DNA of 64,000 nt, taken from positions 64,976,001 to 65,040,000 of the forward strand of contig JANJGN010000017.1 of assembly GCA_026770705.1 (NCBI GenBank), given 5' to 3'. The translations under genes and the position numbers were made by a program. The notes under the pieces were generated by a model. That model did not search any database. It was not told the origin of the DNA and saw only the letters and a list, made by a program, of their open reading frames with translations. Below, piece by piece: positions 1 through 64,000 of this stretch. Position 1 is the first letter of the stretch. Each line of letters opens with the position of its first letter. Source of the stretch: Isurus oxyrinchus. Its lineage: Eukaryota.

Positions 1-89
1 AAAAAAATACAAAGAAACTCTGGTGGGCTTAAAATTAAGATTTAAAATTGAAGTGCTGTTTCATACAATTGGTAATGGTAATCTCGGAC

Positions 90-268
90 TCAGTCCCAAA
101 CTGCTGTGAATGCTGGGTCAGTTGAAATTTTCAAGACTGATGTTGATAGATTTTTGTTAGATAAGCATATCAATTGATATGGAGTAAATGTTGGTACTAA
201 GATACAGATCTGCGAATAGCTAATGGAACAGGCTTGAGGGACTGAGTGGCCTGCTCCTTTTTCTATGG
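90..268 (+). mobile_element. CR1 LINE 3' end fragment
   Basis: tttcaagactgatgttgatagatttttg...gggactgagtggcctgctcc, similar to the CR1 tails at ~9300-9480 and ~33770-33950. Confidence 0.75.
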
Positions 269-929
269 AGCTGAAGGAGAATGCAAATGTAGGGCTCTAA
301 TGCTGTGAAGCAATTTATGTTGGAGAACAAGGGCCTGAATTTTACGGTGCCCTGAAATAAACTGTGATGACGTCCGGAGGTGTTCCTGACGTCATCATGC
401 GCATTGTGATATTACGCAGGGCAGGCATGCCCGAATGTCGGCAGCCTGTCCGATGTCAAACAAAGGGCCAATTGAGCCAATTAAAGGGGCAAAGCAATGC
501 AATTTTGAGAGGCCCGTACATTTTTACAGTGTGTGCACCCAGGAAAAAATGGGCAAGCGAGAATCACATATTTTATACTTTCCACATCCAGGGCAGGATA
601 TAAGGCTCAGGAGAAATGGAGGAGTGAAGAGGTAGGTGTGCACACGTTATTTGAAAGTCTTGGTATTTCTTATGTAAGTTAGGAGCATAAATCCTTATAC
701 AGGCTTTTACAGACTGGCCACATCATTAATCTACAACCTTTGCAAAGCAGGTGGTGAAAAATGGGGATTGTCATTTCAAGTGGACGCACTTTCTCAGATG
801 AGGAAGAGAGGGCAAGAAGGGAGAGGAGGCCAGCTGGCCGGAGACATCATCATTAAATCTGCCTGCAAGAGCAAGCAGCACAGCCTGAAGGAGTTGAAGG
901 TCAGCAAGGCTTGCCAGGGACAAAGGGCA

Positions 930-1975
930 GGAGGAGGTGCCAATACCCGGCTGGAAGAGCCTACAGGCTTAGATCCAGCTATCTTGACATTACAGGGTGC
1001 AGTGTAGAAGAAGGAGCTACCTCTCAAGGAAGACAGTAATCTTAATCTTGAGATGATAGGGCCTGCGATCGCATCCAACTGTGTAGTTGGGCATCCAGTG
1101 TCAGTGATGCTGAAAGTGACTGTCGTCCTCAATTTCTATGCCTCAAGTTCCTTCCTGGGTCCTGTTGGTAATCTGTGCGGAGTGTCACAATCCGCAGCAC
1201 ACAGCTGTATAAAGTTTGTGACGGACGCTATCTTAAGAAGGGTCAACACCTTCATACATTTCAAAACAGATGAGAATAGCCAGACAGAACATGCAAGAGG
1301 ATTTGCAGCTATTGCAGCTTCCCAAAGATTCAGGGAGCTATTGATTGCACCCGTGCGCCAAGGTACCTACTGGGGAGACGGGGACCTCGGTGAATCATAA
1401 GGCTTTCCATTCGCTCATGCCCAGCTAGTGTGCGATCACCAACAGTAGATCCTCCTGGTTTGTGCAAAGGTTCCTGAGAGTTGCCATGATTTGTATATTC
1501 CCCATCACTCCCAAATTCCAAGACTTTTCATCCCTGCTGCACACTTGGATGGCTTGCTGGTGGGGGATAAAGGATCTCCTCTGAAAAGTTGGCTGATGAT
1601 GCCAATCAGATATCCAAGAATGCCTGCCGAGGAGAGGTACAAATGAAGCCATGCCTCCGCATGGGCCATAATTGTGAGAGCAATAGGCCTCCTGAAAATG
1701 AGGTTCTGTTGCCTGGACCGGTCTGGAGGATCTCTTCAATATGCACCGGAGCGCATGTCACTCATTGTGGATGTGTGCTGTGCCCCATACAATCTGGCTG
1801 TCTCACAGGGAGATCAGATGAGGGTGAAGAGGGTGATGTGCTTCCACAATCTGTTGAGGAAGATTCCAGCACAGACTGTGAAGACAAACCTGCTCAGCCA
1901 CAGGGTCATGATGATGACCCAGCAATGAGAGCCAGGGAGACCAGGGACGTTTTGATTCAAAGGAGCTTCCAGTGG
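930..1975 (+). pseudogene. Harbinger (HARBI1-like DDE) transposase pseudogene
   Basis: Frameshifted pieces: LKVTVVLNFYASSSF, GAIDCT, ESCHDLYI, GDKGSPL, RAIGLLKMRFCCLDRSGGSLQYAP. Confidence 0.9.
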
Positions 1976-2262
1976 GCCTCCAAAGTCAACACTCCAAATC
2001 ATTGGAAAGATGCAGCTACGTTACTGCTCGGAGCTCATGAAGCTCCCCTGACAGCCTCTTTCTCTTGAGCCTCCTTCTGAAATAAACTATCATTCCCAAT
2101 CACTGTTTAGCTTTAAGTTGAAGGATTCCTATCTTACTGGCACAGAAAGCACAAGAACATGTGACATAAGGTTACATTTTAATACAGGACTGTCTGACAG
2201 CAAAATAAAATATGAGACAAGTAACAATGATAAAGATCCCATCTGTGATAGTTCTTTTGTGT

Positions 2263-4073
2263 TCATAGTGATTTCATGAACCGCTTCCGAGTGCTACGTC
2301 TGGATGCTCCTCTGTCACTGGCAGCTGCACTGGAATCTGGCTGCTGACTCTGATGCCCCTTTGACCTGGATGTCTTTGGTGGCCATCCTTTGGTCACCAG
2401 TACCTGTGAGGGCCCCGCTTGGGTGGGAGAGTCCTCCATGATGGCTGGACACCCCTCAGTCATTGTGGTTTCCTCAGACGCAACGAGCAGTGGCAGAAGT
2501 GTGGAGGAGCTGCTGAGAGGAGCCCCCAGATGCATGGAGCTGGAGGTCATCCATCAGCATGAGATTTGCTTGTACCTCCCTACTTGCCATAGATGGACAA
2601 GCAGCTAGCAGAGTCACTAGATGTCTCATCCATCTCTCAGACTGGCAATGGCTCACGGGTCTGAATGCTTCCCAAGAAACCCTTCATTGAGCTCCTGGAA
2701 CTGCTGCTCTATGACAGTCACCAGTCTTTCTACTGAGGATGTTTTGCATTCAGAACTAAGAGTCAACACGGTGCTCATACTCTGCATGGACTCCTTCATT
2801 GTACAAACCATGGCACACAAGCCCTCAGGAATCTCTGCCAGATCTCTACGTACATCCCACTGGACATCCAGTATCTGCTGCCTAATGGACAACTCCAGAG
2901 GCTCATCATCTGCCTGGGGCTCAGCATCATCCTGGTCTCCAGCCACCCTCCAAATGTCAGAGGGCTTGGAACTCTGTCTCAGACAGACCCTCCAGTGGAT
3001 GTGACGTACTTTCCCCAGTGTGTGAAACTATCTATGCCAGAGCACTCAAACCCACTGAAGTGCCCATATCTGAGGTGGTGCAAGGTGCAGAGAGAGGATG
3101 TGATGCTGGTGCATCTCGCTGTTCCTCCTCTTCCGATGTTAATGGAGGGCCTTCCGGATCATCAGCTGGTCGTGAAGCTGGTTCCCCTAATGGAGGAAAA
3201 GCAAGTGTAAGTATCCATGAGCATTTAAGATTCAGAGTAGGTGAATTCAGCTAAATTCTGCAATTGGACATAGCACTAATCAAGGATTTCCTTATGCAAG
3301 AACATAAAGGATTAGTGGATGTCACCTCACTGTCTTTCACCCATTACCCTCCATTTCTGAGACCCCGCCCTAATCTAATGTCTGTCCGCTTCACTTTTAC
3401 CCTCCTCTGAAACCCCAGACTCTCTGCAACCAGTGGATTTCGCTCCACACACATGCAAGATCCAAAATCTCCTCCTCCATTGAACTCAATGCTGCAAGAT
3501 TTGGCACTCCCCTACCAGTATGGCTTCACTCTAGGGCATTATGCTTCCTCTCCTCCTGTGAGGACAAGAGTGCATTCATGAGGCCCTCCTCGATATGCCA
3601 AAACATTGCATCCTCCTCCCAGGATCACTGGTTTAAGTGCCCAGCACATTGCAGGACTTACCCCTTCCAGACATGCCTGCCATCAAGTTTAGTCTCAGGC
3701 AGCCTTCCAAGGCACAGGACGATGTGCCGACTTTAGCTTGCCGCTTTACACCCTCCAGCCCCACCAAATGCAAGCCCACATGTAAACATTGAATCAGGAT
3801 AAAAGGGGCTTCATTTCTCACCCTTGCAGAGTGAAGGAGGTCATTCACCCTCTTCTGGCACTGCACCCAGGTCCTTCACACAACCCCCCAGCTGCTGACT
3901 TGTGTTGCCCCCTTGAGCCAAGCCTCATTGGTCAGAGGTGGAGATCTCCTCTTGCCATCACATGGCAGCAGTATCTCCTGGTGATCACTCACTGCCTGGA
4001 TGAGTGCCCACAGGTCATCTTCAGAGAAGCAAGGGGCTGCTTGGCTGTGGGCATTTCCAAGCCCTTCTTTCAT
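2263..4073 (-). pseudogene. Harbinger Myb/SANT-like DNA-binding protein pseudogene, 3 exons (~4073-3822, 3555-3401, 3186-2263)
   Basis: APCFSEDDLWALIQAV...AW...QCQKRVNDLLHSAR|gtgaga. Exon 2 is EERKHN..TGRGVP. Exon 3 is coiled-coil-like and ends RRSTRKR. Confidence 0.8.
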
Positions 4074-4419
4074 TGCTTGCAGCTCTAAATGACATTGCCT
4101 TATTCCTTGGCCAAGTTTCTCCTGTCTTTCAATATTGAAGGTAATATTTAAATTCCAGGGTCCGCAGCACTCTCTCCCAGAATTTCACTAACTTCACTTC
4201 TTTCTGCCTGACTGCAGCTGATTCAGTTAAGGCACCCGCTCTGTTCCCATTGGGACAGCTGAGTGAATGGTAAGTAACTGAGAGGGCACTTCACCAACAT
4301 TTTCAAACTTTAATTGAAAAATAGTCCTTGCAGCCAGCCCACCGACGTTGGGGTGGTGGGGGGCATGGTGAAGGTGTCATTTCAGATCCTGATGTGGCCC
4401 AGGAATCAGTGCATTGGGG

Positions 4420-4650
4420 AGGTGTGGAGCCAGTCGACATTGTGACTGGGGTTGTTAGATGAATGGGAGCAAATGCAGGATAGAATGAAGGCATGGTGAG
4501 GAGAATAATGGAGAAATCTAGCCAGGAGGTGGCAAAAAGCTTAGATGAGGGCCTCAGCAGTAACAGTGCTGCAGGTTCATGGACCTAGAGTGGCCTGCAG
4601 AATCGGTAATGTCATCAAACGTAAATAATTTAAATATTCTTCACGCATGG
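4420..4650 (-). mobile_element. L2 LINE ORF2 fragment
   Basis: Minus strand gctgaggccctcatctaagctttttgccacctcctggctagatttctcc resembles the L2 motif AEALIHAFVTSRLDYSN. Confidence 0.65.
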
Positions 4651-5374
4651 TTCTCAGAAGTGCAGAGGCCCAGGTGTGTGGGGAATGAGGACAGTGGGCT
4701 TTTGAAAAGCAACTGCCCTTATCAGAGTGCTATGTTTCCCTGTAAGCTGATTGTCCCTGGCAGGCTATACAACAGAGCTTAGAAAACTCCGCCCCTCACG
4801 TCCCCACAGCCTCTAATCACCGCAGATCCAATATGTGTGGAAGGGATAAACTTCTTTTTTCCTAATAATGTTGGATGCTTTGCTGCCTTCTCAAAACTAT
4901 TTGGTTGCTCTGCAGTCACCTGTTCTGAGCAGGTGAAATGTAATCTGGTGGTAGTGATGTACCTCAGATGATATTGTAATGCTGGAGAGTGTCTGTTTTT
5001 AAAGGTTGCCAGCAAACAACAAGAAAAATCTGCCCTGGTGACCAACTAACCAAACTGTACTACCTCACCCTACCATGAAGAACTCGCCCTCCATATTATT
5101 GGGAAGGAGATTGCAGAGGGAGAGTTGGTGGCTGCTTTTAGGGTAATGCGCATCCACCGACATTATTTTGTTCCTCTGGTCTGAGCTGAACCTGTATACT
5201 AATGGAGTGAAGGCCTTTCCTATGCATTTGCAACATGGGACAGCTGCTAGGGACCTTGATGGGTACAAGTTTGTCACCAATAAGGTTTTAGAGAAATCAA
5301 CCACCCAGTGAGTGGACAGAATTACCTCATTTTCATGGGGAAAGTGACCAAATTGTTGTGTCTGGGAAAACAAG

Positions 5375-5503
5375 GGCTGGAATTTTCCAGTCCCTCACAT
5401 CAGCGGTATCTTCCGGTCCCGCCAGTGTGAACAGAGATTTCAATGGGGGAAACCCACCGTGGTGGGGGTGGGGGAGAGGGCTGGGGGCTGGAAATTTCCA
5501 GCC
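5375..5503. mobile_element. Harbinger-type MITE (~130 bp)
   Basis: TIR ggctggaattttccag / ctggaaatttccagcc. TSD AAG. Confidence 0.85.
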
Positions 5504-7709
5504 AAGGCTTCTGTGGCTTTGTCAATGTATAAGTGATCTGAAGTCTGGGACATATTTAACCAGCAGTGGTTTGAAAGGATTTAGCCCCATGAACATTCTA
5601 TGAGGCTATTTTCATAGTAGGGCTATCTTGTGTATATGTCAAGGATCCTGGCAGACTCTGTCACATCCTCATTCATAAAGCAGAGACAGTGAAAGTAAGA
5701 CTTCTTAGAAGTCAGACCTGTAACAAGGTTCGTGAAAATCAGTTCTGGCCCAAATTCAAATGGATGCCGGGTGTCTAAATTGAAAGTGCAGCTGGCCTTC
5801 CTTCCCTGTGCCTGATCTTCACTTTCTTCTCCAAAGCTATATTGACCTGGCAGTGCCAATGCAATGCTCATGCTGAGCAATGTGCTTTGGGAGGGGATGG
5901 GCAGCTGATGGCAACAGCAATGATGTGGTTGGAGATCTGCACAAAAGAAGCCCTAGACTGCAGAAGGAACACAGAAAATACAAACTATTAAATGAGGAAT
6001 AATACAGAACCAGTTATGTGGCAATTCAAGTGAAGGACAAAGAACAAGTTCCAAAAATAGGTCAGCCCAATGAGCAGCAGGTAAGTTGCTGATCCAAGCA
6101 AGAAAGATTTGCAGAGTCCTGAGACATGAAGAGATGAGGAATTCATTGCAGGCCCTATTTAAATTATTTTTTTCTTAATTTTGGTTGCCATTGTAAGGTC
6201 CTTGTGTACTATGAGTGCAGCTTTAAATATTGCATAAGCGCTGTTGACCATCAAGCTTACCTACCCTGGTTCCACACTGCATGTGTAAGCCTAGCGTTGC
6301 ATAACATCCCTGATGTTTGACTAAGGAAGAGAGAAAGATAGTACATGAGTGCTGAAGACAGAGAATGACAGAAGATGAGTTTTGAAGCTGGGTTCCAGAT
6401 CAAGCAGGACATCTGTTTAATCTTGCTCACTTCATCTTGAGAAAGGGGGCAAAGAAATTTGGATAAGAAATGTTGGTTTTTACAGTGGAGTGCATTCAGC
6501 CTTCAATCCTGCTAATAGTACAGTGGAGAGAAGCTCTAATTTATTCAGAACTTTATACCATATACACAATGACAGTTATGAAGTTGAAAAGGATGGTAGA
6601 GATAGAGAGCTGGGTGTTGAAGACTTCTTAATGGCTGCATGTATCTACATTATTGACCCGGACGCTGTTGGCATTCTGTAAATTGTTTTGTGAGGACCTC
6701 CTTCCCTCTGATGTTAGACAAACTGGTTCATGTTTACAATTAGTAATTAGATTACTATCCCTCATCATCCAGTCATCAAATGCTTTCCGGGCATTATGGA
6801 ACTTGGGGGAGAGTAACAAAAGTGATTCCCAGTTTGTTGTTCATTTTCTAGAAGATTCTATGGCGATTCCAACTGGTCCAAGACCAAAGGGTATATTTAT
6901 GGGTAAATTTTGCCACTTTAAGCTCCCGCCATGGAGCTCTGTGTGCCAGGAGCCCTTATCGTTAATTCGGGTGGGCAGAGGTTGGTGTGCCCCATGTGAT
7001 TTTCCATCCAATTAATTCCTTTCTGCTGATATCTCCCAGCCAAACCCTAATATCTACTGCTGGCATAGGAGTACCTAAGCCGGCAGCGCACACTTATAAA
7101 ATCTATCCTTTAACTCCTTGATGTTTCCATTGTAAACACACAGCTGAAATTTGCTGCAAACCCTAAGTAGTAAGCTCCAAAGCTGTGTTTGAATTATTAC
7201 ATTAAGCTACATATTTTGCTCTATGTGTGATATAGTTGAGGCTTGAAGAAAACAGATAAAAATGTAATTACCAAGGGAGAGGACCAAACTGGTTATACCC
7301 TCCCTGCAAAGTTCCTGTTTGTTCATGGTTGATAATAGGAACTTGAGGATTTACAGGACTGGGAGTGATTGCTTCAAGCCATCTGGCCAGCATCTATGTT
7401 AAAAACAGTATATCCAGTTTGCTACCTATATCCTTCAATTGATTTTCTGGTCGAATAATTATTCAATTACCTCCCACAATTACTAATGTTTTCAGCTTTG
7501 GTGGTTGCCCTGGATAGTCCATTGAAAACAGTCACCAACCTCTATGTGAAATAATTAAGTTTCATGAGCCCATTAACCCACACCTTTCTGATCTCATGAT
7601 ACCAATGTTTTTTTGACACAATTATTGTTACTTCTACTGAAGAATAAAGGGAATATTTAACCCTTTGACTCTATATCATCTCATGAATTGCTGTTCACAT
7701 TCATTTTTG

Positions 7710-9487
7710 AACATGGTGTAGGAGTTAATGCATTACCATGGATAAAGGATTGGTTAGCTAACAGAAAGCAGAGAGTAGGGGCTGAATTTTTCCCCTATCG
7801 GAGAGGTTGTGCGGGGGTGGGCGGGAACGAGTGTGAACCTGATCGGCGCTTCTGATCAGATGTGTGCCACCATTTTACATGGGCGGGTCAATTAAGGTCT
7901 GCCCAGCGTGACACGTGCCCAGAAGCGCTGAGTGCTCCCTGTGAGGGCTGGGGGGTGGGGGGATTCCCTGAGTCGGGGCCTGCATTCTTTCGCACATGCA
8001 GGGGTACCTCAGGCAGATTAGTTTAAGTTCTGGAATATTTAATAAAGGTGAAAAAAAAATTTAAGGACATGCCCCCTCATGTGAAACTGTTACATGAGCT
8101 GGGACATGTCCATTAATTTTTTTAAAACTTTTTATTTAATTAATAAATCCTTCATGAAACCTCATCCCGCCTGTGGATGAGGTTTCATGAAAAACGCGAA
8201 GGCCGCCTGGGCTCTTTGCCTGCCCGCCAACCTTAAGGTTGGATGGGCAGCATTCTTAACAACTTTAATTACTTTGTTAATAGCCTTAATAGGCCTTTGA
8301 CTGTTTGGCGGGTGCGCAGCTGCGTCAGCTGCGCACTCGCCGAAATGGTAATCTGAATGATACGCGGTGACATCGGGACACACGCCCAACATCACCACGC
8401 GTCATTTTACGCGTCAGCAAGTGGGCCCCACCCCTGCTCGCCAACGGGAAAATTCTTCCACAGGAATAAATGCTTCTTTTTCAGGTTGGCAAGATGTATC
8501 TAGTGGAGTGTCACAGGGGACCTCAACTATTTACAGCCTAAATCAATGATTTGGATGAAGGGACCAAATGTATGGTTGCTAAATTTGCTGATGATGCCAA
8601 GATAGGTCAGAAAGTAAGCTGCCTAGAGGAAGTAGGGAGCCTGCAAAGGGATTCAGATGGTTAAATGAATGGGCAAAAATTTGGCAGATGGAATATAATG
8701 TGGGAAAATGTGAACATGTCCACTTTGGCTGGAAGAATAGGAAAGCAGCATATTATTTAAATGGAGAGAGATTGCAGAACATGGTAGTACAGAGGGATCA
8801 GGGTGTCCTGCCATGAATCACAACAAGTTAGTACGCAGGTACAGCCAGCGATTAGGAAGGCAAGTGGAATGTTGGTGTTTTTTGCAAGAGGAATGGAATA
8901 TAAAAGTGAGGAAGTTTTACTACAGCATTGATGAGACCACATCTGGAATACTGTGAATGGTTTTGGTCTCCATATTTGAAAAAAGATATAATTACGTTAT
9001 AGGTAGTTCAGAGAATGTTCATTCCTGGGATGAAGGTTTTATCCTATGAAGAAAGTCTTTCCAGGTTGGGCCTATACCCACTGGAGTTTAGAGAAATAAG
9101 AGGTGATCTTATTGGAGCATATAAGACCCTGAGGAGATTTGATAGGGGAGATATTTTCACTTGTGGGAGAGACTAGAACTAGGGGACACAGTTTAAGAAT
9201 AAGAGCTCTCCCTTTTAAGACTGATACGAGGGCAACTTTTATTTCTATGAGAGGGTCGTTTGTATGTAGAATTGTCTCCCCTGGAGAGCAATCGAGGCTG
9301 GGTCATTGAATTTATTCAAAAAAGCAAAATTAGACAGATTTTTGATGGAGAAGAGAGTCAAGGGTTATGGAGGCAGAGTGGAAATGAAATTGAGACCAGA
9401 ACCATCAGCCATGATCTTATTGAATGGCCGAGCAAGCTCAAAGGGCCAAAAGGCCTCCTTCTGCTCCTAAGTCATATAGTCCTATAG
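7710..9487 (+). mobile_element. CR1 LINE (RT to 3' end), interrupted by a MITE
   Basis: WIKDWLANRKQRV|GINASFSGWQDVSSGVSQG, KFADDAKIG, CR1 tail. Confidence 0.9.
7779..8460. mobile_element. Harbinger-type MITE (~680 bp) inserted in CR1
   Basis: gggctgaatttt...gaaaattcttcca. TSD TAG/CAG. Splits the CR1 QRV|GIN codons and is homologous to 47065-47756. Confidence 0.85.
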
Positions 9488-9934
9488 AGCAATACCTCTT
9501 CAGTACCTCTTGGTGCCAAGATCCTGACAGGAATGTGATGCAAACGCTTCATCAACTGAGAGGAAGAACTTAAAGCTGAAGCTTCCTGGGAATCTTTGAT
9601 CATTATTCCGCTTATACTAAAAAGCTGATATTCATCAGAGTGTGTTTTTGGTCTTTCCTCTTTTGTCCTTGACAAATCATCACCCTCTGGGTATACACTC
9701 AAGAGTTAAATACATGTCTTTGGCCACTGAATCATTTATGAATTAACTACGGTCTTTGATTTTTAAAAGTTTTGTTTTATGATCACAGGCAGTAAAAGAT
9801 GAAATTTAAAATAGTCACCATGAAGTATCATTAAAGAATAAATGTTTCCAAGACAGCAGGGAGCTTGCATTTAGATGCCAAATTCTCTGCTGTTTTTACT
9901 CATGTGGGTGTTCTAATCCAGAAAGCCCCACGGT

Positions 9935-10690
9935 AACGGATAGAACTGGAGTCAAACGTTACATAATTCCAAAAGTTTTTATTTATAGAGCTATGCGTCA
10001 TGAAACAAGCTTCCCTTAATACAACAACCCTAGGTTCAGTCTGTTCCTATTTACAAGATCACAAATGAATCCCCATTAATGTCCACCACCTGCATACAAT
10101 TATACACAATTACCATACAATTATGAGATTCCCCTTCCTCTTTTTAAATAAAACATAGACTTTATAGGTATAACCAAAATTCAAAGTAAATGAAATCAAA
10201 GATATCCATATTCTGTACAAAGCATTACATTGTGAGACACCCCTCCTTTCGGACCCCTAACAGTTTCTTTGTATATGATTTTCTTTTTATAAAACAATGC
10301 GACAATGGATGGCTTGCATCCACCAATTTAATTTTAGAGATTTCCTTTCTCTCCAGCCCTTGTTTCAAGCCAGCAAGGTCAATTCATAAACTTGTCTCAT
10401 TCACACTTGTGGCAGATTGTACAATATCCTACAATGAATGATTATCTACATAACACTCAATGGGTGTGCTAACTTCAGTACACCCATTGTATAGACTCTC
10501 ACTTAAATTTTTTAACCAATAGAATCCCATATCCACTGCCTCCACATGGGCCAATGTTTTGCAGTCAGACTACCTTTAACAATCCTTTTTACTTCCTCAC
10601 TTAAGCCAAACCACATTTCCCATTTTCACCCATTAGAAATATTCTGAAACCACCTCGAATAGAATACATATCAGAAAGATTAACATGCGA
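9935..10690 (-). mobile_element. Possible Gypsy LTR retrotransposon remnant
   Basis: PPT-like aaaaagaggaagggg on - (~10130-10145) followed by an LTR-like segment with AATAAA. Weak integrase Zn-finger-like WFGLSEEVKRIVKG. Confidence 0.4.
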
Positions 10691-12750
10691 ATCGTTGCTA
10701 AAATGACTAGCTTCAATTTCTTTGGGAGTCACCTAACAATGGAAATTTAATTATGCATTTATCAGATTTAATTTTTTTCAACCTTGAAACATTGACTTCA
10801 TCATAGTACTTAACTCCAATGCAAATACTTGGCTGAAAGCCCAGACAACCATTTCTCTTGTTGAAACAGCTGCACCCCAGAGAAAACATTGATTGACAGC
10901 TCTGACTCCCTGCATTCAATTTCACATTGTTTATTTACACAAGGTTAAGTGGATTCAAGGGCTTGTGGTTTTTGTTACTGATACTTTAAAAGGCCTAAAT
11001 GATACTTTTATTGCCTTGTAGTGAAATGATTTTTTTAACATAGTAGAAAGTTATGAATGAGTTATTTTTTTATATACACAAACGTTTTGTTTTATACACA
11101 TCCCAGTCACTATAAGGGTAATTTGTCCTACGCAGTGTATAGTGGGTCAATGGACATGAAAGTGCCATAGCTTGATATTGGGGGTATGAGGGGCTATGGG
11201 TAAGTGGGGTGTGGGGCATAGCTTGGCAGTGGAGTATGAGGGGCCATGTGGGGTGGGTGATGGGGCATAGCTTGGCATTGGTGGAATGAGGGGCCATGGT
11301 GGCATGGGTGGAGGTGCATAGCCTAGCATGGAGAGTGTGTGGGAGTATGAGGGCTGGAGGGCCTTTGTGCTTTTATTTTAACTGGGACGAAGTCCCACAG
11401 CTATAAGGCATGCCTTGTAAACAGCCTGTCTCAGCTTGTGGCAGCCCTTGTGCTGCCTCTGACCTCTTTCTTAAGTTGGCTGGCCCAACTGTAGACCGCA
11501 CCTGCTCCCTGCCTTTGCAGACACTTTTTCCCAAAGCAGTCTGGCTGAGCCGGGAATTTTCCTGAGTCCCACTGCCCACCTCGAGGATGAAAATTTGGGT
11601 CATAAAGTCCATTTCTTGTGGATGTCCTTTTGGTTTCGGGGAAAACTGTAGTAGGAAGACAAGTTAGTCCCCCCTCATCAACATAGCTGCATCCTCTGGG
11701 AATGTAATTCCTCCATGCCCCTCTCAAACATCTCCAAATATCCCTTGGCAATATAAAGGGAACTGAGACCTGGTATAAACTCCCAATGCCAGGCCCAATA
11801 AGTACTGAGACCATGTGCTCATGATTAAATGGAAGCTGGCTGTACAGAAACAAGCAGGATCAGTATTGATGGGAATGTGCTAATAGCATACTGCTGACTT
11901 AATGCCCACTTAGAGGCATTATTGGAAAATTGACCCCCTCAGAATCATTTCCTACCATTCAAGAAGTCAGTGACCTTGGTTGACATGTAACTTCACCACT
12001 TCCCTCTCTCCGCCAATCTACATCCCCTTCCCCCAGTACAGTGATGACCAGCTGGTGAATAGAGCTACACATTTGGCAACAGCATATTTTTATTCACACA
12101 ATTTTCTTTCCTGAGGAGTTACCATGGATCCTCCAAATCTCTGATTGACGCAGCTGATTTGACAGCTGCAACTATTTTTGTGCCAATTATTGGGGAATTG
12201 ATGTCCTTTTTAGATGCTTAGAAGCTCATCTATAGCAACTGTCTTATTTTTTGACACTCACATGAATAACTGAACAGCTAAAACTACACACAGCCCATAT
12301 TTGTAGTGGTCACTTATTGCTGCCATCTTGTACTCTATAGTGGAAAGCTGGTGAAGCTGTAAACAGCAGGTTGTCTGGGTAATGCTGGCTGGCTTAATGC
12401 CAGGATGCTTTCCAATATGAGAATGTGTTTATGGCTTCAAAAATGGAACATGCAACAGCACAGTATGTGAGCAGCCATTTATCACAATGATGGTGACCTG
12501 GAGATTTCTAATCCAGAACTGCCAAATGTTGTAACAATATTCACAGGTGTCAAAAGACCAGGTACCCTAATAATCCTGAGATATTTATTCGAACAGCATT
12601 ATGTTCTTTTTGTTTGCATGTCATTCTGAACCATTTATCTCCAATGTCTCAAATCCATGCTGACTATACCTGTATGTCTAGCTAACCTGATCTTGTTCAT
12701 TAGTGTGGTCAGATTTTACATCAGAGGTCAGGTGTCTCTTCTTTCTCAGT

Positions 12751-13086
12751 CAGGGGTGTACTGGTTTTATTCCTGGATTAATAATTCAGGGAGTGAGTTC
12801 AAATCCCACTGTGGCAATTTGTAAATTTGTATTCACTTCAAAATAATTTGAAAATGTTTCAAGAAGCAGTTGGATTGTTGTAAAAACCGAACTGGTTTAA
12901 CCAGTGACCTTTAGGGTCTGATCTTAGGCAGTCTGGCCTTTGTGACTCAGTCCCACACCGATGTGGTTGTCTTTTAACACGCCTCAGAAGTGGCCTGGCA
13001 AGCCACACATTTGTATCAAAGCAGGGGAAGTATGGATGGGCAATAAACACTGGCCTAGCCCACATCCTGGAATGAAAATTTAAAAA
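12751..13086 (+). mobile_element. tRNA-head SINE sharing both ends with the LINE at 48220-51451
   Basis: B-box-like gagttcaaatcc. The body aligns to the LINE 5' head up to gcaagccac..ttgta.caaa, then jumps to the LINE tail gatgggcaataaa..cccacatcc..gaatgaa. Confidence 0.8.
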
Positions 13087-14319
13087 TGGTGAGAATTACT
13101 CACAGGAACCACATCATCAAAATAAAAAGCAGATTGGATTTTGGTTAGCTGTATAAGGATCTACAACACATTATTTGTAACTCCCTTTAGAAAACTATAA
13201 GTTCTCTGCCCTTTCACTGCTCAATTGTTCAGCTGCTTGTCCATAAATCTCTTGCTTTATGGTTCCCTGGTCACCTTATTCAGCACATATAGTTTTGTGT
13301 GGAGATGGGGAACTGCAGTGCTGCAAAATTATAGAGCATTAACTGAAAGCTGAAGGAGAGAATGATTCTTTTGCCTGAATTTTGCTGGGAGCTGAAGGAA
13401 AAAAGCAGATATAGGATACTGTGGGAATAGAATAGCCTACTAGAGAAGCAAGTGGGGAATGTGGAAATGGAAGAGCTGCAATATAGGGATGGAAAATGTT
13501 GCATTTTTACATTGTAGAAGAAGACAACAAAGACATATTATGTGAATAGTAAGTTAGAAGGAAAGTGTTAGATGAAATGTAGATTGACACCAAACAAGGA
13601 TGGTTAAAAATGAACAGAGTAAAAGTGAAATTAACAGAGGGAAATGATGGCTGTGATCCAAAGTACACCTCAATTAGCTGAATGGTCTTTCCTCTTGGTG
13701 TCTATCTGTTCTTGCTGAAGAGAGGTATGAAAATAAAAGAGGATTATAGAAATTGAAAGGAAGAAAAACTGAGCACAAAACACAGAAAGTAATGGGTAAA
13801 TTAGGGCAAAGCAAAGTTACGGGGAGAATTAGTTAAAAGAATAACCTGTTGGACAAATCCTTTAAACACTAAACAACAAATCATTGCATTTCTGTAAGTG
13901 CCTGCAGCAATAGAACAAGACTGCAGAGTGTTTCATGGATTGGATAAATTAAAGTAGACATTTGGTGTTTTTCATAGTGAGAAAGCAAACACATTATGCT
14001 GGTCAAAATTGTTGAGGAAAAAATTGACACACACATCTTTTTTTCTTAATAACCATCAATTAGAACCGCTGTGACTGTGGAGGGTAATTTAACACTTGTA
14101 ATTAGAATCTGTGAGCTGGGCAACATCATTTCAGTCACAAGTGAGAGGCAGTTTTAGAAATCTGTACAAGAATAACCAAAAACAAAATTCATGTCAGCAC
14201 AAAGCTGGGTGTGTGCAGGGTAGAGTTTGAGTAAGTTTGTGATTTTGTTTCCATGATGCGGTCTTAAAGTGCAAAATTGTAATCATTTTTTAATATGAAG
14301 CATTAAATTGAAATACCTC

Positions 14320-14505
14320 TAATGTATTAAAACACCCCAAGATGCATCACAAGAATGTTATCAAACAAAATTTGACAGCAAATTACATAAGGAGAAATTA
14401 GAGCAGATGATCAAAAGCTTGGTCAAGGAGGTAGGTTTTAAGGAACATCATAGAGGAGCGAGGTAGAGAAACAGGAGAGATTTAGGGAGGAAATTCCACA
14501 GCTTA
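14320..14505 (-). mobile_element. L2 3' tail fragment
   Basis: caaaagcttggtcaaggaggtaggttttaagga...tttagggaggaaattcca, the typical antisense L2 tail. Confidence 0.7.
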
Positions 14506-15074
14506 CAGGGAAACCCTCTGATGTATGCAATTATTTTCCCCTTTTACATTTCAATTAATGAATCCTGAGAGTTTCTAAATCCATAGGATATTTGACGGGT
14601 TCCGATGACCTAACAAGCAGCAAGAGCAAAATTGAAGAGCTTGAGAACTTCTCATCTATAACCTGAGGCAGGATCGCTGCCTTGAAATCATTCCAAGGCA
14701 GCTGTCATTTTTAAAATGACATATCCCGCGGACTTCACTATATGGTTCCATTCGGCCATGGGCCTGCTTTGTGATAAAATAAATCCACGGTCTCCATCAC
14801 ATGACTGAAAGTGCAATAATCCTCAACATCAAAGTGTTAATGACTCTTGTTAATTCCATTAACAGTTTATATTTTAATTAAACATGGATGAATAAAATGT
14901 CGATGTTTTAATATTAATGACAATATATTATCAATAATCAAATATTATATCAAGTTAGACACAAATATGTGGAAAGGCAATCTGGCATTTTAGCTGAACA
15001 AACCACATTTGGAATAAAGCCAAGTTGGCTGCAATGTTTGTTATTTAACTGGGATTATCAAGTATATATATATA

Positions 15075-15500
15075 ACAAAAACTTGCATTTATATGCTGCC
15101 TTTACTTTGGTAGTGTCCCAAAATCAGAGAAAAATTAACACCAGCCCAAGGAAGGAGGTATTAGGACAGATGGCTGAAGTTTTGTCAAAGAGATAGCTTT
15201 ATCATAAAGGTGAACAATGGGAGAGGTTTCGGGAGGAGATTTCAGAACTTGGTACCTGGACAGCTCAAAGAACAGGAACAAACAAACAAAGAACTTGCAT
15301 TTATGTAGCACTTGCATGTTCTCTGGGTGCTCCAAAGTGCTTCATGCCAATTAATTACTTTCCAAACGTAGTCACAATTGTTTTGTAGGCAAACACAACA
15401 GTCAAGTTGTCTCATCAAATGGTGCCAGGATATTGTTTATTCCAGAACGCCATGTTGATGGCCTCAGTTAAGCATATCAGTTAAGACAGCAACTCTGAAA
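15075..15500 (-). mobile_element. L2 tail followed by a Deu-domain SINE tail fragment
   Basis: Two acttgcatttat(a/g)t tail starts (~15081, ~15293), followed by L2-tail and DeuSINE-like sequence. Confidence 0.6.
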
Positions 15501-16499
15501 AATGGCAGAAGTGTAAATGCTGAATTATGCGCAACAGAGATGCCTCAGGGTTAATCTTACCAAATTCCATGGGCTCTGGAAGAAGTCATCTCTGTTGGGA
15601 TATCAGTGATGGGTGCCTGTGCCAGTCAAGGCCCATTAGCGGTGGCCACCCAATAGAGAAATCAGAAAGCTCATCCAGAGAATAGCCTGCCGGTAGGAAA
15701 TACTGGGCTCTCCTTTAACAGAAACAGTAATTTGCTGCCCCCATTAGAAGCAGGTCATTTTAAAATATTTTTATATAAAAAGTTAGGAATATTTCTTCAG
15801 GGGCCAGAGCCACGATGATGACCTCCACCATCACCTCCATCCTTATCCTTGGATCCTAGACCAAGTTCCCCTGAGGGAAGGTAAAATGAGAATTTTCAAT
15901 GTAGGGAGTCCTTCCCTCTCCATGCACACCCTCACCCAACACCACCCCCCCCCCCCCCCCCCCCCCCCCCAACCCAAACTCTGCCTTACCCTCACCACCC
16001 TCTATTTGTTTTTGGGAAATGAACAATTTGCTGCTTGTACATTCAATGTGTAAACAATGCTGTGTCCCCTCCTTGGCCTCCCCCTGGTGCATTTGCGTCT
16101 TTTTGATAAAGCTTTAATTTAGCACAGTCGTCTGGAATTTTGGCAATTCCAGTTGCAGCAGCACATTGCAGGTAATCAAATCCGGACAATCAGAATCCCT
16201 TTGGAAAAGTGGTCCTTTGGGTACAATATTTACATAGTGCTTCATAGATTGGATGAAGATTACCAATTTATGAGGGCACAACACCGTTGGGTCCAAAGAC
16301 ACCTCAGAGGCTAAACTCATTATTGTCAACTCAAGTACTTCCTCCATCAGTTTTCACTACTGCCATATCTTTGCTGGAAGTTCACCAGAAATCCTGTTGG
16401 CACTAAACTTCTGCCTGTGTTCTAATGGCAGTGAGGAGTGGGAGGAATTCTTGGCACTCATGTTTATAGACAATACTATTTCTATCTGGTTCTGCCAAG

Positions 16500-17400
16500 C
16501 TAGTTAAGGAAATTTATAACTTTCATTTTAGCTCATCATATCCAGAAAAACCCTAAAGTTCCCACATTGCCATTTCCAATAGTTAATTGATTTGTGGGTA
16601 TTTGCCTACACTGCTTTACCAGGACTCCATTTTGTATATTGATCACTCTTTGTATGAAAAACTTCCTTGTATCAGTCCTTAAAATTGCCATTCACTAATT
16701 TGCACTTGTGTTCCCTTGACCTATTGTCACAAGTTGGTTTAAAGCAATTATTCCAATTTACCTCTTGCATATTGCTTGTTATCTTGTGTACTTTTATAAG
16801 ATCACCTTCTCAGATACCTCTGCCAGCTTCAAAGGCTCAGGTTTCTGCAGTCATTCCTCATGAGCCAGACCCCTTGACACTCAAGATCAGCTTTGTGTCT
16901 CTTCTTTGCACTGCCTCCAATCCCTCAATCAAACCCTTGTGTTGTCAAGATCAGAACTGGATATAATACTCAAGGTGTGGTCTGGCCAGGGCATTGTGCA
17001 TGACTGACTATAACTTGTACTGTTTGGGCTGTATAGTTCAATATTCTGCTGACTTTGTTGCTTGTTCATCTGCATTGGCTGGTTGCATTAAACATTAAAT
17101 CTGTTAAAGGCCCACGTCTTTTGCAAATTCATCCTTATCTATTATTACCTTGTGTTTGGAGTCATTTTTCTCCTTCCTATGTGCCAAAATTTACATTTGT
17201 CTGATTAAATTTCATCTCATTGCTCTCCTCATTTGCACAAGTTGTCCAACTCTTTCTGTGATTTCTGGGCCACCTCCCTCTATTCCATTGTTCCCCGCTA
17301 CTTTGTGAAGCTGTAAAATTAATCAAATTGCATTGAGTTTTCAAGTCATTGCTGCGTAATCATGTTCATAATACTGAGCCCTGGGGACCCCCATCTAATA
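16500..17400 (-). mobile_element. Old CR1 LINE fragment
   Basis: cagaactggatataatactcaaggtgtggtctggccagggcattgt encodes an LVRPHLEY-like motif on -. actgagccctggggacccc encodes GVPQGSV. Confidence 0.7.
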
Positions 17401-17827
17401 GACCTCACTGACAAGCTGTTCCCCTTTCTACTCTATTACCTATAACTACCCTGAATTCCCACATCTAGCAGCAAGCTGTAAAAGATTTGGTAAGATTTTG
17501 CATTATTCTTCGTTGCACAAACCTCTGTCATATTATTAAGAAAATGAGTCATTGGAGAATAAATACAGAGTCTACACCTTTCTGAGGAAAGTTGGCTGGA
17601 ATCATTCCATTTATTATAGGTGAATGCACAGCATGCAAGACGCAGACCAATAATTAATGACTGAGAGTTTGTAGTTCACGGCGAAGTGACTGCGATTGCC
17701 ATTGATGTTGAAAAAGGTTGCCCACAAAGATCTAACAATCTCTCTCATGTGGATTTCACCTTTCATTATGTTAATTTCATTCTGGCACCAGCTGTAGGTG
17801 TCCACTGGCCTCCATCAGACACTGATG

Positions 17828-18505
17828 GGGCTGGATGTTATGGTCCCCCGTCAGCATGTTTGAAGTCAGGGCAGGTGGGGGGGGAGGGCTTTGCCTGCCT
17901 AATGCCTTCCCACCCACCCTGACCTGTCTCCCACTTTACGGGCAGCACAATGGGCGTCAATTAATGGCCACTTATATGCCTCTTTCCACTGCCACAGTGA
18001 ATTTCCCTGCGGCAGGGTGATGCCCATACCAAGCGTGTATACCGACAGATTTTAATGCATGAGCTGATGTCAAACAAGAAGGAGGGGGCCTCCTATGGGG
18101 GTCCCCTGTGCCCAACGGAGGCATAGCCCTCACCCCCCCCTCCCCCACGCCCCAACCAAGGTCATACCCCAGGTTAACCCAGCCCCTCCTCACTCAACCC
18201 CTTTGCCGGGGTCCCCAAGCTGGGACCCACCGGTACCCCCGGAAATCCAGCCTCCATAACCTCCACTTCCTTGGGGAATGGCTATTGTGCTGGTAGTGGC
18301 TACTACTCGAACCTGACGCTGTTGGGACTACAAAGCTGCTGGTCAATTGGATTGGCCAGCCACTCCTCCGCAAAAAGGGGCAGAAGTCTTACCCTGAACC
18401 AATTAACGTGCCGCCGAGCAGGGCAGCTGGGTTTTTCATGGGCATCTCCCACCCAACATTTCAATCATCGGTGGGGGGAATATGGTGCCCCATTAAATCC
18501 AGCCC
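17828..18505. mobile_element. Harbinger-type MITE
   Basis: TIR gggctggatgttatgg / ccattaaatccagccc. TSD ATG. Confidence 0.8.
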
Positions 18506-18795
18506 ATGGCACCAAGCAGGCTAAATCGTCAATCATGTTGATGAATTCTTACAGACAGCAAACCATGAAGTAACAAGCACTGATTATCATTTCCTTTTTA
18601 ATCATTTTACTGACAGCAAAATAAAGCTTGGGGCATTCACATGGGATTAAGGTAGTATCTAAAATATCATAAACTTCAGAAAAAATAGTTTTTATTATTT
18701 TAAAAACCTTCAGATTTTTTTACATCAACATGGAGTAATTTGACAAACCTAAAATTAGTGTTTCAGAGCCAGAGAGGTGGTTCACGAGTAATTCT

Positions 18796-19550
18796 GGGCA
18801 GAATTTTATGGGAAATGAGTAGGTGGTGTAAGCGGAAATGGAAGTGGGTGTATCATCAGCTTCTGCCTAGTCCCCTCATCCTGCAGCAATTTAACATCCA
18901 CCAGTGTGTTAATTGCCAAGGGGCAAGACTTCTGCCCCCAACTGGGAAGCAGGACCCACCTGTAAGAGCTGCCGCCCATTCAAATGACTGGCAGCTCCCT
19001 GGTCCCAGCAACACCAGGAGCAATGGCTACTGCTGGGACTGCAGCAGACCACAATGGGGATTGTCGCTGAAGGCACATGGAAAGATAAATGAGCGGGGGA
19101 GGTGGATATTACTGGGGTCAGGCTGGCAAGTGGGTCGACGGCAATATGGGGCCCAGGTCAGGCAGGGTGGTGGGGGAGGGGGGGGATGCGAAATGTGGGG
19201 ATGCTCAAAGCAGGGGGACCTCTGATGGAAACAGGAGGTACCTCCACTTGCTGCCAAATGCCCGAGCAATGTTATCTGCCAGGTTCCCCACCTGTTGCTG
19301 GTCTCAGCCTGCGGTCCCTGAAATAGCAACAGAGGCAGGAAGTAACCCTTAAGTGGCGATTATTTGGCCACTTAAGGGCCTTAATTGACACAAAGGTAAG
19401 TGGGCCACCCAATGCCTCCCTCGCTGCTTATAAAATTGCAGCGGGGTCAAGGATAGGCAGGTAGGTGCTAGGAAAGACAATAATGCATTTTATAGACATT
19501 CCCACCCCCCGCCTGAAAATCTGTCTGTAGGGGGGTGTAAAATTCTGCCC
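18796..19550. mobile_element. Harbinger-type MITE
   Basis: Perfect 13-bp TIR gggcagaatttta / taaaattctgccc. TSD TCT/TAT. Internally related to 17828-18505 in the opposite orientation. Confidence 0.85.
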
Positions 19551-19598
19551 TATGACTTTGTATGGTGTTAAAAATTCATTTGCACCTGTTGCACAAGT

Positions 19599-20447
19599 TG
19601 TACTATTAGAAATAGAGTTGATTTGCAGGCACTTCTTAAGTGGAAATATTAAGTTTATTTACAATATACTCAACAGAAACTACACGTGCTTTCAACTCCA
19701 ACTCAACCTCTATACTGACTGCTGAGGTAGCCAAAGCTACTCTCCTATTGGTTACTACTGATCATGTGATCTTTCCTAACGAGTATTATTCTTAAAGGTA
19801 TATCACACAAAATAAAACCATAATTATTATATTCTTCCCCCTTTAATTTGGCTATACATATTATTTACAAATATATATATTTTCAAGACAACGTAATATT
19901 TACACTGAGTAAGGAATTTACATGTTCAGTCTTTCAGGTGGTTTCCTGATACGTGTGGAACGTTGCAGCTCCACAACTTCAGATTCTTTGTCAGGAACCT
20001 CATTTTCCCGAGTTGCCTGAATATCAGGTGCTTTGGTGGGCACTTGCCATTCTGTATCCTCAACTCTTACAGGAAAATCAGACATATCAGACCTGGGCTG
20101 AGCAACTTCAGGAAACACAGACCCGGTCATGGTCACTGGTGGAACCAAATCTTGGTGCTTTGTCTCTCTCTTCCTTAAATGGTCCACATATTTACAGGAG
20201 ATCCGGCCTTCCACCTCCACGCGGTAAGATAGATGTCCATTCACCGCACTTATTTCACCCAGAAACCACTTTGGTCCTTCCCCAAAGTTTTTCACGTACA
20301 CCAGCTCTCCCACGGTAAATTTTCTCTTGTGACTATGCCAGTCATGTCTAGTTTTCTGGCTTCCCTGCATCCTTTCCATTTACCCCTCTAAATTTGGCAT
20401 TATTAAGCTCAATCTCGTCCTGAGACAGCGTTTCAACAATAACTCTG
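19599..20447 (-). mobile_element. Gypsy LTR retrotransposon 3' remnant (integrase C-terminus, PPT, 3' LTR 19599-19831)
   Basis: RKFTVGELVYVKNFGEGPKW..G.I....G.LSYRVEV...VDHLR...LQRSTRIRKPPERL. PPT aaagggggaagaa abuts the LTR. Confidence 0.85.
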
Positions 20448-20599
20448 CTAAATACCAGAAGTTGCTGTCAGTTTCACAGGGTAACGTTGGCAAATGCTGA
20501 CGGTTTCATTGTCGTCACAACTACAAGAGCAGGGCCTATATCACAGAGTTAGCATCCAAGCAGTAAACAATGTAGAAGCGCTGAAGAACGGTAGACTTA

Positions 20600-21888
20600 G
20601 GCCGGGATTTTCCATGCCCACCAGCGTCAGGCATGCTCAGTGGCATGAGCAGACAACATGGTGTGATCAGTTTCACGACAGCATAAAGCCAGTTCGTGAT
20701 CGTCCGCTCAGCCCGCTGATGGCGTGCTGCATTCTCCCCCAACGAACGTTGGAAGCCTCATTGTAATACATCAGCATATCATATTAGGCCAGCCCGCCGG
20801 AGTCAGTCCCCTGCTCTTCCCACCCCCCCCCCCCACCGACAACTGCTGGATTGTCCGGCCACACCGGTGGGAAGACACGCCAACGTGTTTCACAACACAT
20901 AAGCGACGTGCGCATGGCGGGCTGCACTTTGCTTGGGACTTCAAGGTTTGTTTGCCTACCTTGCTTCAGTCAGCACTCACAGTCATCAGTGCCAGGATTC
21001 ACAGACAGCACCACATCACTTTTAGTGGGGGGGCTCACGGGCAGATCTCTACCTACTTGATCAGCCATATTTGGGTGGCTTTTCAATGGCTGCAGGGCTA
21101 GGGCTTGCTTGGAGAAGGGGGAGAAGCAGCCTAACGTAAGGGAAAAGAGGCTGCAGAATGAGGGCTGTATTGGGGAAGGAAGGTATCCCAGGGTGTGTGT
21201 GGGGGCACATGTTGATCTGTGCAAGTGGCCTCAAGATGGTGAAGGCTGAGGAGGCAGTCTCCAGAGGACATAAGGCCAAATGGACTTGGGAAGGTATGTG
21301 TGTGAGAATGGGTGGGTGCTGTCCCTTGAGCTGGCAGTGAGTGAGATGCCAATGAATATGTGATGGGTTTGTGTGTGTGAGTTTAGAATGCTGAGATGGT
21401 TGTCATACCTTAGCGGTACAGATAAGATCATTCATCCTCTATCTGCATTGAATGGCCAACCTCTTCTGTGCATCATTGGCACTGATCACCATGGCCATTG
21501 GCTACCAAGCTGGAGTGGTAATGTTGCTGCTTCTGCGGCCAGAGTGAGGACATCACAGTGGGCCTCCATGGCGTCCAAAGGGTGCTCAAGGGCTGCAATT
21601 TTCTTGCCTTTTGGGGCCATGTCTTCTTTGCTGCAGTCCTGGGCTGGAAGCACTGAGCGCAGTTGTACTTTAAATGTGGTGCCTGGTGTGATGAAGCAGC
21701 GAGGCGATAACTTAGCAGGAGAATCGGAGCCTGTCCGCCATGGAAACAGCATGTTTCCCAGGAATGCATAAATAATGTGGCGGATTGGGGATGATACGGT
21801 GTGAAAACCCACCATCGCGGCCAATGGGTAAAACATTGTTTTACCCATGTGCTACCGCACTTAGTGCAAATCTGGGACAATTCTGCCC
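20600..21888 (-). mobile_element. Non-autonomous Harbinger derivative with a Myb/SANT exon-1 remnant
   Basis: TIR ggccgggattttcc / gacaattctgccc. TSD TTA. Minus strand MAPKGKKIAA..LEHPLDAMEA..DVL...IQCR.RMNDLICTAK|gtatga. Confidence 0.8.
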
Positions 21889-22121
21889 TTAGTCTCTGAT
21901 GTATGCACATATCATACTATATTAATCTATATAATTTATTAGAGATTATTTCTACACCTTAATGTGGAATTTAGTTTGAGGAGTAAAGAAAGTAAACAAC
22001 ACAGACATGCCGATCATGATATAGAATAACAAATGAAATTCCAGAATGTTGGGATTTGTAGGAAAGGATGCTGAGGCATTTTTGAAAATGCCAAAAAAAC
22101 TCTTTCTTTGTTTATTCTTAA

Positions 22122-22265
<144 letters not shown>

Positions 22266-22514
22266 TAAGTTTCCATCAGATAACCTCATGGAACATAAAA
22301 GAAAAATTGAACACTGGAACATTAAGACGGAAGCAAAGAGCCAGATATGGAGCCTGTATGTTGTGTATTGGCTCACCCTGACATCTCACACCTCTGTCTC
22401 TGTCTCTGATATAACTTAGGCTTCTAATACATTCTAGCCTCCATTCTCTCTGATTACAGTCTGTCCTATTTTCTGTCTGATACAATCTAACCTCTTTTTA
22501 TTTATCCTAATTCA

Positions 22515-22725
22515 TTACTCAGAGAGTAGTTATAATGTGGAACTTGCTACCAGATGGAGTAGTCGAGGCAAATGTCTTAGATGGATTTAAGTGGAAGCTA
22601 GATAAGTACATAAGGGAGAAAGGAATAGAAGGATCTATTTATAGGATTACATGGAATAGGGTGAAAGAACAGCATAGACCACTTTGACTGAATTGACTGT
22701 ATTTGTGCTGTAAATTCTATGTAAT
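22515..22725 (+). mobile_element. CR1 3' end fragment
   Basis: actcagagagtagttataatgtggaacttgctacc...tttaagtggaagctagataagtacat. Confidence 0.7.
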
Positions 22726-23814
22726 ACTCTGATGATCTGATATGCATTTATCTTTGGCTTCATTTACTCATTTGGTTCCATCAAATATTTATCCCCCCAG
22801 TTTGCTGCAATCAGCCAAGGGATCTGGTCATTTCGCTCATTGTTAGAAAAACAGGAACCAATACCTTAGCCATTGTAGATCTTGGCGTTTAATTGAGGAC
22901 CAGCGGCAAAAAATAAGGCCTCGGAACTAAAATACTCCAGGCCTGAAACTTTGGCGTCCCAGAACCTGTACTGGGTTCAAATCAGGGAGAAACAGGGAGA
23001 GACAAAATACTTCAATTCTTTATTTAATGCTTTCCATTCTGGGAATAAAATGGGCCGCTCTTATAGAAATTTGGAGAAATTTATGGAGCAGTTATATACA
23101 GGATTTAGGCTAGCTTCAGATTGAAAGATGCAGTGAATTCGAGTGTGGTCTGGCAGATCTTCAGTAGGTAGATCTCTGTAGGTACTGGGTTTTGTTTCCA
23201 TTTAGAGGTAACAAAGTACAATAGCTGTGATGCCAGGGCTCTTCACATATTTTTGAGGGCAAGGAAGGGTTGTTATTGTTGCGTAGATGAGGACATGGCT
23301 CCTCCATGCATCATTCATACTCAACCAGTATACACTACATACAGAACTCATGAACCATATAATAACACTGTGAAGTCTTTGCAATGTTCATGAAATAAAA
23401 GCATAGGCATTCTATCTCCAGTTAAAATAAAATGCCCCTCTTAGAAGCGCATATAACTGCCAATCAAATACATAACCATTAAAACTCCGATTGATAACTA
23501 CTCCCTCCTGTCACATGTTCATTAATCTGTCAATATAAACAAACAGCAATTCAAAAGCCTCTTCAAAATATGTAATCCTATTAGCTTCTCATAAAACTGC
23601 CAATCAAACAAAGTACACAGTCCTCTCCACAGCTGTGTCAACAACTCTTGCTGAGCTAAATCCCTTAGTGTGGTTTGGAACTCGCAACTCACCATGCTTC
23701 CTGACCCAGGGAAATTGGCGGCTGTCGTGAATGACCTACTAAGTACAAATTTGTAGGCCCTGATGCCTCCAGTTTGGCCCTCCCAATGCAGGTTTGCATA
23801 GTATCAGGGGGGTA

Positions 23815-23975
23815 AAATCCAGTCCCTGGAACTCATCACCTAACACCGACATAACAACACCTGCAGCACAAGGATTTAAGGAGGCCCACCATCAACTTCT
23901 CAGGGAAACTAGGGGTCATGGGCAATCAATGCAGCCTTACTATTATGGCCCATATCCTGAGAATGAATATCTGAT
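23815..23975 (+). mobile_element. 3' tail fragment of the 48220-51451 LINE family
   Basis: ggcccaccatcaacttctcagggaaactagg...tgggcaatcaatgc...cccatatcctgagaatgaat. Confidence 0.65.
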
Positions 23976-24825
23976 AAATTAGACAAGATAATGAATAGCT
24001 AAAGTGTTTAGAGCACTGGTCATCATTTGGAAGAATTTGTCTCTCTAAGAGGTTGTCTCTGGGATTTTGTGAGAGTGTAATATTGAAACTGGGGAGAAGT
24101 GACCTGATGATCATGACTTACCTTTTATAGAGGTGGTGGTAAGGAAACCATTTATATAAACAAGTTACTGTCGAGAACATGACCACCCAGACAAGGGAAA
24201 AATCTTGCAGTGTATGGAAAATGGCAAATCAAAGAGTTTGGAAAGACTGAAGATGCAATCAGACTGTTAACGTCCCAACTGTATGCTTGAGCAATAGATT
24301 TGTTAGTAAAGCTTTCCCAGCATTTTGTGGAAAAGTAATATGTCTAAGTTACAGATCCCTGCAATCTAGATAGCAATCCAAGATTACTTCCAAGATTTTC
24401 AGTATAACCCATATTATAAGCATAGTATATCCAGAGATGATGATTGGGTTGAAGGCTTTTATGCTAATGTGCAATATGATTTTGAACAGTTGGTAAATTG
24501 AATGATTTATTCAAGAGCTAAGTAATTCAGTATGATGTTTACAATGTTTCACTACATTACTTACTAAAGAGTTAAAGTGTTGATGGATTTCTCCATTCTG
24601 TTTCATTGATATATTAATAAGCTGAACAATCCAATTGTCTTCCTGTTGTGGGTAAGAAAGTTCAAGAAAAATTCTGAGAGTCTGGGTTTGCAATAGGGTT
24701 TGTATTGTTGAAGCCTAAAATTGAATGAGAAGAAGAGAAGTTAAATATAACTGGAGCCTGTTTATTCCCAAGAGAAAAGAAATCTTGAGCGTGTTTCTAG
24801 GTTTCAAAATGCTCTCATGCATAAA

Positions 24826-25150
24826 TCACACTGACCCAGCACCCACCTCATTAATGTCTATATGTAACACTGCATCAGTACTGTACACACATCACACTGA
24901 CTCAATATATACCTTGTTGATGTCTACATATAACACTGCTCCAGTACTGTACACATATCACACTTAGTATGTAACTTGTTGATGTCTACATTTAACACTG
25001 CACCATTACTGTAACACATCACACTGACCCGGTAAGTACTTTGTTGATGTTTATATCAAGCACTGCTCCAGTACTGTACCCATATCACATTGACCCAGTA
25101 CGTACCTTGTTAATGTCTGTATAGATCACTGAACCAGTGTTGTACACACA
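24826..25150. repeat. Minisatellite, ~5 copies of ~66 bp
   Basis: Unit approximately tcacactgacccagtacgtaccttgttgatgtctacatataacactgctccagtactgtacacata. Confidence 0.85.
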
Positions 25151-27851
25151 GCACATCTATTTCAGATGGACCCTGCAAAGGAGAACTTGAGTCAGGTTCT
25201 CACAATCTCCTGCCAGAACTTAAATGTAAGGGTGGTTATAACCACTGAGAAATGATCTGAACAGTTATTTTTTACTATCCATGCAATTTCTCTGGGGTTC
25301 TGCCAACCTCCTGCTATTCTGCAGAAATTCCACCCTCAGCTTCATTGATGGGTAAGTTGCAAGATGAAGTAGCCCAGCCATTTTGAGACATTTTTATCAC
25401 AGGTTTTACATAGTGTGAAGAGAACAAACAAAATTGCAATCACTTATTTTTTTTGCTGTGCACCAAGATCATTCTTTTCTTTCATTAACAATCCTGAAAT
25501 GTTTTGGGGGATTTAGCTCAATGTGTTAAGGAAGCGACCATTAAAAATGACCTGTAGGGGCTAAATTTTGTCTGTTGGAGATAAATGTGAGAAAGGTCTG
25601 CTCCTAACTGAAGTTTCCGATTTGCAAATAAGGTTGTGGGCAGGCAAACATGCAACTCATGTAAATACAATTTTGTTATCGGGAATGTAAAGTTAATTAT
25701 AATGCACAGATCTTCTCCAATAACTAAAGGCCACTTAATTCATTCCATCAACCTTGTAATACTTGTTACAAAATGGACTAATAATGAGTTGGAAAAGCTA
25801 GTTTTATGAATAGACTAACTGCTGGTGTAGAGGGAAAACATGCAGAGTATTGATGGAGAAAGAAGGCTTTCAAATATGCACATGAGGAAACAATGATGCT
25901 GGAATGCCACTTGGATAAGCCAGTGGGCTGATACAGAGAACCTGCTGGAATGTCTGGAAGAAGCAGCACATCTTGAAAAAGGACCACAAAAGTTTTAAAT
26001 ATTATTGTAAATCAATAATACAGGATGTGGAAAAGAGCAGCAGTAGTTAAAAATAACTGTACTGGCAAATAAAATATTAACAAGCATTTAGTAAGTAACT
26101 CAGTAAAACTTTCAATTTTGAGGTTGTAGAAATTACATTAGATATACCTTAATGCTGTGCAGGAGAGAATTACCATGGACCAAATCACCAGCCTTAACCC
26201 CCATGGAATATCTATTTCCCCCAGAGGGGCACACTGTGGGACAGACATTGACCATATAACCAGAAACATCGGAGAGCATGTGAGCAAGGAATAGTTGAGC
26301 TTTTCGGAAGAGATTCTGGGAGGTACTGGAACTGTTGTTTATTCTTCTTGTACGTCCACACCCTGACTATGTCTTGGGGCATGGGACCCAACGCCTTTAC
26401 CATATCAATGGGGGGATTCATGAGAGACACTCTGATTGTGTTTGAGACCGGATTCAGCTGTCGTCAGCTACAAAAAGCAAATATGGTTCACTGCTCATTG
26501 CCTTGTTATCTCCCACTTTGGAACTGTAACATGTGTCACAGAGTTACCTAGTCATGTATTATATATCCTCCCATTGGCCTAAATTCGATTACTCTACCAA
26601 TAATATTTGTTGAATAGTAATTGTTTACTTGTTATTTTTCTATTACACCTGCAAAATGATCAGCCTGATCCAGAAAGAGAAAACTCTTGTTTTTCTTTTT
26701 TCTCTTCATGTAAAATCACTAGGTAATATGCAACAATCACAAGTCATTTGGTATCGCAGTTAAGGATGGGGGTCTTTTGCTGGATATCCCTAATTCAACA
26801 GAATGTTATCATCCAATTTCCCAATTGCACAGCCAAAGAAATCAAGCATTGACCCTTCCTGACAATATTCCTTAAGTATTGAGGGTGGACAATACAAAAG
26901 CATAACACAACTCTTTGTTGGGACATTTGTAGATTTAAGAGGGGAAATCAAAGGTTCATGTTTAGCAAGACCTGTGTCAGCTGAAATCATATCGGAAATT
27001 CCAGCCAGATCCTTCCCCCTGCAACGGGAAACACTGGCCCTGATACTAGAAGCTGAGAATTGAATGTAACTCACCCCGGCACAATCAGATGACAGATTGC
27101 TCACTGTGTATGTTGGCTATCATTTTTTATTAAGCAGTTTCATGCCAAGCACATTTCATTGACAAATTCTAAAGATTCAAGCTGCAGCAGTTCCAAGATA
27201 AATTTCCAGTGGGCTACCCAGAATAATTGCTCCAGTTCAGCTTTGATCAATGATTGATGCGAGTTGGCATGTGGTTGCAGACCTGTTGCTGGAGCATGAA
27301 CCAGTTGTTGCTGTGTGGGATTCTGCAGCACCAGAAATCAAACAGAATTATTGTTACAATGATAAGTCGAGCAGCATAGGTTCAAGACAATGGCGCTACT
27401 GGCTAGGCTACAAGGATTTTATTGAAACATTCAGTAGAGTAAAATAATTATTGATTAATGAATTGAAAGTGTTGCCAGGGTTTGAAAGAAAATTGTAGTA
27501 AGATATATGCCTGGAACATTTAATGATTTGAGAATACAATTGCAGATGCAAAACATACTTAAGTCACTCTAGTTCTGTTTATGCTGTTGTTCCAAATAAA
27601 CTTTGTGTATAACCCTCATGAAGTCAATTTGTCACTCAGTAAACATCAGTCAACCTTCCTTTAATCTGTCCAGTTGATGACTGCAAAGTATTCTCAGTGT
27701 GTCTGATATTGATCAGCAGTGGCATCACTGAACAATCCCAGAGCAGATCATTTATTTAGCTGGGCCTGTTAACTGTGACAGACACCAGATAATGTGTTAC
27801 TTCAACAACAGTTATACCATGTTACCACACAAGAATTTGGAGGTGACACCA

Positions 27852-29300
27852 GACCATAAAAAGTAGAAGCAGAAGTAGGCCATTCGGCCCCTCGAGCCTG
27901 TTCCTCCATCCAAGAAGATCATGGCTGATCTGTTTGTGTTTCGATTTCCACATTCCCATTCACCTCCGATAACTCTTGATTCCCTTGCCTAACAAGAATC
28001 TACCTCTGCCTTAAAAATATTCAGTGAGCCCACCCTCCACTGCCTACGGAGGCAGAGAGTTCCAAAGTCGCGCAACCCTCTGAGAGAAAAAAATTCTCCT
28101 CATCTCTGTCCTAAAAGGGCGACCCCTAATTTTAAAACAGTGCCTCCTACTCTGGCCTCACCCACATCCTTTCGACGTCCATCTTGTCGAGGCCATTCAG
28201 GATCTTATATGCTTCAATCATGTCACCCCTCACTCTTCTAAACTTCAGCAGAGACAAGCCCAGTCTGTCCAACATTTCATCACAAGACAGCCTGCTCATT
28301 CCAGATACCAATCTAGTAAACCTCCTCTGAAGCACCCCCAACTCATTACATCCTTGCTTAAGTAAGGAGACCAAAACTGCACACAGTATTTGCGATGTGG
28401 TCTCACCAATACCCTGTATAACTGAAACATAACATCCAATTCCTCTCATAAGAAAGGAGAGCATTCCATTAACCTTCTTAATTACATGCTGTACTTGCAT
28501 ACTAACTTTTTATTACTCATGTACTAGAACACCTAGATCCCTCTGCACCTCAGAATACTGCACTCATTCCCTATTTAAATAATACTCCGCTTCTTTATCT
28601 GTACTGCCAAAGTGAACAACTTCACACTTTTCCACATTAAACTCCATCTGCCAGATCTTTGCCCGCTCACTCAACCTATCTATTTCCATCTGCAACCTCC
28701 TCATGCCCCCTTCGCAACACACTTTCCTCCCTATCTTTGTGTCATCTGCAAATTTAGCTACCATACCTTTGCTCCCCTCATCTAAGTCATTCATTTAAAT
28801 TGTAAAAAGTTGAGGCCCCAGCACAGACCCCTGTGGAACTCCACTAGTCACATCCTGCCAATCAGAAAATGATTCATTAATTCATACTCTGCTTTCTGCC
28901 AGCCAGCCCGTCTTCTATCCATGCTAATATGTTACCCACTACACCATGAGCTTTTATTTTCCGCAATAATCTTTGATGTGGCACCTCATCAAAGGCCTTC
29001 TCAAAATCCAAGGACAGCACGTCTACAGGCTCCCCTTTATCCACGTCTCATGTTACTCCTTCAAAGAACTCCAATAAATTGGCTAAACATGATTTCCCAT
29101 TCACAAAACCATGCTGACTCTTTCCAATTCCCTTGAGTTTTTCTAAGTGTCTAGCTATAAGCTCTTCAATGATTGATGCTAACACCTTCCCCACGGCAGA
29201 CGTCAAGCTAACTGGCCTAGAGTTTCCTCTGTTCTGCCTCCCCCTCCTCTTGAAGAGAGGAGTTATATTTGCTACTTTCTAACATCTAATGGATTTCCTC
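27852..29300 (-). mobile_element. CR1 LINE (RT to 3' end)
   Basis: MNDLDEGSKGMVAKFADDTKIG...WQMEFNVEKCEVVHFG. QRRFTRL..GM. RRVRGDMIEAYKILNG. Confidence 0.92.
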
Positions 29301-29895
29301 CCCTTTGGCTGTTAGATACCAAGGGCCAGATCTTTGTCTCCAAATGGAGGTGGGAATTGGGGTGCCAAATGCCACACTTAGTTCTTCCTGCGAGAAAAGA
29401 CTATCTTCATCTGGCTTCCTGACTCCGTGCCATTTTCTTGTGGTCTTTTTGTGGGTTGGGAAGGCCCGGTGTGCAAAGCGTACATGCACGTCTTCGGATG
29501 TTGCCATTGTGGGGACCACAGAAAAATGGTATTTCCTCGCGTAGACCATTTCTGTGTGATGGTGCAGGGTTTAGAAAGCCCTAAAATACACTTCTTCTTT
29601 GAGAGGTTGTGACCACTGGGGGAAGCCACGTATGAACCATGAGCACATGAACCAATGTGTTCAACCAATAGAGTTTTACATGAAACTGTATAAACTGGAC
29701 CATTTAACAACCAGATATGAATGACCTGATCTTTGTCAACAACTACAAATGCATAACTGAATGCCTTTGTGCAAAATAAACCTCCCCATTAATATTGTGT
29801 CCATCCTCTGATCTGTTGTCACTCCTACATCAGTTAACATGCTGGGAGGGCAGGATCATCAAACTAATCATTTTAAACCACAGGGTTTCCACGTG

Positions 29896-32385
29896 TAGGC
29901 TTGCCAACCCTCCAGGATTGTCCTGGAGTCTTTAGGAATTAAAGAGGTCACTCTATGGTAAATTTATTAAGGTACTTAAAAAAAAATTACATTTTTTCAC
30001 TTTCTTTGAATACTTTCATTTATGAGTTCTAATTAGTTCTTTAGTTCTGGTCTCTTATGCATTCCCAATTATAATTGCTCCACCATTGGTAGCCATGCCT
30101 TGGTTACCTTGGCCGTTAATTCTGGAATTCCCTTCCTTCACCTGTCTACTTCTCTCTCTTTCCTTCCTCCTTTAAGACATTCCTTATGTGGCTTGGTGTC
30201 ATACTTTGTTTTATAACGCTTTGGGATGTTTCATTGTACTTCATGCTCTCAAACCAAAAGTTGTGGAAACTCCCACGCTACCTGGGAGCAACCAAATAAC
30301 AACCACACCACCAGCCCAGAATCAATGCTAATGCCATCGCTTCACAGCTTCTAATAAACTTAATGATACCGACCAGTAGGGAAAATAAGTGAAAACAGTC
30401 TTAATGCAATCTCAAAATTGCCTCATGGCAGACAGACCTCTCAAGCCCTTACACACAAGAGAAAGTGGACAGTGTGGTGACGGCACCAAGACAGACAAAG
30501 CAGCAGGAGTTGATCGGATTTACCCAGAGTTCACGAAGAACATTGGATCAGAGGGAAGGAAGTGGTGAAGAAAGCTGTTTACCAATATTCACAGCACAGG
30601 CACTATTCCAAACATCTGGCACTAATTTAAGATTGTGGCTGTTACCAAGCCAAGGAAGCCACTCAACAACCCATGCAGTCAGCACCCCATCGCTCTGCTC
30701 TCAGTAACAGATAAGATCCTGGAACACCTCCTGCTAATCAGACTGAGTTCCACTCTGGAAGCAGCAATGCCTCCTCAAGAGGCAGCTTTTCACACAGGCT
30801 GCAACGGCTCCGAGCAGGTTCTGACACTGACCTCACATATCAAAGCCAGTTTCCAGAAAGGCCTGCAGACAGGAACCACCAATATTGACTTATCCTGTAC
30901 CTATGACCAATGTGGCACACAGGCATCCTACTGAAACACTGCACCATCATCTGCTGTGTGAAAACCCTACTCAGCTCCATGATCAGCAACCAACAGTTCC
31001 TTGGGGGTCAAATCAAATACCCACATGTAACCAACAACAGGCTCCCACAGGGATCAGTCCTCACACTGGCTCTCTTCAACACATATACCCGTGACCTCCC
31101 TCCCACAAAGTCTTAACTCATTGCAAATGCTGACAACTTGGCCTTGGATTTCCTGACTGAAGAACTTCAGGACACTGAGAAAACACTCACTGAAGATCTC
31201 TGTTACTGGGAAATCTACTTCAGAAAATGGAAACTTTGACCAGCAGGACTGTCATTTCAGCATTCCACCTGAACAACTCAAGGGTCGGGGGAGAACTTCA
31301 TGATCCAGTTCTGTGGCCGATCACACACCCACAACCCGATGCCAAAATATCTTGGCCTCAATCTTCACCGTACACTGACCTACCGACAATGTCTCCAGAA
31401 CACCAGAGTCAAGATCAAAACAAGAATGAATCTCTTTTGGAAACTGGTGGCTACCACCCTGGGGCAGCAAATCCAACACACTGCATTGTTTCACTCAATC
31501 TGGTTCAGTCTCAACCACACAAACGTTGTGGATATCCTCCTCCGGGAAGTCATAAAGATTATTTTTGGGACATTGAGATCAACATAGCTTAAGTGGCTTC
31601 CTGTTCTTGCAGACACGAATCCACTGATGTCCATAGTAAAATCATCCTTCTCAAAGAACACCACTGGCTTACGGATAATGAAACACTCCCACTTACACAG
31701 GACCTCAAAAAAAACCCCACATGCTCGTCTGAAATCACGTAGCACCTACTGGAACACATAGCACACCCTACAAGCTGATAACAGCCCCACCTCTTAATGG
31801 CGCACCTCCCGTCTGACGGCAAACATCACCAACCACAAGCTGGTACATGACCCAAGTGGTGAAGTCCCACGTTTCAACCTTCCACAGAATATCTGAAAAA
31901 CACTCCACTGCTTGAGGACGGGCTGGGGAAGATGTGCCCACTTGCTCCGCAATTGGAATGAGGGACAGCTAAAGTTGTGACTGTGGTCATCCAAGGCAGA
32001 CATCGCCCATTTACTGACCTTGTGCCCTGAGAGATCCATTCCTAGTGGCGTCAGAACCATTCAACCTGCTTCAGCTGAAGCCATTTGAATGGATTGTTAA
32101 CCTTGGCACCGAACTATAACTAACTCTCCAGGCATGTAAATAAGAAAAATACGTTAATTGTGTTATATAAATATAAGTTGCTGCTGTTGTCGTAATAATA
32201 AAAATGGAGAATGACATTGAGAATCATCCAATTAGATTGAAGGCTCTGTTTGCTTTCCAGTTGACATTAACAATGAGGATGGGTGTTTTAGATGATTGTT
32301 GGTGAAAGTGTGAGGTTCGAATTGTTCAAAGCACTAGGCCACATGATTAAACCTCCACAAATACACCCAACCAGAGATGGCAACC
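29896..32385. mobile_element. Possible hAT-type non-autonomous element hosting an L2 tail and a Vingi-like LINE
   Basis: Ends taggcttgccaacc...gatggcaacc resemble agggttgcca TIRs. TSD not convincing. Confidence 0.35.
30240..32148 (+). mobile_element. Vingi/Ingi-clade-like LINE pseudogene
   Basis: PIALLSVTDKILEHLLL.RL. NNRLPQGSVLTLALFNTYTRDLP. PKYLGLNLHRTLTYRQCL. Inserted in an L2 tail (30045-30237 / 32150-32190). Confidence 0.8.
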
Positions 32386-33094
32386 GCATGTGAGGGATCA
32401 AACCAGAATGTGTCAGTTTTCCATTGGCCAATTCCCTTGAAGGAGAGGGGAGAGGTGAATCAAGTCTTGAATAAAGAACTTAAAAGAACCTGCTTTTATA
32501 TAGCCTCTTGTCATTGCCTCAGGATATCCAAACTCCTTTGCACGCAGTGGGAGATGATTTTTGAAATGAGGTTACTATTACATTCATGCTGATTTGACTT
32601 TGAGACACATGAGGTGATGGAACAAAAATCCAAAAAGAAACATCCCTCTGTGGCAGTGTTGGTAATCCAAATCCTGCGCCAAGTAGCTCCACAGCTCTTT
32701 ACAGGAATGTTGGTGATTGACCAGCCAGTCTGGTGTAATGGTTGCTGAAAGGCAGAGGAGCCACTGGGAGTTGGGATCTTTCTTACTGTGTTCCAAACAA
32801 GCTGCAGGCCAAGACGCTGCTGGTTAGGATGGTCCAACTGGACAGGCAGCTGGCACTTTATTGGTCGTTTGTGCTGGTAAACTGCACCATTTTAATCCCT
32901 TGGAGATCCTGAAGCCTTAGCACTGACCAGTCTACATCTACTTTTATATAAGTGGGCTGTATCCTTACAGTGATGCAGTGGGTTCTCCATGTCAGGCAAA
33001 CAGGAACTGTACCTTTATAAATTTATCAGGAGTTTGGTTTGAAGTTGTGTAATCATAGTATCCATAAATTAAACATACAGTAAAATACATATAG

Positions 33095-33950
33095 TTAAGC
33101 AAGTGGGAAAAAAATTGGCAGATGGTGTATAATTTGGGAAAATGTGGACTGGTCCACTTTGGCAGGAAGAATAGAAGAGCAATATATTATCTAAATGGAA
33201 AGAGATTGCAGAACTCCAAGGTATAGAGGGATCCGGGTGTCCTGCTACATGAATCACAAAAAAGTTAGTGTGCAGGTACAGCAAGCGATTAGGAAGGCAA
33301 ATGGAATATTGACATTTATTGCAAGGGGAATGGAATATAAAAGTAGGAATGTTTTGCTACAGTTGTACAGGGCATTGGTGAGGCCACACCTAAAGTTCTA
33401 TGTACAGTTTTGGTCTCTTTATTTAAGAAAGGATATAGTTTTATCAGGAGCATTTCAGAAAAGGTTCATTCGAGTAATTCCTGGGATGATGGCACATTAT
33501 CTTATGAGGAAAGGTAGGACAGGCTGAGCCTGTATCCATTGGAGTTTAGAAGCATAAGTGGTGCTTTATTGAAACATGTAAGATCCTGAGGGGACTTGAC
33601 AAGGTGGATGCTGAGAGGATGTTTCCCCTTGTGGGAGAGAACGGAACTCGGAGACACCATTTAAAAATAAAGGGTCTCCGATATAAGACCAAGGTGAGGT
33701 GAAAGTTTTTCTCTCAGAGGGTAATGAGTCTTTGAAACTCTGTTCCCCAGAGAAGTGGAGACGGGGTTATTGAATATTTTTAAGGCAGAGGTGGATAGAT
33801 TCTTGACCAACAAAGGAGTCAAAGGTTATTTGGGGTAAGCGAAATGTTGAGGCCAAAATCAGATCTGCCATGATTTTATTAGATGGTGGAGCAGGCTCGA
33901 GGAGCCAAATGGCTGACTCCTGTTCCTAATTCGTATGTCTGTATGTTCAT
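33095..33950 (+). mobile_element. CR1 LINE 3' part
   Basis: QVQQAIRKANGIL.FIARGMEYKS..VLLQLYRALVRPHL..., followed by a CR1 tail. Confidence 0.92.
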
Positions 33951-34299
33951 GCAACAGATTTATGCTAAAGTATTTTACTTTCCGAGATGAACTTCAAATG
34001 TATTATTAAGGTTTAGGGCAAATTTATTAGTGGGTTTATTTTTATCAGATCTATCACTTACTAAATGATGTGTGCTGATGCATCCTGCCTCTGATTTATT
34101 TGCTCTGTTAACTGTGACTGTAGCAGCAATAATAATAACAGGGCTTTTATAACTAAGTAAGCTAAATGCCTTTCCCAGACAAGACAATTCTTTCACAAGG
34201 AGAGATCACATATCGTACAGTCTGAATTACCCTTCACCAATGAGCTGAAAAAAAAATCAATAGAGATAGAAACAGGGGTATTATTTACTAATGTCAAAA

Positions 34300-35790
34300 T
34301 CCTGGAACTCATGATCACCACCCAACTCCACACCTACCTGCCCCACCACTCCTTGTTCATACAGCCCACCACACCAAGACTGCATTGGTCAAACTCAACA
34401 ACTAGATTATCCAGTCTGTGGTCCCCAGTTTCTCTGTAACTTTCAACGTGGTCATCTACTGTATCCTCCTGCACTGCCTGTCCTCATTATTCCCTGTACC
34501 ACCCTTGCCTGTTTGGATGCAGCTAGCACATCTTCTGCAATACCTTCATTGCCTATCCCAAAACTCTATTTTCTGGGTCCTCTCCTACATGCTGCTCCTC
34601 AGCAACATTATGCATTAGCACAGTCTTAGCTTCTCCAAATGTGCTAATGGCATCCAGCCCAACCTTTTTGTTCCCATCCTGTATTACCTGCACTGTTTCC
34701 CTGATATTATGTTGTGGGTGAGCTGAAATCTTCAATAAGTTTCTCACTAGTTGGTCTACTTTCACCGGAAAATTTGAGCCCTAGACTCACGTTCTATACC
34801 CCTCACTTGCTCCTTGATCCAGCTGAAGATGCACAAGCATCTGTCATTTGACCCTGCATTCAGTTTTAAACTTAACATCCAATCCATCACCAGGATTGCT
34901 CTGTTGTTTGCTCTGCTGGAACCCCCCCGCCCCCTACATATTATTACTCTTCTCTGATCTACTGCCTTTGAAGGTTTCATCCATGCTTTCTTTACCTCAT
35001 ATTCCCATTCTTGCCTCACTAGCCTCCTAAGTTCCACACTACACAAACTGCAACTTGATCAAATTCACCTGCCTGTGTCGTACCCTAGGCCAAGTCGCAC
35101 TCACACATTATCACTGACCTCACTGGGTTCTCACACACTGTCTCTGTTCTCACTGGGTTCTCTCACACTGTCTCTGGTCTCACTAGATTCTCACACACTG
35201 TCCCTCATCTTACTGGATTCTCTCCCACTCTCCCTGATATCACTGCATTCTCACACACTGTCCCTGATCTCACTGCATTCTCATACACTGTCGCTGATCT
35301 CACTGGATTCTCAGGCACTGTCCCTGACCTCACTGGATTCTCTTACACTGTCCCTGATCTCATTGGGCTCTCACACACTGTCCCTGAAATCACTGGGTCC
35401 TCTCACACTGACCTCACTGGATTCTCTTACACTGTCCTTGACCTCAATGGGTTCTCACACACTGTACCTGATCTCACTGGGTTCTCTGCCTAGCAGCCCC
35501 ACACCCCCCACACCCCCCCCCCACCCCCCCCCCCGCCAAGGCATTGATTACAAAATATTAATCTTTCTCCATAAATCCGGCAGGGCCTCACCCCAGTCAA
35601 CCAACCTCTGTGACCCCCTGCATCCCGGCTCACACCCAATACTCTTTCCATATTGAGCCACTGCTCCACCATTGATAGCATAGCTTTCAACCATTGAACA
35701 CCTGTATTTGGAGCTCTCCTCCCTAAGACACAGCATCAGAAGTTTCACTTGGATACTTTCACCTTGTTAAAGGCACCACTTCTGTTTATT
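34300..35790 (+). mobile_element. Degenerate L2 LINE with an internal minisatellite
   Basis: Remnants: IHAF.TS.., ST.HKLQLDQ, IDYKILIFLHKS, and the L2 tail ctccaccattgatagcatagctttc. Confidence 0.7.
35095..35487. repeat. 30-bp minisatellite (~13 copies)
   Basis: Unit tctcacacactgtccctgatctcactgg(a/g)t. Confidence 0.92.
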
Positions 35791-35926
35791 TTATCTTTCA
35801 CTTCAGGCCAGCACTGAAGTGGAACCATTATTTTTCAAGATTGTAAAACAATTTAATTAAATTAGACAACCTTGCTTTTAACATGAATCATAAAATAATG
35901 TCACATTGGAGTCTTTGCAATTCAAT

Positions 35927-36024
35927 GGGTGGAATTTTACGCCAGTGGGATTTTATGGCCCTGCCGAAGTCAACAGAGTTTGGAATTGCCATTCCCGCTG
36001 CGATGGGGCCACAAAATTCCGGCC
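35927..36024. mobile_element. Harbinger-type MITE (98 bp)
   Basis: TIR gggtggaatttt / aaaattccggcc. TSD AAT. Confidence 0.8.
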
Positions 36025-36177
36025 AATATGTGTATTGCACAACTGTAGAGAAATGCTATGAATTCTAATCAAGTGAAAATATTAGTTCGCTGAGCAAAGC
36101 CTGCACAGATACACAATATGAATTGGACTGAAATAATGAAAGGATGAACAAACCAGAACTGTCTGTAGGCATTTTGA

Positions 36178-36414
<237 letters not shown>

Positions 36415-36540
36415 TAGCTTTTAAGTGAAAGCCTTGACTCAGTGCGTAGCACTCTTGTCTCTGAGTCAGAAGATAGTGAGTTTAAATCCTAGACCAGAAA
36501 CTTGAGCACATAATCTAAGCTGATCCACCAGTACAGTACT

Positions 36541-37679
36541 TCGTTTATTGAGCGAATGCAAATCCCCAAAACCAAGCAATTGCCTTATTAGCTGAATTTA
36601 AGGTGATTAGTCCATCACTTAGACGGGAGAGGGGACACTCCTTGGTAATGTGCAGCATTGTTTGTGTCTCTCCACAAGTGCAAAATGGGTTTGTACTTGA
36701 GACCCCAGTGGCCGAGGTTGGCTGGACAGGGCCCTGGCCTGTCCTGAACCTGTATAGCAAGGACCATTGTCGCCATGGTGGTTGAAAGCCTGTCGTTGGA
36801 CAGATGGGGTTTGTCATAAGAACCTTGTTAGTGATTTTCCATGTTTGCCATTCCTTGATCTAAAGGCTATCTGCTGGAAGATGTTGGTCAGGGAGATTAC
36901 TCCACATGGGGCATCAGGATGGAAGGCGGGCAGTAAGTGAGTTGAACAGGTCATCATGGAGTGGTAAGTTAGGCGGAACACAGCAGTTGTGCAGCAATAT
37001 ATGGGGGAGTGATGTTGGTGAGGACAGGAAGCTGGGGTAGGGGTGTTGAGCAGAGAGTGCTAGTTATGATGCACATTGTTGCATTTAATTGAATATCAAC
37101 AGGATGTGTGTGTGATGACCTGTGCCAGACAAGTGCACAGTACTCTGCTGCGGAGTACAATGGGGCAAGTGCTGAGGCCTGGAGTGTTGTGGCAGCAGTG
37201 CTCCATGTAGGCCCAGCAATTTGGGGTATTAAGTTATTTCTGGTTTTGACCTTTGTTGCTGTTTTCTTCAGACAAGTATGCTGGGTAGGGATCAGGCAGT
37301 AGTCCCTGGCCATCCATATAGCTGTGCAATTCTCTTTTGACTCTGGAGGTGGAATACACACTGGACATGGTTTTAGAGGAATTCAATGTAAGTCGCCATG
37401 TGCTGCAGTAGTCTGTCAACATTGTAACATCTTTGTTGAGATTCTGGTCCAGGATGCAGATGGATGGGGCTTGGGTGGCACAACAGATGTCATCAGTATG
37501 GATGGACTTGCAGGACATGATCGTTGGCAGTTCATTTGTATATATGTTGGACAGGACTGGGGCTAGCACTGAGCACTGCGGTAGTCTGTTATCAGTCTCC
37601 TCCATGCACTTCTCCCTTGCCCAAGATGGACGCTGAATTGTCTGTTGCAAAGGAGTATTTCAACAACTGTCCTGATCCG
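36541..37679 (-). mobile_element. Vingi-like LINE, 5'-truncated
   Basis: RLPQCSVLAPVLSNIYTNELP..DDIC. KVKTRNNLI..IAG.TW...LQASALA..YSAAEYCA.VW. C.CGE.QT..HI..ECP. TSD agt(a/g)cagtact at 36530-36540 and 37680-37690. Confidence 0.88.
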
Positions 37680-37842
37680 AGTGCAGTACTATTAGAGGGG
37701 TGCTACCTTTTGCATGGGGCTTCAAATTGAAGTCTACTCTCTCAGGTGGATGATAAAGAGCCCATGGCACCATTTGAAGAAATGCAGGGACATTCTTCTG
37801 GTGTCCTGATGGCATTTATCCCTCAGCCAACATCTAAAACAA

Positions 37843-38068
37843 AAGCAAAAACAAAAGTTGCTGGAAAAACTCAGCAGGTCTGACAGCATCTGTGGAAAGA
37901 AAGACAGAGTTAATGTTTCGAATCCGTATGACTCTTCTTCAGAACCACTCACGGACTCGAAGTGTTAACTCTGTCTTTCTCTCGCTACAGATGCTGTCAG
38001 ACCTGTTGAGTTTTTCCAGCAATTTTTGTTTTTGTTTCAGATTTCCAGCATCAGCAATATTTTGCCTT
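37843..38068. mobile_element. Penelope-derived inverted-repeat element with a hammerhead-like core
   Basis: Inverted arms of ~85 bp (gctggaaaaactcagcaggtctgacagcatct... / ...agatgctgtcagacctgttgagtttttccagc). Minus strand CTGAAGA-A-GAGTC-ATACG-GATTC-GAAAC. Confidence 0.75.
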
Positions 38069-38824
38069 TATCTAAAATAAAAGATCTACATTTGTTTGGG
38101 AGCTTACTGTATGAAAATTGGCTCCTGTCTTTCCTACGTTACAATAATGACCACACTTCAAAAGTGCTTCATTGGTCACAGAGTGCTTTGGGATGTCCTG
38201 AATTTGTGAAATGAAAGCCTTTTTCATTTCACAAGTATCTCAATTTATGAAATGTTTTACAAAAATAAACTTGTGACACATTATATATTTATGATACTCA
38301 AGGAATTTTTTTTGTGCTGATCTATATCAAATTTGGGCAACTCCAGTCCTTTTATTTAAACCTTAAATTGTTCAACCAAGGATTTAGTTATTAACTAGTC
38401 AACCTCTCATTGCTCATAATGAATCAAAATCAAGTGTCATCTTCATGTGAAATGGTAGAGGGTGAGGACCATTGACTCAGGGCTTAGTCATAAATTAGCA
38501 TTCTATAAAGGCAGTCTTAAGCTTTATACTCCTGTTATAAATTCCTATGTCTACATTTACAATAGAACTGCTTATGTTAATGCGTCATGCCATAATTACA
38601 TCACCTCACCATTGGTGACACTGCAGCATCTCTACGAGGGAGAAGATTGAACACCTGGTTGGGGGGGGGTGATGGTTAAAGGATAAAGCTGAATAACTAA
38701 GGATGAAAAAATACATTTTTACCAAATTCATCCCATAAGCTGTGAGTGCAAAATATTTGCAAAACTTAGTTTAATCCTGAAAGATAATTTACATCATTAA
38801 AACACAGATGTCGTGAGGTGTTAA

Positions 38825-39300
38825 CACTAGAACTCAAGAAATTGGAGCAGGGGATGGCTCATTAAGCCTGCTCCGCCATTCAATACGTTCATAGCTGATC
38901 TTGGGCTTCAACCCCACTTCCCTGCCCATTCGCCATTGTCCTTAATTCCCTGAGGGACCAAAAATCTGCCTGTCCCAGCCTTAAATGTATTCAATGATGG
39001 AGCATCCAACAACCCCCTTGGGGTAGAGAATTCCAAAGATGCACAACCCTTTGGGTGAAGTAATTTCTCCGCATCTCAGTCCCAAAAGATCAGCCTCTTA
39101 TCCTGAGACGATGCCCCTGTGTTTTAGATTCCCTGACCAGCAGAAACAATCTCTCAGCGTCTACTCTATCAAACCCCTTCAGAATTTTATACGTTTCAAT
39201 GAGATCAGGTCTCATTCTTCACAGAGAAAATAGACCCAGTTTGTTCAGCCTCTCATCACAGGACAAGCCCCTCATCCCAGGGACCAATTTAGTGAACCAA
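38825..39300 (-). mobile_element. CR1 3' end
   Basis: agcctgctccgccattcaat...ggtagagaattccaaagat..acaaccctttgggtgaagtaatttctcc. Confidence 0.85.
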
Positions 39301-40179
39301 TGATGCTCCATTGTGTTTTGTAGTTTTTCACAATTTCTGGGAACTTTAGGCATGAAATTGGTCTTTGACACAAAACACCCGTCTAATTTTCTCTTCCACT
39401 GAAGTCAGTATTCTCCTTTATACTGGTCTGATTGACTCAGTTCTATGATGCAATTATAATCGATAGGAATTCACATTTGTTGCAAAATAAAACAAGTAAA
39501 GTTAAGACATAAGCATATAGGAGAAAAAAAATACTGTTCTCGTTTTTGTACAAGTGCCAAATAACTCAGACTGATATTCTTCCTCTGCTCTTTGATAGGT
39601 ATCTTTATCTAATTTTACCCTTCTAAAATAGTGGAGAAGGATTTGGTACAAGGATATTGAGAGTCTTTATGATTGTGTCCACAGTCACTTCTTGTATTCT
39701 CTCACACATGTTCCCTGGCACTCTCATACTCCAGCCCTCTCGCACAGCCGCCATTGCATGCCTGCGCTCTCGCATGCCCCTGGACTTCAGGACAGGAAGC
39801 TGATGCAGCCTCAGTAGCTGCCTGATAATCCCAGTAAGAGGCTGGGTCCATTTTGAGGGTTGGATGTCATTGGCATTGGGCTGGTGAGCTGTGTGCAGAA
39901 ACAAGCGCCCTGGGGCAGCCTTGTGGTTCCGGGGTGCAAGAAGGCTGGTCTGTGGATCAGCTGAATCTCTTTTGCTCTTTCCAGCCTGCATGCAGTAAAT
40001 CCTCTTTGGCTGGACTACCAGCTGATACTAGAGCCTAGTTCCACCCAACTCAGTACTGCCCTAAAATGGTAAACAGGCTCCTCAGTAAGTTATAGGATCC
40101 TGAACTGTATATTAAAGTCATCCTCCATCCTGAAGGACTGCCTAAGAAAAGATTAAAGGCTGAGCTTTCTCATGGATAC

Positions 40180-40575
40180 ATTGCCACACACTCTCTCTCA
40201 CACTCCTGAACCCACAAACACAGTCTGCCTCCTTCCTTCACTCTGCCTCATTCGCCCTCTGTCTCCTCACTCCCTCACTCACATGCTCACTGTCACACAC
40301 AGTCTGTCTCCCTCCCTTTCTCTTCCTCTCCCTCTGTCTCCTCACTCCCTTGCTCACACAATCACTCACACACAGTCCGTCTCCCTCTCTTTCTCTCACT
40401 CTCCTTCCTCTGCCTCACTCCCTCACTCATCCCTAATTCTTAACATAAACACAGTTTGTCTCTTTCTCTCACTCTCTCTGTTCCCTCCCTCACGCTAACT
40501 CTCACGCTTGTGAACACATGCAGCTCATCTCGCTTCCTCCCTCGCTCTCTTACACTCGTCTCAAACACGCACAGT
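40180..40575. repeat. CT/CA-rich low-complexity tract
   Basis: Degenerate ctctct/cacaca repeats. Confidence 0.8.
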
Positions 40576-41419
40576 GAACTGCAGCCTCTGATATCTGATT
40601 CTCAAGTTATGGTTTTTGGTTGAATGCTGACAGAAGTGTTGTTGCTTCATTTTTATGTTAATAGCTTTAATAGAAAATCCAAGTGATAAGAAACTGAAAA
40701 GTTATGGCTGTCCCAGTTCATGCTGTATCAATAATGCAATACAAGATGAGCTTCTAATAATTTTATATTAACCTGTCCATCAAAGTTGTTTACCTTACCT
40801 TTGTATTTAGTGAGAATTTAGTGAGAAATACCAATTGTCCAATATTATCCTACCCTATCCTGTTGCGCCACCTGCTGCCTTAAAATAGCAAGTCGCCTTT
40901 TATCTCAAAATACAGTTAAATTGGAAATAATAATGATAGGATTTAGGTTAACTCATTAATAACCAGCATCCTGTGAAACCCGCTAACAGGAATTCATTGT
41001 TCAAGTACCGAATGTTCAGAGAAGTGCTAAAGCCTGGTACAAAGTGCAAAAAAATGGAGATTTGATCAAATCCATCTTGCTGAGTTGAGAGTGCAAGGTT
41101 CAATATAGCATATTATTTTAGGTTTTAAATATGTTTTTGATTGAACTTTTCAACACTGATTATAATTTCAGCCTGAGAATCATATAGAGTCTGGTTTATT
41201 TAACAATCTAAAGCAAAAGTATTCCCTATGAAGGCTGAGGTAAATGGGCCCAATGGCCTTTCATAACCTTGTGATGATGCCCAATATACTGTCAGATAAT
41301 GTAGGTAAACCATTTGGAAGGAGTCTGCTGCCAGAGGCAGCCTATTCCATTGCAATACGTAGTAGAAATTCAGGCTCTCACAAACCTTGTTACATAAACA
41401 GACTCAAGTTATTCATTAA

Positions 41420-41550
41420 GATGAAAGCAAAATACTGGGGATGCTGGAAATCTGAAACAAAAACAAAATAGCTGGAAAAGCTCAGCAGGTCTGACAGCAT
41501 CTGCGGAAAGGAATACAGTTAACGTTTCGAGTCCGTATGACACTACATCA
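41420..41550. mobile_element. Penelope-derived terminal repeat (single arm)
   Basis: gatgctggaaatctgaaacaaaaacaaaatagctggaaaagctcagcaggtctgacagcatctg..gttaacgtttcgagtccgtatgac. Confidence 0.75.
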
Positions 41551-41677
41551 AGTTATTCATTGATCCTTTCCACTGTTAACACTGTAAACCATTTCAGTTG
41601 TTAAACAAAATTTTCTCTACTCCCATAAAGTTTGCCCCAGACATAATCATAAACGGGGTATGGGTAAAAGGATCTGA

Positions 41678-42420
41678 GGGTCCGGATTTTGCGGTAGCAA
41701 TGATGATGAAACTGACAGTATTCACTGTTGTTGCTCCACTCAACTAACAGCAACTTCTGGAGTCCACACATGTGCAGTTAAATATCAAAATCCAGATGCT
41801 GCTGTCAGTGATTCTACGTTTCTCTATAGGCTGCATTGTTAAATTCCACCTCTGCCCCTCCCCCAGACTGCAATCAATTAGAAATCACTGAACTGACAAG
41901 AACTTCCATTACGTTCTTAGTTTTGCAGTAAAAACCCTTGAGAAAGTTGCAACTTGTTGAATGAGATTTAACTATGGATTTTAAACAGCATACTAAATTT
42001 ATAGTTACTGCTTAACCCTCTCAGTAGCTCTGAAAAAGTAATTTCATATTTTTTGAATGTCAAATTTCTCCATTATGATAAGAAATTCCACATATTTTTG
42101 AAATAATATTTTTAAGCTTGCATGTTGCAATCAATTATTTCACTCCCTGTAAGAATTTAGAATTGGTGAAGGTATTCAGAGGTTTTTACTTCCTGGTTTT
42201 TGCTGACTGTGAGAATACGTCAGTGTAATTGGTTGCTTACCATGCCTGATGACATCACTGCTGCTGGATGTCTGGAGATCCTCATGACTTGATTCCAGAT
42301 TCAAATTAACATCAAGAAAGGGGAAGCCCACATCTCAGAGATCACTCGACCTTTGTGGGCAGCTTTCTTAGAGGCCAGTGATGGACATCGTTTCTTCACC
42401 ACTGACTGAAAGATCCAGCA
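41678..42420. mobile_element. Unclassified non-autonomous DNA element
   Basis: Starts gggtccggattttgc. Reverse-complement homology to the fragmented host repeat at ~18650-20525 (acagcaacttctgg; gtcaaatt.ctccat). Confidence 0.5.
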
Positions 42421-43368
42421 CGTTGAAACAATTGCGTAGTGCCAAACAGCAGGAGAAAATTTTCAGCTCAGTCAAGGCTGGAACTGAACATTCATTCGAC
42501 AGGACAGTGATTTAACCCATGATCCCATGCAGTGCTTGCTTTTGAGATGTGTTACATTACATTAAAATACAGCTTCTATATATTTTGAACCATGAAAATT
42601 CTGCAGGAATTTAGCCCTCTTGGAAGCATTGGCTTCTATAATGCTTGGATTGTTTCTCTGTTGGGTAGGTGTCTAAGTTGTAAGCTGTGAAAGCCTTGTG
42701 TGGAGTGAATTATTTTCCAAAGCTTCGATCTAATCTCTAAATACTTTGCGAAACACCTGTGCAGGAGGGAAGGCAGAGCTAAGTTAAACTATTCTGCCCT
42801 CAACAAATGAATTCTTCAACACATTCTGTCAAATGACAGCCCATGATTAACCAAAGAAATGTTAGCACATTTGCCAATCTTTTCTGCACATAGCTTTGAA
42901 AAACATTTATAACATATTAAATTAGGAAAAGGGAAAAAAAAATCTCATGAATTAACATTTTTTAAAGTACACCAACATTTAGTAGAGTGAAAGTGATAAG
43001 GAATAGCCACCTAGAGGTCTGGACTAATAACATTGCTATCAGCACCTAGACAGTAATTTGTTGGAGTGAGTCTCCAGCCCCCACTGTAGTTCCCGCCTGA
43101 TTTTAAATCATTGAAATCAAAGGAACGAAAATCGGATACGTTTTATAATGGGCCAACAGCTCTGTTTTCCAGGTTACTGACCAGGCAGTGAAGTTGAAAA
43201 TTGCTCCCAATACTTCTAACTGACAGGTATTAAATAAAGAAACCAAAAGTACATTCTGCCCAAACTCCGTCATTCAGAACAGACCACTGTCCTTAAAACA
43301 GACAAATTCCTAGCTATATTGTGGCAACCTTTATTCTTGAATGATATTTTATTGACCTTTTTCCATAG

Positions 43369-43392
43369 ATACAAAGAAGACAATATTAAAAG
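43369..43392 (+). CDS. PRKG1: Candidate 24-nt alternative PRKG1 microexon
   Basis: cctttttccatag|A TAC AAA GAA GAC AAT ATT AAA AG|gtatgt. Phase 2/2 like its host intron, open, adds YKEDNIKR. No transcript evidence. Confidence 0.45.
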
Positions 43393-44107
43393 GTATGTGA
43401 CACCTTTGTGTTTAAAATAATTAAACTAGAATCATTTAAATTGGAACATGCAAACAAGCCACTCAACTCATCCAGCTTGCATCATCCATCTGAGGTCCCC
43501 ACTCAAACCATTTCATTGTGTTAGGTGTTTGTACATTGCATGGGATGACAACTCAATGTATGGCATTTATGGCTCAAGTTCCTAGGCTGTGGTTTCTTGA
43601 GTTTATCATCGTGTCCTCTGGTTTAGAATCCTGAAACCTCCAAAGCCCACTTCCCACCATAACCTCCATCATCTCAAAAGCCTGGTGATGACTGTGTACA
43701 TACGATATTACTGTACACTTACCACAGGTTCCCCTCTCCAATACTTTCACTGAGGAGCTAACGCCTTTTAAACAAAATGGTTAAGTTTGTGGAGGGATGA
43801 ATTTGAAATGGTTGCATCAAGTCTCTGTATAATAGTATTGCATGCAGTGACATCCAGGATTAAAACCCTTCAAACAGGCCCCCCATGATACCGTACACTT
43901 TACCTCATAATCTACATTATAATAATATTTGCATATGGAGTGTACACGCATGGCATCAAGGTGGAGTCCAGTGTATAGCACCATTGCCTGGCTGCACCAC
44001 CAGCTGCATCTCATGCCAACCTGAGCCATGCAACTAACACATCGAGTCTGGACTTGTATGTTGTGTGGGGCAATTTCTCTAGTGTAATTTGGATATTTTT
44101 CTTGCAG

Positions 44108-44249
44108 AGGTTCATTCGATGATGCTACCACGCGTTTTTACACAGCCTGTGTGGTGGAAGCCTTTGCCTATTTGCATTCCAAAGGAATTATTTACAGGGA
44201 CCTCAAGCCAGAGAACCTAATCCTTGATCATCGGGGTTATGCTAAACTG
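44108..44249 (+). CDS. PRKG1: PRKG1 coding exon (catalytic loop)
   Basis: ttgcag|A GGT...AAA CTG|gtgagt. [47 protein letters not shown]. 142 nt. Confidence 0.98.
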
Positions 44250-45154
44250 GTGAGTTTTGGAAGGCTGTGGTTTTGTAAAAAGTCTACTCTTTTATTAACA
44301 CTTACAATGCCACTGGAGGGTAGGAAATTTGAAGCATCTTTGGCTGGCCAGTTTAGCTCTGAGTTCATAAACTGCAACACTGCCCAGAATTCACAAGTGG
44401 CTTTATACTAGTATATTTAGGTCATCTAAACAAGCACTTTGAAAATAAACTGTTCAATTCTACCAGCCATTCCTTCTCTGTCCATCACTCTCTATTTTGA
44501 CTATTTTAGTTTTGCTTTCATTGATTCTCCACTTCGTTCTCCCCATTGATTTTTTTTTTAATCTTAAAGTTTAATTATTTTATCTCCCTGCTTTCCCCTT
44601 CCCAACTAACCAACATGAATGTGAGAGTCATATCCCTAAAGCTTGGATTTAATGGCTGGACAGCAGCTCCAAAGGACAGTTTTCCTAGGGAATTGAGGTC
44701 CGAGAGTCTAAGTATTGATGTCAGGTTTGTGTTCTGGCCATTGCACCCCACAAGTGTTTTCTTCCCTACTTTAGATTCCCAACTTCATTTCCTGAAATGA
44801 GAGGAAAGGCAGGCCTCAGGCCTCAATCCACCTGTCTTCAGGATTCTGCCCAAATTGCCCATCGGCTGACCATTGGTGCAATGGTTTTTCAACAAAAGCC
44901 AGGTTAACTTCCCTCCTTGGCTGGGAGGAAACCAGCTGCCATCATTATAAGGGAAACTGCATGCGTGAATTCTATCCATCCACCTCATCACTTGGTGCAA
45001 CCTAGTAAGTGAAGACTGACCTTGACCTCTAAATAATGTCTGAGCCAAACATTAAACAGTGTCTTTATTGGTCACTCAGAGCGTTATGTTGCAAATTATA
45101 GCCCAGAAGGACTTTACAGAGTCACAAATTAAAGGTACTTGTCTGTGTGATTAG

Positions 45155-45319
<165 letters not shown>

Positions 45320-45797
45320 TGAGAAAATCCAGAACAGATTTACAGTACCCTATATTATATGTAACTTCTTTAGTCTGCTGATCCATCATGAACATACTGC
45401 AAGGCTTGTGTGCATTGCACTCGCTTCCTGTCACACTTCAGCAGTCATTCCTGAAGGCCTACTCCAGTGTAAACTCTGACCCACCGTAACTATTTTATCC
45501 TTCTAGTCCCACACTATTTCCTAAACTGAGAAGAGGCTGCATTTAATACTGCAAAGAAACATTTCCAAACACGCAATTTGTTTCTTTCTAAGCTGCAAGA
45601 AGACACAAGTCAACCCCCTTTGTATGATCTATCCCTGACTGGTACCAAATCTCACCTCAGGGCACTGAGTTTATATGTTAGCTGAAATTGGATTCAAATG
45701 CTGTTTTCCCAATGCTCGTAAACAGACTTGACAGGAAATAACTATGTTACAAATGCAATCTTAATTCTGCCATAAATTTTGATGGAAAAGCTATCTG

Positions 45798-46305
45798 CCT
45801 GGCACAGCTGGTAGCAGCCTCACCTCTCGAGTCAGAGGTTTGTGCCTCAAGCCTCAGGTCAGGCTGTCAGCATGCCATCCAGGCTAATGTTTCAGCTTGT
45901 TACTGAGGGAGTGCCGCATTGGCTGAGTTGCCATCTTTCAGATGTGACAGTGGGCCAAGATCCCAACTGTCTCCTCAGATGGACATAAGAGACCCCATGG
46001 CACTAGCTCAAGAAAAAAAGTAAAGGAGTTCTCCCCGGTGTCCTAGTCAGTGTCCACCCCTTGACCAACATCACTAATATTGACTGGATGATCATTTACC
46101 GCATCTGCTGTGCACAAAATTGTATACATCAACAACATGATTGAAAAAGAAAAGATTAATCAGCTATTCCTCATGTGTGCTGTTCATGGGACATTGTATG
46201 CAACTTAGTTGCTGCTTTTGGCCATGAATGAAAGTGGATAAACTTCAAAAATAATTGGAAGACCCAGAGGATCTGAAGTGGTTTATGTAATTGCAAATTA
46301 TTTCT
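45798..46305 (+). mobile_element. Deu-domain SINE
   Basis: ctcagatggacataagagaccccatggcact..ggagttctccccggtgtcctag..ccaacatcactaa. Confidence 0.8.
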
Positions 46306-46518
46306 CACGAGGACGGGGAAAGATTTTCCTTCTTTGATGGCAAGGAACATGCTTCATGTAGAAGAAAATCAAACATAAAGATGGAAAGAAGCATGGAAAT
46401 TCATTTAACAGTGCAGCTAAAAGGCCAGGCCTATATTTATTGCTTGGGGATAAATGCTCGGTTTTCTAGTCATTGTGTGAAATGATTTCTAATTCTGTAT
46501 TGCCTCTTCATTTTATAA

Positions 46519-46644
<126 letters not shown>

Positions 46645-46881
46645 TGAGTTTCCGCCAGAATTGGCCATGGCGAGGGTATGAAAAAATTCAACCAGCTGAA
46701 CTGGTCAGAGTTGTAAATCTCTTTGACCAATTGCCTGTGTGACATTTAGAAGAGAGTTCTTCCCTCCCCTCCTGTCACTTTAATTTGTTCCGGGGTTTAA
46801 GTCAAAACACGACTGTAGGAAAAGGTCAAAGTATTGAAGAGGGATTCAATTATTTAAAAACATTCTCTGCTCTCTTATCAG

Positions 46882-46944
46882 GGACAATCCATCAGAAAGA
46901 CTTGGGAACTTGAAAAATGGAGTTAAAGACATTCAAAAACACAA
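46882..46944 (+). CDS. PRKG1: PRKG1 coding exon
   Basis: atcag|G GAC...CAC AA|gtgagt. [20 protein letters not shown](K). 63 nt. Confidence 0.97.
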
Positions 46945-47064
46945 GTGAGTCTTTCCTTAATGACATCTTTGTGCAATATTGTATTAGACTTAAAGCAACC
47001 TACTTAACTACCTAAGTGTACTGTAACAAAGAGACTCCTTTTTATTTATAATACATTGGGGTAT

Positions 47065-47756
47065 GAGCAGAATTTGCCCTTGGCGAGTGAGCTCGGCGGG
47101 GGGCAGTTGGGAAGCCGCCCGCCGCCTGTGATTGGCACCGGACCGTGATTTCACACTGGTGGGCCAGTTAAAGTCCGCCCAGTGTGAAACTTGAGTGGCA
47201 ATGTTGGGCGCTGCCTGTGCGGTGGGTGTGGGGGAGGGGGAGGAAGATGGCGAGCCAGACGAGTGTGACCTTTGTGCGAGTGCACGCTTCATAATCTCCC
47301 TGAGGCACAGAGCTGCCTTGGGGAGATGAAGAGATATGAAAAATAATAATTTAAAAAATGAAAATATAATGAAACATGTCTCCTCATGTGACTCTGTCAC
47401 ATGAGCAGGGACATGTTTCTAAATCAATTTTAAAACTTTTATTTGTATTTGCTTTTGAAAACCTCATCGTGCCCATGGATGAGGTTTCTAAAAAAAATAC
47501 AAAGGCCACTTGGCCTTTTTACCTGCCCACCAACAGTTAGGTTGGACAGGCAGTGCAAAATTTACTTTAATTGATTACTTAATGGCCTTAACAGGCCTTC
47601 TGATTGTCGGTGGGCACGCTGCAGGCTCCGGCATGCGCCTGGTGACCGAACTATCGCGCAACTGCGCGTTGACGTCAGCATGTTTGGCCAACGCATGTCA
47701 TTTCACGCTAGAGCAGGTTGGGCATGAGCCTGCCTGCCGAGCTAAAATTTCTGCCC
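47065..47756. mobile_element. Harbinger MITE derived from the 56451-60560 family (inverted)
   Basis: TIR gagcagaatttgccc / gctaaaatttctgccc. TSD TAT. Both subterminal regions align to the autonomous element. Confidence 0.9.
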
Positions 47757-48219
47757 TATGTATCAGAGCTTGTGCACCCATTAATTGTATGTTGTAATCT
47801 AATAATTTTGTGCATTCACTTAGTGAGTGGATTGTTTACTTTAACCCTGTTTCTTCAAATTGCTATTCTGCATGGGCAGTTGTTGAAAAAGTGCTAGGTT
47901 CGATTTTAAGGGTTTCCTCCCTTGATAAGCAACACTTATCAAAGTTCAATTAAAACAACTGAGTCTTCATGAACATGTACATTAAATTACTGATGCTAGT
48001 TAAAAACGTTAACAGCCATGGATTGATGGCTGAGGTCTAGCACTGATTGAAAATCATTAGAACTAATAATCGTCTTGAATAAGTTAGACAGCACTGGGAC
48101 AAAACTTGGTTAAAAAAAGTTGTCGTTGGAAATATGCCCATTTCGATTTTTGGATGAACATCAGTTTAGGCATTCTGGATTCTCATCCACACGAGCTGCC
48201 TGCTTTGGCTGTGCCAGAT

Positions 48220-51200
48220 TTTTTTTTATTCATTCATGGGATGTGGGCATTGTTGGCTATGCCAGCATTTATTGCCCATCCCTAGTTTCCCTTGAGAAGG
48301 TGGTGGTGATCTGCCTTCTTGAACCGCTGCAGTCCATGTGGTGTAGGCACCTACAGTACTGTTAGGAAGGGAGTTCCAGGATTTTGACCCAGTGACAGTG
48401 AAGGAACGGTGATACATCTCTACCTTAGGATGATGAGTGACTTGGAGGGGAATTTCCAGGTGGTGGTGTTCCCATCTATCTGCTGCCCTTGTTCTTCTAG
48501 ATGGTAGTGGTCGTGGGTTTGGAGGGAGTTGTCTCAGGAGCCTTGGTGAATTCCTGCAGTGCATCTCGTAGATGGTACACACTGCTGCTACAGTGTGACG
48601 GTGGTGGATGTGGTGCCAATCAAGCGGGCTGCTATGTCCTGGATGGTGTCAAGCTTCTTGAGTGTTATGGGAGCTGCACTCATCCAGTCAAGTGGAGAGT
48701 ATTCCATCACACTCCTGACTTGTGCCTTGTAGATGCTGGACAGACTTTGGGGAGTCAGGGGATGAGTTACTTGTTGCACGATTCCTAGCCTCTGACCTGC
48801 TCTTGTAGCCACAGTATTTATATGGCTTGGCCTGTTCAGCTTCTGGTCAATGGTAACCCCCAGGATGTTGATAGTGGGGGATTCAGTGATGAGCCATTGA
48901 ACATCAAGGGGCAATGGTTGGATTATCTCTTGTTGGAGATGGTCTTTGCCTGACACTTCTGTGGCACGAATGTTACTTGCCACTTATCAGCCCAAGCCTG
49001 GATATTGTCCAGGTCTTGCTGCATTTGGACATGAGATGCTTCAGTATCTGAGGAGTCGCGAATGGCGCTGAACATTGTGCAATCATCAGCGAACATCCCA
49101 ACTTCTGACCTTATGATGGAATGAAGGTCATTGATGAAGCAGCTGAAGATGATTGGGCCAAGGACACTAGCCTGAGGAACTCCTGCAGTGATATCCTGAA
49201 ACTGAGATGGCTGACCTCCAACAATCACAACCAACTTCCTTTGTGCTAGGTAAGACTCCAAGCAGTAGAGTGTTTTCCCCCTGATTCCCATTGACTCAAT
49301 TTTTGCTAGGGCTCCTTGATGCCACACTCGGCCAAACGCTGCCTTGATGTCAAGGGCAGTCACTCTCACTTCACCTCTTGAGTTCAACTCTTTTGTCCAT
49401 GTTTGAACCAAGGCTGTAATGAGGTCAGGAGCTGAGTGGCCCTGGCGGAACCCAAACTGGGCTTCAGTGAGCAGGTTATTGCTAAGCAAGTGCTGCTTGA
49501 TAACACCGTTGATGGCCCCTTCCATTACTTTACTGATGATGGAGCAGACTGATCAGGCGATAATTGGCCCAGTTGGATTTGTCCTGTTGTTTCTGTACAA
49601 GACATACCTGGGCAATTTTTCACGTAGCCGGGTAGATGCCAGCGTTGAAACAGCTTGGTTAGGGGCGCAGCAAGTTCTGGAGCATAAGTCTTCAGTACTA
49701 TTGGCAGAATGTTGTTAGGGCTCATAGCCTTTGCGGTATCCAGTGCCTTCAGCCGTTTCTTGATATTACATGGAGTGAATCGAATTGGCTGAAGACTGGC
49801 ATCTGTGATACTGGGGACCTCTGGAGGAAGTCGAGATGGATCACCCACTCAGCACTTCTGGCTGAAGATTGTAGTAAATGCTTTAGCCATATCTTTTGCA
49901 CTGATATGCTGGACTCCTCCATCATTGCAGATAAGGATATTTGTGGAGGCTCCTCCTCCAGTGAGTTGTTTAATGTCCGCAACCATTCATGAATGGATGT
50001 GGCAGAACTGCAGAGCTTAGATCTGATCTGTTAGTTGTGGGGTCCCTTAGCTCTGCCTAGCACTTGCTGCTTATGCTGTTTGGCACACAAGTAGTATTGT
50101 CTTATAGCTTCACCAGGTTGACACCTCATTTTCAGGTATGCTTGGTGCTGCTCCTTGCATGCCCTCCTGCACTCTTCAGTGAACCAGGGTTGATTCCCTG
50201 GCTCGATGGTAATGGTAGAGTGGGCGATATGCTGGGCCATGAGGTTACAGATTGTGTTCAATTCTACTGCTGCTGATGGCCCACAGCATCATGGATGCCC
50301 AGTCTTGAGTTGCTAGATCTGTTTGAAATCTATCCCATTTAGTGCCACACAACACGATGGAGGGTATCCTTAATGTAAAGGCGGGACTTCGTCTCCACAA
50401 CAACTATGCTGTGGTCACTCCTGCTGATACTGTCATGGACCAATGCATCGGCGACAGGCAGGTTGGTGAGGATGAGGTCAAGTATGTTTTTTACTCTTGT
50501 TGGTTCCCTCACCGCCTGCTGCAGTCTAGCAGCTATGTCATTTAGGAGTTGGCCAGCTCAGTCAGTAGTGGTGCTACCAAGCCACTCTTGGTGATGGAAC
50601 ATTGAAGTTGACCAGCCAGAGAACATTGTGCACCCTTGTCACCCTCAGTGCTTCCTCCAAGTGGTGCTCAACATGGAGGAGCACTGATTCATCAGCTAAG
50701 GGAGGGCAGTACGTGGAAATCAGCAGGAGGTTTCCTTGTTCATGCTTGACCTGATGCCATGAGACTTCATGGGGTCCAGAGTCAATGTTGTGGACTCCCA
50801 GGGCAACTCCCTCCTGACTGTATACCACTGTACCGCCACCTCTACTGGGCCTGTTCTGCCGGTTGGACAGGACAAACCCAGCAGAGATGGCAGTACAGTG
50901 GATGGTGGTGTCTGGGACATTATCTGTAAGGTATGATTCCATGAGGATGACTATGTCAGGCTGTTGCTTGACTAGTCTGTGAGACAGACTGTAAGACTAA
51001 CCCCCAGATATTAGTAAGGAGGACTTTGCAGTGTCGACATGGCTGAGATTCCCGTTGTCATTTTCGGTGCTTAGGTCAGTGCCGGGTGTTCCGTCTGGTT
51101 TCATTCCTTTTTTGTGACTTTGTAGCAGTTTGTTACAACTGAGTGGCTTGCTAGGCCATTTCAGAAGGAATTTAAGAGTCAGTCACATTGGTGTGGATCT

Positions 51201-51451
51201 GGAGTCACATGTAGGACAGACCAGGTAAGGATGGCAGATTTCCTTCCCTAAAGGACATTAGTGAACAAAATGGGTTTTTACAAAAATCGACAATGGTTTC
51301 ATGGTCATCATTAGACTTACTTTCAGATTTTATAATGAATTCAAATTTCACCATCTGCTATGGCAGGATTCAAACCCAGGTCCACAGAGCATTACCCTGG
51401 GTCTCTGGACTATTAGTCCAGCGACAATACCACTACGCCATCGCCTCCCCT
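48220..51451 (-). mobile_element. Near-complete CR1-group LINE (APE endonuclease and RT) with a tRNA-like head
   Basis: EN: NIWGL..QQPDIVILMESYL..SRGGG..YCPP. RT: QFGFRQGHSAPDL..LDIKAAF.RVWH..GVPQASVLGP..MFADD. Poly-A tail. TSD TGCCAGAT at 48212-48219 and 51452-51459. Confidence 0.92.
51366..51440 (-). promoter_or_regulatory. Pol III type-2 promoter-like A and B boxes at the LINE 5' end
   Basis: A box TGGCGTAGTGG (51440-51430). B box GGTTTGAATCC (51376-51366), one mismatch to GGTTCGANTCC. Confidence 0.7.
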
Positions 51452-52053
51452 TGCCAGATAATGCAAGATCAGCTCTGCTCCATAACTTGCTGGCTTTTCC
51501 AGCACATCTCTCATCACATGCCAAGACTACTGAGATACCAGCAGCCAATGAAGAGATTCCTGCTGCCCTGTGTGTGTGTCAGGCATTTTCACAGCATTTT
51601 CGCACCAAGCATGGCAAAGCATAGAGAGGGCACTGATGCCCAGGTGAGCAAAGGACAGGGAGTGTCCATGATTTTTAATTTAAGGTGAACTTCCCCTTCA
51701 AAACCTGTGCCCAATGAGTATTGCGTTTGCTGCAGCGCCATTCAGTGACAACTGCTGGGGTAGGTGTCTATTTTAAATGAACACTGGGGCTCTAATACAC
51801 AAATTATGCACTAGCTGTTTTAAGAGGAATCTGCTGTCTTACACTCTATTATACTTTATACTTCTTTATACTCTATTTATACTTGATTATTTAATGTAAC
51901 ATTTATCAACTGAATTTCCTATCCATGTCACACATAGAGGGAAACCTACTTCTCATCAGAAAATTTCATGCAGCTGATTGTCACATATACAAATTTTCAT
52001 AATAAACAAAAGCACCAATCCTCAAAGTCCTTCCGTGTTGTGCCAGGTACTGA

Positions 52054-52183
52054 GGCAGGGATTTTCCGGGCCCCATCATGGGCAGGACCTGCTGCGGGCA
52101 AGGCGGCGCCCCAGCCAGAAGTCCAAAGACTTGCAGTAGGACCGGATGATCCCGTCGGTGGGAGGCTGTGGAAAATCCCACCC
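52054..52183. mobile_element. Harbinger-type MITE (130 bp)
   Basis: TIR ggcagggattttcc / ggaaaatcccaccc. TSD TGA. Related to 5375-5503. Confidence 0.85.
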
Positions 52184-52371
52184 TGAGGCTCCAATTTCCG
52201 CCACTGTCACGTCAAAAACTTGGCAAATACATGATACCATTTCATCCGCTTTATGCAATTAAAGCATGTGATTGCCTGACATTGAATTATCAAGAGGAAA
52301 ACTTGTCTAATGACCCCCTTCTGCTGCTTCCTTCTGAATTGTTTTCTTTGTTGCCACAATATGAATGGTCA

Positions 52372-52477
52372 CTGAAACAAAAACAGAAAGTGCTGGAAAA
52401 ACCCAGCAGGTCTGACAGCATCTGTGGAGAGAAAGGCAGAGTTAACGTTTCGAGCCCGTATGGCTCTTCTTCAGGGC
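52372..52477 (-). ncRNA. Penelope terminal repeat with a minimal hammerhead ribozyme core (52443-52474)
   Basis: Minus strand CUGAAGA-A-GAGCC-AUACG-GGCUC-GAAAC-GUU-AAC. Confidence 0.6.
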
Positions 52478-53022
52478 TGAATGGTCACTATTCCTTTTAT
52501 CACACAGAATAAACACATCAGGTTTCATGTATTTTGAAAGACTAGAAATGAGGAGGTAAATTCATCTTTTAGAAAGGTCAAAGATGTACATCCCTGTTTA
52601 CCTGGGAGTTATATCACAGGAGTGTGAGTGTGGATGCATGAGAACAAGTGTATATATAATATTGAACACTTGATACTAGAGTTGTTGCATTTACTCATGA
52701 TAGATATGGGACACAAAAGTGCCAGCCAGCTTTGTGTGAGAGGATGGGCTTGAGTTCTTGAAAAAAACTGATGGTTTGAGTTCAGACATTTGAAAATCTC
52801 ACTGAAAATTAACTTGAAACATATAGGTGACTATGCCTGGCCCCCCTTTGCACTTTAAGATCTCAAAAGACCAGGTCTTAGATACAAAGAACACACACAG
52901 ACCATCTGTTGATTTGCAGTGTACTTGCTTTAGAAACTCTAAGTACCATTGTTTTGTGTAAAATGGAAAAAATTATATTTTTAGCAAATTTATAACAAAG
53001 GACATTTGTTTCTTTTTTCCAG

Positions 53023-53089
53023 ATGGTTTGAAGGTTTTAACTGGGAAGGATTAAGGAAAGGTACTTTAACACCTCCAATCGTATCTAGT
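53023..53089 (+). CDS. PRKG1: PRKG1 coding exon (start of AGC C-tail)
   Basis: ttccag|A TGG...TCT AGT|gtaagt. [22 protein letters not shown]. 67 nt. Confidence 0.97.
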
Positions 53090-53547
53090 GTAAGTATACA
53101 ACCAAGGTCTCCTTGTGGAATTGTGATACCTGTGATACCTCTAAATGTTACTGTTAAACATTTTATTAAATGGGATTCTCCAGAGCTTTAAGCAGTTATT
53201 TGGCAGGTAGTAGCTATGGTGACGTGACTTTGAGGGTGTTTCTAAATAAGGGGTTCAGGTGTAACCAACAAACACATAAGAGCAAAAGACTCAGGCCCAA
53301 GATTAGGTCACTCTCATTAAGTCACTCCACCATGTCAGCTTTGTTTGGTTTAAAAACTCAAGGGATTTTTCTCTCCACTGATAGCAAGTTCTTTGCAGAG
53401 AATTACTGATTGTGATGACAGTTTTCTGAGAAATAATCTGAAGTTGCTGGCAATTACTCCCATCTAATAATCATGATTAAGGCCCTTTCTCTGTTAACAT
53501 TCTCCAAAGCTGACTAGCATTTGTACAGCCAAATTTGTAGCTTTCCA

Positions 53548-53945
53548 CTTGGCTGATTTGGTAGCATTCTCATCTCCAAGTTAGAAGGTCAGCCTGTCAA
53601 GTCCCATGCCTGAACATAAATACACTGCTTGGACTGATGCTTCAGTGCTGTGTGTATCTAGTGGTTCTGTCCTAAAGTTGACATACTCAGCTGAGGCTCC
53701 TTCTGATCGTTCACTTGCATGGCACTATTTCAAGAATATCAATCAAGAGTTCTCTCAGTGATCTGTCCAACATTGCCCCCCTCAACCAAAAATTGATTAG
53801 CTCTTTGTTCATCTATTTTTCTGTGTGTGGGAACATGACTGCTATATTTATCCATCTAACAACAATAACTAATTGGATGTGAAGTGATTTGAGACACCCT
53901 GCCAGGCAATGATAAGGCGTTCCACAAAGCCAAGCTGTTTCTTTC
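53548..53945 (+). mobile_element. Deu-domain SINE (diverged)
   Basis: catggcactatttcaagaa..gagttctctcagtg..ccaacattgcccccctcaacca. Confidence 0.65.
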
Positions 53946-53981
53946 TCTCCTTATATTTGAGGCTAGGATCTAATTAAAGTC

Positions 53982-54292
53982 AAAGCAAGAGCAAAACACT
54001 GCAGATGTTGAAAATACTCAGCAGGCCTGTCAGCATCTGTGGAGGGAGAAACAGAGTTAACATTTCAAATCATTGACTCTTTATCAGACCTAGGAGTGTG
54101 GACGGAAGCTCAGGGTCATACTTCCAGATTGAACAAACGTGTTCAAAGTGGTCACTCAATCTGCATTTGGCCTTCTCGGTGTGGAGGAGACCACATTGTG
54201 AGCAATGAGTACCGTATACTAAACTGAAAGAAGTACCTTTAAATGCTGGAAGGCCTGTTTGGGGCCTTGGACAGTGAGAAGGGAGGAGGTAA
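53982..54292 (-). mobile_element. Penelope remnant: GIY-YIG endonuclease fragment plus terminal repeat
   Basis: Minus strand VQGPKQAFQ..TSFSLVYGTHCSQCGLLHTEKAKCRLSDHF..., resembling NLVYCIRCSRCGLLYIGETKRRLGDRF. Abuts the gcagatg..aaatactcagcagg.ctg.cagcatctg repeat. Confidence 0.75.
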
Positions 54293-55904
54293 TCTTGTAA
54301 TTGGACATTTCACGTACAATATCAGATTTTATTCTATGATACATCTACAAAAAAAATATAAAATTCAAACCTCCCACTTCCTTGTTTTCTTCAAAGAGGG
54401 AGAAATTGTGGTGCAGAAGGTGTTTAAAGTTCCCTGCAGGATGGGGGAGGGGTTGATATTCCAGGTTAGATCTATTGCTCATTCAGCTGGGGAACGGGGT
54501 CTGTATCTGTGGGCTTTAATCCATCTCATCTCGGTTCTGATGCTGGCAGTCTGTAATGTCGTTTCTAATCTTATTTCCGACCTATGCAGTTCTGTCCTGT
54601 GTTCTTCTTTACCTCTTTCCAAGCTTTTCTGCCGCCGTGTTGTCATGCTCTTTCATTTTGTATGGGTTTTTATTGAGATGATCTTTTTGTTTCCAGCTTT
54701 TCAGAGGAAAAAAAACCTTTGAGCATCCACCCTTCTCTGAGATAGCCCTTAATTTTTTGCAGCACGAGAAACACTATCTTCTTCCACGCCTTTGTTTTCG
54801 GTAAAGGTTTTACCTATCTTCCAGTTTTCAGATGAAACCTACACACACACATCGTGAGCCAGCACTCTTACTTTACAGATACTGCTGGGTCCCCATTTCT
54901 GAATGCCAGTTTAAAGCCATTATCACCTTTATCGTTGGCCTTTAGAAACAGTTCCTTAGCTAATATAATTTTTTTAAACTGCAAAATATTAACATGTTGG
55001 TGTGAGTTTTCAACTGTATCCATGATTTTGTGGAGGCTTGCAAGTGACCTGACTCACCCGGGGTTGGCGGGGGAAGGGCAGGAGGATGTGGTGGAGCTGG
55101 TTGATAGGCTTAGCTTCCAGTTGGGCAGAGAGCAGGCTGCCAGACCAGGCACCCACCAGGGAGGTTGGGGGGGGTGAGGTGGGGGGGGGGGGGGGGGGGG
55201 GGGGGGTCTCTGATTGGGTAGGACGGGAGGGGGTGGCTGATTAGAGGTGCCCAATTTGGGATGCCAGTGAGCTAGAGGTGGGGGAGTTGGGATGGGGGAG
55301 CGGGTCCAGTACTAGGGAATCAGGTCCCATTATCTGCTGAGTGCAGTGGTTGGAAGCCTCTGGGGGGAATTCTGAGGCCTTGGGGTAAGATCGAAAGCCT
55401 GATGGGGGAGGTTGAAGGTCTCAGGGAGAGGAGGTTGGGGAGGGGAAAGAATTGGAGACCTTAATGAGGGGGGAGGACAGAGGCCTGTAGGCAGGAAGAG
55501 ATTGGAAGGGTCTGGCAATGGCTGATCACGAGGTGGGGAGGTGGTTTGATCAGGCAGCCATGTTGAATTTAGCTGACAGGTGGAAAAGCACTTACCTCCT
55601 GATCCAGCAATTCCTCAGTTAGGCTTAGCTAGCACACGTTCCCTCGAGGCACACAAAACCCAGCTGTCCACAGTTAAATTACAAAGAGTGAATACAAATG
55701 AGACACACAGCCTCAGTGTAATATTTAAAGTGCCAACCCATCCCCTGGGAGCAGTTTGCTGGTCCACCCATCATCCCACCTCCATTAACACTGGAAGTGG
55801 GGGGGTTGAAGGTGGCTAGGGTTTTGGTTTCAGACTTTTAGGACTTCAAACCCTCACCCCTCTGACCCAAACCTGCCTGTTTTTCGAGTTAAAATTCCAC
55901 AGCT

Positions 55905-56262
55905 AATAAAGTACTTCTGAAGTGTAATTACTGTTGTAATGTGGAGAAGCAAAACAGGTAATGGCACAGCAAGATCCCATAAAATATTTTTTTAAAGTAG
56001 TGTCAGCTGGTGGTATAAATTTGGGACAGGACACTGCTAAACTTCCTTGATCTTCTTTGAAATGGTGCCATGGGATCTTCTAGATCCAGGTGAGTGAGCA
56101 GGCAGTTTAAAGGCTCATCCAAAAAATGGCTCCTCAAACAGTGCAGCACTCCCTTAGAACTACACTGCAGCCAATAGTATGGGCTCAAGTCTTTGGACTG
56201 GGCGTGAACCCCAACCTCCTGACTCAGAGATGAAAGTCCTCAAAAGAACCAAGGCTGACGCT
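55905..56262 (-). mobile_element. Deu-domain SINE
   Basis: aagtacttctgaagtgtaattactgttgtaatgtgg...tttgaaatggtgccatgggatctt...tcctgactcagag. Confidence 0.75.
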
Positions 56263-56975
56263 GAACTAGAGGGGTACATTGATATAACCCCAAACATGAC
56301 TGAAGTTGGGAGAATGGAGGATGAAATTTCAACATGCTCTTATTACAGAATCACAGAATGGTTACAGCACAGAGGGAGGCCATCTGTGCCTTTATGCCTG
56401 TGCTGGCTCTCTGAAGGAGCAATTCACTTACCTTCATCCCGGTAGCCCTGGGGCAGAAGTTTTAGCTCGGTGGGCGGGCACGTGCCCGACCTGCTTGAGC
56501 ATTAAATACAGCTCGTTGAAGTCAGCTGAGCGTGCTGGAGTCAACGTGCACTCTCGTGATATTTTGCTGGGCGGGCATGTGATGAAGACGGAGACACACC
56601 CGCCATTAATTAACTGGCCAGTTAAGGCCCTTGAGAGATCAATTGTCTCCGGGTTTACGTGGCCCATGCGATTTTTAGACCATCGCACGGGCAAAATGGG
56701 CAGGCGGGCAAGTCACAATTAGCAAAACCTCATCCACGGGCAGGATAAGAGGGGTCAGTGGCCTTGTCAAAGTGATTAGTGAGGAGTGCAGGATATCACT
56801 TGCTGCTGCTTGCTTCTGTGAACAGGACAGCTGCATCTCGTTTCAGAGCTGCATTCAGAGAACTTAGAGGCTTCAGTTCAGGACTCAGCTGTTGTTTTCC
56901 AGGCCCCCGGAGGATTCCACACCACGTGGGGCCTTCCAGGTGTCAGACAGCCTTTCCTTACCCTGGTAACAGGGA

Positions 56976-58139
56976 TTGTGCTCTCCGCTGGAGGAACCTC
57001 CTCTAAGGAGGAAGAGGGCCAGAAGGGGGAGGAGGCTAGATGTCTCAATTCAGCCTCCAGGGGGGCCACCTGTGGGAGGAGAGATGCAGGCACAAGAGGC
57101 CAAAGCGGAATCCAAGACAGGAAGGGCTGCCGAAGACGCCACTATCCTGCTGCCAGAGTTTACAGGTGGCAAATGCAGCTACCTCAATATGTCTGAGGTG
57201 CAATGCCGATGGAGGCTCCAACTGTCAAGGGAAACAGTGACCTCCACCTGTCAGAGGATCAGCCCTGAGATCAGCTCTGACTGTGTAGGTGTACACCCCA
57301 TGCCAGTGGCTCTGATGGTCACAGTGACCCTAAATTTCTATGCCTCCAGCTCTTTCCCGGGCTCCGTGGGGGATCTGTGTGGAGTCTCGCAGTCAACTGT
57401 CTACAACACTCTGTTCAGGCATGCATTGACTTTCATTCATTACCATACAGATGCGGCCAGCCAGGCAGAGCAAGCCAGAGGCTTCACGGCCATTGTTGGC
57501 TTCCCCTGCATCCAGGGTGCTATAGACTACACGCATGTGGCTATCAAGGCGCCAGCAGGTGAACCCGGTGCCTTCGTCAACAGGAAGGGATTCCACTCCA
57601 TGAACGTGCAGATACTGTGTGACCACAGGATGCAGATTCTACAAGTCTGTGCAAGTCGGTTCCCACAATGCCTACATCCTCATTCACTCCCAGGTGCCGG
57701 GCTCTTCAGTGCTCCAGCCAGACTAGATGAATGGCTGCTGGGTGACAAGGGCTATCCCTTGAAAAGGTGGCTCATGACGTCTCTCTGCCACCCAAGAACA
57801 GAGATGGAGCAGTGGTACAACAGGAGCCATACCTCCACAAGGGCGGCGGTAGAGAGAACCATCGGTCTTCTCAAGATGTGCTTCCGATGCCTGGACCATT
57901 CAGGGGGCGCATTCCAATACCCCCCAGATCATGTGTTAGTGGTTGCATGCTGTGCTCTCCACAATCTGGCACTGGCAAGGAGGGACCCAGTGGAGGAAGA
58001 AGATCTTGATGCAGCTGCACAGGCAACAGATGATGAGTCGAGTAGTGAGTCTGAGAACGAGCACAGTGAGGAGAATGCTGAGGGCATAGACGCTGACCTG
58101 GGTAACCTCCAGGGAGTCAGGACACCCAGGATGCTTTGA
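56976..58139 (+). pseudogene. Harbinger DDE transposase (HARBI1-like), probably inactive
   Basis: IQGAIDYTHVAIKAP..FVNRKGFHSMNVQ..CD. WLLGDKGYPL. TRAAVERTIGLLK..FRCLD. ACCALHN. The second catalytic Asp segment is out of frame and mutated. Confidence 0.92.
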
Positions 58140-58471
58140 TCCAACGCTCCTTCAGCTAGGCTACCAAATAAGAATCACCACCGCATGTCAAGGCTGCAGG
58201 CTCCATACTCAATCCCTGACAGGACCATTTCCTTGATCAGCAACATACACTATGCAATAAAGTTTCAGGAGACACACATTCATCATTACATGATAACCTA
58301 CACTGCACCTACAGAACAAATGAAGCATACAAAGGCCAGTTGCACAAAATAACATCTCATTTACTTGTGAATGTGAAACATTGCAGAATTCAACATTAAC
58401 TGGTGTTTTCCATCACAATATTTAAAAAAGGAAAAGAAAACTGGGGGAACCAAATATCACCCATGTTGTGC

Positions 58472-60270
58472 TTAAGGTACTTTAAGTTTTCCGCTTGCGG
58501 GTGCTACGTCTAAGTGCTTCCCCCTCGCTAGCACCAGCATTGGAGACAGCCTGCTCACTCTGCTGTCCTGTTGGCCTCGATGACCTTGGCGGGCATCCTC
58601 TGGCCTGTGGAGCCTATGCTGACCCGGCCTGGGAGGCGTGGCCAGTGCCACGGCTGGCATCTCCCCAGTTGCTGCAGCCTCATCAGATGTCACGGTCACT
58701 GGCAGAGGGGCGGAGGAGCTACCGTTGTCATCCGAAACGCCCTGAGAGGAGCCCGAAGAGATGACAGGCAGCTCGTGCGCCAATGTCAGGTTGCTCTGGA
58801 CCTCTCTGCTCACCATTGATGGATGGGTACCTAGCTGCCCAATCCATCTCCCACACTGACACTGACCACCTGAGGCCATTGCCTGTGTGTGGGCTTGCAG
58901 GTCCATGTGCATCCTCAAGAACCCCTGATTGAGTCCCTGGAGCAGCCTCTCCATGAGAGTCGCCACTCTCTCCATGGAGGAGGCAGTGCTCATGCTCCAC
59001 AGGGACTCCTCCACAACGGACACCATGGCACACATACCCTCATGTATCTCCGCCAGATCCTCCCACACACCCTGCTGGACTTGCAGCATCTGCTGCCTCA
59101 GGGATGACTCCAGAGGCACATCATCAGCCATTAACTGAGCATTGTCCTGGCTCCCAGCAGTCCTCCAACTGCTGGAGTCTTCGGCGCTCTCTGCCTCCGC
59201 CGGTACCTCAAATGAGTGTGAAGTGCCCTCACCAATGTGCATGATAGACTACATGGCGATGTTATGCCCACCGAGATGCTGGTATCTGTGCTGGTGCCTG
59301 CTTGACAGAGAGGGTGTGATGCTGCTGCGTGGTGAGCATGGTGGTCCTCTTGGGTCAAGAGTGGGTCTTCATGCTCCTCACAGCGAGGGGCTGCTGGTGA
59401 GCCTAAAAGGGAGAAGGACATGTCATTAGTTTAAGTCATGAAGCTGTCACTATGCATGCCAGGCACCCTGATGAGACAGAGATATGCATCATGGTGCCCT
59501 CGTCTTTCGATTATCTATGGGGATTCCAGGTTCAAGGCTCACATCAATATACAGACTACACTGGAATGGTTACAGTAGCTGACATTCTCACCTCAGTGCA
59601 CTGCACACTTACCTTCCTCTGACACCCCAACCTCACTGCGGCTGCTTGGCCGAGGTGCATGGCGTCTCTCCAGCTCCAGGGCCTCCTGCTCGTACTGCAT
59701 GAGGATGAGGAGGTACGGGGGGTGGGGGACATTGATATGGGATGGTTTCTCCTGAAAGAACAGAGGAGCATTGATTAGTCCCCTCTCTATCTGTAGCGTA
59801 ATTGTAGCCTGGCCAACCCCACCTGAGGAATACCTTGCAGGGCTCAGCTCATTCATGACCCTGGAGCCATAAAGCACTCAGTTCAAGCAGCCAGGGCTCA
59901 CCCCCTTAGCCAGATCCTGCCTCATTGACATTTGTCACTCACACTCTAACACCTCTGAGGTCCACAGGGGGATGGGCAGCTCGTACAAAGTGACCCCTGC
60001 CAACATGGTACTTACCCTTCCTGATCGCAGGAGATGGTTAAAGTACTTCTGGCACTGGACCCATGTGCACCTCACCATGTCGTGGCTGCTGACCCTGGAA
60101 GCCACCTCCTCCCAGGCCTTTTTGGTGAGGTGGGGAGGCTCCCTCCTCCCGTCCCTGGGGACGTGTTTCTCTCCTGACTGCCACCTCCTCCAGGAGGGCA
60201 TTGAGGCATTCATCTGAGAAATGCAGGGCCGACTGCCCCACCAGCCTGTCCTCCTGCCTGCCACGTTCAC
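58472..60270 (-). pseudogene. Harbinger Myb/SANT-like protein gene, 3 exons (~60270-60016, 59751-59613, 59402-58472)
   Basis: FSDECLNALLEEV..KKAWEEVASRVSS..RCTWVQCQKYFNHLLRSGR|gtaagt. tttcag|EK..EE|gtaagt. ttttag|exon 3 homologous to 2263-3186. Confidence 0.85.
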
Positions 60271-60902
60271 CTGCTACGATATCTATACACAGGACCTCCG
60301 CATCCTTCGGTGGCAGCCTTCCAGGGTCTGCCAAGGCCACACGTGAATCAGTCGCCAGGTCGCCATTGGACCCGATGAGCATCATGCCCCTGCCTGCCCC
60401 TTCGCGCTCATTCCCAAGCCGCGTATCACGCTGGGCGGACCTTAATTGGCCGGCCCGCTTAAAACCGCGGAGCGCTGCCGATTGTGGGCGGCGGTTAGCT
60501 TCTCGTCTGCCCCCTGCCCAGCTCCACTGACCCCCGCATGCTAAGGGCAAAATTCTGCCCCTGCATATTCTTCCTTTTCAGATAATAACCTAATACCTTC
60601 CCAAATACATCGATTGAACCTACTCCACCACACTCTCAGGCAGCACATTCCAGACGCATTCTTCTGACCCTGTCCACTTTAAGAGTAGTGTTGTCTTGCT
60701 CGTTTTATATGAGCTACAAACCCTTTAAAATGGAGCGTCAGGAGAATATGGTAACATTCATTGGCTAAGTTTGGCAGCACAAATTTTTCAGCTCCGCGAG
60801 TAGGTTTTCCAAAGAGAAGCTTTGCGCATTGGGACCACACATCAGGAATTTGAACACGCAGAGGTTAGCTTGCCCAACCTGATCCTCACCCATTAACACA
60901 AT

Positions 60903-61671
60903 GGCCCAGAGCTGCCGTGGAGTGGCAGTCATGGTCAGATTGCCACTCTGCTCTGTTTTACTTACCCATCCTGAGCCAGGTGAGAACCGCGCAGCGCAGC
61001 AGCTCCAGAGTCTCCGGAGCAGCGTGAGGGAAGCGATGCCACGCCCCCTCTTTACGTCACTAGCTGCCGTGAAGCGGTAAGTTCAAAGGTCCCAGCCATT
61101 TTGAGAAGCTGAATGTGTTAGGTCAGGGTGGTCAGGAGGAGTGGGAGTGGCGGGCTGATCTGAAGGGTAGTCAGGCCAGTGGATGGGGTAGTTGCACGGG
61201 TAATCTGGATGATGGGAGGTAGTCAGGGGATCGAGAGGAAGTTCAGGGTGTGGGGCCATAATTGGGCGTTCGGGAGGGTAATTGGGGGTGTGGGGAGAGG
61301 GGGTCAGGGTGGGGGTGGGGCATAGTTGGTGGGTCAGGAGGGTATTCAGGGGCGGTGAAAGGAAGTTGGTGGGTTGGGAGGGTAGCTGGGGGTGGGGGGT
61401 CAGTACCATAGTGACCCAGAAGTTAGAAGTGGCTTTAATCCTTCTAATCTTTCCTGGGTAACTATTCTGCTAAGAGAGTCAGAACCATCTGAAGTCACTA
61501 ATTTAAATCGGAGTTTCAGAGGGTTCCAAGTGCAGGATAATTGCCTATCAGAAGTTTGAACTTTCCAGGCAATTCCTGTGCAGTACTTGCTTGGGGACTT
61601 CTGGGGGGTCCACAGGGCACTTTTGGGGTCCCTCCAGTGTACAACCCCCCAGGGAATGGAAGTTCCAGGCC
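60903..61671. mobile_element. Probable non-autonomous DNA element (Harbinger-like ends)
   Basis: ggcccagagctgcc / ggaagttccaggcc with flanks AAT/GAT. G-rich interior. Confidence 0.45.
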
Positions 61672-61911
61672 GATGATGAGAAAATCCTGTGGAACACAAC
61701 AAATTCCCCTTACAACTGCTTGATTCATAATCCTGCTGTAGGATGCTCCACGTCAGGAGTACCAGCTTGTAAATTCTACTCCATAATGCCTAGGGTGGCT
61801 ATAAAAGACCTCATAGCACTATTTCATAGAAGAGGAGGGTAATTATTCACAGAGTCCTAAACAATATCGCTAAAACAGATTATCACATTGCTCATTGTGA
61901 GAGCTTTCTTT

Positions 61912-63408
61912 GTGATGGATACTATAAAAGCTATGGGCCCTGACAAAAGCTAGGCAATAATACTTTTGCTCCAGAACTTGCCGCGCTCCTAGCCAAGCTG
62001 TTCCAGTACAGCTACAACACTAGCATCTACTGGACAATGTGGAAAATTGCCCAGGTATATCCTGTACACAAAAAACAGGACAAATCCAACCTGGCCACTT
62101 ACCACCCCATCAGCCTACTTTTGATCATTAGGAAAGTGATAGAAAGAGTCAGCAACAGTGCTATCAAGTGGCACTTAGACAGCAATAGCCTGTTCACCGA
62201 TGCTCAGTTTGGGCTCTGCCAGGACAACTAAGCTCCTGACCTCCTTACAACCTTGATCCAAACATGGATGAAAGAGCTGAACCTAAGAGGTGAGTTGAGA
62301 ATGACTGCCCTTGTCATCAAGGCAAGATTTGTGTATGATATCAAGCAGCCCTAGCAAAATTGACGTCAATGGAAATCAGGGAAAACTCTCCACTGATTGG
62401 AGTCATGCCTAGCACAAAGGAAGATGGAGGTCAATCATTTTAGTTGCAGGACATCACTGCAGGAGTTCCTCAGGATAGTATCCTTAGCCCAACCATCTTC
62501 AGCTGCTTCATCAATGACCTTCTCTCCATCATAAGGTCAGGATTTGGGATGTTTGCTGATGAGTGCACAATGTTCAGCACCATTTGCAACTCCTCAGATA
62601 CTGAAGCAGTCCATATCCAAATGTAACAAGACCTGGTCAACGTTCTAGCTTGGGTTGATAAGTGGCAAGTAACAATTGCACCACACAAGTGACAGGCAAT
62701 GACCATATCCAACAGGAGAGAATCTAACCATATCCTCTTGACATTCAATGGCATTCCATCGCTGAATACCTCAGTATAAACAGCATGGGGTTACCATTGC
62801 CCAGAAACTGAATGAGACCAGCCATATAAATATTGTGGCTACAAGCAGGTCAGAGGCTGGGAATTCTGTGGAGAGTAACACTTGCCTCCTTGAAGCCTGT
62901 CCACCATCTACAAGGCACAAGTCAGGAGTGTGATGGAATTCTTTCCCCTTACCTGAACAAGTGCAGCTCCCACAATACTCAAGAAACTCGATACTATGCA
63001 GTGCAAAGCAGCCCGCTTGATCGGCACCCCATCCACTATCGATGCACAGTGTCAGCAGTGTGTACCATCTACAAGATGCACTGCAACAACTCACCAAAGC
63101 TCCTTCAACAGCACTTTCCAAACCCACAATCTCTACCATTTAGTAGGACAAGGGCAGCAGATGCTTGGAAACACCACTACCTGCAAGTTCCCCTCCAAGC
63201 CCCACACCACCTTGGCCTGGAACAATATCACCGTTTCTTCACAGTCACTGGGTCAAAATCTTGAAGCTCCCTCCCTAACAGCATTGTGAGTGTAATTATG
63301 CCACATGGACTGCAACAGTTCAAGAAGGTGGCTCATCCACACCTTCTCAAGGGCAATTAGGGATGGGCCTTTCCCATGGCACCCACATCCCATGAAAGAA
63401 TTTTTAAA
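61912..63408 (+). mobile_element. 5'-truncated copy of the 48220-51451 LINE family, inserted in a Deu-domain SINE
   Basis: MWKIAQVYPVHKKQDKSN..YHPISLL. GVPQDSILSPTIFSCFINDL..MFADE. SINE halves at ~61790-61910 and 63409-63530. Confidence 0.9.
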
Positions 63409-63630
63409 AATTAGCTGTCACATTTCTCACATTACAGTATTGACTACACTTCAAAAATACTTTCTTGACTGTAAAGTGTTTTGGGAACATCCTGAGGCTT
63501 GAAAGGCGCTGTATAAATATAGGTAGTCTTTGTTGAAGAATAACATAATGATGCAGCTTTGCAAACCTCCATTTGGTAATGAGAGAAGCGGGAAATAACT
63601 CACCATGTTGAGTCACCAATTAAAAAATGA

Positions 63631-63747
<117 letters not shown>

Positions 63748-64000
63748 ATCTGTTCCTTCAGACTTGCTTCTGCCTTGCCTAGGACAGCATCTTGGTAAAA
63801 GGGGGAAAAAGAGAGACTGCCAGTCAATGGAAAAGAAACGAGAAGGAGGATCAGTGCGCTGGGTCACCATGATGCCTTGACTGATGCCTGCTACACTCAT
63901 GATGGTGGCATTAGGAGCTACGCCATTAGAGAATTGCAATGGTGTTCCTTTAAAAAAAACACTTTAGGTTTGAATCAAAAAAATAGCAACTTAGATGGTG
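63748..64000 (+). other. PRKG1: PRKG1 3' UTR (continues past window)
   Basis: Directly follows the TAA stop. No poly(A) signal seen before the window ends. Confidence 0.85.

Follow-up and report, generated by a model that had tools for sequence, protein, structure and literature searches.

A tRNA-type head fused to the APE-RT reading frame of the Zenon LINE family in sharks and rays

Coding LINEs are generally regarded as products of Pol II and non-coding SINEs as products of Pol III, whose RNAs are held to be too short, and uncapped, to code (Kojima 2018, PMC5786205; Kojima 2024; both in the sections available to us). In those sections, SINEs are described as unable to encode protein (Kojima 2018), and weak Pol III processivity is given as restricting such RNAs to about 0.1-1.3 kb (Kojima 2024). 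A locus of Isurus oxyrinchus raises the question of whether one element can carry both a Pol III-type head and a LINE reading frame. It lies in a 64,000-nt stretch of contig JANJGN010000017.1, hereafter the window, in which a reading of the sequence alone (the sequence-only reading) had placed a tRNA-like head, a SINE-like body, and an APE-RT coding region inside a single target-site duplication (TSD).

We found a decayed full-length retroposon of 3,232 nt on the minus strand, running from 51451 to 48220 between two copies of the 8-bp TSD TGCCAGAT, located at 51452-51459 on the 5' side and 48212-48219 on the 3' side. This 8-mer occurs seven times in the window when both strands are counted, and the rough probability of a match at both element boundaries by chance is ~0.001. 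In the public run X1, depth was about 16-40 in the unique flanks versus >2.8e5 in all bins from 48139 to 51518 (contig depth, which is not equivalent to copy number), and unique contigs of this run align to both flanks with zero differences. The edges of the repeat thus coincide with the TSD, and the boundaries are real. The proposal that a single TSD pair surrounds the whole 3.2 kb is therefore well founded. Since depth is high in every bin of the element, all of its parts are highly repeated, including the piece between the SINE-type body and the endonuclease (50999-51128), which was deeply covered in all four runs (2.8e5 in X1 versus ~20 in the flanks). A second RT in the window is CR1-like and only 36% identical to that of the element.

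The A box and B box that had been placed at the start of the minus-strand element were located there. The A box, TGGCGTAGTGG (51430-51440), lies 11 nt from the 5' end and agrees at 11/11 positions with the consensus TRGCNNARYGG; the B box, GGTTTGAATCC (51366-51376), follows at a distance of 53 nt and has one mismatch, the canonical C being absent in this copy. This is the only such pair of boxes in the window, compared to 0.015 expected per shuffled window. ARAGORN and Rfam gave no tRNA match on the element, so "tRNA-like" refers here to the A and B boxes only, and the predicted fold of the head is not a cloverleaf. Folding gave no structural support for either part (z=-1.75 for the head and -0.12 for the body, whose fold is not unusual), and the Rfam scan of the element returned no IRES or ribozyme match. 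The body (51129-51365, minus strand) is common to a short SINE in the window and conserved across sharks and rays; it was present as proposed but is ~240 nt rather than ~350 nt long, since the SINE-shared part stops at ~51129-51137. It is followed by a non-coding A-rich linker (51105-51128), which varies in length among the species consensuses by eye and is possibly a remnant of an old SINE A-tail. Two T-runs interrupt the body of this copy, at 51286 and 51270, and are missing from the published consensuses over the part compared. Together with the B box that lacks its canonical C, they suggest that the promoter of this particular copy is probably dead.

Downstream of the linker, we identified a broken single ORF for an APE endonuclease and a reverse transcriptase (48282-51027, minus strand, with the 3' end of the frame inferred). 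The first endonuclease motif, KVLLTNIWGL, starts at 51027, the linker and ~75 bases lying between it and the body. The RT piece matched the RVT_1 profile with E=3.9e-27, the endonuclease matches in Pfam were weak (E 0.01-0.05), and seven tblastn pieces in three frames together span residues 40-939 of a 962-aa APE+RT protein. The endonuclease, RT, and poly-A of the sequence-only reading are thus all present, but the ORF is no longer intact. Its statement that there is no room for an ORF1 also fits our data, as ~425 nt separate the 5' end of the element from the APE motif and the longest ATG ORF within them is 49 aa. Ahead of the endonuclease, no in-frame AUG was found in this copy or, by eye, in the available stingray consensus. 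The ATG of a short 35-aa ORF (MKPDG..., 50997-51104, minus strand) sits right after the linker and is kept in 6/7 consensuses; relative to the endonuclease, it is shifted by one base both in this copy and in the consensus of the ray. In SquAca_Zenon-2, a shortened, deletion-type dogfish consensus, the same ATG appears by eye, in the part examined, to be in frame with the endonuclease.

The element ends in a 3' tail with a GGATG/CATCC stem (48228-48292, minus strand) and a poly-A tail of 8 A (48220-48227). An AATAAA at 48273, ~40 nt ahead of the tail, might serve as a signal for Pol II, and 0/9 pairs showed compensatory changes in an alignment of the tail from three copies. The same tail is found in an old short SINE on the plus strand (12755-13087), where head and body (197/312 columns) are joined directly to the 3' tail (53/75 columns); the tail of the SINE aligns to the 3' end of the family to which the element belongs, Zenon. 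The short form was also present in public contigs: 13 from run X1 and 11 from X5 carry a 51137/48284 joint, and other junction variants of it occurred in X15. This variety of junctions suggests that the coding middle was lost repeatedly, as for the Persaeus elements discussed below. A size of 100-700 nt and absence of coding capacity describe the 12755-13087 form only and not the 3.2-kb element with its APE-RT frame. A second copy of the LINE family, truncated at its 5' side (61916-63410, plus strand), is 78% identical and has an A-rich end.

The element is a member of the elasmobranch Zenon LINE family of the CR1 group, which is already catalogued (Stuart et al. 2026, PMC13343379). The available part of that paper states that elasmobranch Zenon was previously not in any repeat database and that ORF1 is absent from, and poly-A present in, all Zenon elements; the missing ORF1, which the sequence-only reading considered unusual, is thus a clade-wide trait. 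Our element likewise lacks ORF1, has a single ORF with APE and RT, and ends in poly-A rather than a microsatellite (8 A before the TSD, with an A-rich end in the second copy). We compared by eye the first 400 characters of the ten Zenon consensuses that Stuart et al. 2026 give in Supplementary Table 2. The consensus of the white shark, CarCar_Zenon-1, starts where the TSD ends, is near-identical to this copy over the 5' 400 nt, and has the same lack of ORF1 and the same poly-A (3,288 characters versus 3,232 nt). We noted no sequence difference between elasmobranch Zenon and the element over the part compared; what separates the two descriptions is that the account of Stuart et al., as available, does not describe the head.

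The head is not peculiar to this locus. Together with the same body and the same ORF start, it was found in 7/7 shark and ray Zenon consensuses in the table as available (CarCar, RhiTyp, ScyCan, SquAca-1/2/3, and HypSab; five species, 2.9-3.3 kb, with cells of 2,886-3,314 characters). Species names beyond white shark are our own presumed expansions of the consensus abbreviations. By eye, the A box is the same or similar at the start of all seven, and the B box reads GGTTCGAATCC in three and GAGTTCAAATCC in three and is one base short in the stingray consensus. The spacer between the boxes varies in length and sequence among species while the boxes themselves are kept, and full-length consensuses begin at a fixed short distance 5' of the A box. 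Counts of three body motifs in the readable supplement were 7, 7, and 6, in keeping with the number of headed families. On the other hand, the head was absent by eye from the first 400 nt of 3/3 hagfish and coelacanth consensuses. Because all seven elasmobranch consensuses share the junction, the head is not a chance neighbour of the LINE, and the proposal that head and ORF moved as one unit, which a junction unique to this locus would have undercut, holds across the family. Head and LINE almost certainly form one mobile unit.

Independently of the consensuses, residues derived from the body were joined to the endonuclease in 2/75 proteins tested, both of them whale shark gene models (P0015 and P0004), which can be spliced and show linkage at a locus only; two further upstream matches (P0016 and P0055) were weak (E 0.006 and 0.02) and were discounted. 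A 20-nt body motif had one match in metagenome contigs, none in prokaryote genomes, and two in viral contigs, and none of the three loci, of which two are one contig, resembles the element beyond the motif, so they were rejected as chance matches. RT-based locus searches in prokaryote and viral contigs returned no relative, and a protein search with the junction-spanning frame returned no candidate. The terms "tRNA," "promoter," and "Pol III" had no matches in the main texts of Stuart et al. 2026 and its preprint, nor did "tRNA" in the journal supplement. In the part of the whale shark preprint available, Zenon is named once and no structure is given. The literature search, whose scope lay outside Repbase, Dfam, and most subscription papers, yielded no description of a tRNA head on shark Zenon. 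The fusion is real and family-wide and, as far as the searched literature goes, unremarked; the Zenon family, its lack of ORF1, and its poly-A are known from the sources as available, and the tRNA-type head is what those sources leave unremarked.

Several known systems resemble the element in part, according to the portions of the literature at hand. SINEs of tRNA origin (SINE2), shark SacSINE1 and HE1 among them, likewise combine an A/B-box head, a conserved body, and a LINE-type 3' tail (Luchetti 2017, PMC5499810; Ohshima 2013, PMC3747384), and the 5' end of our element, with its internal A box and its B box with one mismatch, follows this plan. However, the element is ~7 times longer than a SINE2 and is protein-coding. 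SacSINE1 reportedly carries a Deu domain and an L2-type tail, and HE1 a V domain with HER1 as its partner (PMC5499810, PMC3747384); the tail of the element is the Zenon 3' end, and we give its body no domain name. A parallel for the short form is lepidopteran Zenon, which yields Persaeus, also a short form that keeps both ends (PMC6740152). Persaeus is described as having no tRNA homology and no Pol III promoter, whereas the 5' end of the shark family is a tRNA-type head, so the shark deletion product is a true SINE, unlike Persaeus. Within the accessible text of Kojima 2018 (PMC5786205), RTE-1_DAn and related elements are mentioned in one sentence as LINEs with tRNA-like sequence, with neither position nor function given; bipartite RTE/Vingi SINEs are built from the 5' and 3' parts of LINEs of a clade other than Zenon; and Bov-tA-type SINEs had their tRNA head joined to the short element, no such head being present on the autonomous LINE.

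Our main reading, to which we assign a probability of roughly 0.6, is that Pol III transcribes the Zenon copies in which an A/B-box head is fused to the APE-RT frame, and that translation of their RNA likely begins at something other than a normal AUG. A Pol III origin of the coding RNA is likely, judging from signals in the DNA. On the coding strand of the LINE part, we found 0 T4 runs in 2,900 nt compared to 5.0 expected (P=0.004) and 9 TTT compared to 29.4 expected; runs of A, C, and G were much less depleted, with AAA mildly low (52 versus 71.7). The T4 deficit was not significant when dinucleotides or trinucleotides were preserved (P=0.09 and 0.47), nulls that themselves take up the TT deficit. 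As a control, three CR1 fragments from the window held 23 T4 runs versus 11.6 expected in 2,909 nt, these fragments being older and T-richer than the element. The second Zenon copy shows no deficit (3 versus 3.3 expected), and its three internal runs fall where the first copy has none. The internal T4+ terminators that the sequence-only reading had asked about are thus missing from the LINE part, while the body of this copy holds the two T-runs noted above; by eye, no T4 was seen in the first 400 nt of the seven headed consensuses as available. Two runs of presumed RNA cover the element, but their contigs carry no information on start, strand, or polymerase and were set aside as evidence for transcription; loose ends among the contigs listed leave room for a minority with another 5' end.

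The strongest competing explanation, which we regard as somewhat unlikely, accepts the family-wide fusion but has Pol II make the full-length RNA, whether it starts at a promoter within head or body or reads through from host introns; the A and B boxes would be a relic or an aid through TFIIIC, and the Pol III promoter would serve only the short SINE. Translation normally needs a cap, which favors Pol II, as do the AATAAA ahead of the tail and a T4 deficit that depends on the null model and is missing in the second copy. In the parts available, both Kojima papers count LINEs among the products of Pol II, and 39% of Zenon-like sequence in the whale shark is placed in introns by the preprint on that species. 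However, the consensuses compared retain both boxes in sharks and rays despite a changing spacer, their start at a fixed short distance before the A box resembles that of Pol III type-2 transcripts, and T-runs are specifically scarce in the best-preserved copy. These features argue for Pol III.

If Pol III is the polymerase, TFIIIC would bind the boxes and transcription would start ~10 nt before the A box, so each full-length copy would carry its own promoter. Pol III would be able to read through 3.2 kb since the coding strand avoids T4, and at this locus transcription would continue for ~100 nt beyond the tail, to the first T-run of the flank. Translation of the uncapped RNA would then begin at a non-AUG codon close to the A-rich linker, or at the conserved out-of-frame AUG followed by a -1 shift. 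R2 and other LINEs that lack ORF1 and have 5' ribozymes also have uncapped RNA that is translated without a normal AUG. R2-type LINEs share the single ORF with our element, but obtain their RNAs by cleavage of Pol I or Pol II co-transcripts, whereas the element has no ribozyme match. Zenon RNA might use a non-AUG start or a frameshift, and this is the weakest step of the model because the body has no special fold or Rfam match. The protein would bind the 3' stem-loop, and a new copy would be inserted by target-primed reverse transcription. Loss of the coding middle would leave ready-made SINEs that retain promoter and tail.

Alternatively, the headed 3.2-kb element could be a long non-autonomous passenger that is made by Pol III but not translated, with a rarer head-less or otherwise-headed Zenon providing the protein in trans. 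The lack of an in-frame AUG described above is consistent with this, as is the small number of intact ORFs: the six readable entries of Table 3 of Stuart et al. give 0/2313, 1/1419, 3/612, 1/294, 0/396, and 0/59, where we take the denominators as near-full-length copies per the Methods as available. Since intact ORFs are rare, the 5' reading frame of the active master is uncertain. However, none of the seven elasmobranch consensuses has another 5' end over the part compared, and a frame that can be aligned over nearly the whole APE+RT protein is not expected to be kept across sharks and rays in a passenger, which makes this explanation improbable. An accident confined to this locus, whether a U6/L1-type template-switch chimera, which also gives one TSD around both parts, or a SINE beside a truncated LINE, would suit the fact that no single contig among those listed bridges the junction, but it is refuted by the same junction in all seven consensuses available from five species and in the two whale shark gene models, unless the consensuses were mis-extended alike in all five genomes.

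Returning to the headed, Pol III-transcribed LINE, the most likely source of the head is a SINE, acquired in an ancestor of the elasmobranchs ahead of the shark-ray split, because hagfish, coelacanth, and moth Zenon lack it. The LINE likely captured a SINE head, but the present short SINEs may have arisen from the LINE by deletion. Stuart et al. 2026 (PMC13343379) discuss horizontal transfer for the clade, and the age of the head is therefore not fixed. We propose more tentatively that elasmobranch Zenon could be an autonomous LINE that is Pol III-driven end to end and cap-independent, in which the body would serve as the entry point for translation, the design would pre-date the shark-ray split, and SINEs would have been spawned repeatedly.

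By its makeup, the element is not a SINE, though probably SINE-like in how its promoter would work. A LINE whose long copies number in the hundreds to thousands in shark and ray genomes and whose tRNA-type head is fixed offers a direct test of the rule that divides Pol II from Pol III elements, and bears on two questions, the role of conserved SINE bodies and the origin of SINEs. Repeat annotation of shark and ray genomes will divide this one element into two. If the head does function as a Pol III promoter, Zenon would be a natural case of a 3.2-kb Pol III mRNA that has a translation route of its own; if it does not, Zenon would still be a LINE with a SINE as its 5' end, kept across a vertebrate subclass. 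Should the Pol III-driven, cap-independent, and SINE-spawning reading be true, the boundary between SINEs and LINEs would be erased in this family.

Besides Zenon, the window holds 3′ fragments of another LINE (n = 3; 8464-9477, 27850-28883 and 33083-33941), which share 68-72% identity among themselves and whose RT is 36% identical to that of Zenon. We took these fragments to be CR1-like and used them as the controls for T-run counts; sense-strand T4 runs are abundant in them. The window also carries two diverged copies of a DNA transposon (923-3112 and 57122-59328; 63-73% identity), which is likely of the Harbinger type: a 389-aa plus-strand frame (56970-58136) matches DDE_Tnp_4 (E=5e-25), and the minus strand carries another frame. 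Other repeats comprise a short, partly palindromic family of ~100 nt (37836-38076, 41416-41550, 52372-52474 and 53982-54088; 77-89% identity) and a ~290-nt repeat in two copies (8037-8323 and 47349-47622; 72% identity), one of which lies a short way downstream of the main Zenon element.

Sequence comparison in the window revealed that the truncated Zenon copy sits inside another repeat on the plus strand, splitting it in two (61780-61915 and 63409-63540), and the 3′ part of this host repeat is found again at 38130-38193 and 55899-55948. The host repeat looks like a SINE of the SacSINE1 type whose tail is L2-type, which suggests that it is a different SINE from the Zenon-head SINE.

Four predicted proteins (P0001, P0002, P0025 and P0042, the first being a whale shark gene model) each consist of an unrelated host protein with a spliced-in segment of the Zenon endonuclease frame, and these segments are probably gene-prediction artefacts. 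In some contigs assembled from public sequencing runs, the SINE body is followed by alternative tails or junction sequences: run X16 contigs have a different sequence after the body from 51135, while run X15 contigs bring together positions 48277/51194 and 48250/51135. The Zenon-type head is therefore common to several short families.
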